52,911 bases of DNA from Eubacteriales bacterium (GCA_045632545.1 JAZQWY010000164.1:1-52911), one strand, 5' to 3'; counted from the stretch's first letter, positions 1-52,911 are shown. Made by a program: numbers and translations. The notes: generated by a model not told the origin, from the sequence alone.

Positions 1-32
1 AAGACTTGCACACGAGCTTGGAAGATACTAAA

Positions 33-1259
33 ATGGTAAGTCAAAGAGAAAAGTACATAGTAAGAGAGCTTGCAAAGCGATATATGGAAGCGGTAAATAC
101 CGAAAGACAGGCAAAAATGTATCAAAGATTCAAAGATACAAATGATTTGAAGCTTGTTCGTCCTCCCGTTATCATTGACGAGATACCGTGGCATCAGATG
201 GATATAGGCGATGAGCTTACCTGCGTTTGCGAAGACAAGCGTGTTCGCGGAGTTGAGCGTCACTTTAGAAAGGCTCTCTACTATATGAAGCATTTCAAGG
301 CGGATAACCTTTATGAACCCTTTTTTCGTGTAAGACGTGCTGTGGATACAACGGGCATAGGGATCGATATTAAGGTTGCTGACGAAAAGCACGCCGATAA
401 GACAGATATAATGTCACAAGAGTATATCGACGTTCTTGAAGATGAAGCTACTCTTGAGCTTATGCACGATCCTGAGTTTATCCTTCGTCCCGATAAGGAT
501 GAGAGGAATATGGAGTTTTATACCGATCTGTTGGGGGATTCGATTCCCATAAGACTTTATGGATTTGGGTATTTCTATTATGCTCCTTGGGATCAGATAA
601 CGACACTGCGTGGCATTGAGCCGATACTTATGGATATGTATGACCGTCCCGAGTATCTGCACAAAATAATAAAGAAGTTCACGTCTGCCGCGCACGCACA
701 GCTTGACTTTGTAGAGAAAAATCTTGAAGTTGACCGAGAATTGACAGACATCCATTGTACCCCGGCTACGATATCGGGGCTTTCGCAAAATGGTTTGAAG
801 TCAACGTGGTGTCGAAGTATGGCCCAGTCCTTTAGCGTTGTATCGCCGGAGATGTTTGAGGAATTTGAACTCAACTATCTGCTCTCCGTAGCGGATAGGT
901 TTGCATATACCTATTACGGTTGTTGCGAACCTCTTGACGATAGAATAAGTGTTATTAAAAAAATACCTAATCTTCGCAAGATAGGTTGTTCTCCTTGGGC
1001 AAACGTAGAAAAATGCGCTGAACAGATAGGTGGAGATTACGTACTTGCGAGAAAGCCCAATCCCGCTCACGTGGCGATGAAGACCGACCCTGACGTTATA
1101 AGGAGAGAGACAAAGGAGACGGTTGAGGCTTGTATTAAATACGGTTGTCCTTGCGACTTTTCGCTTAAGGATATAAGTACCGTGTCAAACCGTCCTGAAA
1201 ATCTTATCGTGTGGTCGAAGGTTGTAAGCGATGTATTGGATGAGTACTTTGAAAAGTAA
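33..1259 (+). CDS. URO-D-like family protein, possibly a component of a methyltransferase system. The start is uncertain because the frame is open to the window edge.
   Basis: Long ORF (track 6..1259) with the first ATG at 33. It lies directly upstream of the MtaA-like, DUF2284 and RACo genes. Fold-family similarity was judged by eye only. Confidence 0.5.
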   Translation: MVSQREKYIVRELAKRYMEAVNTERQAKMYQRFKDTNDLKLVRPPVIIDEIPWHQMDIGDELTCVCEDKRVRGVERHFRKALYYMKHFKADNLYEPFFRVRRAVDTTGIGIDIKVADEKHADKTDIMSQEYIDVLEDEATLELMHDPEFILRPDKDERNMEFYTDLLGDSIPIRLYGFGYFYYAPWDQITTLRGIEPILMDMYDRPEYLHKIIKKFTSAAHAQLDFVEKNLEVDRELTDIHCTPATISGLSQNGLKSTWCRSMAQSFSVVSPEMFEEFELNYLLSVADRFAYTYYGCCEPLDDRISVIKKIPNLRKIGCSPWANVEKCAEQIGGDYVLARKPNPAHVAMKTDPDVIRRETKETVEACIKYGCPCDFSLKDISTVSNRPENLIVWSKVVSDVLDEYFEK

Positions 1260-1283
1260 TATTTGAGTGGCTTAAATACACAA

Positions 1284-1335
1284 GGCGTAACTGCCGCGAT
1301 GCTGCAAGCGCGGCATAGCGGCAGTTACGCCGTTT
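1284..1335 (+). terminator. Inverted repeat that looks like a terminator, after the first gene
   Basis: GGCGTAACTGCCGC (1284-1297) pairs perfectly with GCGGCAGTTACGCC (1318-1331). The following T tract is weak (GTTTG). Confidence 0.45.
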
Positions 1336-1411
1336 GAGTATAAATGAACTTATTTGATAATTATTTTTCAAAATAATTGAAAATTTAATTTTGAAAATGT
1401 GAGGTTAAAAT

Positions 1412-2419
1412 ATGAAAAAAAACATAGTTGAATTGCTTGTTAAAGCTGCTGAGGCTGACAAAAAACAGGGACTTCCGATACTTTCATTTCCCGCAGCACA
1501 GAAGCTAGGAGTGACGGTTGAAGAGCTTGTAAAGGATGCGGAGCTTCAGGCTAAGGCGATAGAAACTGTTGCTAAAGAAACAGATACTATAGCCGCTATA
1601 AGTCTTATGGATCTGTCTGTAGAGGCAGAGGCATTCGGTGCGAATATTCGTTTTGCTCCCGATGAGATCCCCGCGGTTGTAGGACAGCTCGTCGCAGACG
1701 AGGACGCGGCAAAAGCCCTCGCTGTTCCCACTCTCGAAGCGGGAAGAGCTTCGGTCTGCGTTGAAGGAATACGTCTTGCGGCTGAGCGTATTAAGGATAA
1801 GCCCGTTCTTGCGGGAATAATCGGTCCGTATTCCTTGGCTGGAAGACTTATGGACGTAACCGAGATAATGTATCTCTGCTACGATGAGCCTGAGACGGTT
1901 CACATAGTTCTTGAAAAGGCTACCGAGTATCTTATCGCGTATGCAAAAGCTTTCAAAGCGGCAGGAGCTGACGGAGTTGTTATGGCAGAGCCTTTGGCGG
2001 GAATTATGAGCCCCGATATGGCTGATGAGTTTTCTGTGCCATACGTAAAGCGTATCATTGAAGCTGTTCAGGACGACAATTTTGCCCTTATATACCATAA
2101 CTGCGGAAATGCTGTATCCGAGATGACCAAGCAGATATTCTCTCAGGGAGCTGCCGCGTACCATTTTGGAAATGCGATAGATATGGAGGATATACTACAG
2201 AAAGCGCCTAGCGATATTATCTGTATGGGAAATATCGACCCTGTAGAGCAGTTTGCTGACGGAACTCCTGAATCTATGCGCGAGGCAGTGAACAGTTTGC
2301 TCGACAAATGTAGTAAGTATCCGAATTTTGTTATATCTTCGGGCTGCGATATACCTCATCACTCTAATTGGGATAATATTAACGCATTTTTTGACGCTGT
2401 AGGTAACTGGAAAAAATGA
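1412..2419 (+). CDS. Uroporphyrinogen-decarboxylase-family methyltransferase, MtaA/MtbA-like (methylcobamide methyltransferase type)
   Basis: 335-aa ORF with a GAGG RBS. The sequence resembles MtaA/URO-D proteins along its whole length (GPYSLAGRLM.., AGADGVVMAEP, IYHNCGN, SSGCDIP). Confidence 0.75.
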   Translation: MKKNIVELLVKAAEADKKQGLPILSFPAAQKLGVTVEELVKDAELQAKAIETVAKETDTIAAISLMDLSVEAEAFGANIRFAPDEIPAVVGQLVADEDAAKALAVPTLEAGRASVCVEGIRLAAERIKDKPVLAGIIGPYSLAGRLMDVTEIMYLCYDEPETVHIVLEKATEYLIAYAKAFKAAGADGVVMAEPLAGIMSPDMADEFSVPYVKRIIEAVQDDNFALIYHNCGNAVSEMTKQIFSQGAAAYHFGNAIDMEDILQKAPSDIICMGNIDPVEQFADGTPESMREAVNSLLDKCSKYPNFVISSGCDIPHHSNWDNINAFFDAVGNWKK

Positions 2420-3003
2420 GATATGAAGAATTGATATCGGCGGCGTATGACATGGGTTTTTCGGGTGCGGAGATAATAGCGGTGCAGGATATTGTCCTGA
2501 ACGCTGAATTCCGCGCTGCCTGCGAGGCTAACCGTTGCGGAGTTTACGGGAAATGTTGGACCTGTCCGCCATATGTTGGAGAGATAGACGTTTTAATGGA
2601 ACGGATACGTGGATTTTCTCACGCGCTTCTATATCAGCTTGTGACGCCACTTGAGGATAGTTACGATTTCGAGGGAATGATAGAAGCGGGTAGGGCGCAT
2701 TCAGAAAAGGGAAGAAAGCTTTGGAAACAGTTACGCCCCTTACTTCCAGCTGATTCGTTGCATCTGAGCGCGGGAGGTTGCCGTGTTTGCAAAAAGTGCG
2801 CTAAGTTAGACGAGGAGCCGTGCAGATTTCCCGAGGAAGCAACAGCATCTCTTGAAGCCTATGGAGTAAGCGTTTCCGAAACGGTTGCCAAAACCAAAAT
2901 GAAGTATATCAACGGCGCCAATACGGTGACGTATTTTGGTGTTATTCTGTTTAGGGAGAATGATTATGCCAATACTGACGGTAATACAGAACGGAACAAG
3001 TAA
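2416..3003 (+). CDS. DUF2284-type predicted metal-binding protein
   Basis: ATGA overlap with the upstream gene. Contains the Cys motif CGVYGKCWTCPP and a later CRVCKKC..C cluster, both typical of DUF2284 proteins found next to corrinoid systems. Confidence 0.7.
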   Translation: MRYEELISAAYDMGFSGAEIIAVQDIVLNAEFRAACEANRCGVYGKCWTCPPYVGEIDVLMERIRGFSHALLYQLVTPLEDSYDFEGMIEAGRAHSEKGRKLWKQLRPLLPADSLHLSAGGCRVCKKCAKLDEEPCRFPEEATASLEAYGVSVSETVAKTKMKYINGANTVTYFGVILFRENDYANTDGNTERNK

Positions 3004-4375
3004 AAAAATAAAATTTGAAGGTGAAGAACTGCTCAGTAAGCTTCTGAACAATTCGGATATGCACATAGAGCAGCCTTGCGGAGGGCGTGGAGCTTGTAAA
3101 AAATGTACGGTGACGGTCAACGGAAAGGAGGAGCTTTCCTGCCGATATACAGTAAGCGCTGACGCGACGGTTATTCTGCCTGATAAGGCAGATATCGTGT
3201 CTGTCACAGGCGCTGTGGAGACGGGAAGATTAACGGAGAATTTCTGTCTCTGCCTTGATATAGGAACGACCACCTTGGCTCTTGCTCTTGTGTCACTTGA
3301 TGAGCACCAGACGGTAAAAACGGTAACAGCGCCAAATCCCCAGAGGGCATTCGGTGCGGACGTTATTTCAAGAATAGGATATTGCGCGGAAAACGGTATC
3401 GTCGAATTGCAGGATATACTATTAGACAGGCTGAGAAATATGATATCAGAGCTGCTTGGAGCGTATAATATAAGCGCGGTGAAGAAGATGTACGTAGCGG
3501 GGAACACAACGATGCTTCATACATTCTTTGGCGTGGATTGCTCTTCTATTGGAGTGAGCCCGTATACGCCAAAATTCCTCGGAGGTCAGAAAACTGACGG
3601 TAGCTCACTTGGTCTTGAAAATATCGGAGAGGTAGAGTCGTTGCCGAATATATCCGCTTTCGTTGGCTCGGATATCGTGGCAGGTCTTAATTTTGTGGGA
3701 AAACCGTCTGACGGGAAGTATTCTGTTTTGATAGACCTCGGCACTAACGCAGAGATTGTTTTGTTCGGAGAAGAAAAGTATTTTTGCGCCACAGCGGCGG
3801 CAGGACCTTGTTTTGAGGGTGCGAATATCTCCTGTGGAATGAGCGCCTCTGAGGGAGCGGTCTACGCATACTATGAGGACGGGAGTTATTTTGTTATAGG
3901 CGGCGGAAAGCCAGTAGGAGTATGCGCCACGGGACTTATCGACCTTATTGCGGAGTTGGTCAAAAAAGAGGTCGTAGATGAAAGCGGTTATATGGAGGAG
4001 GACTTTGAGATAGATAACTCTGTAACCCTTACCGCAGGCGATATAAGAGAATTTCAACTTGCTAAATCGGCGGTCATGTCCGCGATGCAGTGCCTGATGA
4101 CGAGAGCTGACGTGGATTTTGATAAGATTGAAAACCTGTTCGTTGCAGGTGGATTTTCCGCAAAGATGCGAATAGAAAACGCCACATTTTTGGGATTGCT
4201 GCCAAAAGAGCTTGATGACAGATTTGTGCCTGTAAATAATTCAAGTTTGCTTGGAACGGTGAAATACGCTTGTGAAGCAAATGACCTCAAAGAGATTGAG
4301 GATAAGGCTGAATTTATCGATATAGGCGCGGATAATCTTTTCTCGGAGCTGTTTTTTGAGAATATGACCTTCTGA
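2966..4375 (+). CDS. Corrinoid activation/regeneration protein (RACo/AcsV-like) with an N-terminal 2Fe-2S ferredoxin domain and an ASKHA ATPase domain
   Basis: ATG 2966 lies 7 nt after GGGAG, so the track ORF 2936 was trimmed. Contains the CGGRGACKKCTV..C plant-type ferredoxin motif, followed by DIGTTT and DLGTNAE ASKHA phosphate motifs. Confidence 0.8.
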   Translation: MPILTVIQNGTSKKIKFEGEELLSKLLNNSDMHIEQPCGGRGACKKCTVTVNGKEELSCRYTVSADATVILPDKADIVSVTGAVETGRLTENFCLCLDIGTTTLALALVSLDEHQTVKTVTAPNPQRAFGADVISRIGYCAENGIVELQDILLDRLRNMISELLGAYNISAVKKMYVAGNTTMLHTFFGVDCSSIGVSPYTPKFLGGQKTDGSSLGLENIGEVESLPNISAFVGSDIVAGLNFVGKPSDGKYSVLIDLGTNAEIVLFGEEKYFCATAAAGPCFEGANISCGMSASEGAVYAYYEDGSYFVIGGGKPVGVCATGLIDLIAELVKKEVVDESGYMEEDFEIDNSVTLTAGDIREFQLAKSAVMSAMQCLMTRADVDFDKIENLFVAGGFSAKMRIENATFLGLLPKELDDRFVPVNNSSLLGTVKYACEANDLKEIEDKAEFIDIGADNLFSELFFENMTF

Positions 4376-4414
4376 AATTTGTTTTGCTTATTAAAATAAT
4401 TTATTAAAAATCTA

Positions 4415-4452
4415 CCGTGGGATTCTAATCTATCGAATCCCACGGATTTTTA
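4415..4452 (+). terminator. Rho-independent terminator of the RACo gene
   Basis: CCGTGGGATTC (4415-4425) pairs with GAATCCCACGG (4435-4445) and is followed by ATTTTTAT. Confidence 0.8.
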
Positions 4453-4485
4453 TAATAAAAACCGCATATCCTTGCGGATATACGG
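4452..4485 (-). terminator. Original terminator of tRNA-Thr, orphaned by the prophage insertion
   Basis: On the minus strand, CCGTATATCC-GCAA-GGATATGCGG (9 of 10 bp paired) is followed by TTTTTATTAT. It lies immediately 3' of the attL tRNA fragment. Confidence 0.65.
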
Positions 4486-4488
4486 CTT

Positions 4489-4534
4489 TTGGAGCTGGTG
4501 ATGTGACTCGAACACACGACCTGCTGATTACGAA
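4489..4534. repeat. attL, the left copy of the 46-bp att core. It is an orphan 3' fragment of tRNA-Thr.
   Basis: Identical to 46247-46292 (TTGGAGCTGGTGATGTGACTCGAACACACGACCTGCTGATTACGAA). Identity stops on both sides. Confidence 0.9.
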
Positions 4535-4693
4535 GCTCATTTAGTAATCGCAAAAGTCCTTGTGTTTATTGAGTTTGTTGGAAAATTAGTTACCAACAAG
4601 TTGACGACGATTTGCTTGTTCAAGCAAATCTGAGGTATCATATAAGACTATTTAAGGCTTATGTGTTATCAATAAAAAAAGGAGAACTGTATT

Positions 4694-4990
4694 ATGTTCA
4701 AAAAAAGCAATCACCAATCATCACCCCAAGTCGTCGCGGAAAAGACGCGATATCGTTACATTCCTGTTCGGGAAAGTCTAGAGTCGGACGAGCTCGGCAC
4801 TTATATCTCATATGGTATATGTGTAAGACGTGAAAAAGAGGAAGAGATAGAATTTATCTCGGACGTTTCTACCGAATTTGAAAAAGTGAAGCGCCTAGCA
4901 CACATTTGTACTGAAAAGCAACTATCACCGGAACATTTATCCGACGTGATAGAGGACTTTCTTTCTGATGAAGAAAGTATCTTAGTTTAA
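4694..4990 (+). CDS. Hypothetical small acidic protein, a moron next to attL
   Basis: 98-aa ORF with RBS AAGGAGAA 8 nt upstream and its own terminator. No motif recognised. Confidence 0.6.
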   Translation: MFKKSNHQSSPQVVAEKTRYRYIPVRESLESDELGTYISYGICVRREKEEEIEFISDVSTEFEKVKRLAHICTEKQLSPEHLSDVIEDFLSDEESILV

Positions 4991-4996
4991 GAAATT

Positions 4997-5026
4997 ACGG
5001 AGAGGAGAAATCCTCTCCGTTCTTTA
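4997..5026 (+). terminator. Rho-independent terminator
   Basis: ACGGAGAGGA-GAAA-TCCTCTCCGT is a perfect 10-bp stem. The T tract that follows is short. Confidence 0.65.
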
Positions 5027-5050
5027 TCAGGTTTTTTATGTTGAAAAATG

Positions 5051-5079
5051 TTGACTTTTTGCCTATACTATGATATACT
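5051..5079 (+). promoter_or_regulatory. Near-consensus sigma-A promoter for the ncRNA candidate
   Basis: TTGACT (5051-5056), a 17-nt spacer, then TATACT (5074-5079). Confidence 0.6.
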
Positions 5080-5085
5080 TAATAC

Positions 5086-5305
5086 GCTCAACAAAACTAA
5101 ATATGTAAAATTAGTGGTATTTTTATCTTCAGAGGATAGGTGTACCTTTTTTCGTGCATAATCTTTTTATAATTTGGTAAAAGCGCAAATTCTCAAAAAA
5201 AGATTATGGCCGAAGAAGTCCTAATTTTATTTTAGTTTTGTTGAGCGACAAATCGGGGTTTGCGTTTTTCGGTGCGCTGGCTTCGGTTGGCGCACTTTTT
5301 TATTT
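5086..5305 (+). ncRNA. Candidate structured non-coding RNA of about 215 nt, class unknown
   Basis: Bounded by a promoter and a terminator, with no ORF longer than 15 codons. A 17-bp perfect closing stem joins 5085-5101 to 5231-5247. A 12-bp inner stem joins 5157-5168 to 5197-5208 and encloses a 6-bp hairpin. The terminator is GTGCGC..CTTCGG..GCGCAC followed by T6 (about 5271-5300). Confidence 0.5.
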
Positions 5306-5361
5306 TTCTCATTATTTTATCTAAAGAGAGAACAACGGTATTTCAACGGCTAATGCTCGTC

Positions 5362-6498
5362 TTAAAGGTCCTTGACGGCGGCTTTTAGCCAATCAACGTC
5401 AGTGTGGGTATATGTATTTAGTGTTGTTTCAATCTGAGCGTGACCTATTATATCCTGCAGCGCTTTAGGATCAACACCTTTTCGTGCGCAAATCGAAGCA
5501 AAGGTATGTCTGCAAACGTGAGGATTGCGTTTCTTTATTTCTTCGTCGCTGTATCCTATATCGGATAACGCTTTGTAATATACTCTCTTACGGAAGTTTT
5601 CAGTATTAAACTTAGTGCCTGTAGACGTTGAATATAGATACTCTCCCTCGGTCTCCATAAGGCGGGATAATATGTTCTGTACTGCATCAGGGACGGGAAT
5701 AATACGGTTTTTGCCTTTTTCCGTCTTGTTCCCGCCGTGGAGACATCCGTCATAATAATCTAATTTTTTCATTGAAAGAAATTCGTCTATTCTTAATCCT
5801 GTATAGCACATAAGCAGGATAGCGCCGACGCGCAAGTCAGAGGTGGATTTATAAAATTCTTTCATTCGTTCCAATTCTTCATCAGAGAAACGCTCCTTCG
5901 GGGGCGATTTTTTAGCTGTAATGGTTACGAATGAAGCGTAATCTTTATCTATAACGTCATTCTGAATACCCCATTGACAAATCTTCGAGGCTAGGAGAGA
6001 TATTTTTGATACAGTGGAATATGACTTACCTTGCTCGACTGCGGCGTTTATTATATCCTGGAATTGTTGCGTTTTTATTTCAGATAATCTCGTATCCGCA
6101 AGAGGTTTAAGGAAGCGCCAGGCTGTCTCGTAGCTTCCTTTTCCTTTTTCGGTTAGCTTAGCAAAGTGGGTTGTACTCCACATCTCGTATGCGTCACCGA
6201 AAGTTATCTTGAACAGGCCCGTCACGTTCCCTTTGATATTTATGTTATCAAGCGCTATTTCAGCTTCGGACTTTGTTCGATAAGTCCCATACGTTATGCG
6301 CTTACGTTCGCCATTTACGTTTGTATATATACGCACAAGCCAGGGCTTTCTTCTGCGCCCGGGGAGATGCGTTATAGTCCCGGTCCCGTTGGCTCTCTTG
6401 AGCTTCTTGGGCTTTGGGGTGGAGACCTGCTTCTTACCGCAGTGTTTGCAGTAAACGCTGTCGTCTTCTATTTGCTCTTTACATTTGATACAGTACAT
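5362..6498 (-). CDS. int: Tyrosine site-specific integrase with an N-terminal zinc ribbon
   Basis: Track ORF trimmed to ATG 6498, which has AGGAGG 6 nt upstream. Contains a CIKCKEQ..CKHCG zinc ribbon and the catalytic signature LRIDE, HVCRHTFAS, GHAQIETTLNTYTH. Confidence 0.9.
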   Translation of the reverse strand: MYCIKCKEQIEDDSVYCKHCGKKQVSTPKPKKLKRANGTGTITHLPGRRRKPWLVRIYTNVNGERKRITYGTYRTKSEAEIALDNINIKGNVTGLFKITFGDAYEMWSTTHFAKLTEKGKGSYETAWRFLKPLADTRLSEIKTQQFQDIINAAVEQGKSYSTVSKISLLASKICQWGIQNDVIDKDYASFVTITAKKSPPKERFSDEELERMKEFYKSTSDLRVGAILLMCYTGLRIDEFLSMKKLDYYDGCLHGGNKTEKGKNRIIPVPDAVQNILSRLMETEGEYLYSTSTGTKFNTENFRKRVYYKALSDIGYSDEEIKKRNPHVCRHTFASICARKGVDPKALQDIIGHAQIETTLNTYTHTDVDWLKAAVKDL

Positions 6499-6528
6499 AC
6501 TAAGCCTCCTGTTAAAGGGTGATTTCGA

Positions 6529-6557
6529 TTGACAAACAAGAGAATGTATGATATAAT
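6529..6557 (+). promoter_or_regulatory. Perfect consensus promoter for the small toxin mRNA
   Basis: TTGACA (6529-6534), a 17-nt spacer, then TATAAT (6552-6557). It predicts a 5' UTR of about 100 nt. Confidence 0.7.
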
Positions 6558-6664
6558 AACTATGGCGAAAGCCCTTTGGGACACCATACGGTGGCGGTTG
6601 CTTCCTCATTCCCGAGGAAGCGTAATATCTTTTGTGCCTTCCTCGAAAAGAGGGAGGTGATACA

Positions 6665-6754
6665 GTGGACTACATAACGTGGAACGATCTTCTCCAGATT
6701 GCTTTACTTGTATTTGCCATTATATCGTGTTTTTATAACAATAAAAAAAGATAA
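6665..6754 (+). CDS. 29-aa hydrophobic peptide, candidate type I toxin (holin-like toxin type)
   Basis: GTG 6665 lies after GGGAGGTGA. The peptide is (M)DYITWNDLLQIALLVFAIISCFYNNKKR, with one TM helix and a basic tail. The SD is sequestered in the hairpin CCTTCCTC (6637-6644)/GAGGGAGG (6650-6657). This ORF is not in the track because it is shorter than 60 aa. Confidence 0.6.
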   Translation: MDYITWNDLLQIALLVFAIISCFYNNKKR

Positions 6755-6823
6755 CCGCCCAACTTCCAAATAGTGCGGTTATCTTTTAACTTAACGTGGA
6801 AGCACCGTCATTGGTGTCCCTCT
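6742..6823 (-). ncRNA. Candidate antisense (antitoxin) sRNA of about 80 nt, convergent with the toxin gene and overlapping its 3' end
   Basis: Driven by a perfect consensus promoter on the minus strand. Ends at the shared hairpin AGATAACCGC (6750-6759)/GCGGTTATCT (6775-6784), which is followed by T7 in the minus orientation. Confidence 0.6.
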
Positions 6824-6829
6824 GTCACT

Positions 6830-6858
6830 ATTATATACCGCTTTTATTTGTTTGTCAA
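6830..6858 (-). promoter_or_regulatory. Perfect consensus promoter for the antisense sRNA
   Basis: On the minus strand: TTGACA (6858-6853), a 17-nt spacer, then TATAAT (6835-6830). Confidence 0.7.
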
Positions 6859-6890
6859 GATAATTTTTGAAATTTTCAATGATAACTAAC

Positions 6891-6917
6891 ACCGCCCCTC
6901 GGGCGGTTTCCTTTTTT
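6891..6917 (+). terminator. Rho-independent terminator that insulates the hicAB promoter
   Basis: ACCGCCC-CTC-GGGCGGT followed by TTCCTTTTTT. Confidence 0.7.
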
Positions 6918-6926
6918 GGGGAACGA

Positions 6927-6984
6927 ACAAATATAAAAATATTTGTTAAATTCTGTTGACAAATATAAAAATATGTGTTATAAT
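6927..6984 (+). promoter_or_regulatory. hicAB promoter with two 20-bp operator-like palindromes
   Basis: TTGACA (6956-6961), a 17-nt spacer, then TATAAT (6979-6984) with an extended TGT. ACAAATAT-AAAA-ATATTTGT lies at 6927-6946, and ACAAATATAAAAATATGTGT at 6959-6978 overlaps the -35 box and spacer. Confidence 0.65.
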
Positions 6985-7007
6985 ATAAGCGTAGGAGGGA
7001 ACCCTAA

Positions 7008-7202
7008 ATGAAAAGCTATTCATCAAGGGAAGTGATTTCAATGCTCAAGGCTGATGGCTGGTATGAAGTTGCGTGTGAAGGAAGTCACCACCAATTCAAA
7101 CACGACACGAAAAAAGGCAAGGTAACAGTCAAGCACCCTTGTAAAGACATACCGCCAAAAACGCTTAAGAGCATAGCGCTTCAATCGGGGTTACAGTTCT
7201 GA
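7008..7202 (+). CDS. hicA: HicA-family mRNA interferase toxin
   Basis: 64 aa. The sequence LKADGWYEVACEGSHHQFKHDTKKGKVTVKHPCKDIPPKTLKSI is the typical HicA/YcfA pattern. RBS is GGAGGG. Confidence 0.85.
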   Translation: MKSYSSREVISMLKADGWYEVACEGSHHQFKHDTKKGKVTVKHPCKDIPPKTLKSIALQSGLQF

Positions 7203-7256
7203 TGTAGCCCCATTCCCCCTACTAAAATCCTGTAAAGACAGAAAGGAGCAGTTAAA

Positions 7257-7676
7257 ATGCAGAAACAAGAAAGGTATCTATATCCCGCTGTATTGAGCTA
7301 TGAAGAAGGATATGAAATAGCCGTAACTTTCCCCGACCTTCCCGGGTGTGCAACAAGCGGAGAAACGGAAGCGGACGCAGTGGCAGCAGGGCGCGAAGCT
7401 CTCGGACTGCATCTGTTCGGTATGGAGGAGGACGGCGACGAGCTTCCTACTCCTTCTCTCGCTAAGGATATTGAGCTTGAGGACGGGGAAGTAATCGCTA
7501 TGATTGACGTTTTCATGCCCTCAATCAGACTTAATCAGAAAAACAAGGCGGTAAACAGAACGGTAACGCTCCCCGCGTGGTTGAACGCAAAAGCCATTGA
7601 GTGTGGTATCAACTTCTCACAGCTATTGCAGGACGCTATCAAAAGAGAGATTAGCTCCTCGCAGGAAGTTCATTAA
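7257..7676 (+). CDS. hicB: HicB-family antitoxin with a C-terminal RHH-like DNA-binding tail
   Basis: 139 aa. YPAVLSYEEGYEIAVTFPDLPGCATSGETEADA is the HicB N-domain pattern. The C-terminal NRTVTLPAWL..FSQLLQDAI resembles an RHH. Confidence 0.85.
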   Translation: MQKQERYLYPAVLSYEEGYEIAVTFPDLPGCATSGETEADAVAAGREALGLHLFGMEEDGDELPTPSLAKDIELEDGEVIAMIDVFMPSIRLNQKNKAVNRTVTLPAWLNAKAIECGINFSQLLQDAIKREISSSQEVH

Positions 7677-7755
7677 GGGACATACAATCCAAAAACAGAA
7701 GGGCGCACGTCGTCCTTCTTTTTTTGCGCTCTGTTCCTTGCGGCGGGGGCTTTAT

Positions 7756-8373
7756 TTAAGCGTTTTTAATGATTTTTGTCACAAGCCCGATTACGCGGAC
7801 ACGGAGAACGTCTCGCCCTTCAAAGCGGTGGGGCTTGTATTCTGGATTTATTGAATGAAGCTCTATCCAGTCCTCACCGTACAGCACTCGCTTGACAAAT
7901 CCCTCTGTGTCGTCTACGAGAACTACGGCGATTGAATTACTGTCCACGCTGTTTTGCTTGTGAACAAGTATGAGGTCGCCGTCCTCAATCTTTGGGTACA
8001 TACTATCACCCTTGACACGGATAAAAAGCGACTCGTTAGCTTCCGTCTGGCTTGACATAGCGAACGGCTGATAGTCTACAATATAGTCCTGAGCCATAAC
8101 GCCAAAGCCCGCTGACACCGTCTCATAAACGGGTATCATATGAATGGTTTTATCATATACAGCTCCGAGATTCGGGGCTTCTTTTGTTGTGCCCACAAGA
8201 TATTCTACTGAAACTCCGAAATAGTCAGCGATTTTTTGTAATGTAGTGCTTTGAGGTGTTGCACCATTTTTCCACCTCGTTACGGCTCCAGATGATATTT
8301 TTAATTTTTGTGCTACGGGATTTGGCTTTTCGCCTTTTTCGTTACATAATTTTACAAAGATATCCCAAAACAT
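7756..8373 (-). CDS. CI/LexA-like repressor with an XRE HTH domain and an S24 autopeptidase domain
   Basis: Contains an HTH (VAQKLKISSGAVTRWKNG), a cleavage-site-like VSAGFG, the catalytic GDSMYP and a downstream FVKRV lysine. Confidence 0.85.
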   Translation of the reverse strand: MFWDIFVKLCNEKGEKPNPVAQKLKISSGAVTRWKNGATPQSTTLQKIADYFGVSVEYLVGTTKEAPNLGAVYDKTIHMIPVYETVSAGFGVMAQDYIVDYQPFAMSSQTEANESLFIRVKGDSMYPKIEDGDLILVHKQNSVDSNSIAVVLVDDTEGFVKRVLYGEDWIELHSINPEYKPHRFEGRDVLRVRVIGLVTKIIKNA

Positions 8374-8406
8374 TTTTATTTTCCTTTCTTATGAAAAAAG
8401 TTTTTG

Positions 8407-8435
8407 TTGACATTGTGAGAAAAGTGAGATAAAAT
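8407..8435 (+). promoter_or_regulatory. Promoter divergent from the S24 repressor gene
   Basis: TTGACA (8407-8412), a 17-nt spacer, then TAAAAT (8430-8435). The spacer contains the direct repeat GTGAGA-AAA-GTGAGA. Confidence 0.6.
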
Positions 8436-8467
8436 ATAGATACTACGATATGGGGGGTGAAACAGTG

Positions 8468-8671
8468 ATGAAATATTCTCAATTATTGGAGTGGCAGAAG
8501 AAAGTAAGACCCGGGAAAGATGCCAGAAGACTCCATAAAGAATTAAAAAAATATGGCAGCGGACTTTTTTGGGAAATAAGATATCCATATCTGTCCATAT
8601 ATTTTCTGTCCATATATTTATCGTTATTTTCAATAATTATATCTATGCTCACGATAATCTTAAAAGTATGA
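8468..8671 (+). CDS. Hypothetical 67-aa tail-anchored membrane protein with a basic N-terminus and a hydrophobic C-terminus
   Basis: ATG 8468 follows GGGGGGTGA. The C-terminal 30 aa are hydrophobic. The DNA contains a 15-bp tandem repeat CTGTCCATATATTT(T/A) at 8591-8620, so the region could be partly regulatory. Confidence 0.45.
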   Translation: MKYSQLLEWQKKVRPGKDARRLHKELKKYGSGLFWEIRYPYLSIYFLSIYLSLFSIIISMLTIILKV

Positions 8672-8679
8672 ATGAATAC

Positions 8680-9033
8680 TTATCTAAATAAATTTTTCAA
8701 AAACTCTTGGCACCAAATAGGGAAGGGAGTAAAGGCATTTAAGATAGAAAGCAAAAAAGGAAAAGCGAAAAGAGTTAAAGAACCTAGCCTGGATAGAGTA
8801 TCTTTCTTTTTTGCGTATAGATAGGCTTTTCCATGTTCTTTAATTTTAGGTTGATAATAATAGTCACCGTCTTTATCACAAAGTACTACTTTAACATACT
8901 TAAGCGATTTCAAATATTCTATATCATCATTATTGTATTTTTCTGTGCGTATCATAGGATTGTCTTCACTGCTTTTTGCTATCTGTTTTAGCAGTTTTAA
9001 TTGTTTTGGACTTAAATCATAAAAATTAGTCAT
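8680..9033 (-). CDS. Hypothetical protein with a possible small wHTH-like N-domain and a C-terminal TM helix
   Basis: 117-aa ORF with an AAGGAAG RBS. It is the last gene of the immR-immA operon. The hydrophobic tail is GSLTLFAFPFLLSILNAFTPFPIW. Confidence 0.6.
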   Translation of the reverse strand: MTNFYDLSPKQLKLLKQIAKSSEDNPMIRTEKYNNDDIEYLKSLKYVKVVLCDKDGDYYYQPKIKEHGKAYLYAKKKDTLSRLGSLTLFAFPFLLSILNAFTPFPIWCQEFLKNLFR

Positions 9034-9045
9034 ATTGAGCTTCCT

Positions 9046-9558
9046 TTATAAACCGCTGTATAGCGGTTTTCTTTTTTTGCTTGTTTTATATTCGGAAAAA
9101 TCTATATACTGAGAAACGAGCTCGGAGAGTTCCGCGTTTAGATTCTTTAATTCTTCAACCTGTTTTTCGTATTCATCCAGAAGCCTGTCCGACGTTTCGG
9201 GTGTGTTTTTTCCCTCACTCAAAGAATTTACCCGGCTTATTCTGCTTAATGCCGAATAAATTTTATCACAGCAATCGTCTACATCTTCTCCAAATAGAAG
9301 GGGGACGTCTTTTATCAAGCGGAGATACTCGTTGAGCTTCTCATTGGTAGTATCGGTATAGCTCATCGTTACAAATGATTTTATTTCGCTGTAAAGCTCT
9401 AATCGTTTATCAAACAGTTGAAATCTCATAGCTTCTTTGGGATCTTTGGAAGGTTTTTTGGAACAGAAAATCGAAGTAAAGAGTTTTACGCCAATTGTAA
9501 TTATCCATTCTATGTTTGTTAAAAACCAACGACCTAATTCTGTAAAAAAGATATTCAT
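9046..9558 (-). CDS. Hypothetical protein with an N-terminal TM helix and a helical or coiled-coil body
   Basis: Track ORF trimmed to ATG 9558, which follows AAAGGAGA. The TM helix is WFLTNIEWIITIGVKLFTSIF. The remainder is charged and helical, and no motif was recognised. Confidence 0.6.
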   Translation of the reverse strand: MNIFFTELGRWFLTNIEWIITIGVKLFTSIFCSKKPSKDPKEAMRFQLFDKRLELYSEIKSFVTMSYTDTTNEKLNEYLRLIKDVPLLFGEDVDDCCDKIYSALSRISRVNSLSEGKNTPETSDRLLDEYEKQVEELKNLNAELSELVSQYIDFSEYKTSKKRKPLYSGL

Positions 9559-9649
9559 TTTTTTCTCCTTTCTAGTATACCGTTTATTACACGAGTTTGT
9601 ATTGTCCGATGATAACTTTGCCAAGAACACGGATTTGGTCAAGTTATAT

Positions 9650-10126
9650 TTACGAAAAACATTCTTCGTATAACTCTTTCGGCACAGTGTTGCCGTTTTG
9701 TTCGTGTATTCTGATTGCTTTTTCTATAAAACCACAGCTAACATTGAAATGTTCAGCAAGTTCCCAAAGTTCGCGACAGCCACATCTTACAGCTTCGCAT
9801 AATTCGGGAAATGGAACGACCTCTTTTATAGCCCACTCATTTGCCTTATTCTCGTGTTTTGCTCGAAGCTCGAAGGGCGAGTATCCCATGTAAAAAGAAT
9901 CAGTCATACAGTGTCCCATTTCGTGAGCAAACTGTTCCAGCCTTGTATGTTCTGTAAGTTCGTCATCTGAGAGCCCTATTATTCTTAAGTTGTTGGGGAG
10001 CTTTACCGACATTGATATAATGCTCGGAGGACAGCTCTCATCTATCTGTATGTTATTTTCTGCGGCTAAATCATGTAGCCGTTCAATTTTTGTTATTCCC
10101 GTATTTCTTTTTAACGTAGTCTGCAT
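9650..10126 (-). CDS. immA: ImmA/IrrE-family zinc metallopeptidase (anti-repressor protease)
   Basis: Contains the HExxH motif HEMGH in FAHEMGHCMTD. It overlaps the 3' end of the upstream XRE repressor gene, as in immR-immA pairs. Confidence 0.8.
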   Translation of the reverse strand: MQTTLKRNTGITKIERLHDLAAENNIQIDESCPPSIISMSVKLPNNLRIIGLSDDELTEHTRLEQFAHEMGHCMTDSFYMGYSPFELRAKHENKANEWAIKEVVPFPELCEAVRCGCRELWELAEHFNVSCGFIEKAIRIHEQNGNTVPKELYEECFS

Positions 10127-10439
10127 AGTTCATTACCTCGTCCCACATTTCGTCAGTTACTTCAGTGTCACCTCCAAATAGGGCGACTTTGAGCTCATCT
10201 TTTTGTAAAATTTTAGATTTATCACCTACAATGTATGTTATAGGAATTCCACACGCTGAGGCGATTTTTTGAAGTGTTGCCATTTTTACTTGTGTTGGTT
10301 TGCCTGTTCTAAAATCTATTCCTTTTTCGATATTGTCTATCGTGGTATGGCTAGTATGGCACATTTTGGCAAAATCTCGTAGAGACATATCACCACGAAG
10401 TTGTTTTATTATTTCGCCGATTTCTTTTTCATCTTTCAT
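10083..10439 (-). CDS. immR: XRE-family repressor, ImmR-like (the main lysogeny repressor candidate)
   Basis: Trimmed to ATG 10439, which follows AAGGAGG. HTH is LRDFAKMCHTSHTTIDNIEKG. It is divergent from the cro-like gene. Confidence 0.8.
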   Translation of the reverse strand: MKDEKEIGEIIKQLRGDMSLRDFAKMCHTSHTTIDNIEKGIDFRTGKPTQVKMATLQKIASACGIPITYIVGDKSKILQKDELKVALFGGDTEVTDEMWDEVMNYADYVKKKYGNNKN

Positions 10440-10476
10440 TTTATAGCCTCCTTTTTGTGTTGTGTTCGGATAACAT

Positions 10477-10567
10477 ATTGTACTATATAAACAACAAACT
10501 GTCAATATTTTTGTGCAAATTTATTTTGTTGTTTATGCTTGACAAACAGCTGTAGGAGTGTTATAAT
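10477..10567. promoter_or_regulatory. Genetic switch: back-to-back consensus promoters with repeated AAACAACA operator elements
   Basis: Minus strand: TTGACA (10505-10500), 17 nt, TACAAT (10482-10477). Plus strand: TTGACA (10539-10544), 17 nt, TATAAT (10562-10567). The inverted repeat ATAAACAACAAA (10487-10498)/TTTGTTGTTTAT (10525-10536) has a third related copy near 10579. Confidence 0.7.
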
Positions 10568-10602
10568 GGTGTAAAGTAAAAACAACAGAAAGGAGAAATG
10601 CT

Positions 10603-10803
10603 ATGAAAAATAGAATTAAGGTTTTGCGAGCTGAGAAAAAACTGAGTCAGGAGAAATTGGCGAATATGGCGGGAATATCGAGAACTGCTCTTGCTATGAT
10701 TGAAAATGATAAAGCAACCCCTAGCGGTGATACTGTAGCTTCATTAGTAAAAGCGTTAAATACTCCTGCGAATCTTATTTTTTTTGAGTATGATGTTGTT
10801 TGA
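10603..10803 (+). CDS. Cro-like XRE HTH regulator
   Basis: 66 aa, LSQEKLANMAGISRTALAMIENDK, with RBS AAAGGAGA. Confidence 0.8.
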   Translation: MKNRIKVLRAEKKLSQEKLANMAGISRTALAMIENDKATPSGDTVASLVKALNTPANLIFFEYDVV

Positions 10804-10892
10804 AAACAACAAGATGTACTATAAGAAAGATGAGATACAACTATAAGGATAATAAGATACCGAGAGTGGTAAAAGAAAAGGAAGAAAGGAAA

Positions 10893-11039
10893 ATGAGACA
10901 AAAAAGAAAGCCCCCGAAGGAGCGAAGAGTACGAGAGAAATTTAGGGAGTTTCTGCAATCAGACATCCGGATGTTGCAACTTTCGATAATTTTTTTAACA
11001 ATAGCGTTAGATTTGCTTCTTATAAAGGTATATTGGTGA
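10893..11039 (+). CDS. Hypothetical small basic protein with a C-terminal TM helix
   Basis: ATG 10893 follows AAGGAAGAAAGGA. The track ORF 10800..11039 was trimmed. Weak call. Confidence 0.35.
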   Translation: MRQKRKPPKERRVREKFREFLQSDIRMLQLSIIFLTIALDLLLIKVYW

Positions 11040-11062
11040 ACGAATGAAAGCGGGGTGAAATA

Positions 11063-11182
11063 ATGAGTTATTCAGTGTGCATTCATAGAGGAAAAATGTG
11101 TGACGGCTGTATGGATTGTTACGTCGAAGATGAAGAAATCGAAGAATCCGAAGAAGACGAAGAAGACGAAGAAGACTGTTAA
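11063..11182 (+). CDS. 39-aa peptide with four Cys and a polyacidic tail
   Basis: ATG 11063 follows GGGGTGA. Sequence is MSYSVCIHRGKMCDGCMDCYVEDEEIEESEEDEEDEEDC. Below the track cutoff. Confidence 0.45.
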   Translation: MSYSVCIHRGKMCDGCMDCYVEDEEIEESEEDEEDEEDC

Positions 11183-11200
11183 ATTGAAAGGAGAGCTAAA

Positions 11201-11404
11201 ATGAAAAGATTGTTTATTGTCGTGGATATGCTCGAGGATTGCGAGCCGGACATTGAGAAGATTAAGGACGTTATGATGGAACTCATTTGTATGAAAAAGG
11301 CGAACGGAGTATCTATGTTAAGCGGGGACGAGTACGCTCTGAGGAAGAAGATACCGACGTTTACAACAGAGGAACTCGTACAGAGATTAAAGGAGATAAA
11401 GTAA
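11201..11404 (+). CDS. Hypothetical early protein
   Basis: 67-aa ORF with RBS AAAGGAGAG. Confidence 0.6.
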   Translation: MKRLFIVVDMLEDCEPDIEKIKDVMMELICMKKANGVSMLSGDEYALRKKIPTFTTEELVQRLKEIK

Positions 11405-11405
11405 A

Positions 11406-11669
11406 ATGGCAGGACGAGCAGGATTGACAGACGAGCAGGTTGAACAGGAGATTAAACGATTAAGGAGTTCAGAAGCGGTACAGCTGGTTTGGTACGAGCA
11501 ACAGTTAAAATACAAAAGAAGAAAGTATATGTATCTTCTGCGAAGCTATGAGAAGAAAGGCAAAGTGCTTATGGAAGCGGGTATTACTAAAGAGAAGCTG
11601 AAGGCGATGTATGATACCGAATGCGAACTCATTGAGATTATGGAGGACCACGAAAATGAAAGAGAGTAA
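11406..11669 (+). CDS. Hypothetical early protein
   Basis: 87-aa ORF with RBS AAGGAGA, tightly packed against its neighbours. Confidence 0.6.
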   Translation: MAGRAGLTDEQVEQEIKRLRSSEAVQLVWYEQQLKYKRRKYMYLLRSYEKKGKVLMEAGITKEKLKAMYDTECELIEIMEDHENERE

Positions 11670-11877
11670 AGCAACAGTTACCGTGCAGGAAGCAGCTGAG
11701 ATATTCAGAAACGCGGGCGTGTCTATATCACTTGACGCGCTAAAAAAGGGAATAATAGATAAAGCGTTCCCAATAGGTGTGGCTATAAAGCTGACGCAGT
11801 GGGTATTTATAATTTACCGTAAGCCGCTTATGGAATACTTAAGGTCCGTAGGCGCGGAAATAAAAGAGGAGGCATAA
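11656..11877 (+). CDS. Small HTH protein, possibly an excisionase-type DNA-binding protein
   Basis: Trimmed to ATG 11656, which overlaps the upstream stop. VTVQEAAEIFRNAGVSISLDALKKGI resembles the MerR/excisionase-type HTH. Confidence 0.45.
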   Translation: MKESKATVTVQEAAEIFRNAGVSISLDALKKGIIDKAFPIGVAIKLTQWVFIIYRKPLMEYLRSVGAEIKEEA

Positions 11878-11879
11878 AA

Positions 11880-12209
11880 ATGAAAGACATCAAAGAAAAC
11901 CTTAGAGAAAACATCACAGAAAACCTTAGAGAAAACATCAGAAAAATGGCGGCGGAACTGTACGAGGGGGGCGTTGAGAGCGCCACCACGGCTATGAAAG
12001 CAGCGGAGATAGCAGTTGACAAAGGATACCGCAAATACCGCCGCGGGGCGTGGCTGAAGGACGAGAGCTATAAGGGGAGCAACAAGGAGATATACCGTTG
12101 CTCAGAGTGTGAACACTGGCAGTCCGCCAAAAAGGGAGACAATAAGATATTCTATATGAACTATTGTCCCTTCTGCGGCGCGAGAATGACCCCAGGAGAG
12201 GATTCGTAA
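11880..12209 (+). CDS. Hypothetical zinc-ribbon protein
   Basis: 109 aa with RBS GAGGAGG and CSECEHW..CPFCG. Contains a 24-bp tandem duplication at 11895-11942 (ENLRENIT/ENLRENIR). Confidence 0.65.
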   Translation: MKDIKENLRENITENLRENIRKMAAELYEGGVESATTAMKAAEIAVDKGYRKYRRGAWLKDESYKGSNKEIYRCSECEHWQSAKKGDNKIFYMNYCPFCGARMTPGEDS

Positions 12210-12451
12210 TGCTGGACAGGGATAATCTTGTCCTCGCTTGTAAAAACGGCTTTACGGTGGTCTACGAGGACAAGCTAAGGTCGTTCTCTATGCTGGGTAG
12301 GATAACAGGCATAATAACGCGCTTTGAAAAGGGCGTGTGCGTTCTGTCAGCTGAGGTGAAGGATATCCGCGCGAACTGTGTTTACCGTTGCGATCCTAAA
12401 GACCTCAGCCTGTGGCAAGGACAGGCCATAGAAACGAGGAAGGAGGGATAA
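12209..12451 (+). CDS. Hypothetical protein
   Basis: TAATG overlap start at 12209. 80 aa. Confidence 0.5.
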   Translation: MLDRDNLVLACKNGFTVVYEDKLRSFSMLGRITGIITRFEKGVCVLSAEVKDIRANCVYRCDPKDLSLWQGQAIETRKEG

Positions 12452-12457
12452 TTACAT

Positions 12458-12577
12458 ATGACCGAAGCATTGATAGGTATACTTATAGGCGGAATAATAA
12501 CCTTTGCGTTGTGTATGGCTTTTCACAAGATAGCCGAGTACGGAGAGAAGCACGATATAGTGCAAAAAAAGAAATGA
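12458..12577 (+). CDS. 39-aa single-TM peptide
   Basis: ATG 12458 follows AGGAGGGA. Sequence is MTEALIGILIGGIITFALCMAFHKIAEYGEKHDIVQKKK. Below the track cutoff. Confidence 0.45.
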   Translation: MTEALIGILIGGIITFALCMAFHKIAEYGEKHDIVQKKK

Positions 12578-12695
12578 CCGCAGACGTATTGCCGTCCGCG
12601 GTCAAAAGGAGGTAGATCAAATACTTCCTTGAAAAATGATACCATAGTTATTGTATCACAAAATCAAAAAAAAAGCAATAGAAACGGAGAAAAAT

Positions 12696-13316
12696 ATGAT
12701 AAAAAGTTTTAACGAGATGCGCGCAATAGACGTCTCTCCCTACGTGGAGAAAAGAGACGGTATAGACTATCTGAACTGGGCCCGCTGTAAGCAGCTCCTT
12801 CACGATAACGGCGCCGAAGTGGTATATTTCGAGCCTTGTATAAACGTCAACGGCTCCTCTCTCTTTATGAGTGACGCGGTATTTACCGATAAGAACGGAG
12901 TTACAAATCGCTGCTATGAGGTGAGGGTTAGGATAAAGATAGACGAGCTTGAATTTGAAATGCAGACACCCATTATGAACGGAGTTACGCCAGTCAAGGA
13001 TAATCTTATGTCGCAACAGAGAGTATGGAACGCTCAGACGAGAGCATTCGTAAAGGGTGTTGCTATGAGGACGGGGCTTGGCTTCGACCTGTGGCTGAAG
13101 GATATGGAAGGAATATCGCAGGAAGACGACCTTAATAAGCATAATATTAAAAGCATAGAGGAGAGAGTACAGAAAGCCTATACTCGCCTTGTTCGAAAGG
13201 GAATGACAACCAAAGAAATTGCCGAGGCTCTTCACAAAACAGAAGACGAGGTTCGTGTTTTCTTTACGTTTTTCTCGCAGATAGACCGCTTTGAAAAGGA
13301 ATTGTTGAAGATATGA
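12696..13316 (+). CDS. Single-strand annealing protein, Sak/DUF1071 (Rad52-like) type
   Basis: Trimmed to ATG 12696, which follows ACGGAGA. DYLNWARCKQLLHDNG..VYFEP and QRVWNAQTRAFVKGVAMRTGLGFDLW resemble Sak. It lies upstream of the exonuclease and SSB genes. Confidence 0.6.
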   Translation: MIKSFNEMRAIDVSPYVEKRDGIDYLNWARCKQLLHDNGAEVVYFEPCINVNGSSLFMSDAVFTDKNGVTNRCYEVRVRIKIDELEFEMQTPIMNGVTPVKDNLMSQQRVWNAQTRAFVKGVAMRTGLGFDLWLKDMEGISQEDDLNKHNIKSIEERVQKAYTRLVRKGMTTKEIAEALHKTEDEVRVFFTFFSQIDRFEKELLKI

Positions 13317-13864
13317 TATCGGATAAGGACCGGAGCTTGTGGCTGGGGGCTTCCGATACGGATAAAATCATAGGCAACTGGAAGACAGAAACGTTTGGAA
13401 AGTGGTGGATGCAGAAGCTCGGTATCAACAGAGACCACTTTGACAACAAATTCACTTCGGCCGGGAGTCACTATGAGCATCGCATCCTTGAGTCGCTCGG
13501 TGTTCCGATGGAATTTGACAAGCAGGTAATACTTGAGGACCTGAGACTTCGCGTAAATCTCGACGGAAACGACGAGGATACAATATACGAGTGTAAGACT
13601 TATATCCACGAGAAGGGCTTTAAGATGCCCCGTAAGTACGTTGATCAAGTTCGGGTACAGATGTTCGCCACAGGGCTCAGAAGGGCTAAAATCATAGCCT
13701 ACGGCTTCGAGGAGCGTGATTATGATAATTACTTCAACGAAATATCTCCTGAGCGACGTTCAGAATATCCTATTGAGTACGACGAGGTCTGGATAAACGA
13801 GGTGTATTTACCGAAGCTAACGTATCTATCGGAATGCTTGAAGGAAGGGAGGTTTCCTATATGA
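13313..13864 (+). CDS. YqaJ-like PD-(D/E)xK recombination exonuclease
   Basis: 183 aa with LGASDTDKIIG and DG..D..YECK motifs. Coupled to the annealase gene by an ATGA overlap. Confidence 0.7.
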   Translation: MISDKDRSLWLGASDTDKIIGNWKTETFGKWWMQKLGINRDHFDNKFTSAGSHYEHRILESLGVPMEFDKQVILEDLRLRVNLDGNDEDTIYECKTYIHEKGFKMPRKYVDQVRVQMFATGLRRAKIIAYGFEERDYDNYFNEISPERRSEYPIEYDEVWINEVYLPKLTYLSECLKEGRFPI

Positions 13865-14382
13865 AAGTTAGCGGTCGTATAGTCGGAGCGAATATCGACT
13901 TTAAGACTAACAAGCCCATGCTGATGCTTGAGGTTAACGAGAGAAACGATTTTGAGCAGATAGTTGTTGACCTAAGGGACAAGGACAAGCTATCTATTGA
14001 GGTGAAGCCCTACCGAGAACGCCGCAGCCTTAACTCTAACAACTATTCTTGGAAGCTGATAACCGAGATAGCCGACGTTCTAAGGGCGAACAAAGAAGAT
14101 ATATACCTTCTGATGCTGAAACGTTACGGACAAAGCGAGCTCATAAGCGCTCTCGCTCATATTCCTGTGACACAGTACGTTAAATACTGCGAGGAAGCCG
14201 GGGAGAGCACTCTGAACGGAAAGCTCTTCAAACATTACAAAGTATATAAAGGCTCAAGTGAGTTTGACAAACGAGAGATGTCTATATTTCTAGATGGCGT
14301 AGTGAGTGAGGCTAAGACGTTGGGGATACAGACAGAAACTCCAAATATGATAGCAGAGATGAATTCCCGATGGGGGGCATAG
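13861..14382 (+). CDS. Recombination-associated protein, tentatively NinB/Orf-like
   Basis: ATG 13861. RSLNSNNYSWKLITEIADV resembles the RSLxQNxxxW motif of lambda NinB. It lies between the exonuclease and SSB genes. Confidence 0.4.
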   Translation: MKVSGRIVGANIDFKTNKPMLMLEVNERNDFEQIVVDLRDKDKLSIEVKPYRERRSLNSNNYSWKLITEIADVLRANKEDIYLLMLKRYGQSELISALAHIPVTQYVKYCEEAGESTLNGKLFKHYKVYKGSSEFDKREMSIFLDGVVSEAKTLGIQTETPNMIAEMNSRWGA

Positions 14383-14397
14383 AAAGGAAAGAGAAAA

Positions 14398-14814
14398 GTG
14401 AGTAATCTAAACTTAAATAAAGTAATCATCGGCGGAAGGCTCTCTACCTTTCCCGAGCAGAGGCAAACGCCGCAGGGAACACCTGTATGCACATTTTCAA
14501 TAGCCGTAAATCGTAAGGGGAAAGACGGACAGGCGGATTTTTTTAACGTTACAGCGTGGAGACAGACAGCTGAGATAGTATCCAAGTATTTCAAAAAAGG
14601 CTCCTCGATAGCTCTTGTTGGATCCATTCAAACAAGAACGTGGACGGACTCGCAAGGGAACAAGCGTAACGCCTTTGAGATAGTCGCGGATGAAGTGTAT
14701 TTTGTGGATTCCAAAAGCGAGAGCGAGGGTAACGATTTCCCTACGTATACCCCTACAGCGAGTGAGCCAAAGTACGAGAAGCTAAGTGCAGAAGACGATA
14801 ATTTACCGTTCTAA
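14398..14814 (+). CDS. ssb: Single-stranded DNA-binding protein
   Basis: GTG start follows GAAAGGAAAGAG. OB-fold pattern (NKVIIGGRL..FFNVTAWRQTAE..VGSIQTRTW) and an acidic C-terminal tip DDNLPF. Confidence 0.9.
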   Translation: MSNLNLNKVIIGGRLSTFPEQRQTPQGTPVCTFSIAVNRKGKDGQADFFNVTAWRQTAEIVSKYFKKGSSIALVGSIQTRTWTDSQGNKRNAFEIVADEVYFVDSKSESEGNDFPTYTPTASEPKYEKLSAEDDNLPF

Positions 14815-14852
14815 TGGGGGCGAGGAGTGGAAATGAAAGGTGATACGGAGTA

Positions 14853-15215
14853 ATGCAAAGAAACGAAACAATCTGCGACAGATGCGGAAAAAGCAAAACG
14901 CTGCGAACCCAAAATGATATCATAATATCATTTGCCAAAATCGACTTATGGCAAGTTGGGCAGCATCGAACTGATGCACCGCAGAGGATTGACCTTTGCG
15001 AAGAATGTTACGAAAAATTTATTACTTTTTTGGAAGTAGGTGAATTGCTTTCAGAAGCTGAAGCTCAGATTAACACTGGAGCAGATAGCGGATTACCTGA
15101 TATTATCGTGAAAGGCTACGAGTATTTTTCTCCACAGGAAGTGCGGAAAATGACACCGAAAGAGATACACGAAAATTATTCCGCTATTATGCGGTCAATG
15201 AAGAAGTGGAATTAA
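14853..15215 (+). CDS. Hypothetical zinc-ribbon protein
   Basis: 120-aa ORF with CDRCG..CEEC. Confidence 0.6.
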   Translation: MQRNETICDRCGKSKTLRTQNDIIISFAKIDLWQVGQHRTDAPQRIDLCEECYEKFITFLEVGELLSEAEAQINTGADSGLPDIIVKGYEYFSPQEVRKMTPKEIHENYSAIMRSMKKWN

Positions 15216-15226
15216 AGGAGAAAAGA

Positions 15227-15772
15227 ATGAAAGCAGTTTTAATAAGCATTCAGCCGAAATGGTGCGAGCTTATCGCATCGGGCAAAAAGACGGTTGAGGT
15301 AAGAAAGACAAGACCTAAACTTGAAACGCCTTTTAGGGTATACATATATTGCACGAATAATGGCGGAACGCTTCATTCGGCTTATGAGGGATTACATTAT
15401 CACCAAAGTTATATTGGCAAAAATGATATGTCTTGTATCAACGGCAAAGTCATAGGCGAGTTTGTGTGCGATAGGATAACTGAATATGAGTGTTCAGCAG
15501 ACGGACACGGGGAACTTGCGACTACTTGCGGAACTTGTTTAAGCTATGACGAAATCATAAATTATTGCAACGGAAACGAGTTGTACGGTTGGCACATATC
15601 CAATTTTGTAATCTATGATAAGCCGAAAGAGTTGAGCGAGTTTGAAAGAGCTTGCCCCGATAATGTACGTTCTTGTGCTATGTGCCGTCATAGTGGTTAC
15701 ACACCAATGAAATGCTTACCGCTTACAAGACCGCCGCAGAGTTGGTGCTATGTTGAGGAGGTCAACCAATGA
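15227..15772 (+). CDS. ASCH-domain protein
   Basis: ATG 15227 follows AAGGAG. The N-terminus ISIQPKWCELIASGKKTVEVRK is the typical ASCH start. Confidence 0.65.
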   Translation: MKAVLISIQPKWCELIASGKKTVEVRKTRPKLETPFRVYIYCTNNGGTLHSAYEGLHYHQSYIGKNDMSCINGKVIGEFVCDRITEYECSADGHGELATTCGTCLSYDEIINYCNGNELYGWHISNFVIYDKPKELSEFERACPDNVRSCAMCRHSGYTPMKCLPLTRPPQSWCYVEEVNQ

Positions 15773-15969
15773 AAGAAACTGAATTGAAGCAAAAAAAAAT
15801 TATTGACGTGTGTTGCGGTGGTCGAATGTTCTATTTTGACAAAAAAGACGAAAGAGTTTTGTTTTGCGATAATCGAAAAATTAAGACTACTCTTTGTGAT
15901 GGCCGAGAATTTGAAGTCAATAGACCGACTTGGAAGTGTGTTTGCGATTGCGGAGCTAAAATGAAATAA
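15769..15969 (+). pseudogene. Probable remnant of a class I SAM-dependent (DNA) methyltransferase, N-terminal about 50 aa only
   Basis: IIDVCCGGRMFYFDKKDERVLFCDNR matches the motif I region of small phage methyltransferases. The ORF stops after 66 aa and the next gene follows 42 nt later. Confidence 0.4.
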
Positions 15970-16011
15970 CAAATAAAATAATTATTTTTATATCAAGAAA
16001 GGAGTTAAAAA

Positions 16012-16299
16012 ATGGAAAACAAGTATTACATCGTAAGAACAAACAGAGCAGGAGTATTCTTCGGAAAAATCAAAGAGAGAAGCGAGAAAGAGGTCACAAT
16101 GACTGATGTACGCAAGATATGGCATTGGGACGGAGCTTGCGCTGTTGAACAGCTTGCTATTGACGGAACAAAGAAACCACATAATTGCAATTTTACCGTA
16201 GTTGTCCCTGAGATGATTGTTGCAGAACCTATTCAGATTATTCCTTGCACAGATAAGGCTGTAAAGAGCTTGTCGGGAGTTGAAGTATGGCAGATATAA
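16012..16299 (+). CDS. Conserved phage hypothetical protein
   Basis: 95 aa with RBS AAAGGAG. The pattern IVRTNRAGVFFG..IWHWDGA is familiar from phage hypotheticals. Confidence 0.65.
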   Translation: MENKYYIVRTNRAGVFFGKIKERSEKEVTMTDVRKIWHWDGACAVEQLAIDGTKKPHNCNFTVVVPEMIVAEPIQIIPCTDKAVKSLSGVEVWQI

Positions 16300-16814
16300 A
16301 TGAAGCTATTGAAAGGTTTTTAAGTGTAACCTCTGGCTCTGGCTCTGGCTTAATATCTTTTAACGGTAATAAAGTCTATTACATAGATAACGTGCCGACG
16401 GTTATTGAGAAAGTAAAAAGCAATCTTGCAAAGGGATATACCGTTAACGCTGACTTAACCACGGAACGTTGCTATGTTATAAAGCACAACGATCTGTTCG
16501 CACACGGAGAAACTATCAAGGAAGCGGAAAAGGCTTTGCAAGATAAAGTGTTCGCAACAATGGATACCGATGAAAAGATAGAAGTCTTCCTGAACGAATT
16601 TGACCTTGAAAGCAAATACCCAGCAAGAGCGTTTTATGACTGGCACAACAAGCTGACAGGCTCTTGCGAGTTTGGACGAAACGCCTTTATAAAGAACCAC
16701 GGAATTGACCTTGAAAACGGTATGTATACTGTCAAAGAATTTATCGAAATTACCAAAAACGATTTTGGCGGTGAAATTATAAAGCAGTTAGCGGAAAGGA
16801 TAGGCGGTGAGTAA
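16287..16814 (+). CDS. Hypothetical phage protein
   Basis: 175-aa ORF overlapping its neighbours. Confidence 0.6.
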   Translation: MADINEAIERFLSVTSGSGSGLISFNGNKVYYIDNVPTVIEKVKSNLAKGYTVNADLTTERCYVIKHNDLFAHGETIKEAEKALQDKVFATMDTDEKIEVFLNEFDLESKYPARAFYDWHNKLTGSCEFGRNAFIKNHGIDLENGMYTVKEFIEITKNDFGGEIIKQLAERIGGE

Positions 16815-18820
16815 TGTATCAAGATAATTTTTTTAACGAGTTGATTATTGATAATTTTGCGGGTGGTGGTGGAGCGTCTGTGGGAATAGAACTCGCAGTG
16901 GGAAGACCTGTTGATATTGCAATAAATCATGATGCGGATGCTATTGCGATGCACTCAGTCAATCACCCATATACCACACATTTTCAAGAAGATGTGTTTG
17001 CTATAAACCCAGAAGAGGTAACGGGAGGAAGACCAGTAGGTATAGCGTGGTTTTCGCCAGACTGTAAGCATTTTTCACGTGCGAAAGGGAACAAACCTGT
17101 CGAACATAAGATAAGAGGACTTTCTTGGGTCATAATCAAATGGGCTATGTCAAATGTAGCACCGAGGTGTATTTTTATGGAAAACGTAGAAGAGATACAG
17201 ACTTGGGGACCGCTTATTTACATTGAGGGGAAAGAACTATCCGAGTGCGAAAGAATACCTGGAAGTTGGCGCCCTGATCCTGAGAGAAGCGGAGAAACTT
17301 TTAATGCTTTTGTCGGAATGTTGACGGACGGTGTGCCCGAGAATTGTCCTGCTCTTGCAGAAGCTTGCGAGTTTTTGGAGATTGAGCGCGAAAGTGCAGC
17401 GGAAAAGCGCCTCATAAACGGTCTTGGTTATAAATTGGGATACAAGGTGCTCAGAGCATGTGATTACGGTGCCCCTACTATTCGTAAGCGCTTTTATCTC
17501 GTAGCAAGGAATGACGGAAAGCCTATTGTGTTTCCAAAGGCTACTCACGGCAAAGGCAAGGAGTTGAAGCCCTACCGTACAGCAGCCGAGTGCATTGATT
17601 GGAGTATTCCTTGCCCCTCTATCTTTGAGCGCAAAAAGCCCCTTGTAAAAAACACCCTGCGCCGCGTGGCGCGAGGGCTTGACAAATTCGTTATTAAGAA
17701 CCCCAAGCCCTATATTCTCGAAATGAATTTTGATAATCCGTTCCAGGACGTAGATAGACCGATGAGTACTCAGACGAGCGCTAACCATCACTACCTTATT
17801 ACGCCTGAGCTGGTAGAATGCTCACACAAGAACGGTCCGGGCGTGCACGGTGTAGATACTCCTATGAATACGCAGACAGGTAAGGCTTGCTTTGCCGTAG
17901 AAACGCCCTTTTTAACGAAGTTTCAGCAGCATAGCCTCGGGCAAGATGCGAAGAAGCCGCTTGATACCGTAATGCCCGGCGCTACAAGGTTTGGCGCGGT
18001 GATGCCCTCTATCATTCAGTATCACTCTGAACAGTGCAAGGGCGAGGTACGCGGGCAGGATATAAAGAAGCCTCTTATGACGGTTGACGGCTCGCCTAGA
18101 TATGCGGTGAGCGGTATCTATATTTCAAAGTATTTTGGAGGAAAGGGAGCGAAAGCCAGTGGTGCAAGCGATCCCGTTCCTACTGTTACGGCTAAGGACC
18201 ATAACGCCCTTGTTGCCGCAAACATCGTGCATTACTACGGAGGTGCAGATCATGCCAGCAAGAGTGATGCCCCTGTTCCCACTGTAACAACACTTCCAAG
18301 GCATTACCTCTGTGCAAGCAACCTTTGCGTGCTGCGTAAAAATATGGACGGTAAGAGCCTTGACGAGCCTATGCCTACTCTCACTACTTCGGCAGGTCAT
18401 TTTGCGGAAATCAGAACGTATCTACTCTCGGTAGATAGCACGAATGAGCTTTATCATTGGAACGAGGTACGAAAGCTCCTCAACGAGTATGCGGATTATT
18501 CTATCAAAGAGAACGAGCTCCTGATTATCGAGATAGCAGGTATCCCTTATTTCATCGGCGATATTGGTATGCGTATGCTCAAGGCTGAGGAGCTGAAGCT
18601 TGCGCAGGGATTCCCGGTAGATTACATAATTGACATTGAGAGCCATATAGGTAAGAAATATTCTGAGGCAAAGCAGATAGCGAGGCTTGGAAATGCGGTG
18701 TGTCCGCCTGTTGCTACTGCGCTTATTAGAGCAAATTGTCCCGAGCTTGCTTACGATAAGATTATTATAACAGTAGAGCAGCTAAACAAAGCTATATGTA
18801 GAACGACGACAAATAAATAA
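16814..18820 (+). CDS. DNA (cytosine-5)-methyltransferase with an expanded, repetitive target-recognition region
   Basis: Motif I FAGGGGAS, motif IV SPDCKHFS, motif VI ENV, QGFP, motif X GNAVCPPV. Seven P-x-x-T-x-T-type modules lie between aa 313 and 535. Confidence 0.9.
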   Translation: MYQDNFFNELIIDNFAGGGGASVGIELAVGRPVDIAINHDADAIAMHSVNHPYTTHFQEDVFAINPEEVTGGRPVGIAWFSPDCKHFSRAKGNKPVEHKIRGLSWVIIKWAMSNVAPRCIFMENVEEIQTWGPLIYIEGKELSECERIPGSWRPDPERSGETFNAFVGMLTDGVPENCPALAEACEFLEIERESAAEKRLINGLGYKLGYKVLRACDYGAPTIRKRFYLVARNDGKPIVFPKATHGKGKELKPYRTAAECIDWSIPCPSIFERKKPLVKNTLRRVARGLDKFVIKNPKPYILEMNFDNPFQDVDRPMSTQTSANHHYLITPELVECSHKNGPGVHGVDTPMNTQTGKACFAVETPFLTKFQQHSLGQDAKKPLDTVMPGATRFGAVMPSIIQYHSEQCKGEVRGQDIKKPLMTVDGSPRYAVSGIYISKYFGGKGAKASGASDPVPTVTAKDHNALVAANIVHYYGGADHASKSDAPVPTVTTLPRHYLCASNLCVLRKNMDGKSLDEPMPTLTTSAGHFAEIRTYLLSVDSTNELYHWNEVRKLLNEYADYSIKENELLIIEIAGIPYFIGDIGMRMLKAEELKLAQGFPVDYIIDIESHIGKKYSEAKQIARLGNAVCPPVATALIRANCPELAYDKIIITVEQLNKAICRTTTNK

Positions 18821-18878
18821 CGGAGGTGTATTATATCACCGGGGGCGAATTACTCGCTTCCAGTGATGTTTTGTTAAT

Positions 18879-19604
18879 ATGAAAAAAGAACCAAAAGGCT
18901 TTTGTATGTTCTTTGATTGGGTAGATGACTTGGATCAATGTAACGATGCAGACGCATGGAAAATTGTCAAGGCAATTAAAGAGTATTATGTAACTGGAGA
19001 AAATCCAGTAGATTTGGTAAAAAAACCGTTAAAAGCTACAATGGCTATGATTTATCACCAAATTCAACGAGGAGAAGATATAAGAAAAAAACGTTCAGAT
19101 GCGGGGCAACAAGGCGGAAATGCCAAAGCAAACAAAAATTTTGCTCAAGCAAATGAAAATTTTGCTAAAGCAAACTCTAGCAAACAAAAATTTTCTCAAG
19201 CAAATGAAAATTTGCTAAAGCAAAATGTGCCTACTATAACAGATACTAATACTATAACAGATACAGTATATCCTTCGGATATACAAAAAAAGAAAAATAT
19301 AAAAAAAGAAAAAGCGTCGCCAAAGGCTCCGCTACACGCGTACGGGGAATTTAATAACGTGATGTTAACCGATGAGGAGCTGGAAAAGCTCAAAGGAAAA
19401 TTTAACGATTGTGAGGAGCGTATTGAAACTTTAAGCTCGTATATAGCTTCTACGGGGAAAAAATATAAATCCCACTACGCCACGATACTTAATTGGGCGA
19501 AAAGAGATAAGGATAAAACGGAAGGAGTAACCTCAAATGAAAGAAACGAGCCAAATAATAAAGACGATTCCACTTTTGCGGGACTTGGCAACTGGATCTA
19601 CTGA
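18879..19604 (+). CDS. Replisome-organiser / DnaD-like replication protein (tentative)
   Basis: 241-aa ORF directly upstream of the DnaC-like loader. It contains iteron-like DNA repeats internally, and its C-terminal region YGEFNNVMLTDEELEKL..ATILNWAKRD is typical of phage replication helpers. Confidence 0.5.
   Translation: MKKEPKGFCMFFDWVDDLDQCNDADAWKIVKAIKEYYVTGENPVDLVKKPLKATMAMIYHQIQRGEDIRKKRSDAGQQGGNAKANKNFAQANENFAKANSSKQKFSQANENLLKQNVPTITDTNTITDTVYPSDIQKKKNIKKEKASPKAPLHAYGEFNNVMLTDEELEKLKGKFNDCEERIETLSSYIASTGKKYKSHYATILNWAKRDKDKTEGVTSNERNEPNNKDDSTFAGLGNWIY
19125..19264. repeat. Iteron-like repeats inside the replisome-organiser gene, a candidate phage origin
   Basis: Four GCAAA(C/T)(A/G)AAAATTT(T)GC palindromic units lie at 19128-19144, 19149-19165, 19180-19196 and 19200-19215, forming two tandem blocks of about 50 bp. 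ACTATAACAGATAC occurs twice, at 19233-19246 and 19251-19264. Confidence 0.5.
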
Positions 19605-20349
19605 TATTGCCACCTTCGAGCAGAGAAAGGTGGATAAGGAAAACGCCGAGGTGGGAACGTTGTCGGGGATAGATTGTCCTATCTGCAAAAACAAAGGTTA
19701 TTATATGGAACTCAGGGCGGGCGAAGCCGTTCAGATAACCTGCAGGTGTATGAAGACTAGGAACTCTATCAAACGCATAAAAGAGAGTGGTCTTTCGGAA
19801 GCTCTTAAACGTTTAAGTTTTGATAACTTCAAAGCTGAAAGTGAATGGCAGTCTGAGCTTTTGGGAATAGCTAAACGCTTTGCAGACAACGGTGAGGGGG
19901 AATGGCTGTTTATCGGAGGACAGCCCGGTATCGGAAAAACTCACTTGTGTACCGCTATCGTGGGAAGATATCTTGACAGAGGATATTCGGCCCGATATAT
20001 GCTTTGGAGAGATGATTCCGTCCGGCTTAAATCTCTCGTAAACGACGCTTACGCATACGCTGAGGCTATCAACGACTTCAAACAAACAGATATTCTCTAC
20101 ATAGACGACTTTTTCAAAACGCAAAAGGGAATATCTCCAACTGCAGCGGATATCAATTTAGCGTTTGAATTACTGAACTACCGCTACGTTAAGAACTTGA
20201 CGACGATATTCTCTACCGAAAAGTCGATAGCTCAGATCCTCGATATTGACGAAGCCATAGGAAGCAGAATATACTCCAAGTCTAAAAATTTTTGCCAAAA
20301 TATAGCGCCGGACAAAAAGAAAAATTATCGTTTGGGAGGATTAAAATGA
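19537..20349 (+). CDS. DnaC/IstB-like AAA+ helicase loader
   Basis: Walker A GGQPGIGKTHL, Walker B ILYIDDF and an N-terminal CPIC..CRC zinc motif. RBS is GGAAGGAG. Confidence 0.8.
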   Translation: MKETSQIIKTIPLLRDLATGSTDIATFEQRKVDKENAEVGTLSGIDCPICKNKGYYMELRAGEAVQITCRCMKTRNSIKRIKESGLSEALKRLSFDNFKAESEWQSELLGIAKRFADNGEGEWLFIGGQPGIGKTHLCTAIVGRYLDRGYSARYMLWRDDSVRLKSLVNDAYAYAEAINDFKQTDILYIDDFFKTQKGISPTAADINLAFELLNYRYVKNLTTIFSTEKSIAQILDIDEAIGSRIYSKSKNFCQNIAPDKKKNYRLGGLK

Positions 20350-20591
20350 GCAAAAAAAATCAGGTATACGAAATAGCGGAAGCCTTAAAAGGGTACTCTT
20401 TGGAAAATAGGCTCGACAGAGAGTGCGTAGCAAGAATGCTTTACGAAAAAGGATACCGTATGCAGATACAAGCGGAATGGGTATATAACGAGTTTTATTT
20501 TGCTCACTGTTCAGAGTGCGGATATGAAGTCCCTGAGCACAGCGTTTCGTCATATTGTCCGGGATGTGGCGCGTATATGGAGGCAGAATGA
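20346..20591 (+). CDS. Hypothetical zinc-ribbon protein
   Basis: ATG 20346 overlaps the upstream stop. Contains CSECG..CPGCG. Confidence 0.55.
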   Translation: MSKKNQVYEIAEALKGYSLENRLDRECVARMLYEKGYRMQIQAEWVYNEFYFAHCSECGYEVPEHSVSSYCPGCGAYMEAE

Positions 20592-20592
20592 T

Positions 20593-20883
20593 ATGAGCAA
20601 GGAGTACATAGAAAGGGAAGCGCTGATAAATACCGTGTGCGCTCAGTATCAAGGAGGGATGAATACCTTTTGGGCGAAGCCAAACGATTTTGTGAGAATG
20701 GTGGAGGATGAGCCTACCGTTGCGGTGGAGCCCAAACAAGGTCGCTGGGAGAAAGTCAATCTGTTTGTCGCTATATTCGGACTCGCCAAATGCTCCGTAT
20801 GCGGAAACTGGGGAGAGAGAACACGCTATTGTCCTAATTGCGGTTCAAAAATGTACGGAGAAAGTGAGGACGTACAAGCGTGA
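20593..20883 (+). CDS. Hypothetical zinc-ribbon protein
   Basis: ATG 20593. Contains CSVCG..CPNCG. Confidence 0.55.
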   Translation: MSKEYIEREALINTVCAQYQGGMNTFWAKPNDFVRMVEDEPTVAVEPKQGRWEKVNLFVAIFGLAKCSVCGNWGERTRYCPNCGSKMYGESEDVQA

Positions 20884-21257
20884 TAATAAAATTTACAGTG
20901 CCGTTAGTGCCTATCACAAAGAAGAACCACCAGCGCATATTGAAAAATCGACGGACGGGAAAACACTTCGTAGCTCCGTCAGAGCAGTACGAGCAATATG
21001 AAGCAGCCGCGCTGTGGTACGTGCCAAAACGGGGAAACCCGATAGATTTCCCCGTAAACGTTAAATGTTTATTTTTTATGCCGAACAACCGTGTCTGCGA
21101 CCTCGCGAACCATCTTGAGTCTATAGACGATATTATGGTCAAAGCTGGATTGCTTAAAGACGATAACTATAAAATCCTCGCTTCGCACGACGGCTCCCGC
21201 GTCTTAGTAGATACGCAAAACCCCAGGACAGAGGTCTATATCTCCAAGGAGGTGTAA
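20880..21257 (+). CDS. rusA: RusA-family Holliday junction resolvase
   Basis: GTG start. P..KKNHQRI.., CDLANHLESIDDIMVKAGLLKDDN is the typical RusA acidic pattern. Confidence 0.75.
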   Translation: MIIKFTVPLVPITKKNHQRILKNRRTGKHFVAPSEQYEQYEAAALWYVPKRGNPIDFPVNVKCLFFMPNNRVCDLANHLESIDDIMVKAGLLKDDNYKILASHDGSRVLVDTQNPRTEVYISKEV

Positions 21258-21258
21258 T

Positions 21259-21492
21259 ATGCCGAACAAACACCGTGACAGCAAACTCGCCAAGTGTCCG
21301 TTCTTCAACGCCCAGGAGAATCAGAAGATATATTGTGAGGGCGTTGAAGACGGTGTGGCTATGCACCTTGCTTTTGACTCCAAGGAGCACAAAAAGGCAT
21401 ATTGCGCGAGGTATTGCAATAAAAACTTTCCAAGGTGTCCGTATTACCGAATGCTTGACGCTCTGTATGACTGCTGCGGAAATCACTCTTGA
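21259..21492 (+). CDS. Hypothetical Cys-rich protein
   Basis: 77-aa ORF, the last plus-strand gene of the early/middle block. Confidence 0.55.
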   Translation: MPNKHRDSKLAKCPFFNAQENQKIYCEGVEDGVAMHLAFDSKEHKKAYCARYCNKNFPRCPYYRMLDALYDCCGNHS

Positions 21493-21791
21493 TTAGCATT
21501 AACCTTCATTTCATCGACCATAGCAAAAAAACATGACAGTGCTGCGGGATTGTTGAAGACATCTAACTCACGCTTACAATCGCCCATCAGAAAAAGTATT
21601 GCATCTAGCTGATTGGATATTGCCTCGGGGTCACACTTCAATTCGTTAATCAAGTGTTGCACGTCGTCGGTGTTTTCAAAGTATTTGCTCCAAAAAGCGT
21701 TAAGCAAATCGTGAGCGATATCTATGTATCTGCTCGCTGTGCAGGTCGCGTCTTCGATAAGTACTTTTTGAGATATTGTGTATTTGGACAT
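21483..21791 (-). CDS. Hypothetical helical protein (island gene 3)
   Basis: Trimmed to ATG 21791, which follows AAAGGAGG. 102 aa, no motif recognised. Confidence 0.6.
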   Translation of the reverse strand: MSKYTISQKVLIEDATCTASRYIDIAHDLLNAFWSKYFENTDDVQHLINELKCDPEAISNQLDAILFLMGDCKRELDVFNNPAALSCFFAMVDEMKVNANQE

Positions 21792-21941
21792 AATATAGTC
21801 CTCCTTTTCGTATTTTAGTATGTTAGTGTTTTTTGTATGAGTGCTGTGCTGTTTTGAGCACAATGTTGTGTTGGGGGTAGTAAGTACCCACGGAAACGAT
21901 TTAATGTTGTTGAACTCCTTACAGGTAAAGACGAAAAAATC

Positions 21942-22235
21942 TTAGAATTGATTTTGACGGGCTTTCTCCAACCCTTTATTTAATCTTTCTTTCACAGCCT
22001 GTCGTTGTTCATCGGTTAATACGGGACGTTGTTGTGGTGCGTGTATCTTTATCATAGTCTTGGGTATCTCATACACGCCATACTTACCGTCGTCTTCTTC
22101 ACAGCTCACACCCTCGCACTCTGATACCTTCCTGAGCTGGCGGAGCAGTCGCCCATTGAAGGTCTCTACCCTCGCCGTTTGTTCTTCTTCGTTAAAGAGG
22201 ATAATAGTTTCTTTTTCGTAGTTTGTTAATGTCAT
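21942..22235 (-). CDS. Hypothetical protein (island gene 2)
   Basis: 97 aa with RBS AAAGGAGA. I recall the N-terminal pattern TNYEKETIILFNEEE from hypotheticals on Firmicute mobile elements. Confidence 0.6.
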   Translation of the reverse strand: MTLTNYEKETIILFNEEEQTARVETFNGRLLRQLRKVSECEGVSCEEDDGKYGVYEIPKTMIKIHAPQQRPVLTDEQRQAVKERLNKGLEKARQNQF

Positions 22236-22253
22236 ATTTTTTTCTCCTTTCTC

Positions 22254-22282
22254 TTGACAGTATGCCTTACTTATGGTATAAT
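22254..22282 (+). promoter_or_regulatory. Perfect consensus promoter for the antisense sRNA candidate
   Basis: TTGACA (22254-22259), a 17-nt spacer, then TATAAT (22277-22282). Confidence 0.65.
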
Positions 22283-22288
22283 CAAAGG

Positions 22289-22375
22289 GAAGTGGGAGTA
22301 AGGCTTCCCACTCCCCCTTGTTTTGTGGGGTTAGTGAGTGATTGGCTTGGTCGCGTGGTCACTCACTATTTTCTT
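22289..22375 (+). ncRNA. Candidate sRNA of about 87 nt, cis-antisense to the spacer between minus-strand island genes 1 and 2
   Basis: Bounded by a promoter and a terminator with no ORF. The 5' hairpin lies at about 22286-22315. The terminator stem is TAGTGAGTGA (22332-22341)/TCACTCACTA (22359-22368), followed by TTTTCTT. Confidence 0.5.
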
Positions 22376-22377
22376 GA

Positions 22378-22500
22378 CTAATCGGCTTTTTCGAGTACAT
22401 TCTTGACAGACTCGCGGAGCTCTTCAAGTGTTTCGCACTTTTCAATAAGCTCAAGCACCATCTTTAAGATGTACTCGGTGTTTGTCGCCATTTCGTCCAT
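22378..22500 (-). CDS. 40-aa acidic helical peptide (island gene 1)
   Basis: ATG 22500 follows AGGAAGTGAGGAA. Sequence is MDEMATNTEYILKMVLELIEKCETLEELRESVKNVLEKAD. Below the track cutoff. Confidence 0.45.
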   Translation of the reverse strand: MDEMATNTEYILKMVLELIEKCETLEELRESVKNVLEKAD

Positions 22501-22546
22501 TTCCTCACTTCCTTTCTTAACGGGTTATCCCGTGCCTTACGGGAAT

Positions 22547-22576
22547 AGTATATCATATAGCCGTGTATACTGTCAA
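22547..22576 (-). promoter_or_regulatory. Promoter of the minus-strand island
   Basis: On the minus strand: TTGACA (22576-22571), an 18-nt spacer, then TATACT (22552-22547). Confidence 0.55.
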
Positions 22577-22677
22577 TATGGAGTTTTATACAAAATGTAG
22601 CTGTGTTTTTTGGTTGTTGTGTATATAGACGGCTATTGTGATATGTGTTATAATACTGTTTGTGGAGGTAAATATAA

Positions 22678-22902
22678 ATGCCGTATGATGAAAAATCAAA
22701 AGAGCGTACTATGCGTTATATGAAAGAAAAAAGGGACAAGCTCACCCTAAATCTTCCTTCAGGCGATAAAGAACGCTATCGAACTCACGCCGAACAAATG
22801 CGAGGTAAAAGTTTGACAAGTCTGATTGTTGATTTGGTGGAGGAAGATATAAAAAAATGTGCTTACAGTAATGACAAAAGTGAAGGAGACACACAAAAAT
22901 GA
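22678..22902 (+). CDS. Ribbon-helix-helix (Arc/CopG-like) DNA-binding protein
   Basis: 74 aa. KLTLNLPSGDKERYRTHAEQMRGKSLTSLIVDLV is a beta-strand/helix/helix RHH pattern. An extended -10 promoter (TGTGTTATAAT) lies upstream. Confidence 0.6.
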   Translation: MPYDEKSKERTMRYMKEKRDKLTLNLPSGDKERYRTHAEQMRGKSLTSLIVDLVEEDIKKCAYSNDKSEGDTQK

Positions 22903-23249
22903 AAATGTCTAATGGAGTAAAATATTGCCTTGGAGTATGCGGGGCGCTTTGTGCGCTGTATCTTATCGGTGTGGCCGATTTGGATTATGGGTACTACACC
23001 TTCTTAAGGATAGCCTCTTTAATAGCGTTAGTTAGCCTGATACTCGTCTATTGGTCGGAGACAGTCAACGCTCTCAATCCTGTTACTATCATCGGCGGAG
23101 TGATATTGATATTGTTTAATCCGATATTCCCGATATATCTTGACAAAGAAATATGGGTAGTGCTTGATATCATAAGCGCTGTGTCTATGATTGGTTTGGG
23201 CGGATATATATTCGTCAAAAACAAAAAACAGAGTGGAAAAAACGAATAA
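22899..23249 (+). CDS. Polytopic small membrane protein (DUF6804-like, by recollection)
   Basis: ATGA overlap with the RHH gene. 116 aa with 3-4 hydrophobic helices and a YGYYTFLRI..LFNPIFPIYL pattern. Confidence 0.6.
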   Translation: MKMSNGVKYCLGVCGALCALYLIGVADLDYGYYTFLRIASLIALVSLILVYWSETVNALNPVTIIGGVILILFNPIFPIYLDKEIWVVLDIISAVSMIGLGGYIFVKNKKQSGKNE

Positions 23250-23262
23250 AACGAACAAAAAT

Positions 23263-23295
23263 AACGGCAGTTTTATACTGCCGTTTTATTTTTTT
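23263..23295 (+). terminator. Rho-independent terminator that closes the early/middle region
   Basis: AACGGCAG-TTTTATA-CTGCCGTT followed by TTATTTTTTT. Confidence 0.8.
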
Positions 23296-23319
23296 GCAAA
23301 TTTTTGAAAAAAAGTGCCG

Positions 23320-23355
23320 TAGGGGGACTACCTTTTTTGTTTTTGGGTGTATTAC
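23320..23355 (+). promoter_or_regulatory. Late-region motif copy 1 (TAGGGGGACTACC) with a -10-like TATTAC, upstream of terS
   Basis: The motif lies at 23320-23332. After 17 nt comes TATTAC (23350-23355). terS starts 28 nt further on. Confidence 0.5.
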
Positions 23356-23382
23356 AATGGTTTTATCGAGAGGAGGCTTTTT

Positions 23383-23850
23383 GTGGATTGGAACAAAATA
23401 CGAGCGGAATATATTTCAGGAGGAACAAGTTACAGAAAACTTGCGGAAAAATATAAAGTACCTCTTACGACTTTAATGAGAACAGGGCGAAGAGAAGCGT
23501 GGGTGGACCTTAGGCTTCAAGCGGAGAGCAAAGCGAACGCGAAAATTGTAAATGATATAAGCAATAAGAGCGCCAAGATAGACGACAAATATTATAGACT
23601 TGTCGATATGCTTATGAATAAAGCTGAGGAGGTTATAAAGAACACTCCTACATGGCATGCCACAAATCTTAAGGAGATGGCAACCGCGCTCAAATACCTC
23701 AAGGAATGTAAGGGAGTAAAGTCCGAAGCAGATATCCGAGAACAGATGGCACGTATCGCGAAGCTAGAAAAGGAAGCTCGGGAGCAGAGCGATAAGAGCG
23801 CGGAGATAGTGATTACCATAGACGACGAAGCAAAGGATTACGCAAAATGA
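23383..23850 (+). CDS. terS: Terminase small subunit
   Basis: GTG 23383 lies 6 nt after AGGAGG. N-terminal HTH (WNKIRAEYISGGTSYRKLAEKYKVPLTTL). Directly upstream of terL with an ATGA overlap. Confidence 0.75.
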   Translation: MDWNKIRAEYISGGTSYRKLAEKYKVPLTTLMRTGRREAWVDLRLQAESKANAKIVNDISNKSAKIDDKYYRLVDMLMNKAEEVIKNTPTWHATNLKEMATALKYLKECKGVKSEADIREQMARIAKLEKEAREQSDKSAEIVITIDDEAKDYAK

Positions 23851-25250
23851 AAACAGTGTGGAGTATCGGCGTACCAAACGAAAAGCAAAAGCTGTTTTTC
23901 GTTGATGAACACAGATACATAGGATACGGCGGAGCGCGTGGCGGAGGAAAGTCTTGGGCAATACGCCGCAAGTTAGCGCTTCTGTGTCTTAATTACGCGG
24001 GAATAAAGTGCGGTATATATCGCCGCACGTATCCCGAACTCCGAAATAATCACGTAGTTCCTTTATTAAGCGAACTTAGAGGAGTGGCCCAATACAATGA
24101 GTCAAAGAAGACATTTACATTTCCAAACGGCTCAACCTTGCAGCTGTGCTATGCGGACAACCTAAAAGAACTCAATCAGAAGTTCCAAGGTCAGGAATAC
24201 GACGTTCTCGCCATCGACGAGGCGACGCAGATTGCGGAGGAGTGGTTCGCCATAATGAAGGCGACCGTCAGAGGAGTAAATAACTTCCCAAAGCGTGTAT
24301 ATATTACCTGCAATCCCGGAGGTGTCGGTCACACATGGGTAAAACGCTTATTTATAGAGCGAAACTATAAGACGGGAGAATTTCCCGAGGATTATAGCTT
24401 TATTCAGGCGTTGCCCTCAGACAACAAGGCACTTATGGAGAGCGATCCGGATTACATCAGAACGTTGGAAGCGCTTCCACCTCAACTGCGTAAGGCGTGG
24501 CTTGAGGGGTCGTGGGATATCTTTATGGGACAATTCTTCGAGGAGTTTACCGACGCTCCGTCGCATTATGGCGACAGACTGTGGACTCACGTAATTGAGC
24601 CCTTTGAAATCCCGCCTAATTGGGAGATATACAGGTCTTTCGACTGGGGCTTTGCTAAACCGTTTTCTTGCGATTGGTGGGCAGTAGATGGAGACGGACG
24701 AGCATATCTGATATTGCAGATGTACGGCTGTAACGGAACGCCAGACGAAGGAGTAAAGTGGTCAGCTGACAAGGTCTTTTCGGAGATAGCGAAGGTAGAA
24801 AGGGAGCATAGGTGGCTCAGAGGAAGATTTATACGAGGAGTTGCAGATTCCGCAATATGGGCGGAGGACGGCGGCGAGCCTATCATAGAAAGTGCGGACA
24901 GACACGGAGTATACTTTGAGAAGTCTGATAAGACTCGTATACCCGGTTGGATGCAGATGCACTATAGATTTGCTTTTGATGAGACCGGACGCCCTATGAT
25001 GTATTTCTTCAATACGTGCAGACATGCTATTCGTACTCTGCCTATGCTTCAGTATTCCCAAACTCACCCTGAGGACCTTGATACAACAGGTGAGGACCAT
25101 TTTGCGGATTCGTGCAGATACTTTTGTATGATGCGTCCGATAAAGGCAAGGGAGATAGGTGTGGAATACAAATATAAAGCTGACCCGTTGGACCAGTTTA
25201 ACGAAACTAATAAAAAAACTTATACATATCACGGAGTAAGCCGTTATTGA
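23847..25250 (+). CDS. terL: Terminase large subunit
   Basis: 467 aa. Walker A GYGGARGGGKSW, Walker B LAIDEA, and C-terminal nuclease-like acidic motifs. Confidence 0.9.
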   Translation: MKTVWSIGVPNEKQKLFFVDEHRYIGYGGARGGGKSWAIRRKLALLCLNYAGIKCGIYRRTYPELRNNHVVPLLSELRGVAQYNESKKTFTFPNGSTLQLCYADNLKELNQKFQGQEYDVLAIDEATQIAEEWFAIMKATVRGVNNFPKRVYITCNPGGVGHTWVKRLFIERNYKTGEFPEDYSFIQALPSDNKALMESDPDYIRTLEALPPQLRKAWLEGSWDIFMGQFFEEFTDAPSHYGDRLWTHVIEPFEIPPNWEIYRSFDWGFAKPFSCDWWAVDGDGRAYLILQMYGCNGTPDEGVKWSADKVFSEIAKVEREHRWLRGRFIRGVADSAIWAEDGGEPIIESADRHGVYFEKSDKTRIPGWMQMHYRFAFDETGRPMMYFFNTCRHAIRTLPMLQYSQTHPEDLDTTGEDHFADSCRYFCMMRPIKAREIGVEYKYKADPLDQFNETNKKTYTYHGVSRY

Positions 25251-25258
25251 GGAGGAAT

Positions 25259-27181
25259 ATGGGTCTTTTTAAGGTCTTTAATAAACATGCTCCGCCGCCG
25301 AGCGGAGGGAACATCTACGAGCTACCGCAGAACGAACAAATAATGGAAGCTAACGTAGCGGTGGATGAAAAACGTATGGCGGAATGGAACGCCGTGCTAC
25401 GGTCGTATAAGAACGCTAGAGGTGTAATAGAGAATAAAATAAAAGCCAATGAGAAATTTTGGCGTATGCGTCAATGGAAAGACGGAGGACATAAAAAAGG
25501 AGAACAGCCGATACCATCTACAGCATGGCTATTTTCCTGTATACAGTCAAAGCTCGCTGACGTAATGGAATCCTATCCCACGGCAAATTTTCGCCCAAGG
25601 CAGAAGGACGATGTGGAAGAAGCAAAGAAACTGTCAAGCATAGTCCCCGTAATTATCGCGCAGAACAATTTTGAAGAGGTATACAAGAACGTATCAGAGT
25701 ATACCTTGAAGAACGGCGTAGGCGTATACCACGTATGGTGGGACGGTTCTAAGCACGGAGGCCTTGGGGATATTGCTGTAACCGAAATGAACGTATTCAA
25801 TATCCTTTGGGAGCCGGGGATAACCGACATACAAAAATCCACGTATGTATTTACGGTAGAGCTAGTAGATAAGAAGATACTAGAGCAAAGATATCCGGAC
25901 AAAGCTCCAAGGATAAAAGGAAAGTCGATTACGCCGTCTCAATTTATAACCGATGAAAGAGTGGACGTATCAGACAAAATAGTCGTAGTGGACGTATATT
26001 ACCGTGTTGAGCAGAACGGACACAGGATACTGCACTATTGCAAGTATGCGGATACAGTATGTCTCGAATCTACCGAAAATGATATACAGCGTTATCCAAA
26101 CGGACTGTACGCGCACGGAATGTATCCGTTTGTCGTTCAGAGCTTATACCATATAGAGTCAAGTTTATACGGTACGGGTATGGTTGATATCGGCGCCGAT
26201 TCACAGCTTCAAATCGACCTTATGAACGAAGCTGTAGTGGAAAATACACTTATGGGAGCTAAGCCAAGATTTTTTGCAACTTCGGATACAGTCGTATCTG
26301 AAGAAGATTTCATAGATTGGCGTAAGACCTTTGTCAAGGTCGCCACGACATCAGAGAACACAATAAAGCCCATAACGACGACCCCTCTACAAGGTAATTA
26401 CCTCTCGTTTATGCAGTCGAAGATAGAAGAGCTTAAATACGTTACTTCAAATCACGATGTTAACAATGGGGCGGCACCAAACGGTATAACGGCGGCATCT
26501 GCAATAGCCGCCCTCCAGGAATCGTCGGGTAAAAATTCACGTGCCATCAATAAGACGTTTTATAACAGCTTCGCAAAGGTAATGGAGCTTGTTGTTGAGC
26601 TTATCCGTCAGTTCTACGATACTAAGCGTTGTTTCAGGATAATTCCTGACAGTACAGCTGAGGGTGGATATGAATTTATGGAGTATGATAACAGTCATCT
26701 CAAAGGAGTTCCTCAGGCTGCAGTCAACGGAATGGATATGGGCTTCCGTATTCCTGAATTTGACATAGATATCACGGCAGAAAAAGCAAACCCGTATAAG
26801 AAAATGGAGATGAACGAGCTCGCGCTTTCATTCTTCAAAATGGGATTTTTCAATCCGCAAATGACAGACCAAGCAATAGCTTGTCTCAATATGATGGACT
26901 TCGAGGCAAAAGACCGTATTATCGAGCGTATAAAGGAAAACGGTACGCTTCTGGATCAGATGATGATGTATCAGCAACTTTGTATAGCGCTTGCGCAGAA
27001 ATATGGAGATATAGGAGCTATGCAGGCAATTCAGCAAAATATGATGAGGAGTGGTCAGCCAATCCCCGAAATGGGAGGAGTTGAGCCTAAAGAAGCCGCA
27101 AATCCCGGAGGACAGACAGGAGAAATAAAGCAGGTAGAGAACGCAAGGGCAAGAGCGAGGGCAAGCACGGAGGCGACCTAA
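25259..27181 (+). CDS. Portal protein
   Basis: About 640-aa ORF immediately after terL. ATG 25259 follows GAGGAGG. The call rests on size and position. Confidence 0.75.
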   Translation: MGLFKVFNKHAPPPSGGNIYELPQNEQIMEANVAVDEKRMAEWNAVLRSYKNARGVIENKIKANEKFWRMRQWKDGGHKKGEQPIPSTAWLFSCIQSKLADVMESYPTANFRPRQKDDVEEAKKLSSIVPVIIAQNNFEEVYKNVSEYTLKNGVGVYHVWWDGSKHGGLGDIAVTEMNVFNILWEPGITDIQKSTYVFTVELVDKKILEQRYPDKAPRIKGKSITPSQFITDERVDVSDKIVVVDVYYRVEQNGHRILHYCKYADTVCLESTENDIQRYPNGLYAHGMYPFVVQSLYHIESSLYGTGMVDIGADSQLQIDLMNEAVVENTLMGAKPRFFATSDTVVSEEDFIDWRKTFVKVATTSENTIKPITTTPLQGNYLSFMQSKIEELKYVTSNHDVNNGAAPNGITAASAIAALQESSGKNSRAINKTFYNSFAKVMELVVELIRQFYDTKRCFRIIPDSTAEGGYEFMEYDNSHLKGVPQAAVNGMDMGFRIPEFDIDITAEKANPYKKMEMNELALSFFKMGFFNPQMTDQAIACLNMMDFEAKDRIIERIKENGTLLDQMMMYQQLCIALAQKYGDIGAMQAIQQNMMRSGQPIPEMGGVEPKEAANPGGQTGEIKQVENARARARASTEAT

Positions 27182-27492
27182 TGATAAAAGTAAAGTACGA
27201 TGGAAAATACAGTCTTTTCATTGAAGGTCACGCGGGACAAGCACCGCATGGTCAGGATATCGTTTGTGCGAGTGTTTCGGCATTAATATGCACTCTTGCG
27301 GAATACCTTGCAAAGCACAGTGGACACCTTGTACAACACAAGATAAGTACGTCATCGGGAAAAGGAATAATAAATGTTGTTCCCGAGAAATATTTTGAAA
27401 GCTCGTGCGCGGCGGCATTTGAATTTACATTATCAGGACTTTCAAATATAGCTGAGAATTACCCGGATTACATACGGTTTATGCCGTTGTAA
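27181..27492 (+). CDS. prp: Prp-like cysteine protease (ribosomal-processing protease family, DUF464)
   Basis: 103 aa. GHAGQAPHGQDIVCASVSAL matches the Prp His/Cys signature (GHAG..G.DIVCAAVS). TAATG overlap with the portal gene. Confidence 0.75.
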   Translation: MIKVKYDGKYSLFIEGHAGQAPHGQDIVCASVSALICTLAEYLAKHSGHLVQHKISTSSGKGIINVVPEKYFESSCAAAFEFTLSGLSNIAENYPDYIRFMPL

Positions 27493-27495
27493 ATA

Positions 27496-27547
27496 CAGAT
27501 GGATTCGCCGACCCTAAACGGCAGATGGATTCGCCGACCCTAAACGG
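27496..27547. repeat. Perfect 26-bp tandem duplication between the prp and scaffold genes
   Basis: CAGATGGATTCGCCGACCCTAAACGG occurs at 27496-27521 and again at 27522-27547, followed by CAG. Confidence 0.9.
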
Positions 27548-27563
27548 CAGGAAAGGAGTGCGT

Positions 27564-28556
27564 ATGGCACTTAAAAGATTATTCGATTTACAGCTTTTCG
27601 CGGAAGGCGGAGGAGACGGTGGCGCGTCTGCGGCTGGCGGTGAATCGAGCGCGTCTATGAATGAAACGGTAGCGCCAAGCTATCCGAAAAACATTCCCGA
27701 CCGCGCGAAAAAGTATTATGATATGGCTGCTAAAAAAACGCAGAAAGTCGACACTGCGGCAAAAGAAACAGCCAAAGAAACAAAACCTAATACAATTACC
27801 ACCACCGAAGAGGAGAACCCCGCAAATAGCGAGGCAAGTATCCCAAAGAAGCTGTCCTTCGGAGAGCTTATAGAGTCTGAAGACTATAAGGCGGAGTACG
27901 AGCGACATATACGCAAAGCTGTACGCGATAGGATGAAGACACACGAAGCGGAGAGAAGCGAAACAAACGAATTGCTTTCGCTTGTGGGGCAGAAATACGG
28001 GCTTGATACCAAGTCCGAGAATTTCCGAACGGAGCTTGCTAACGCAATAAAGGCGGATGACAGCTACTACGAGAAATACGCTCAGGAGCACGACGTTCCT
28101 CTGCCAGAGGCAAAGCGACTTATGGGGCTTGAGGCTCAGCTTGCGAAGGCTGAAGAACAGGCGAAACTTGCTCGTGAGCAACAGGAAAATGATAGAGTTA
28201 TAAACGCTCTGCGCGATAAAGGCGCTGAGACTAAAAAGCTCTATCCCGAATTTGACCTGGACACTGCTATGAAGGACGAACGTTTTAAGCGCTTAACAGT
28301 CGCTTTTGGCGGTGACACCACACAAGCATACAAGGCTCTCAATCACGACGCCCTACAGAGAAAAGCGGTAGCGGAAGCGGAATCAAGAGCACAGGCGGCA
28401 GTGAGCAACGCGGTCAAATCAAATCTTTCTCGCCCGTCAGAGGGCGGTATCTCCTCGACTTCAAATAACGCCCCGGCAACGCCCGATTTTAAGTCTATGG
28501 GACTTACGGGATTGCGAGCCTGGGCATCACAACAAAGAAATAGAACGGGGAGATAA
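27564..28556 (+). CDS. Scaffolding protein with a Prp-type N-terminal propeptide
   Basis: ATG 27564 follows GAAAGGAG. The N-terminus is MALKRLFDLQLFA/EGGG. The rest is a charged, helical A/E/K-rich body. It lies between the portal/prp genes and the capsid gene. Confidence 0.75.
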   Translation: MALKRLFDLQLFAEGGGDGGASAAGGESSASMNETVAPSYPKNIPDRAKKYYDMAAKKTQKVDTAAKETAKETKPNTITTTEEENPANSEASIPKKLSFGELIESEDYKAEYERHIRKAVRDRMKTHEAERSETNELLSLVGQKYGLDTKSENFRTELANAIKADDSYYEKYAQEHDVPLPEAKRLMGLEAQLAKAEEQAKLAREQQENDRVINALRDKGAETKKLYPEFDLDTAMKDERFKRLTVAFGGDTTQAYKALNHDALQRKAVAEAESRAQAAVSNAVKSNLSRPSEGGISSTSNNAPATPDFKSMGLTGLRAWASQQRNRTGR

Positions 28557-28580
28557 GAAGCTCCCTGAAAGGAGTTAATT

Positions 28581-29600
28581 ATGAAAACAGAAACATACGT
28601 TATTTTTGACCTTCAGATGTTTGCGTTTGCGGATGCTCCCGCAAGTATGACAAAGACAAGTACCGACGCCATGTCGCCTACGATGAAGGAGTTCTACGAT
28701 ACAGCTCTCCTTGAGAATGCGAGAGAGGTTATGGTGTGGAACCAGTTTGGAAAAGAGCAGACTATCACTCACGGAAAAACAGCTGAGTGGAGAAAGTTCA
28801 AGACCTTCGCTCCTGCGCTTACTCCTCTTACAGAAGGTACGACTCCCGAAGGCTCTACACTCGGCATGGAGAGTGTAACGGCTGAGATATCCCAGTACGG
28901 TGATTTCGTTCCCGTATCCGACGTTCTCGAATACGAGGCTTACGACGATGTTATCTTCGGAGCTACCGAGGAGATGGGCGCTGCGGGCGGTGAGACAAAC
29001 GACCTGCTCACAAGAAACGCGGTGCTTTCGGGTACCAACGTTGCATTTTGTCCAAACTTTGATTTTACCAAAAATAAAGAGGAAGCTGTAACAAAGAGGG
29101 CTGCTCTTACCGATACCGCAGTGCTAACACCTAAAATGGTAAACAAGGCGGCCACGATGCTCAAGAAGATGAAAGCGCCCAAGATAAACGGTTATTATGT
29201 TGCTATCATACACCCCTCTGTAGCAGAGGACCTCAGAGAGAGTGATGAGTGGAAAGAGTTCCACAAGCATACCGCAGTACAGCAGATATTCAAGGGCGAG
29301 ATAGGAGAGCTTCACGGCGTAAAGTTCATTGAATCCACTACCGCAAAAATATACAAGAGAGAAGGTAAGTCTAACGTCTACGCAACGATATTCTTCGGCA
29401 AGGACGCATGGGGCAAACTCGCTCTTGAAGGCGCGGGAATGGAAATGATTATAAAGGACAAGTCCGAGATAGGCGGTCCTCTTGAACAGTTCTCAACCGT
29501 GGGCTATAAGTTCATGCACGGTGCGCAGATACTCTATCAGGAGAGACTTATCAGAATTGAGTCGGTATCTTCGTACGGAAATATTGACGATGAAAATTAA
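28581..29600 (+). CDS. Major capsid protein (HK97 fold; resembles the N4-gp56-type family by eye) with a Prp-type propeptide
   Basis: 339 aa with RBS AAAGGAG. The N-terminus is MKTETYVIFDLQMFA/FAD. The call also rests on position and size. Confidence 0.8.
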   Translation: MKTETYVIFDLQMFAFADAPASMTKTSTDAMSPTMKEFYDTALLENAREVMVWNQFGKEQTITHGKTAEWRKFKTFAPALTPLTEGTTPEGSTLGMESVTAEISQYGDFVPVSDVLEYEAYDDVIFGATEEMGAAGGETNDLLTRNAVLSGTNVAFCPNFDFTKNKEEAVTKRAALTDTAVLTPKMVNKAATMLKKMKAPKINGYYVAIIHPSVAEDLRESDEWKEFHKHTAVQQIFKGEIGELHGVKFIESTTAKIYKREGKSNVYATIFFGKDAWGKLALEGAGMEMIIKDKSEIGGPLEQFSTVGYKFMHGAQILYQERLIRIESVSSYGNIDDEN

Positions 29601-29617
29601 AATAGAGGAGAGTTGTT

Positions 29618-29914
29618 ATGGCAACTAAAATAAAAAGTGTAGGTGCAGAGTCTGAGGTCGCAGAGGTTACTGAGCCTGAGGTCGCAGAGGTTACTTCGAT
29701 TACAGAGCCAAAGGTGAAGATTACGCTTCCCCTGCTTTCGGGAAAGGACGCTCAGCAGGACGTATTCGTGGCTGTGAATTTCAAGACTTACAGAATACAG
29801 CGCGGTGTAGAGGTTGAGGTGCCCGAGAGTGTATATGAGGTGCTCAAGGAGTCTCAGCGCGCCGCTGACGAGGAAATACGCGAGAAAATTCGTAGAGCCT
29901 TCAAAGAAGCCTAA
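29618..29914 (+). CDS. Hypothetical head-associated protein
   Basis: 98 aa with RBS GAGGAGAG. Contains a 24-bp tandem repeat encoding (S/P)EVAEVT(E/S). Confidence 0.6.
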   Translation: MATKIKSVGAESEVAEVTEPEVAEVTSITEPKVKITLPLLSGKDAQQDVFVAVNFKTYRIQRGVEVEVPESVYEVLKESQRAADEEIREKIRRAFKEA

Positions 29915-29933
29915 AGCACTATATAAAATCTTT

Positions 29934-29975
29934 AAGAGGGGGGACTACCCCCCTCTTTTTTTCGTGAGTTATAAT
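29934..29975 (+). promoter_or_regulatory. Terminator hairpin containing late-motif copy 4 (GGGGGACTACC), followed by TATAAT
   Basis: AAGAGGGGGG-ACTA-CCCCCCTCTT followed by T7 (29934-29963). The motif lies at 29939-29949. TATAAT lies at 29970-29975, 20 nt after the motif. Confidence 0.55.
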
Positions 29976-30004
29976 TAAATAAAAACCATTAGGAGGTATT
30001 TTAT

Positions 30005-30382
30005 ATGACAATAAACGAAGCTTTGAATGCGGCAGACGCGCTGAGAAACAACGCTGTGGGGCGAGAAATCAAGATAACTTTTCTTTCCGAGCTGGATGGA
30101 CGAATATGTTACGACATTATGCAGCCTTGCGGATATAAAGGAAATTTTATTGGCTATGATAGCAAGACACCGGGGGATACCGAGCTCCTCGTTCCGTATC
30201 CGTACGACGCGCTCTACGTTTCGTATCTGGAGCAGGAGATAGCTCGCGCCAGTAACGAGCTACCGAGATATAACAACGCGCGAGTTCTTTTCAACGAGAA
30301 ACTATCTGCGTTTCGTCAGTGGTATGTACGTACCCATAAGACGGAAACTCCGAATATCAAATTCCCGATAAGGGGGATATGA
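30005..30382 (+). CDS. Putative head-tail adaptor/connector protein
   Basis: 125 aa with RBS AGGAGG. The call rests on position after the capsid genes and loose resemblance to gp6-like connectors. Confidence 0.4.
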   Translation: MTINEALNAADALRNNAVGREIKITFLSELDGRICYDIMQPCGYKGNFIGYDSKTPGDTELLVPYPYDALYVSYLEQEIARASNELPRYNNARVLFNEKLSAFRQWYVRTHKTETPNIKFPIRGI

Positions 30383-32796
30383 ATATGTATTCACCAGAAC
30401 TTTACGAACCCGAGACGACACGGGACATTATACAAGAATTTGGCGGATATAATCACAACGTCCGTATAGGAGAAAACGAGTTTTACGATATGAAAAATCT
30501 CTCCAGCGCAAACTACCCCACGTTGTCGCCGAGATGTAAGAGAGGAAAAAAGAATGAGATAGAAAACTGCCGTGGTCTTCTCGCAAAGAATGGTCTTGCG
30601 TATGTAAAAGGCAATACTTTTTATTATGAAAAAGACGGCGATATTTACTCTTATGGTCTTGAGCGAGAATATTATGACCAAGAACGTAGACTTGTATCTA
30701 TGGGGGCTTATCTTATAGTTTATCCCGATATGCTATCTTTCAATACGGTGGATATAGATTTAGCTCTTGTTACGGACAATGGGAAGAATATAAAACCTGA
30801 ACTGATGTATAACGAGGGCAAGGAAATTAAAGAAGATTTCACTTTCCAGCTGTGTAACGAGGACGGAAGTCCCATAGATGATAGCGATATATTGATTGAC
30901 TTGGATTACCTAAATGGAAGCTCCACTACCAAGGATTATTATTTTTTAGCCAAAGATGCAACAATATATATCGATCCGTTCAAAGAGTATGAAATTAAGT
31001 TAGACGGTATGAGTGGAAATACTGTATCTTGCACTCCAAACAATACCTTTGTTATGGACAGCAATAATTATATCTTTACCATCACAAAAAAAGGTAGTAG
31101 TTTATATATAAAATCTAACTGGAAAAATACAGAAGCTGTAGATACAGAAGCTGTAGATACAGAAGTTGTAAATACAGAACCTGTAGATAAGGAGAATTTT
31201 TATGACCAATTATATAGTACAGTGGTTGATGAAGAAAGAGTTTTTGAATATGAATTTTCGTTAGTAAAAATAACAACATATTGTGAATTGACTGGTGTTG
31301 ATAACGCAAATAATTCAGAGACATATGCTGTCAAAAGAACATTTAATATTAAAGCAAAATGTAAGGTCGTTGCTGAACGTGACGATGCTAACAATATAAC
31401 TAAAAAACTGCATTTCACTGAAACGCCGTGGGAACCAATCAAAATTGGTACATTGAGGGTCAAAAAACAGGAAGCTGGATATGTCTTTCAACGGTGTACA
31501 ATGAGCAACGAAAACCTAACACCAAATGAAATATGGAATGAGCCTTCATATTGGAGTGATTATCCTGGTCGCATTGAGATATTTTGTTCAGAGTATGACT
31601 TAAAAAAATTGGTGAGAGATATAAAGGAAGCTAAAACCTCGGACAAAATCAAAATATCGTTGAGCGAAAATAGTCAAACTGACGTCTTAGACTCATTTGT
31701 GAAAAAACTTAATGATAGCACAGTTTTGTTAAAGGATATGGCATTGACCAATGACAAAGCTAATACTATGTTACTTCCGGGATGTATAGAGTGGTTTAAG
31801 AGCATCAACACTAACGCCACCATTACAATTTCCCCGGTAATAAAAAAACTCGACTACTTAATCGAAAGCAACAATAGGCTTTGGGGGTGCAGATACGGCG
31901 AGAACGTAGACGGAATTTTCGTCAACGAGATATACGCCACGGCTCTTGGCGCATTCAAATGCTGGGACGTGTTTGATAGGACAGACCAAGATAGTTACGT
32001 CGTGTCTGTCGGCTCTGACGGTCCTTTCACCGCCGCGATAAACTACAGGGGACACCCTATGTTCTTCAAAGAGAACTGTTTCCATATGATATACGGCGCA
32101 TACCCCAGCGCGTATCAGCTCGTTACCGAGACGGGTACGGGAGTGAAGGCAGGTTCGGATAAGAGTCTTTGCATAATTCAGAACGTCCTGTACTATCATT
32201 CTCCTGACGGAATATACCGTTATGACGGCTCCTCGTATGAGAAGATATCAGGGGCGTTAGGCTTTGAGAATTACACGGATGCCGTGGCAGGAAGCATAGA
32301 TAATAAATATTATGTGGCTATGACCGCCGAGAATGGCACGAGAGAGCTTTTCGTTTATGACATAGGTAAAGGACTATGGCACAAAGAAGATGCCGTAAAC
32401 ATACAATATTTTGCGCGATACGGCAATGACCTATACTTTGTCGCTGACGATTATCTCTGGACGGTCAAGGGAACTAGTGGCGAGCCCGAAGCTCAGCCTG
32501 TGGAATGGTATGCTGAATCGGGTGAGATAGGGTATTCCACTCCTGACGCTAAGTACGTTGACAAGCTACAGCTCAGGCTTTCGCTTCCCGTAGGAAGCTC
32601 GGTAAGCCTGTATATCGAATACGACTCGGACGAATATTGGCAATTTCTCGGTTCGGTGTCAGGAAAGTCATTCCAAGCCTTCACGCTTCCGATATTGCCA
32701 AGACGTTGTGACCATTTTAGAATCCGCATATCGGGCGTTGGCGAGTGTAAGATATTCAGTTTGTCGAAAATCCTCGAAAATGGTGGTGACGTATAA
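30379..32796 (+). CDS. Large virion structural protein, possibly a tail, nozzle or stopper component. The C-terminal third looks beta-propeller-like.
   Basis: 805-aa ORF. ATG 30385 is an alternative start with better spacing from AGGGGG. The function is inferred from position only. Confidence 0.45.
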   Translation: MNMYSPELYEPETTRDIIQEFGGYNHNVRIGENEFYDMKNLSSANYPTLSPRCKRGKKNEIENCRGLLAKNGLAYVKGNTFYYEKDGDIYSYGLEREYYDQERRLVSMGAYLIVYPDMLSFNTVDIDLALVTDNGKNIKPELMYNEGKEIKEDFTFQLCNEDGSPIDDSDILIDLDYLNGSSTTKDYYFLAKDATIYIDPFKEYEIKLDGMSGNTVSCTPNNTFVMDSNNYIFTITKKGSSLYIKSNWKNTEAVDTEAVDTEVVNTEPVDKENFYDQLYSTVVDEERVFEYEFSLVKITTYCELTGVDNANNSETYAVKRTFNIKAKCKVVAERDDANNITKKLHFTETPWEPIKIGTLRVKKQEAGYVFQRCTMSNENLTPNEIWNEPSYWSDYPGRIEIFCSEYDLKKLVRDIKEAKTSDKIKISLSENSQTDVLDSFVKKLNDSTVLLKDMALTNDKANTMLLPGCIEWFKSINTNATITISPVIKKLDYLIESNNRLWGCRYGENVDGIFVNEIYATALGAFKCWDVFDRTDQDSYVVSVGSDGPFTAAINYRGHPMFFKENCFHMIYGAYPSAYQLVTETGTGVKAGSDKSLCIIQNVLYYHSPDGIYRYDGSSYEKISGALGFENYTDAVAGSIDNKYYVAMTAENGTRELFVYDIGKGLWHKEDAVNIQYFARYGNDLYFVADDYLWTVKGTSGEPEAQPVEWYAESGEIGYSTPDAKYVDKLQLRLSLPVGSSVSLYIEYDSDEYWQFLGSVSGKSFQAFTLPILPRRCDHFRIRISGVGECKIFSLSKILENGGDV
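31129..31188. repeat. Four tandem 15-bp repeats inside the 805-aa gene
   Basis: ACAGAAGCTGTAGAT twice, then ACAGAAGTTGTAAAT, then ACAGAACCTGTAGAT. Together they encode TEAVD TEAVD TEVVN TEPVD. Confidence 0.9.
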
Positions 32797-32954
32797 TGGC
32801 TATGTATCTTACAACGGAAATTTCGCCAAAGGGCGCGACGGCTGAACAGAAACTTGACGACCTGGTAAGACAGCTTCAATGGCAGAACAAACAGCTCCAG
32901 ACGATTATCGCAGACCTTTACAAGGCGATTGAAACAGCTGACACTAAAAAATAA
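32796..32954 (+). CDS. 52-aa coiled-coil protein
   Basis: TAATG overlap with the upstream gene. Sequence begins MAMYLTTEISPKGATAEQKLDDLVRQLQWQNKQLQTIIADLYKAIE. Below the track cutoff. Confidence 0.5.
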   Translation: MAMYLTTEISPKGATAEQKLDDLVRQLQWQNKQLQTIIADLYKAIETADTKK

Positions 32955-33029
32955 TTTAACGAAAGTACTTGATTATTTTAGGAGAATATGGTACACTTAT
33001 ACCTAAAGTACAATTTGGAGGAAAGTCTT

Positions 33030-33311
33030 ATGAAAAAGTCTAAAAAAATTACAAAAATTATAATTGGAATAGGTTTAATGGTTCTTTCTTCGGTAGTTAT
33101 TACTACCCTTTCTATGAGTGGAATTCAACTGGGTGGTTTGCCGACAATTTTGGTTCATTCTCCTTGGATATGTTATTGGATTTACCTTAGACAATTAAAA
33201 AAGGAAGCTGCTGAAAAACAATCCCAAAAGGAAGAAAATTCACCCGAATCCGAGGAAGTTTCAGAACCCACCGACATTGAAAAAGATAACGTAGAAACAA
33301 CTGGTGAATAA
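33030..33311 (+). CDS. Small two-TM membrane protein with an acidic tail, a moron inside the structural module
   Basis: ATG 33030 follows GGAGGAAAG. A candidate promoter lies upstream: TTGATT (32969), 17 nt, TACACT (32992). It has its own strong terminator. Confidence 0.6.
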   Translation: MKKSKKITKIIIGIGLMVLSSVVITTLSMSGIQLGGLPTILVHSPWICYWIYLRQLKKEAAEKQSQKEENSPESEEVSEPTDIEKDNVETTGE

Positions 33312-33319
33312 ATTTTACA

Positions 33320-33349
33320 ACGGAGAGCTATAATAGCTCTCCGTTTTTC
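33320..33349 (+). terminator. Rho-independent terminator of the moron
   Basis: ACGGAGAGCTA-TAA-TAGCTCTCCGT (11 bp) followed by TTTTCT. Confidence 0.8.
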
Positions 33350-33363
33350 TTGAAAAAATGCTA

Positions 33364-33402
33364 TAGGGGGACTACCTTTTGGTAGTCTTTTTTTGATATA
33401 GT
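33364..33402 (+). promoter_or_regulatory. Late-region motif copy 2 with a hairpin and a -10-like TATAGT
   Basis: TAGGGGGACTACC lies at 33364-33376. The hairpin is GACTACC-TTTT-GGTAGTC followed by T7. TATAGT (33397-33402) lies 20 nt after the motif. Confidence 0.5.
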
Positions 33403-33436
33403 GATATAGTAAAGAAAAAACCTTTAGGAGGAAGAA

Positions 33437-34579
33437 ATGAACGAAAAATACAAATTCAAACTAGGGCGGGATTACGAGAGCCGAAATCAGTCGGCAATAG
33501 ACGATTTGACAAACCAATATACGAATAGGCAGTTTTCCTATGATGCCGATACCGACGCGGCGTATCAGGACTACGCTAAGATGATGCGCGAGAGTGGATA
33601 TAAGGCAATGCAGGACACCGTGGCTCACGCTTCGGCTCTGACGGGGGGATACGGCAATTCCTATGCCGCTACGGCAGGGCAGCAGGTATACAATGATTAC
33701 GCAAAGCAGATAGGCGCGGCGCAGGCAGATTTTTACGACAGAGCCTTAGCTAACTTCAATTCCGAGGGTAACGACCTTTTGAGTAAGATAGGCGTTCTTG
33801 AAAATAGAGAAAACGCAGACAGAGCACTGTGGGAGGAGGATTATACCCGAGCTTGGAACGAGGCTGAACAGCGCGCTAATCATGGTGACGTAAGTGAGCT
33901 TGCAGGACTATTAGATATTGACACTGCAACCGTTCAAAAATCTCTCGGATATGGAGAGATAACTCCTGAAATTGAACAAGGTCTTATAGACGCTCTTAAT
34001 AACGAAAACGGCGATGAGTATTTACGTAGCTTGGTTGCTGCAGGGTATGACACGGAGAACTTAGTGGAAATGGCTAAGCGTTTACAGTATACAGGTAAGA
34101 TTAACAAAGATTTGAATTTTGAAGAAGATAAAGAAGCGAAAGGCGACTACAAATACAAAATAACATATACGGATAAACCCAAAATCGACCATGACGCATT
34201 TGTGGTAAAGGAGAGTGTCAATAAATCTGTTGAAGGAGAGAAATTCTCTAAGAAAGCAGGCGGTAAGTTCCATATTGCTCGTAAAGCTGCGCACAAGGAC
34301 ACAAACAATACTTTAGCAAATCCCAGTAGCTATGGTGGTGATGATGGTAAAGAGAATTGGTATCTTGAATTTGGCAAAGAGCTGGAAGACGATGATAGTG
34401 TATATACGCCGTTAATTAACAGTGGTAAATCAGGGGTTGTCTTATACAATGATGTATTATACTATATAGACGGCGACAAGGTACTTACTATTCAGGCTCG
34501 AGCCGAACACGTAGATGACTATAATAAATTATTAAAATTTATGAAAGATATCTATTGGCAACAAAACGAAACGAACTAA
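33437..34579 (+). CDS. Hypothetical virion protein
   Basis: 380-aa ORF with RBS AGGAGG. No motif recognised. Confidence 0.6.
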   Translation: MNEKYKFKLGRDYESRNQSAIDDLTNQYTNRQFSYDADTDAAYQDYAKMMRESGYKAMQDTVAHASALTGGYGNSYAATAGQQVYNDYAKQIGAAQADFYDRALANFNSEGNDLLSKIGVLENRENADRALWEEDYTRAWNEAEQRANHGDVSELAGLLDIDTATVQKSLGYGEITPEIEQGLIDALNNENGDEYLRSLVAAGYDTENLVEMAKRLQYTGKINKDLNFEEDKEAKGDYKYKITYTDKPKIDHDAFVVKESVNKSVEGEKFSKKAGGKFHIARKAAHKDTNNTLANPSSYGGDDGKENWYLEFGKELEDDDSVYTPLINSGKSGVVLYNDVLYYIDGDKVLTIQARAEHVDDYNKLLKFMKDIYWQQNETN

Positions 34580-34594
34580 TATAGGAGAAAAAAT

Positions 34595-37500
34595 ATGGGA
34601 AGATTAATGTTAACACCCGAAGAAGCGCAAGATAGGTTAGCCAAGGGGTATCAGCGTGCGATCTCTATAACCTTAAACGCCGAACGTAATCGTCTAACGG
34701 ATTTTGAAGCGCAGTACGGTACAGACTATGTTACAAAGTGGCACACCCCAGATGAATTTAATAAATATTACTCAGATTTAGAGGATGCTCGCGACTATCT
34801 GGAGTTATATAAGTCGTACTATAATACATACGGCACCGACGAGCAGAAGTCATCAGTGGCGGATTTAGACAACGTTATCGTGAGTTATAACGACGCTCTC
34901 GGAGCTAAGGACTCGATAATGTCGCACTATTCTCCGTACGCCACCGCCGACCAGTATCAGCGTGCTATGGATTTTCAGGCGGAGAAGATAGCGGAGCGTA
35001 ATATGTTGAGCACGTTGAATTTAGACGATGCGCAAAGCAATATAGATGCAAAAGAAATTGAAATATCTACGCTGAGAGCAGAATTAAGCGACTTACAGGC
35101 AGGTAAAATTAGGCTATCAAGAGCAGAAAAAGAAAAGAAAATAGGACAGTTGCAACTGGCTATTGCCCGAGCTAATGGTGAATTATCCGAATTAAAAAAT
35201 ACTCTTCATAAAGCATCGAAAATTCAAGAGGGGAATGAGTGGTCAAAATACAAAGACGCGCCGGATTTTGCCGAAATGTCCGTTCCCAAAGAAATGTTTG
35301 CTCACGAGTCGCAGACGTATAATGCAATATTTTACCCTGAAGCTCGTGAGATATACGCTAATATGGTCGGCAACTCCGGGACATCAGATGATTACATTTA
35401 CGATCTATTAGAGCCAACAGAAAAAGATATGGTAGCTTACTTAGATAAAGTATACGGTTGGGAAAAAGCTGAAAAATACTTAGATTTTATGACGGATGAG
35501 CTCATAAACAGACGGGCAAAGTCTTGGTATGAGTTCGGACAAGAACACAAGATTGCCGCCTATATAGCAGCTGTACCAATAAATCTTGTTAGTGGTATAG
35601 AGGCAGTAGGTAATATATTAACAGGGGCAAAACATCAAAATTTAACCTCCGCGGCAGCCCAGGCACTTCGTGGCGGTGCTTCGAGTACGATAGACAGCGA
35701 CCTTGGCAAGTTTTTATACAACACGGGTACGTCATTATTGGATAGCGCGACGGCGTTTGGTATTTCCGCGTTAACGGGTATGCCTGTCTTGGGGAGCGCT
35801 CTGCTCGGAGGCTCCGCCACAGCTAGTACTATGAACGACATGATATCTCGCGGCGCACGCGCGGATCAGGTTATATTTACAGGTATCGCGGCGGGTATCT
35901 TTGAGGCGTTGTTTGAAAGTTTTTCTTTAGGAGCCACTGGCGCAATCAAAAACTTGACGAGTATGCAGTTGAAGAATAGCGTCCTCAACACCTTAAAGGA
36001 TATGGGTATTTCCACGCTTGTAAACGCAAGCGAGGAAGCGGTTACAGAGGTCGCAAATATTCTATACGACACGATAGTTAACGGTGAATTTTCCGATGCC
36101 ACGATAATGGTAGAACAGCTTATGGCAAGAGGATATACCCAAGAAGAAGCCGTGTCCGCCGTAGTAAAGACAAAGGGTATGCAGATAGGCGAAGCGGCGG
36201 CATCGGGCGCGTTAATGGGTCCTGCCTTCGGCGGACTTGGAGTGGCAGCGGGAACGGTGGCGCGAGAGATTGGCTATCGTTCTGAGGGCGCGGATATAAA
36301 AAACTCCACTGACGACACGGCAAACTTAGAAACTCTATTGAAGTCTGCCGAAGCTTATTCCTCCGTGAGCAGAACTCTTAACAAAGCGGCAAGTAAGGTA
36401 ACGGAAAAGGGAGAGAAGGTCAGTAATAGGCAAGTTGGAAAGCTCAAAGCCGAGCTTATTCAAGCACAGCAAACGGCGTTCGCAAATCTGGCAAGCGAGA
36501 CCTTTCTCCCCGGCATAAAGACCGCGCTTGAAGAACAGGGACTAAGCGGAAAGACGCTTGATAAGACAGCTACCGCGATAGGTAAATATTTCGGCGGAGA
36601 GCGTAACAAACTTTCCCTGAACGAAGGAAAGCTCCTTGAGAGCGAAGCGGCAAAAAATGTAATTGACAGCTATAAGAAAATGATTGACGAAGCTGATGAG
36701 GAGACAAGACGAAAGCTAAACGATATCGCATATGACATAGAGCAAACGGCAGATTCGGGTATGCGAGCACGTGTAAACGCCCGCGCGAGTGAGATTTCCG
36801 AGCCCTCGAACGAGGCTGAACAGGTAGTATACGGCTATGGCTCGTCGGGTATGACGTGGGATGCAACGAAGTTCAAAATAGAAACAACAAGCTCTAATAG
36901 CGAGATGCTTAGGAATATCAGCCAACTTAGAGCATATGAGCTTTGGAAAATAGGAAGAGAGGAATACGTAAATAAGAACGAAACAGAGCGTGAAAACAAA
37001 AAAGCCGCCGCTATAAAAGCGGCGGAAGCGGAAGGCAAAAAGCATGTTCGCAGGGTAGGAAAGTACGACGACAGCAAGGCACGCAAAAGGCTCAAGCAGT
37101 TGAAACGCGAATCGGTACGCGGAGAGGAGCAGAAAAAGCTGTACGAACGTACTGAAGCAGCGCTCACGCTTGCTGAAATGATTGCTAAATTCGCGGGGAT
37201 AGACGTATACGTTATAGAGGGCGAGCCTGATGTGAACGGCAAGATAACGAGCGAAAACGGTTTATACGTGCTAAAAGAGGGCAAGAATACACAGGCTATC
37301 TATATAGATATAAACGCGGGTATAAATGATATGGACGATTTTATAAAAGCGGCTATTATCCCGCATTTATCTCACGAGGTAACGCACTCCTTTCGTGTCA
37401 ACGCTTCCACGCAGTATGAGAAGCTCAGCGTGTTTATCCAGGACTATCTGACCAAACAAGGCTACTCCGTTGAAGCGCTTGTTAAGCAACGCCAAGACGC

Positions 37501-40500
37501 ATACATGAGAAAGCACGGCAAGGAGCTTTCACCCGCAGATGCGCTTGAGGAAGTTATCGCTCGCGCGTGTGAGGAGCGTATGGGTAACAGTAAAGCGGTG
37601 AAGGAATTTGTTTCCGAGATGTACGCTAAGGACAAGACGCTTGCCGAGAAATTCGTAAACGAAGTTAAGAAGTTTATTGCTAAAATCAACGAGTGGTTCG
37701 ATATCTTCGCGAAGCAGGAATCTGTTACTGTAGAAGCTGAGAAAATGAAGGGAGCCGGAGACGAATTTCAACGGCTTTGGGACGAAGCATTCAAAGAAGC
37801 CGTTAAGGGCTATCAGGTGCTATATACTGGGAAGAGTAAGTCAACGTCAGAAAAGAAGACGGTTAAAAACTCTTTAAGGGAAGATTTTGCGGAAGAATAC
37901 GACAACTGGGATAAAAAGAATCCACGAAAAACATTTATCGTCGGAACAACATCAAAAGCGTTGCAGTCACTAGGGATTGAGGAAAAACCAATTACTTGGG
38001 ATTCGGCAAAAATAATAAAAATTAAGGGAAAACACCCCAAAATGACCGATGATGTGATAAAACAGGTCCCCAATATTTTGGAATATCCAATAGTAATAAT
38101 GGAGTCTAGGACAAAAGACGGACGACTTACGTTTTTTGGTGAAGTGTATGCAGATGGAAAACCTGTCCTTGCAGTGTTGGAGTTGTCTCCAACTAACAAA
38201 GATGGTATAGCTCTTGACGAGTTAAAAATAGCAAGCGCATACAGAAAAGATGGTGCCCAACGCTTGCTTTATAATTCAGAAATCTTATATCGTGATTCCG
38301 ACAAAAAAAGAGTTACCGAATGGGAAAAGCGTACTAGGCTCCAATTGCCGGTCGGCTATTCCTCCGATAACTCTACTAATAGTATAACCGAAAAAGCGCA
38401 AGTTGTCAACAGTAAAATTTCGGAAAATGAAAAAATTATGTACTCCGAGCGAGAGGACGTTCTAACCAGCGCCGAGATAGTGCGTAATATCTTTGAAAAA
38501 AATCCCAAGTATGAGGGATATGAGAAGAACGCTCAGCAGCTTGATAAGTATAAACTTGAAATGCAGAAAAAGGAAAGAAACGTCCAGCGTATACGAGATA
38601 TAGACAAAAAGATAAAGCAACTTAGACGTCTGCGCGCACAGTCGGGCAAGGGGACTCAAATGGATGATCTCCATCAGTCGAGACGGATTGCAGAAAGGCG
38701 TATCGCAGAGGCAGAGGCTAAAATGCTGGAATATGAAGCTCAGCAACTTCAAAGGGTAATCGAGGCAGAGCGAAAGAAGATGATAAAGGAGCTAACCGAG
38801 GAGCTTGAGGGTAAGCGTAGCGGTCAGGTGTCCGAAATCAGAATAAAACAGGCGAAGAAGGAGTTTATAGAAAGAATATCCAGAAAGACAAAAGACCTTC
38901 AGGAGAAGCTCTTGAAGAATACCAAGGACAAGCATATTCCCGAGGACTTCAAAAAACCTCTAGCGGAGTTTTTAGCGACGCTTGATTTTACTCCCCCTAA
39001 CACCCGTAATCGCAAGGGAGGGGAGACAAAGCGTGCGCAAAATGCCCGTGTAGCGTATGACAACTTGATGAACTGGATAAAAGCATACGCGAACACTCAC
39101 GTCGAGGATTTAGGCTATATTGATATTCAAGACGATTTGGCGGAAATGCTCAACGAACAGAAGGAAAAAATGTTGACTGCTATCGAGAGCTTAGGAAGTG
39201 AAAGCCATTTTAGGATATACAATATGGATTCCCAACAGCTTGAAACGCTGAATAGAGTTTTGAGGGAAGTTCAGATGGCTGTCAATAAGGCTAATTCGCT
39301 TAAGTCCGAAGGAAGCTTTAAGCACGTTGCGGAAATGGCGCAAGAATCTATGGAGCATAACGAGAGTTTCCGCAGAATGAAGAAAGGAGATAAACGCGGC
39401 CTGAGGGACTTCTTTGAGTGGGACAATACTTTGCCTGTTTATGCTTTTAAGCGACTTGGCGAAGCAGGACGACAGCTTTTCTCCGCGTTTCAGGACGGCT
39501 TTGACGAACTGATAATCAGGCTCGACGACGCAAGTAATTTTACCCTAAATCTTTATACCGACAAGGAGTACGAAAAATGGTGTAAAGAAATCCATACATT
39601 TGACCTGGAAACGTATAGGGAAGATGCAGACGGAAAGGTAATAACTAAGACAGAAAAGGTAACTCTGAACGTGCCTCAGATAATGTCGTTGTATTGTCTT
39701 GAAAAGAGAAAGCAAGGTCTCGGACATACGAGAGGCGGAGGTATATACGCGCCAACACCTGAGGGGGCAAAGGTACCTAACGGAAAGAACGGAGCTATGC
39801 TCACCGAGGATAGCGTTAAAGAGATACTTTCAAAACTTGATAAAAGACAGAAACACGTTGCCGACCAATTACAGCGTTATATGTCTACGACTTGCGCTAA
39901 ATGGGGAAATCGAGTATCTATGGCGCGCTGGGGATATCTTATGTTTACGGAGGAGTTTTATTTTCCCATAGACGTATATAACCCGAATAAGATAGACGAT
40001 AAAGCAACTTCAAGAGCAAACTCAATGTATAAATTACTCGATATGAGATTTATGAAGCCCACCGATCCAAACGCGAAGGGCAGGGTAGTATTGTATGACA
40101 TATTCGACGTATTCGCTTCTCACGCTGCGGATATGGCGCGTATGAGCTCGCTCTCCTTACCTGTGTTAGACTTCGTTAAATGGTACAGCTACAGAGAAAA
40201 GGTGAACGGTGATGAACGCACCTTAAAAAACTCTCTCGAAGATGCTTTTGGCAAGGGAATTATCAACTATCTAGATAACTTTATATCTGATATTAGCGGA
40301 GTTGTTGAAGTTCGGGGAAATGGGGTTGAATTTCTTGCAGATATTGTCAAAAACGCAAAGACGATGTCAGTAGGAGCGAATTTGAGGTCCACATCTCAGC
40401 AGCCTATGTCAGCTACACGCGCTATGTTGCTTATATCCCCGAAATATATGTCTAAAGCGATATTACAAAAGCCGAATAGAGAAAAGCTAAAGAAATGGTG

Positions 40501-41389
40501 CCCTATGGCGCTTTATAAGTCTATGGGATATCTTGAACCAGGTACCGGAAAAGGCTTTGATACTCTGATAAAACACGATGAAAGCGGTCTGCAAAAAGTT
40601 CGTGAAGGAACGATGAAGGGTATGGAGCTACTCGATGAATTAACTTGGGGCTACCTTTGGAACGCAATAGAACTTGAAATATCTGACAAACACCCAGAGC
40701 TTGTTAAAGATTCGGACGAATATAATATGCTTGTTGCCAAGCGTATGAGGGATATCATATATTACACTCAGGTTGTGGATTCTCCTATGAGCAAATCCGA
40801 TATTATGCGTAGTTCTAACAGCCTGACCAGGCAACTTACGGCATTTATGAGCGAGGCGACGGTTACATACAATATGTTATTGGACGTATATGAGGAAGGA
40901 ATGGATAGTGTTCGCCAAGGTGGAAAATTCTGGACTAGGGAACGCGCAGGAAAAGCGTGTCGTATTATCGCAATATACACACTAACTGCTTTGCAACTCG
41001 CCGCAGTGACATCTTTTATTGATGCTATGCGAGATGATGACTACGACGAGGAATATTTTGATAAATATGGGGAGGCGTTTCTAGCTAACATTATAAACGA
41101 GATGAATCCGCTAAGCAAGCTCCCTTGGTTTAGAGACTTCTTCAGCGCCATTGAGGGATACTATACACAAAGAACCGATACCGCTATATTTAACTACGTA
41201 GCTAGATTTATTAGAGATATTCAGAAGATATTTTCTAAAGGCATTACACCATATGAAGTTATATATGATGCGTTAAAGCTGGCTTCGGCAAGTACAGGTA
41301 TAGGAGCTAGTAACTTAATGAGAGACGTTGTGGCGATATGGAACAGCATAATGGCATCATTAGGATACAAGAGCCTGATCATCGAATAA
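34595..41389 (+). CDS. Giant 2264-aa multidomain virion protein, polyvalent-protein-like. It contains a Gly-rich hydrophobic segment, a zincin-like HExxH motif, a possible nuclease-like insert and coiled coils.
   Basis: A single uninterrupted ORF with RBS AGGAGAAAA. HEVTH lies at aa 927-931 (nt 37373-37387). Gly/Ala-rich hydrophobic stretches span aa 320-560. An AT-rich domain spans aa 1110-1225. Confidence 0.6.
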   Translation: MGRLMLTPEEAQDRLAKGYQRAISITLNAERNRLTDFEAQYGTDYVTKWHTPDEFNKYYSDLEDARDYLELYKSYYNTYGTDEQKSSVADLDNVIVSYNDALGAKDSIMSHYSPYATADQYQRAMDFQAEKIAERNMLSTLNLDDAQSNIDAKEIEISTLRAELSDLQAGKIRLSRAEKEKKIGQLQLAIARANGELSELKNTLHKASKIQEGNEWSKYKDAPDFAEMSVPKEMFAHESQTYNAIFYPEAREIYANMVGNSGTSDDYIYDLLEPTEKDMVAYLDKVYGWEKAEKYLDFMTDELINRRAKSWYEFGQEHKIAAYIAAVPINLVSGIEAVGNILTGAKHQNLTSAAAQALRGGASSTIDSDLGKFLYNTGTSLLDSATAFGISALTGMPVLGSALLGGSATASTMNDMISRGARADQVIFTGIAAGIFEALFESFSLGATGAIKNLTSMQLKNSVLNTLKDMGISTLVNASEEAVTEVANILYDTIVNGEFSDATIMVEQLMARGYTQEEAVSAVVKTKGMQIGEAAASGALMGPAFGGLGVAAGTVAREIGYRSEGADIKNSTDDTANLETLLKSAEAYSSVSRTLNKAASKVTEKGEKVSNRQVGKLKAELIQAQQTAFANLASETFLPGIKTALEEQGLSGKTLDKTATAIGKYFGGERNKLSLNEGKLLESEAAKNVIDSYKKMIDEADEETRRKLNDIAYDIEQTADSGMRARVNARASEISEPSNEAEQVVYGYGSSGMTWDATKFKIETTSSNSEMLRNISQLRAYELWKIGREEYVNKNETERENKKAAAIKAAEAEGKKHVRRVGKYDDSKARKRLKQLKRESVRGEEQKKLYERTEAALTLAEMIAKFAGIDVYVIEGEPDVNGKITSENGLYVLKEGKNTQAIYIDINAGINDMDDFIKAAIIPHLSHEVTHSFRVNASTQYEKLSVFIQDYLTKQGYSVEALVKQRQDAYMRKHGKELSPADALEEVIARACEERMGNSKAVKEFVSEMYAKDKTLAEKFVNEVKKFIAKINEWFDIFAKQESVTVEAEKMKGAGDEFQRLWDEAFKEAVKGYQVLYTGKSKSTSEKKTVKNSLREDFAEEYDNWDKKNPRKTFIVGTTSKALQSLGIEEKPITWDSAKIIKIKGKHPKMTDDVIKQVPNILEYPIVIMESRTKDGRLTFFGEVYADGKPVLAVLELSPTNKDGIALDELKIASAYRKDGAQRLLYNSEILYRDSDKKRVTEWEKRTRLQLPVGYSSDNSTNSITEKAQVVNSKISENEKIMYSEREDVLTSAEIVRNIFEKNPKYEGYEKNAQQLDKYKLEMQKKERNVQRIRDIDKKIKQLRRLRAQSGKGTQMDDLHQSRRIAERRIAEAEAKMLEYEAQQLQRVIEAERKKMIKELTEELEGKRSGQVSEIRIKQAKKEFIERISRKTKDLQEKLLKNTKDKHIPEDFKKPLAEFLATLDFTPPNTRNRKGGETKRAQNARVAYDNLMNWIKAYANTHVEDLGYIDIQDDLAEMLNEQKEKMLTAIESLGSESHFRIYNMDSQQLETLNRVLREVQMAVNKANSLKSEGSFKHVAEMAQESMEHNESFRRMKKGDKRGLRDFFEWDNTLPVYAFKRLGEAGRQLFSAFQDGFDELIIRLDDASNFTLNLYTDKEYEKWCKEIHTFDLETYREDADGKVITKTEKVTLNVPQIMSLYCLEKRKQGLGHTRGGGIYAPTPEGAKVPNGKNGAMLTEDSVKEILSKLDKRQKHVADQLQRYMSTTCAKWGNRVSMARWGYLMFTEEFYFPIDVYNPNKIDDKATSRANSMYKLLDMRFMKPTDPNAKGRVVLYDIFDVFASHAADMARMSSLSLPVLDFVKWYSYREKVNGDERTLKNSLEDAFGKGIINYLDNFISDISGVVEVRGNGVEFLADIVKNAKTMSVGANLRSTSQQPMSATRAMLLISPKYMSKAILQKPNREKLKKWCPMALYKSMGYLEPGTGKGFDTLIKHDESGLQKVREGTMKGMELLDELTWGYLWNAIELEISDKHPELVKDSDEYNMLVAKRMRDIIYYTQVVDSPMSKSDIMRSSNSLTRQLTAFMSEATVTYNMLLDVYEEGMDSVRQGGKFWTRERAGKACRIIAIYTLTALQLAAVTSFIDAMRDDDYDEEYFDKYGEAFLANIINEMNPLSKLPWFRDFFSAIEGYYTQRTDTAIFNYVARFIRDIQKIFSKGITPYEVIYDALKLASASTGIGASNLMRDVVAIWNSIMASLGYKSLIIE

Positions 41390-41409
41390 AAAATAAAAAA
41401 TTTTTTGCA

Positions 41410-41448
41410 TAGGGGGACTACCTTTTGGTAGTCTCCTTGTGTTATTCT
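41410..41448 (+). promoter_or_regulatory. Late-region motif copy 3 with a hairpin and a -10-like TATTCT
   Basis: TAGGGGGACTACC lies at 41410-41422, with the partner arm GGTAGTCTCC at 41427-41436. TATTCT (41443-41448) lies 20 nt after the motif. Confidence 0.5.
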
Positions 41449-41478
41449 GTATATGAAATACGGTTGAAGGAGGAATTA

Positions 41479-42321
41479 ATGAAAATAATTCACGAGGTCA
41501 CACTCGACGTTTCCCGTCAAGGCGTTCAGTGTGCCATACCTATCACACAGCATGACGCATATGTTCATAGGCTTATTATACATCTGCGAGACGGGCCCGA
41601 GCTTCTTAAGCTGAGTGCGCACGACAAGGCTGAGCTATACGTTGACACGGATACGTACGAAGACGTACAGATATACCTGGAGAATAGCGTTTATCCTGAC
41701 TGCCTTGTATACGACATATCTCCATTTGTATCACAGGAGAGTGGAGAACATAGGGCGATACTTCAAATACACAACGAGGTAAACGGCGAGACTTTTATGT
41801 ACTCTCCCGAGTTTGCACTTCATATCAAAAAGGATATGACGAGTTCGTCAAAAATTTTATCGTCTCCGCAGTATTCGGCAGTGCTAAAAGCTCTGTTGGC
41901 AGCAGAGCAGTACGCAAAAGAAAGTGAAGAATTTGCGAGACTTTTCAAGGAAGGAATAGCATACTACGCAGAAACAGCCGAAACAGCGCGACACTATACT
42001 AAAGGCGGCGAGATTGACCGAAAATTCCGTAGCCTTGAGGAAAATAGCGCGGCTTCAATTTCTTCAACACGACGTGGTAAGTTGTTAGATATTTTTCTCG
42101 AAAATAGTGCCGGTGAGATTGTAGATGGTGAAACCGTAGATTTGTTTGTAGAAAATCCGGTTAATCATATTTCGTATTATAAGAGTGGTGATAGCTATGT
42201 GCTGAGGCTGTCTTTCCAAAATGGTAATGCGCAGGATATTGATATCTCGGCTGTTATGAGAGAAATTAATAATCGCTTCCAAGAAATAGATAGCAGGCTT
42301 TCTGCACTTGAACAAAACTAA
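41479..42321 (+). CDS. BppU-like (baseplate upper protein N-domain) tail/fibre-associated protein
   Basis: ATG 41479 follows GAAGGAGG. The N-terminus IHEVTLDVSRQGVQCAIPITQHDAYVHRLIIHLRDG resembles the BppU N-domain pattern. Confidence 0.5.
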   Translation: MKIIHEVTLDVSRQGVQCAIPITQHDAYVHRLIIHLRDGPELLKLSAHDKAELYVDTDTYEDVQIYLENSVYPDCLVYDISPFVSQESGEHRAILQIHNEVNGETFMYSPEFALHIKKDMTSSSKILSSPQYSAVLKALLAAEQYAKESEEFARLFKEGIAYYAETAETARHYTKGGEIDRKFRSLEENSAASISSTRRGKLLDIFLENSAGEIVDGETVDLFVENPVNHISYYKSGDSYVLRLSFQNGNAQDIDISAVMREINNRFQEIDSRLSALEQN

Positions 42322-42344
42322 ACAAATAGGAGGATATAATTATT

Positions 42345-43403
42345 ATGCTACTTGAAAAAGCAAAAATTTACGGCGTTGATGGGGTCGGAGCGAAAAGTCC
42401 GACACTTACAAGAACAGATGATGCCGTAGGACTGTCTTATACTGTTGGAGCAAGCGAGATTACTAGTGACTTTAACAACTGCTACCCGTGGAGCGATATA
42501 CAGGAAGTTACCGACCCAGCAGGGAATGTCTTTATTAGAATACCTAAATTTTATGGCAAAGTCACAAAAAACAGCGACGGCACGTACAAGTATCAGATTT
42601 CGGGTGTTCGTTACGACGGATTCTCCACGCTGTTTATCGACGGCAAGGGCAACGAAATAGATTACGTGCTTGTCGGTAAATATGAAGGCTCAGGCTCGTC
42701 CTCTCGCGTGTATTCAAAAAGCGGACAGCCCGTGCTTGGTGACATTAAATTTGCGGATTTTCGTTATGGCTGTAGCGCCAACGGAAAGGGCTATCAACAG
42801 TACGATTTCCTTATAGACGCAATTATCAAACATTTGTTTCTGATTGAGTTTGCCACCACAAATTCACAGAGCATTATGAGAGGCTATAATGCGCCGAATA
42901 ATAAACGCCCACCCATCTCAACGGGTAACACTGATTCCGTAGCAACTCCAAGTGGCTCTAATGGCAGTAATACGGACGGCTATCATGCTTGTAAATATCG
43001 CGGCATCGAAAACCCGTGGGGCAACACTTGGAAGTGGTGCGACGGCGTTTATTTTGACGGCAATAAGGTTTATGTCTGCACCGACCCAACTATGTATTCC
43101 AATAGAGGTCCGAATGCGCCGTACTTTTATATGGGTGACAGATGTATGTCTAATGGATACTCTTCTGTCATTACTCCCTTTGAAAAGATGCCTTTACTCG
43201 GCTATACCACAGAAGCAAGTGGCGATGATGCAACATATTACAGCGACATATACTATACTTCCGCTACGGGCAACACAATGCTTGTTGGTGGGCGTTGGAA
43301 CATAGACGCAGAGGCGGGTCTATGGGCTTGTGGTGGAAACACTATGGATAATATCGACCTAGGACCAGATTTAGCTGGGCGCCTCTGTTATAAACCAATT
43401 TAA
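42345..43403 (+). CDS. Putative tail fibre/receptor-binding protein with a C-type-lectin/FGE-like C-terminus
   Basis: 352 aa with RBS AGGAGGA. The C-terminal VGGRWNIDAEAGLWACGG..LAGRLCY resembles Mtd/FGE-type ligand-binding ends. Confidence 0.5.
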   Translation: MLLEKAKIYGVDGVGAKSPTLTRTDDAVGLSYTVGASEITSDFNNCYPWSDIQEVTDPAGNVFIRIPKFYGKVTKNSDGTYKYQISGVRYDGFSTLFIDGKGNEIDYVLVGKYEGSGSSSRVYSKSGQPVLGDIKFADFRYGCSANGKGYQQYDFLIDAIIKHLFLIEFATTNSQSIMRGYNAPNNKRPPISTGNTDSVATPSGSNGSNTDGYHACKYRGIENPWGNTWKWCDGVYFDGNKVYVCTDPTMYSNRGPNAPYFYMGDRCMSNGYSSVITPFEKMPLLGYTTEASGDDATYYSDIYYTSATGNTMLVGGRWNIDAEAGLWACGGNTMDNIDLGPDLAGRLCYKPI

Positions 43404-43421
43404 CTTAAACGGTGGGTTTGT

Positions 43422-43910
43422 GTGAGTATGAAATATATAGTTATTAACGACATAGCCATTCTAGCCACCAGAAATATTGAGGAGATAGACGATATTAACG
43501 GCTTAAAGGTGACATTTGAAGGTGTTACCGATATAGAAGATAATGCCACATTGAATCTTATTTTCATCGGTGACACGGATATCCGTGACACCGATATCCG
43601 TGTTACAGATGAACGGTTAACGAAAACAATACACGACAATTATACAACTATTATGCCTGAGGAGTTGCAGGAAGGTATATATCACGTAACGGTCTGCTGG
43701 ACTAGCCATGAAAACAATGAAAACGTAACACACGAAGCCTGCGGATGCCCTTTTAAGGTGTATAAGCAGAATGACTGGAAAAGGGCAATAATTCCAGCCC
43801 CGCTGTCAAGCGCGACAAATATAGAGCATATGTGGAAGGGAATAATAAATACGCTTGAGAGAGTATTGCCCGCAATAGACAGCTATCAAAACGGAAACGA
43901 TGTAATTTAG
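43422..43910 (+). CDS. Hypothetical protein
   Basis: 162-aa ORF. The start is GTG 43422 or ATG 43428. Contains a 15-bp duplication with the palindrome ACGGATATCCGT at about 43572-43600. Confidence 0.55.
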   Translation: MSMKYIVINDIAILATRNIEEIDDINGLKVTFEGVTDIEDNATLNLIFIGDTDIRDTDIRVTDERLTKTIHDNYTTIMPEELQEGIYHVTVCWTSHENNENVTHEACGCPFKVYKQNDWKRAIIPAPLSSATNIEHMWKGIINTLERVLPAIDSYQNGNDVI

Positions 43911-43923
43911 TAAAGGAGAAAAA

Positions 43924-44679
43924 ATGAAAAAGTTTATTTTCGTGTTAATGGCGTTTGCCCTTATATTCGTCGGTACTGTTGGTGTTTGCGCAGAAGAAGC
44001 AAGTGTTGATGCGGATTCAAAAATTACAGAACAGATACTGACCGAAACACAAACGACATCAGAAGAAACGGCGCCGGTGGAAACAGCACCGGAAGAAACA
44101 AAGTCAACCGACGAATACGCAAAGACTTTTGTCGATTACATATTCTCGGGCGGTGCGGGCTCTGAGGAGCTTATGGATAAAATAATCGCTATGGGTGAAC
44201 AGTATCAGGCATCGAAGGAAGCTGGATATACATTTGAGGAAAGAATAGCTCAGATGATAACTACTGAGAATATTACTACTCTTGCCGCAGCGGGATTCTT
44301 GGTTATATGTGGAATCGCTTTCTTTGTTATAGAACAGAAACAAAAAAAGGATAGACACAAGATATATTCATACGTTTCGGAATTAGAGCAAAAATATAGC
44401 GCCGAGATTGAGTCAAATACTAAGTTGAAAGATGATATTGAAAAACAGCGTGAGAGTATTGAAGAAATGAAAGCTATTCTTACAGCTCTACGCGATAATT
44501 CGATAAACTCTAAGGACGATATGAATAAGGTGGCCCATGCAAACGTAGCCGTTGCTAAGATGGTTAAAGATGTGTTCCTTAATTCAAAAACTCTTGATGC
44601 AAGTGCTAAGGCATTGATGGTACATAACTATATGGAGGTTGTTGAGTCTGAGACGGATAAAAAGGAGAATGAAAAGTGA
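43924..44679 (+). CDS. Membrane protein 1 of the terminal cassette: signal peptide, acidic ectodomain, one TM helix and a cytoplasmic coiled coil
   Basis: 251 aa with RBS AAAGGAGAAAA. Signal peptide is MKKFIFVLMAFALIFVGTVGVCA. TM helix is AAAGFLVICGIAFFVI. Confidence 0.7.
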   Translation: MKKFIFVLMAFALIFVGTVGVCAEEASVDADSKITEQILTETQTTSEETAPVETAPEETKSTDEYAKTFVDYIFSGGAGSEELMDKIIAMGEQYQASKEAGYTFEERIAQMITTENITTLAAAGFLVICGIAFFVIEQKQKKDRHKIYSYVSELEQKYSAEIESNTKLKDDIEKQRESIEEMKAILTALRDNSINSKDDMNKVAHANVAVAKMVKDVFLNSKTLDASAKALMVHNYMEVVESETDKKENEK

Positions 44680-45077
44680 GCGATAGGATGAAATATGAGT
44701 TGTGGGATTTTTTGGCGAGACTGTGCGCGGTTATCCCACCACTCGGAGCTACGCTGTTTTTCTTCCCGGAATGGATAGAGCAATCCCCGCGAGCGACATT
44801 CTCTGGAATGTTGCTTGTCGCAACGTTGATATGTATGGTTCCGTTTTGGAAAAAGATTCTTCAAATTTCCAAATCTTTTTCCTCTACGTCGATGCCAGTG
44901 TTTTGGATTATACTTTTTGCTGTGTTCTTTGTTGTAAGAGATATCGTAGACAGAATAATGTATATATCCTTATTTGGACTTTTGGGTTCAGGAATAAGTA
45001 TGGCAGTTTGTATTATGCGAAATAAATATGCTTACGCTCTTTCTAAAGAAACTGATAAAGAAGGGAAGAACAAGTAA
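44676..45077 (+). CDS. Membrane protein 2 of the terminal cassette: four hydrophobic helices, a holin-like candidate
   Basis: GTG 44676 lies 8 nt after AAGGAG and overlaps the upstream stop. 133 aa. Confidence 0.65.
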   Translation: MSDRMKYELWDFLARLCAVIPPLGATLFFFPEWIEQSPRATFSGMLLVATLICMVPFWKKILQISKSFSSTSMPVFWIILFAVFFVVRDIVDRIMYISLFGLLGSGISMAVCIMRNKYAYALSKETDKEGKNK

Positions 45078-46018
45078 TGTATAACGAAATCGACGACGAA
45101 ACAAAAGCCGAAAAAAGAAGACAAACACGAAAAAGCCTTGAAAGGGAGATAGCAGGCGCTGAGCCTGATAGGATACAACTTAATGACCTAATGCTCGGGG
45201 CGCTAGTTCTGTTGGCTGCTATTATATCCTTTACCGATTTTTCGTTTTCTGTAGGAGATATCCGAAATTTTACGGCACTGACACTCTTTCTTTATATCAT
45301 TACAATGTTCGTTTATAGAAACAGCTACGCCAAAGGAATATCGAGAGGAAAAAAAGATACCGAGTACCAGGAAGCTCTTTCAAAATATCGTGATAAGAGA
45401 GAATCAATATACGAGCGAAATCTTGCTAAACGTGTACCTGAGTTTTGTACTTACTATAAGAAGAAAGAACTCAGAGAATATAGAGAGAGTCTTTTGGTAG
45501 ATATCGAGATGGAGTATGACGAGTATAAAGAAAAGTATCTTAGAATGCCGTATAAAGAAATCAGAAAACAAGCTCTTTCGTATGAGGCAAAGAAAATTAT
45601 TGCTAAATGTAATGCTGCCAAAGCAATAAAACTTTATCCTGGAATGATCCTTAATGAGAACGGCGAATTTGACCGACATAAGCTTCTAGGAAAAAGTGGT
45701 CGAGAACGTGAGCGTTTAGACAAAAAGAAACAAGCCGTAACCAGAGCAATTTACGTCGTGTTCGGGGCTATGGTGGCTTTCGATGTCATCTTTAATTTTT
45801 CTTTGTTGACAATAGCACAGTGGGTTGTAAGAATGTTGCCTGTTGTTATTGCTATAATAAGTGGCGACGATGGCGGGTACTGTAATGTTACGGTTACAGA
45901 GACATTTTTCAAAAACGGACAGATAAACGTAATAAATTTGTTTAACGAATACATAAGCGTAGAGGAAAAAGTGATAAATACCCCAGAATATATTGTGGAA
46001 AAAAATAAAGAAAATTAG
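45077..46018 (+). CDS. Membrane protein 3 of the terminal cassette: two TM hairpins flanking a charged loop of about 140 aa
   Basis: TAATG overlap. 313 aa. It is the last gene before attR. Confidence 0.7.
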   Translation: MYNEIDDETKAEKRRQTRKSLEREIAGAEPDRIQLNDLMLGALVLLAAIISFTDFSFSVGDIRNFTALTLFLYIITMFVYRNSYAKGISRGKKDTEYQEALSKYRDKRESIYERNLAKRVPEFCTYYKKKELREYRESLLVDIEMEYDEYKEKYLRMPYKEIRKQALSYEAKKIIAKCNAAKAIKLYPGMILNENGEFDRHKLLGKSGRERERLDKKKQAVTRAIYVVFGAMVAFDVIFNFSLLTIAQWVVRMLPVVIAIISGDDGGYCNVTVTETFFKNGQINVINLFNEYISVEEKVINTPEYIVEKNKEN

Positions 46019-46027
46019 CAAAAACTA

Positions 46028-46056
46028 TTGACATTTCTTGGAAATTGTGATAAAAT
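46028..46056 (+). promoter_or_regulatory. Outward-facing consensus-like promoter at the right prophage end
   Basis: TTGACA (46028-46033), a 17-nt spacer, then TAAAAT (46051-46056) with an extended TGA. It points across attR, antisense to tRNA-Thr. Confidence 0.55.
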
Positions 46057-46246
46057 TAACTCAAATAAGTGGTTTTAATCCGCTATTTTGTTGAATTTTG
46101 AAAAGCAAAATTTGTTGCCGACTTTGTTACCAACGCTCACGAACTCACGCGATTTCTGACGATTTTTGTTTGAATTTGTTCCGTGAAAAAACAAAAAATA
46201 AAACCTCACAAATCCTTTAATTACAAGGTTTTGCAAGGTTTTTGGC

Positions 46247-46292
46247 TTGGAGCTGGTGATGTGACTCGAACACACGACCTGCTGATTACGAA
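46247..46292. repeat. attR, the right copy of the 46-bp att core
   Basis: Identical to 4489-4534. It forms the 3' part of the intact tRNA-Thr. Confidence 0.9.
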
Positions 46293-46323
46293 TCAGCTGC
46301 ACTACCGACTGTGCTACACCAGC
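46248..46323 (-). tRNA. tRNA-Thr (anticodon CGU), 76 nt with an encoded CCA
   Basis: Hand-folded cloverleaf: acceptor GCTGGTG/CACCAGC, D stem GCAC/GTGC, anticodon stem GCTGA/TCAGC with loop TTCGTAA, T stem GTGTG/CACAT with loop TTCGAGT, then discriminator T and CCA. Confidence 0.9.
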
Positions 46324-46344
46324 ATATTTTTTGGCAACGCTAAT

Positions 46345-46373
46345 ATTATACTTGCAATTTATCCTTTTGTCAA
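46345..46373 (-). promoter_or_regulatory. Consensus promoter of tRNA-Thr
   Basis: On the minus strand: TTGACA (46373-46368), a 17-nt spacer, then TATAAT (46350-46345). The tRNA 5' end lies about 22 nt downstream. Confidence 0.7.
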
Positions 46374-46481
46374 GATGTTTTTAATAAAAAATAAAAATAG
46401 TATTTGAAAAATGAAGAATATGTGTTATAATATCAGTGTATTGTGTTTTAACGAACCCGCTTTTATACGGAGGAAGTGAAA

Positions 46482-48368
46482 ATGAGTGATACCAATAATA
46501 AATACATATATCTTGACAAAATAAAATCTCCCGCCGACCTTAAGGCTTTGCCCACCGAGGCTATGGATAAGCTAGCGGAGGAGATACGCGCCGAGCTCGT
46601 GGAGCGAGTGTCTCAGAACGGCGGACATCTCGCTTCTAATCTCGGGGTGGTGGAGATGACTATGGCGATACACCGCGTGTTCAACTCCCCCCACGACCAT
46701 ATCATATTTGACGTAGGACACCAAAGCTACGTTCACAAGATGCTTACGGGCAGATTTGAGAGAATGGATACCCTGCGTCTACCAGGCGGTATCAGCGGCT
46801 TTACCAAGCGCGAGGAGAGCGAGCACGACTGCTTTGGCGCTGGGCATAGCTCCACGTCTCTGTCGGCGGGGCTCGGCTTTGCCGTGTCCGATAAGCTGAA
46901 TGGCTCTGACGCGTATACTGTCGCGGTTATCGGTGACGGAGGGTATACGGGCGGAATGATACATGAGGCGCTAAATAACTGCCGAAAGGACATCAGGCTC
47001 ATAATTATTATGAACGAGAATGAGATGTCGATTTCCAAAAATATCGGCAGCTTTGCTATGAATTTGGCTAAGATAAGAAACAAATCGGGATATTTCAAGA
47101 CGAAAAAGGCGACGGGCGCTTTTCTTATGAAGATACCGCTTGTGGGCAAGAAGCTTTTCTGGCTTGTAAGAGGGGTGAAGAAGTCGGTAAAGAGTACCCT
47201 GTACGGCTCAAATTATTTTGAGAGTATGGGACTTACCTATCTCGGTCCTATCGACGGAAACGATTATCACGAAATCGAAAATCTGCTTCGTGAGGCTGTC
47301 AAGCTCAACGAGAGCGTGGTGGTCCATATAAAGACTAAAAAGGGAAAGGGCTATGCTCCAGCAGAGGAAGCTCCTGATAAATACCACGGAATGTCGCCTG
47401 CCTCGGCTACCAAGTCAGATAAGCCGAATTTTTCCCATATTATGGGAGCGAAGCTTGCAGATATGGCACAGCGTGACGACAAAATATGCGCCATAACAGC
47501 CGCTATGTGCGACGGAACGGGACTTGAAGCCTTCCGTGACAGACACCCCGAGCGATTTTTTGACGTGGGTATCGCGGAGGAGCACGCGGTCACCTTTGCT
47601 TCAGGACTTGCCGCAAATGGAATGAAGCCTTATTTCGCGGTCTACTCCTCGTTTTTGCAAAGAAGCTATGATAATATAATTCACGACGCTGCGCTTCAGA
47701 AGCTCCCCGTAAAGATATGCATAGACCGTGCGGGGCTCAGCGACACAGACGGGGCTACACACCACGGAATATTTGACGTTGCTTTTCTCTCTCAGATACC
47801 CGAAATTAAGATATTTACTCCTGTGACGGAGGCAACGCTTGAACTTGCGCTTGAGGAAGCGGACAGTTTTACAACACCCTGCGCCATAAGATATTCAAAC
47901 AGTGTTGAGAGTGACCGAGTTCTCTCAGAATTTTACCCTAACGGTACGCCTGAGAGCCTTGGCGCGGTGAGAAATTATACAGATGATGATGCTCCCGCGG
48001 CTGTGATAGTAACACACGGAAGGATAGTGACCGAGGCGCTCTACGCGGCAGACGCCCTTGCAGGGCAAGGGGTAAAGGTTGGAATTATCCTTCTTGAGAT
48101 ACTGAAACCATATGGCGAGACTGCAGAGCGCATCGCAAAAATGCTCCCCGCAGGCGAGTGTCGAGTGATATTCCTTGAGGAGGAGATAAAGAACGGCGGC
48201 ATGGGAATGATTCTTGAAGATAAGCTACGGGATATACCAGTGATGAAAAACAAGACTACCCGTATTCTCGCGGTAGACGATACCTTTGTTGACCGTACCG
48301 TGGGCGAAGGTATATACGATGCCGCCCGCATCAGCGCAAAGCACATAGTTGATGCAGTAAATGATTGA
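46482..48368 (+). CDS. dxs: 1-deoxy-D-xylulose-5-phosphate synthase
   Basis: About 628 aa. Contains GGHLASNLGVVE, DVGHQSYVHKMLTGR, the IGDGGYTGGM ThDP motif and GIAEEHAVTFA. Confidence 0.95.
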   Translation: MSDTNNKYIYLDKIKSPADLKALPTEAMDKLAEEIRAELVERVSQNGGHLASNLGVVEMTMAIHRVFNSPHDHIIFDVGHQSYVHKMLTGRFERMDTLRLPGGISGFTKREESEHDCFGAGHSSTSLSAGLGFAVSDKLNGSDAYTVAVIGDGGYTGGMIHEALNNCRKDIRLIIIMNENEMSISKNIGSFAMNLAKIRNKSGYFKTKKATGAFLMKIPLVGKKLFWLVRGVKKSVKSTLYGSNYFESMGLTYLGPIDGNDYHEIENLLREAVKLNESVVVHIKTKKGKGYAPAEEAPDKYHGMSPASATKSDKPNFSHIMGAKLADMAQRDDKICAITAAMCDGTGLEAFRDRHPERFFDVGIAEEHAVTFASGLAANGMKPYFAVYSSFLQRSYDNIIHDAALQKLPVKICIDRAGLSDTDGATHHGIFDVAFLSQIPEIKIFTPVTEATLELALEEADSFTTPCAIRYSNSVESDRVLSEFYPNGTPESLGAVRNYTDDDAPAAVIVTHGRIVTEALYAADALAGQGVKVGIILLEILKPYGETAERIAKMLPAGECRVIFLEEEIKNGGMGMILEDKLRDIPVMKNKTTRILAVDDTFVDRTVGEGIYDAARISAKHIVDAVND

Positions 48369-48390
48369 TAACTTAAAAAATAAAATATAA

Positions 48391-48424
48391 AAATCACCGC
48401 AGAATTTTCTGCGGTGATTTTTTG
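48391..48424. terminator. Bidirectional rho-independent terminator
   Basis: AAATCACCGCAG-AATTTT-CTGCGGTGATTT is flanked by an A tract on one side and a T tract on the other. It lies between convergent genes. Confidence 0.85.
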
Positions 48425-48429
48425 CGGCT

Positions 48430-48669
48430 TTATTTCAAAACCTTAAAATGAACAAGAAACTGAATAATGATACCTGCAATGACATAAAGGTCAAGCAGTG
48501 TTCCAAGTATACCGCAAACGATATTTACGATCGGAATAAGGGCAGTAAGAGCGATTATAAGTCCGCCGACTATTCCAACAACGAGGTACACAAGAACGCC
48601 GATTACAAGGTTAGCAACCGAACCAACAAATTTAAAAGAGAGAGGGAAAAGCTTCTTCAAGGTATCCAT
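48430..48669 (-). CDS. Small integral membrane protein
   Basis: Trimmed to ATG 48669, which follows GGAGGA. 79 aa with two long hydrophobic helices. Confidence 0.65.
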   Translation of the reverse strand: MDTLKKLFPLSFKFVGSVANLVIGVLVYLVVGIVGGLIIALTALIPIVNIVCGILGTLLDLYVIAGIIIQFLVHFKVLK

Positions 48670-48827
48670 ATTATTATCCTCCATAAAAATATTACGCTGT
48701 CAATTTTACTACTTTTTTGTAAATATGTCAATAGATATTTTGTATTTTATTTTTCATCAGACCGAATGAGACAAAATATTCATCTCTGGGGGGGTATAAT
48801 GATAGCAGAAACTTCGGGGAGGTAGAA

Positions 48828-49697
48828 ATGGGACAGACGGTATACGTGGATCTTTTATTTATGATAAATTTCAGTATGGATTTTCTCTGTTTTTTTCTAT
48901 GTGCTAAGATACTTGGAAGAAAGCTGTCGATCTCAAGAGCGATTGCGGCATCAGCTTTTGGGGGCTGCTATTCGGATATCGCGCTTTTTATCAGCGTGGG
49001 GCGGGTACAGTCGCTTGTGATAGATATCTTGGTATGCGCGGTGATGTGCGCTATGGTTTTCTGCAAGAAGGGCAAGAACTCATCTCTGCCGCTTTACATA
49101 TTAGTCTACGTCGCTATATCAATGGCACTTGGCGGTTTTATGACCGCTATATTCAATCTTCTGAACAAAGCCGACCTACCTCTTGAGCAGGGCTCGTCGG
49201 ACGGAATATCGGTCTGGCTTTTTGCTGTTCTCGCTGCTGTAAGCGCGGTGATAACCCTCGTAGGCGGTAGATTTTTCAGGGCAAAGTCCTCGCAAAAGAA
49301 TGCCGATATAGAGGTGACGTACGGGGGAAATTCGGTAAAGCTAAGAGCACTGACCGACAGCGGAAATCTTCTGCGCGAGCCGATAAGCGGGAAGCCCTGT
49401 ATAGTGGCAGACGTATCCTCATTGGAGAGCGTAATACCCCGCAAACTTGCGCGAGCAGCGAGGGAGAAAGATATTTCTGTGATAGGAGAGCTATCTCCGA
49501 AGGACGCAAAGAACGTAAGAGTGATACCTATAAAGACTGCGGGGGGCGAGGGCGTATTGCTCGCCCTGCGCGCGGACTGCGTGACGGTCGACAGCGGACG
49601 GGGAGCAGAGACGGTAGATGCCTTTGTGGCTCTGTCGGATATAGATAAGAGCGCCGACGGAAGCGAGGCTTTGCTTCCGCCGGAGCTGCTCGTGTGA
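48828..49697 (+). CDS. spoIIGA: Sporulation sigma-E processing aspartic peptidase SpoIIGA
   Basis: 289 aa with a polytopic N-terminal half and the [19 protein letters not shown] active-site motif. It lies directly upstream of sigE. Confidence 0.9.
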
Positions 49698-49713
49698 TTT
49701 TTGGAGGTGTATA

Positions 49714-50448
49714 ATGAGACTTTATAATTTTTTTAGCCGAATATCCGCAAGAATAAATAAATTTATCAACAGGCTCAGGTCGGCTCTTTCACGTCGATGT
49801 GGAGGGATATACTATGTTAACGGTCCTGAAGTGTTGCCGCCGCCTCTCTCGCGCGAGGAGGAGGCAAGCGTTATTGAGCGACTTGAATCTGACGATAGCG
49901 CGAGGCAGATACTTATTGAGCACAATCTGCGCCTTGTAGTCTATATCGCCAAGAGATTTGAAAATACGGGCGTGGGGATAGAGGACTTAGTCTCGATTGG
50001 CACGATAGGGCTTGTGAAGGCTATCAATACCTTCCGTGCGGACAGAAATATAAAGCTGGCTACGTATGCTTCAAAGTGTATAGAGAACGAGATACTTATG
50101 TACATAAGAAAGACCTCGGGGATAAAGGCTGAGGTCTCTATCGACGAGCCACTGAACGTGGATTGGGACGGAAATGAGCTGTTGCTTTCAGACGTTCTGG
50201 GCAGTGATGACGACGGGGTGATATTCGAGATAGAGCAGATTGAGGAGAGGGCGGCGATAAGGCGCGCTGTGGCAAATCTTGATGACAGGGAGAGGGAGAT
50301 AATAGAGCTGAGATACGGTATGCGCGGTGAGCCTGAGCTTACTCAAAAGGAAGTAGCCGACAGACTTGGCATATCTCAATCATACATATCACGGCTTGAA
50401 AAAAAGATAATCGCAAGGCTCAGAGATGAGTTGGAGGCAAATGTGTAG
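49714..50448 (+). CDS. sigE: Sporulation sigma factor SigE (pro-sigma-E)
   Basis: 244 aa with an N-terminal pro-sequence. Contains [18 protein letters not shown], region 2 ([29 protein letters not shown]) and a region 4 HTH ([20 protein letters not shown]). Confidence 0.9.
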
Positions 50449-50611
50449 GGGATTTCTTGTTGGGACAAGAAATTGTGAAAGAAAAGTAAGCGAAAAAATA
50501 ATATAAATTTTCAAAAAGGTATTGCAATTTGAAAATAAATGTGATATAATAACTCCATTCGTGAATCGATGTCAAAGAACATCGAAATAATATAAGCGAG
50601 GAGAAATAAAA

Positions 50612-50818
50612 ATGAAACAGGGAATTCATCCTAATTACGAAGAGTGCGTAATCAGATGCGCGTGTGGCGAATCTGTTGTTACCAAGTCTACAAAGGGCGG
50701 CGAGATCAAGGTTGAAATTTGTTCCAAGTGTCACCCCTTCTTCACAGGAAAGCAGAAGTTCGTTGACGCAGGCGGACGTGTTGACAAGTTCAAGAAGAGA
50801 CTTGAGGCAAGCAAGTAA
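50612..50818 (+). CDS. rpmE: 50S ribosomal protein L31 (zinc-binding type A)
   Basis: [23 protein letters not shown]. 68 aa. Confidence 0.95.
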
Positions 50819-50833
50819 TTTAACAAATATACA

Positions 50834-50875
50834 AAAAGGGCAGTTTCAAACAGAAGCTGTCCTTTTGTATTTTAT
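50834..50875 (+). terminator. Rho-independent terminator after rpmE
   Basis: AAAAGGGCAG..CTGTCCTTTT stem followed by GTATTTT. Confidence 0.7.
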
Positions 50876-50887
50876 AGTATAAAAATA

Positions 50888-52042
50888 TTATTTAATTTTT
50901 ACGAGCGTATCAATACCTCTACGCAGAGCATCTGCGAGAGCGTCGATATCCGCTTTTGTATTATACTCCGAAAGACTTACGCGGAGAGAGCAGTCAGCGC
51001 GGTACGCGTCAAGTCCGAAGGCTATAAGGGAGGAGCTGGGGCGTGTTGAGTGCGAGGAGCAGGCAGAGCCGCTGGAGACGTATATTCCTTCTCTCGAAAG
51101 ATAGTGTAGCATAGTTTCGCTCTTTATGCTCGGCAGAGTTAAGTTGAGTATGTGGGGCGCGGCTTTTTCTTTTGGAATATTCAGCGTTACGTCAAGGTGC
51201 CCAAGCTTTTCTATAGAGTATTCCCGAAGCTTGCTCATATGTGTTATCACGTTGTCAAGTCTTGGATAAGCGTCCGCCGCCGCTGCACCAAATCCCGCTA
51301 TTCCTATCACGTTTTCCGTTCCAGAGCGCCAGCCGTCCTCCTGACCGCCTCCAACGAGGAAGGGAATTATCCGTTTTGTCTTTATTATTTCCTTGGAAAT
51401 ATAAAGTCCTCCAACGCCCTTGGGCGCGTGTATTTTATGACCGCTTATCGTTACGAGGTCGGCGTGTATTTTTTCGGGTGTAAATTTCGTCTTAAGAAAA
51501 CCTTGAACCGCGTCACAATGAGTGATAGCGGTGGGGTATGCGTCCTTTATGAGCTTGAACGCTCGTGCCACATCGTAATGCGCTCCCGTTTCGTTGTTTA
51601 CCATCATAAACGAAGCGAGGAATATCTTTTTGTCAAGTGCCGCCTTGACGGCACCGATATCCAAAACGCCCTCCCTCGTGGGTATCCTTATCACCTCAAA
51701 TCCGGACTTCTCAAGCCTTGCCATAGCGTTCTCGACCGATGGATGCTCAGAGTCTGTGGTGAGTATACGGTTTGCGTCTCTGCGTTCCTTGGCAAAAGCG
51801 GAGCCGAAAAGCGCCAGAGAGGTCGCCTCTGTTCCGCAGGAGGTAAAAACAAGCTCTCCGCTGTTTCTCGCGCCAAGAGCTACGAGGATATTTTTTCTTG
51901 CCTCAGATATCAGTTTTTCCGCCCTCAGTCCCGCATCGTGGAGAGAGGAGGGATTGCCGTAGCATTCAATCGCCTCGGATATCTTTGCCCTTGCCGCCTC
52001 GCATATTGGCGTTGTGGAACTGTTGTCCAGATATATTTCCAT
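50888..52042 (-). CDS. Cysteine desulfurase, NifS/IscS-like class V aminotransferase
   Basis: 384 aa. Contains the PLP-lysine motif SGHKIHAPKGVGGLY and the C-terminal active-site SSGSACSS. Confidence 0.9.
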   Translation of the reverse strand: MEIYLDNSSTTPICEAARAKISEAIECYGNPSSLHDAGLRAEKLISEARKNILVALGARNSGELVFTSCGTEATSLALFGSAFAKERRDANRILTTDSEHPSVENAMARLEKSGFEVIRIPTREGVLDIGAVKAALDKKIFLASFMMVNNETGAHYDVARAFKLIKDAYPTAITHCDAVQGFLKTKFTPEKIHADLVTISGHKIHAPKGVGGLYISKEIIKTKRIIPFLVGGGQEDGWRSGTENVIGIAGFGAAAADAYPRLDNVITHMSKLREYSIEKLGHLDVTLNIPKEKAAPHILNLTLPSIKSETMLHYLSREGIYVSSGSACSSHSTRPSSSLIAFGLDAYRADCSLRVSLSEYNTKADIDALADALRRGIDTLVKIK

Positions 52043-52121
52043 TTTTAATTCCTTCCTTTTTGTGAAATAGCGGGAAGAAAGATTTCGTCTTAAATCTTTC
52101 TTCCCGCAAATTTTGAAAGAG

Positions 52122-52911
52122 TTATCTGAAGCTGAATTCAGATATCATTCTGTCAACGTCCGCCATATGAGAATCAAACATCTCCGCGGTGGAGGTGTAG
52201 GTTATTGAGTAGACAATTCCACCGAAAACGAATGTTACCTGCTTTATTTTGAAGCTGATACCGTCGTAGCTTGCCTCAAAGGTCAGCGATATAGCATCTC
52301 TTTCGGCAACCTTTATGTCGGTCTTATCAATAAAGGTGTAGCCTTTTATAGACTCGGCGTATTTTTTCTCACACTCGGCGATATAGTCAGCCGCAGTCAT
52401 CTCTCCGTCGGGAGAGAAGGAGGTGACAGTTACGTTAGATTTCTCACTTTCGGGATAGTAAGCCTCGCTCTTTCCGCTTTCCGAGAAGCATATCCAGCTC
52501 TTTGGAACGTAAAGCCTGTATTCAAGCTTGTCTCCAGAAGCTATCTTCATTCCCGCGGGGGTCTTTTTATCCACGACCTCGTCGTTTGCGGGCTTAGGCT
52601 TGTCACAGAGAACGAACGCCGATGTGACGTCGCTTATTACCTTCGTATATTCCTCGCTCACCGAGGCTGTGGGAAGATAAAAATTTAGAGAAACCATATC
52701 GCCCTTGTGCTTGGCGCTTATCTGTGTGCAGGTGTAGTCTACGCCGTCCATCTTAGCGGTGTAGGTCATCTTCCGAGCGTCAACGCCCGAGAGTATAGCC
52801 GCGTCGTTAGCCTCTATCTTAAAGGTATCGAGCGAGTTGGCATAGCCTTCCGCGCAGTACTGCATATACTGCTCAAGTGTTGTATTTTCGTCCGCGGGGG
52901 TGTAATATCTT
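52122..52911 (-). CDS. Hypothetical protein, 5'-incomplete at the window edge
   Basis: The ORF track starts at Met 52865, but the frame stays open with no stop to position 52911. No motif recognised. Confidence 0.6.
   Translation of the reverse strand, partial: RYYTPADENTTLEQYMQYCAEGYANSLDTFKIEANDAAILSGVDARKMTYTAKMDGVDYTCTQISAKHKGDMVSLNFYLPTASVSEEYTKVISDVTSAFVLCDKPKPANDEVVDKKTPAGMKIASGDKLEYRLYVPKSWICFSESGKSEAYYPESEKSNVTVTSFSPDGEMTAADYIAECEKKYAESIKGYTFIDKTDIKVAERDAISLTFEASYDGISFKIKQVTFVFGGIVYSITYTSTAEMFDSHMADVDRMISEFSFR

Follow-up and report, generated by a model that had tools for sequence, protein, structure and literature searches.

A conserved trio of translationally coupled membrane proteins in a gut Clostridia prophage without a recognisable endolysin: a tentative role in the control of lysis

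To our knowledge, a muralytic enzyme is present in all tailed phages characterised so far, and few phage parts see more use than lysis cassettes, with lysins serving as antimicrobials and holins as kill switches. Holins follow the tail genes in T7, phi29 and most Gram-positive siphophages, and the lysis genes of lambda and P22 sit immediately upstream of terS. Multi-component holin systems occur in Gram-positive phages, e.g. XhlA-XhlB-XlyA of PBSX, gp24.1 and gp26 of SPP1, and gp4 and gp5 of mycobacteriophage Ms6. In P22-like phages, the gtrABC cassette for O-antigen conversion encodes three membrane proteins between the tail-spike or fibre gene and attP/int, of which GtrA is ~120 aa with four transmembrane (TM) helices, GtrB is ~310 aa and the third member is variable. 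Cor of phi80/N15, gp15 of HK97 and Llp of T5 are membrane exclusion proteins encoded beside tail genes; like SieA of P22, they are products of single small genes that are patchy in distribution and expressed in lysogens or in early infection.

In the present study, a stretch of 52,911 nt from an Eubacteriales bacterium (GCA_045632545.1 JAZQWY010000164.1), hereafter the window, was analysed. The window contains a 41.8-kb prophage lying between perfect 46-nt att repeats at tRNA-Thr, and the last genes of this prophage encode three membrane proteins, P1, P2 and P3 (Table 1). The packaging and head genes are complete, a 2264-aa ORF is present, and the large ORFs of the window are all intact. The best identity of the portal is 42% to unannotated faecal contigs and 23.5% to Bacillus phage PK1, and the lineage probably represents temperate, short-tailed gut Clostridia phages with a P22-type portal. 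Two small membrane ORFs (8680-9033 and 9046-9642) lie between the repressor and the integrase. In one relative (L014), the same att core is found, inverted, between P3 and the integrase gene.

Table 1. Positions of the features discussed, counted from the first nucleotide of the window.
Feature	Position	Strand	Description
attL	4489-4534		perfect 46-nt direct repeat with attR
DUF6514 gene	4694-4990	+	98 aa, acidic, soluble; Pfam DUF6514 E 4e-16
DUF6804 protein	22899-23249	+	116 aa, four TM helices, directly upstream of terS; Pfam DUF6804 E 2.5e-15
805-aa protein	30379-32796		large protein, candidate hidden lysin in one alternative explanation
107-aa protein	32988-33311	+	one or two hydrophobic segments, highly charged C-terminal tail
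380-aa protein	33437-34579	+	probable cell-wall-associated virion protein
Late element, third copy	41399-41445	+	TAGGGGGACTACC, hairpin with GGTAGTC
Tail-fibre protein	41425-42321	+	phrog_10972, tail fibre, E 2e-4
Tail or receptor-binding protein	42345-43403	+	phrog_5302, tail protein, E 3e-45
First gene of the block	43422-43910	+	small soluble protein (162 aa), beta-rich N-terminal part, C-terminal coiled coil
P1	43924-44679	+	251 aa, type I membrane protein, no family match
P2	44676-45077	+	133 aa, small TM protein, no family match
P3	45077-46018	+	313 aa, two TM hairpins, best conserved member of the block
Promoter-like site	46028-46056	+	TTGACA, 17 nt, TG-n-TAAAAT; just past P3, pointing across attR
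attR core	46247-46292		3' part of tRNA-Thr(cgt)
tRNA-Thr(cgt)	46248-46323	-	overlaps attR

The trio appears to belong to the last late transcription unit. The motif TAGGGGGACTACC occurs exactly three times in the window, always on the plus strand (23320, 33364 and 41410; chance expectation 0.05), and the three late-element copies share sequence on alignment (repeat families D3 and D10); the third copy would mark the start of a unit comprising the fibre genes and the trio. The true start of the tail-fibre gene is probably an internal ATG giving MKIIHEVTLD, as in relatives; its product is 47-57% identical to the N-termini of the fibre-gene products in L011 and L014, and the counterpart in L007 has a BppU_N domain. 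No Pfam match was obtained for the following tail or receptor-binding protein. Throughout 42345-46018, the genes are separated by gaps of 13-19 nt or overlap. As previously described, P1 starts 13 nt past the preceding stop codon, and the three ORFs are joined by overlapping start and stop codons. The ATG of P1 has AAAGGAGA in front of it, the GTG start of P2 overlaps the P1 stop as GTGA, preceded by AAAAGGAGAA, and the ATG of P3 overlaps the P2 stop in TAATG. Overlapping or nearly abutting start and stop codons are seen again in relatives. Neither terminator-like nor strong promoter-like sites were detected from the late element at 41410 through to the end of P3 at 46018, and only weak promoter-like matches (9/12) lie upstream of P1, at the regional background count. 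The gaps, the overlaps and this uninterrupted stretch support the proposed co-transcription and translational coupling of the trio, which would be expressed late.

Hydropathy analysis and family searches agree with the preliminary description that P1, P2 and P3 are integral membrane proteins outside known families, and the topology described for each protein was reproduced with small changes. In P1, a hydrophobic N-terminal signal at residues 4-22, ending VCA↓EE, is followed by an acidic ectodomain at residues 24-116 (D+E 22 versus K+R 6), one TM helix at 117-135 and a charged cytoplasmic coiled-coil tail of 116 aa, which had been put at about 110 aa. The signal-peptidase site AXA↓E is kept in 11 of 12 aligned P1 sequences, the A23 column being invariant, and the ectodomain varies more than any other part of the block. 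A lipobox Cys, as expected of a spanin or lipoprotein, was not found at the cleavage site (VGVCA↓EE); a Cys beside this site is absent from most P1 relatives, nearly all of which keep the signal-peptidase I site. None of the 32 P1 homologues of 220-273 aa carries a fused domain, and the labels FtsL, FtsB and Wzz given by JGI to a few P1 relatives were rejected as an artefact of the TM helix and coiled coil. In P2, three TM helices were scored and a fourth hydrophobic stretch fell below the threshold, consistent with the four hydrophobic helices reported earlier. P2 carries a conserved FPxW outer loop, and P22, A25, P31, W33, G44, W77 and G101 are invariant in its alignment across three groups. 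Measured against the size and shape of holins (~60-150 aa, at least one TM, charged tail), P2 is the most holin-like member of the trio, with 133 aa, three or four TM helices and the charged C-terminal tail RNKYAYALSKETDKEGKNK, and P1 and P3 exceed this size. Pfam searches with 12 P2 homologues gave sub-threshold matches only, namely the Hol118 family (Phage_holin_5_1) in 2 of 12 at E 0.046 and MFS_1.

P3 shows two TM hairpins, at residues ~35-84 and 221-261, on either side of a basic loop of 136 aa (K+R 36, D+E 24), close to the charged loop of about 140 aa described before. The mean column identity over 30 close homologues is 69%, with the motifs YRNRY, ELREYRESLLCDIEM and GDDGGYCN. In the AF2 model (pLDDT 73.8 overall, >90 at residues 100-180), the cytoplasmic domain is predicted to be all-helical. 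When this model was compared with the PDB using Foldseek, as had been proposed, no fold match was obtained (best E 1.4, probability <=0.06, TM-score <=0.2); the top matches, of the bestrophin-like and alpha-pore-forming toxin folds, were discarded, as the similarity was not significant. Comparison with BFVD retrieved three uncharacterised phage proteins of 297-307 aa (A0A2Z4GU85, A0A8S5M2A9 and A0A8S5M9I1), which resemble P3 in predicted fold (E 8e-9 to 2e-5, TM-score 0.52-0.64) but share only 16-24% sequence identity. Profiles of P2 and P3 against PDB sequences gave only noise from membrane composition or coiled coils, and PHROGs searches with 44 diverse P3 relatives gave scattered sub-threshold matches only.

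P1, P2 and P3 gave nothing above noise in Pfam, PHROGs, NCBIfam and PADLOC, the single PADLOC match (LmuA, E 0.013) falling on the coiled coil of P1; thus, none of them was assigned to a described holin family, and the match to a characterised holin or exclusion family that might have overturned the earlier interpretation was not found. None of 50,697 GenBank phage records was matched by P1, P3 or either of two distant P3 relatives in tblastn, even when E values up to 10 were admitted, a scan of IMG/VR revealed no relatives of the trio, and the literature on DUF6514, endolysin-independent lysis and MuF phages held nothing bearing on it. The family is large: more than 276 homologues share 60-75% identity with P3, and P3 forms 367 clusters at 50% identity, the 20 clusters looked up being called 'hypothetical protein' throughout, and homologues of P1 and P2 flank P3 in all loci that reach far enough upstream. 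The number of P3 homologues, this flanking arrangement and the conserved signal-peptidase site of P1 indicate that the three ORFs are real genes and not chance ORFs. They form, together with the gene for a small coiled-coil protein immediately upstream (probable start ATG 43428), a conserved four-gene block. In 14 loci, P1 is immediately preceded by a homologue of this first gene (mean column identity 32%, one Gly column invariant); the first gene has no family match in Pfam, PHROGs, NCBIfam or PADLOC, and its profile weakly matches PDB sequences (E 0.04-1), mostly coiled coils, including the P22 tail needle gp26 and a fibre protein. The architecture of the block is the same in all P3-retrieved loci reaching far enough upstream, including those with a P3 identity of only 19-38%, and the preceding genes, wherever identifiable, are of tail-fibre or large tail type. 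P3 is 58-75% identical between phages with unrelated fibre genes. Judged from these comparisons, the block belongs, as a late module, to the core of an uncultured phage lineage, and its retention at such P3 divergence suggests an important rather than an accessory function; the trio family is uncharacterised and derives from uncultured gut Clostridia phages.

The absence of a recognisable endolysin, as stated in the preliminary description, was upheld. Pfam searches of every prophage ORF of at least 50 aa revealed no peptidoglycan-hydrolase family (amidase_2/3/5, GH25, GH19, GH73, SLT, CHAP/NlpC-P60, M23, VanY and others were sought) and no holin family, so that no hydrolase domain was detected elsewhere in the prophage; PHROGs, NCBIfam and PADLOC searches of ORF subsets revealed no lysin or holin, and the amidase and holin of relatives found no match in the window by tblastn. 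Cell-wall-binding modules (LysM, SH3, PG_binding, CW_7, SPOR, choline-binding) were likewise not found in the window ORFs. A phmmer search of the PDB with the three large unknown proteins gave no match, fragments of the 805-aa and 2264-aa proteins matched no lysin family in Pfam at E values up to 5, and MuF_C was the only domain shown by the 2264-aa giant protein. Of the places where a lysin had been suspected to hide, the ORF at 43422-43910 is unlikely and was rejected, showing no conserved polar or catalytic residue. The 380-aa protein is also an unlikely lysin: its AF2 model (pLDDT 87.1) consists of a long helical hairpin, formed by an N-terminal 'TGGYGNSYA' domain, and a C-terminal beta domain, with no fold match in the PDB, lysin folds included. 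Its homologues share the N-terminal domain of ~110 aa, which in about 10 of 120 is joined to LysM, PG_binding_1, PG_binding_3 or CW_7, modules that are present in these relatives and not in the window copy. Because relatives carry such modules, the 380-aa protein is probably a virion component with a function at the cell wall; its gene keeps its place immediately ahead of the giant-protein gene in L019 and L026. Two further membrane proteins could be holin-like candidates, namely the DUF6804 protein, for which hydropathy gives four TM and PHROGs no match, and the 107-aa protein, which has no family match in Pfam, PHROGs, NCBIfam or PADLOC and no homologue in loci L001-L018, and whose GC3 of only 0.28 suggests recent acquisition.

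The genes downstream of the trio in relatives do not support the claim that the trio occupies the lysis slot. In seven lineages (L005, L007, L009, L013, L028, L029 and L032), the trio is followed, 60-70 nt downstream, by a putative holin of 70-76 aa with two TM helices, and an Amidase_3+SPOR endolysin comes next wherever the contig runs on. This pair directly follows the trio in about a third of the readable relatives and is absent from 16 lineages, the present prophage included, whose P3 identities span 19% to 74%; the count rests on 23 lineages, as a metagenome scan for further contexts gave only seven short loci. A conserved hairpin lies between the trio and the putative holin, so that P3 and the hairpin separate the holin-amidase module from P2, and the amidase adjoins its own putative holin. 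Thus, the trio comes before the lysis slot, and the slot is empty in this prophage because attR directly follows the trio, leaving the trio without an adjoining lysin in the window. Conservation of the trio in related prophages, an analysis that had been recommended, is therefore evident in these lineages and also in L019, where the fibre genes and the block lie in the middle of the structural module. The layout of L019 ties the trio to the fibre transcription unit and not to the att-proximal end, which weakens the earlier suggestion of an att-proximal conversion or exclusion module with respect to conversion.

Like the holin systems of PBSX, SPP1 and Ms6, the trio is a set of membrane proteins expressed together from genes that follow the fibre genes and close the late operon; it lies beside an amidase in some relatives, and one of its members is small and multi-TM with a charged tail. 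It differs from them in showing no sequence or fold similarity, in the far larger size of P1 and P3, in the strong conservation and the 136-aa cytoplasmic domain of P3, in having no adjoining lysin here, and in that its relatives carry a separate small putative holin. The position of the trio is also that of gtrABC, and the sizes of P2 and P3 echo those of GtrA and GtrB; however, P3 is predicted to be all-helical without a GT2 domain, P2 lies outside the GtrA family, and the trio is a core unit translationally coupled to the late operon, whereas gtrABC is accessory and separately expressed. Without a Glycos_transf_2 or GtrA match and with an entirely helical P3 model, a gtrABC-type conversion cassette was rejected. 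Like Cor, gp15, Llp and SieA, the trio is membrane-located and linked to receptor-binding genes, but it is a conserved three-protein unit without a convincing promoter of its own.

Herein, we tentatively propose that the trio is a late membrane complex controlling or executing membrane permeabilisation, which we regard as possible rather than probable. P1, P2, P3 and the small coiled-coil protein would act as one core late module, with translational coupling keeping P1, P2 and P3 in fixed proportion. The three proteins would enter the membrane of the infected cell, P1 via Sec with removal of its signal peptide, and nearly all of the soluble mass would lie on the cytoplasmic side. At the end of infection, the trio may function as a multi-component holin or a holin-regulating device, working upstream of the canonical holin and Amidase_3-SPOR endolysin found in some relatives; where this pair is absent, as here, the wall might be broken by an unrecognised muralytic protein or by host autolysins released once the membrane is de-energised. 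This proposal is favoured by the late co-transcription, the recurring codon overlaps and the core status of the block, by its position after tail-type genes and its abutting a putative holin, then an amidase, in seven lineages, by the size, TM count and charged tail of P2, by the lack of any member of a known holin or endolysin family in an otherwise intact prophage, and by the signs, given below, that the lysin-less layout is probably functional. Against it stand the failure to find a holin, antiholin or lysis regulator that resembles the trio in sequence or fold, the size and conservation of P3, which is far larger and far better conserved than usual holins, the small hairpin-separated putative holin of trio-bearing relatives, and the possibility that the DUF6804 or the 107-aa protein is the real holin; moreover, the block amid structural genes in L019 fits a fibre or virion role equally well.

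Two other functions of the trio have to be weighed against lysis control. An exclusion or receptor-masking complex, barring phages of its own type from adsorbing or injecting their DNA or preventing progeny from adhering to debris, would explain why the trio always lies directly downstream of tail-type genes and travels with them, the linkage to receptor-binding genes being kept because both co-evolve; the P1 ectodomain, with its variability, is the sole sizeable extracellular part, and Cor, gp15 and Llp offer a precedent. We nevertheless consider this unlikely: no convincing promoter for expression in the lysogen lies ahead of the block, the block belongs to the core and is conserved over great distances, unlike exclusion genes, which tend to be patchy, P3 remains similar across phages with unrelated fibre genes, and small membrane ORFs already occupy the interval between repressor and integrase where exclusion genes usually lie. 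Somewhat less likely still is a role in morphogenesis or DNA delivery, in which the block would take part in tail-fibre assembly or maturation at the membrane, or would provide proteins for genome delivery into the next host. The block shares one transcription unit with the fibre genes and moved together with them in L019, a tail needle and a fibre protein are among the coiled-coil proteins weakly matched by its first gene, and the block is conserved like a core gene. However, P1 has a conserved cleavable Sec signal, and P2 and P3 are strongly hydrophobic and polytopic, so that the three proteins would be inserted co-translationally and could not be packed in cytoplasmic procapsids; we know of no precedent for such membrane proteins in morphogenesis or delivery among tailed phages.

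The missing lysin raises separate questions, and it is quite possible, if short of an even chance, that a muralytic enzyme of unrecognised fold is present, the candidates being the 380-aa, 805-aa and 2264-aa MuF proteins; 'no endolysin' would then be a detection limit, compatible with any function of the trio. Even the virion proteins show no recognisable wall-degrading domain, yet a Gram-positive wall must be crossed for infection, and the libraries evidently miss something in this lineage; the modules to which the N-terminal domain of the 380-aa protein is fused in relatives are typical of lysins. The model of this protein is not enzyme-like, however, its place amid structural genes beside the ejected giant protein suggests entry rather than exit, and both the permissive Pfam searches of the large proteins and the lack of a conserved catalytic residue in the ORF at 43422-43910 speak against a hidden lysin. 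It is improbable that the prophage is unable to lyse, having lost the holin-amidase pair when a tyrosine integrase and tRNA att replaced a serine recombinase, with the trio unrelated to the missing lysin. In relatives with a serine recombinase, the holin and amidase genes do lie in the interval that separates P3 from the recombinase gene, and the P3-integrase interval here contains only attP and the DUF6514 gene. However, the 16 lineages sharing the lysin-less layout make repeated independent loss in otherwise intact genomes unlikely, the large ORFs are intact, and active replication is suggested by the assembly of one close relative that shares this layout into a 40.2-kb concatemer or circle, so that the layout is probably functional. 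Most doubtful of all, a widespread lineage of tailed dsDNA phages infecting gut Clostridia might lyse its Gram-positive host without a dedicated endolysin, the P1-P2-P3 complex being the lysis device and the holin-amidase pair of relatives a later add-on; the complex would collapse the membrane potential, whereupon host autolysins destroy the wall, or would block a conserved step of wall synthesis.

A prophage that appears complete, together with at least 15 related lineages, thus lacks a recognisable lysin or holin, and the lysin-less lineages all keep the strongly conserved trio, a core function of abundant uncultured gut Clostridia phages that is invisible to current annotation. Should the trio be a lysis device, it would represent a new class of multi-component holin or lysis controller and could reveal Gram-positive lysis without a dedicated endolysin. 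The 'TGGYGNSYA' domain, fused to wall-binding modules in relatives, points to a second unannotated cell-wall-directed phage function. Beyond P3, the promoter-like site (11/12 matches plus an extended -10) would, in the circular phage, direct transcription into the DUF6514 gene, which stands alone between attP and the integrase gene and is followed by a terminator-like hairpin at 4997-5020. This gene occupies the position where serine-recombinase relatives carry the holin and amidase, and its homologues adjoin P3 on the opposite strand in L011, L014, L016 and L017.

The three coupled membrane-protein genes that end the late region of the prophage (P1, P2 and P3, hereafter the trio) had been described as occupying the lysis slot, but comparison with related loci shows that the trio precedes this slot, which in the present prophage is empty. 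Thirty-three related loci (L001-L033; paired numbers are one lineage) were retrieved. In seven lineages (L005/6, L007/8, L009/10, L013, L028, L029 and L032), a putative holin of 70-76 aa with two transmembrane (TM) helices lies 60-70 nt downstream of P3. Wherever the contig extends beyond that gene, an Amidase_3+SPOR protein of 219-220 aa comes next, and loci that reach further carry a serine recombinase gene on the other strand. The trio therefore co-occurs with a holin-endolysin pair and is no substitute for it. The pair is missing from 16 lineages (the window, L001-4, L011, L014/15, L016-L025, L030 and L033), where P3 is followed by a tRNA att site (tRNA-Ser in L016 and L017, tRNA-Thr in L018), host genes, a tyrosine integrase gene, or a few small genes in which no lysin domains were found. 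Moreover, tblastn with the holin and amidase of the relatives gave no match in the window. Between P3 and the putative holin, the serine-recombinase relatives share a conserved 13-bp hairpin (L005 10974-11005; L009 about 10954-10985) with one compensatory change between L005 and L009 (G-C to A-T) and no T tract, possibly a regulatory or processing structure ahead of the lysis cassette. The variable region past P3 often holds spore-coat or exosporium-like genes, including a CotJC-like Mn catalase in L001, a weak BclA_C match in L020, and a Gly/Cys-rich protein family recurring in L020, L023 and L024; these genes may be sporulation-related cargo of spore-former phages.

Coordinates of the main features (window positions unless a related locus is named)
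Feature	Positions	Strand	Remark
P1	43924-44679		Start 13 nt past previous stop; good Shine-Dalgarno sequence
P2	44676-45077		Start overlaps P1 stop as GTGA
P3	45077-46018		Start overlaps P2 stop as TAATG
TAGGGGGACTACC	23320-23332	+	Just upstream of terS
TAGGGGGACTACC	33364-33376	+	Just upstream of ORF 33437-34579
TAGGGGGACTACC	41410-41422	+	Just upstream of fibre gene
Giant protein	34595-41389		2264 aa; MuF_C at residues 1140-1238
Alternative holin candidate	22899-23249		DUF6804 membrane protein, just before terS
Alternative holin candidate	32988-33311		Low-GC 107-aa membrane protein, charged tail
attL	4489-4534		Perfect 46-nt direct repeat with attR
attR	46247-46292		Perfect 46-nt direct repeat with attL; 3' part of tRNA-Thr(cgt) gene
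tRNA-Thr(cgt)	46248-46323	-	
Spore-coat/exosporium-like, L001	10984-11574		After P3
Spore-coat/exosporium-like, L020	11807-12250; 11250-11723		After P3
Spore-coat/exosporium-like, L023	11924-12493		After P3
Spore-coat/exosporium-like, L024	11254-11718		After P3

The conservation of the trio indicates that P1, P2 and P3 are real genes. More than 276 P3 homologues were found at 60-75% identity, and a profile search returned 367 clusters at 50% identity, nearly all full-length (280-345 aa) and, in the 20 clusters looked up, named only "hypothetical protein". The hosts named in the locus records are Clostridia, Lachnospiraceae, Oscillospiraceae and Eubacteriales MAGs, some from yak or roe-deer gut. 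The same three genes stand ahead of P3 in every locus reaching far enough upstream: one for a soluble protein (129-182 aa), a P1-like gene (213-270 aa; MKK start, hydrophobic stretch, AXA|E, one TM helix and coiled coil) and a P2-like gene (123-157 aa; four TM helices). Thus, the conserved unit is a block of four genes, with the trio as its membrane portion. This layout is kept even at 19-38% P3 identity to the window copy (L019-L025), and across the loci start and stop codons repeatedly overlap or nearly abut. The trio family is new to every library searched, with no matches for P1-P3 in Pfam, PHROGs, NCBIfam, PADLOC or PDB sequences and no relatives in GenBank phage records or IMG/VR.

The gene limits and junctions given in the preliminary description were reproduced exactly, and the topologies that it assigned were upheld by hydropathy and composition. 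Mature P1 is a type I membrane protein with an acidic, Thr/Glu/Pro-rich ectodomain that varies between groups, one TM helix and a cytoplasmic coiled coil bearing the conserved C-terminal motif VKDVFLNSKTLDA; no fused domains were found among its 32 homologues. Both termini of P2 are cytoplasmic by the positive-inside rule, and FPxW in its outer loop is conserved. P3 comprises two TM hairpins and a basic helical cytoplasmic domain, and its AF2 model has a pLDDT of 73.8 overall and >90 at residues 100-180. Across 44 diverse relatives only C124, G263 and G267 are near-invariant, a pattern that does not suggest an enzyme. Foldseek found no match to this fold in the PDB (best E 1.4), the bestrophin and XaxB matches being not significant, and three unnamed phage proteins in BFVD share it.

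The window contains exactly three copies of the 13-nt motif TAGGGGGACTACC, against 0.05 expected by chance, and for two of them a GGTAGTC further downstream can close a hairpin. None of the 33 related loci has the motif, which probably serves as a phage-specific late promoter, regulator site or antitermination element delimiting three late units. Since a scan from the third copy to the P3 stop revealed no terminator-like or strong promoter-like sites, the fibre gene, the receptor-binding gene, the 162-aa gene (43422-43910) and P1-P3 seem to be transcribed late as a single unit. In L019 the block is embedded midway through the structural module together with two large genes in fibre position; homologues of the window's 98-aa and 125-aa genes flank this group, and those of the 805-aa, 380-aa and giant proteins come after it. 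The block has thus moved along with the genes preceding it and is not tied to the att-proximal end, which argues against the earlier suggestion of a conversion module at that end.

The role of the trio likely falls within the known kinds of phage late membrane functions. Ranked first, as a tentative reading of gene layout and protein shape, is a late membrane complex that would control or execute permeabilisation. This reading is built on the late coupled expression expected from the layout, on the core conservation of the trio and its placement between the fibre genes and the lysis cassette, on the resemblance of P2 in shape to a holin, and on the absence of another lysis gene from the prophage, whereas the lack of detectable homology to any lysis protein, the separate small putative holin of the relatives and the mid-module block of L019 argue against it. 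A role in exclusion or receptor masking ranks second and seems unlikely, and a function related to fibres, virion or DNA delivery, ranked third, is more doubtful than that.

Less likely again, and ranked fourth, is that the prophage is defective and the trio unrelated to the missing lysin. The 16 pair-less lineages have intact large ORFs, and their P3 identities range from 19% to 74%. A single contig (JAFTXX010000014.1; 122 kb, binned as a Clostridia MAG) carries both L014 and L015, with 100% identity over 12 kb and a spacing of 40,186 bp; the two represent a concatemer or circular phage genome. The tRNA-Thr att core of this phage is that of the window, but it is inverted relative to P3, as is the DUF6514 gene, and no lysin is present between P3 and the integrase gene. 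The identity span, the intact ORFs and this concatemer or circle make repeated independent decay unlikely; decay of this particular copy is possible. The least probable of these proposals is that the trio is itself a device by which a tailed phage lyses its host without an endolysin.

As described previously, no endolysin is recognisable: Pfam searches of every ORF of at least 50 aa (concatenated ORFs and direct searches) gave no muralytic or wall-binding domain, and no lysin families were found in the 805-aa and 2264-aa proteins (Pfam, fragments, E up to 5). Of the three hidden-lysin candidates named earlier, ORF 43422-43910 is not an enzyme, with a single invariant column (Gly) across 14 homologues and a profile resembling trimeric coiled coils, tail needles and fibres. 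The second, the 380-aa protein (33437-34579), fared less clearly. An N-terminal domain of ~110 aa bearing the motif TGGYGNSYA is common to its homologues, ~10 of 120 of which have it fused to LysM, PG_binding_1, PG_binding_3 or CW_7, an architecture that imitates lysins; against this, the gene lies among structural genes just ahead of the giant ejected protein, and its AF2 model (pLDDT 87; long helical hairpin and beta domain) has no match in the PDB. We would read it as a wall-associated virion protein rather than a demonstrated hydrolase, probably used during entry. The TGGYGNSYA domain is an unannotated family (relatives P0357, P0378, P0384, P0390 and P0407; L026 10001-11497), which AF2 models confidently as a helical hairpin; its gene always directly precedes a giant MuF or polyvalent protein, and the product is a candidate cell-wall-engaging virion or ejection protein. 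In the giant protein, the third candidate, MuF_C alone is recognisable, and its relatives (2400-4800 aa) carry ART-PolyVal, LPD3, DNA methylase or SNF2 helicase; it is a cargo protein of the polyvalent or MuF-toxin type (PMC5576092). Even the virion proteins show no recognisable wall-degrading domain, so part of this lineage clearly escapes the libraries. An unrecognised muralytic enzyme in the prophage, compatible with any reading of the trio, is a serious possibility that falls somewhat short of even. Either of two other small membrane proteins could be the holin, the one before terS standing at the lambda/P22-type lysis position.

The prophage measures 41.8 kb. The flanking genes (URO-D-type and RACo on the left; DXS, SpoIIGA and a sigma factor on the right) are those of the host, a spore-forming member of the Clostridia. 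Pfam identified a tyrosine integrase, HicAB, an S24-type repressor, an ImmA-like protein, recombination genes, SSB, a C5 methylase, a DnaC-like loader, RusA, the large terminase subunit, a P22-type portal, Prp, a capsid protein and the MuF_C domain of the 2264-aa protein; PHROGs added an "internal virion protein" (805 aa) and two tail proteins. The HicA/HicB toxin-antitoxin pair (7008-7676) belongs to the lysogeny module, flanked by the integrase and repressor genes. Four copies of an 18-nt repeat (AAATTTTGCTMAAGCAAA; 19136-19224, spacing 20-30 nt) within ORF 18879-19604 (DUF6291), upstream of the DnaC-like gene, are probably the replication origin, with more short repeats behind them at 19232-19264. 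The start codon (27525) of the scaffold gene lies within a perfect 26-nt tandem duplication (CAGATGGATTCGCCGACCCTAAACGG, two copies, 27496-27547), and a 15-nt unit (ATACAGAAGCTGTAG) in four tandem copies (31127-31186) encodes a repeated pentapeptide within the 805-aa gene. Directly after P3, a near-consensus promoter with an extended -10 (46028-46056) is directed across attR. Once the genome is circular, P3 is succeeded by attP, the 98-aa DUF6514 gene (region 4694-5020, ending at a terminator-like hairpin, 4997-5020) and the integrase gene, so that this promoter would cross attP and reach the DUF6514 gene, whose expression could thus be confined to the excised state. Homologues of this gene adjoin P3, on the opposite strand, in L011, L014, L016 and L017.
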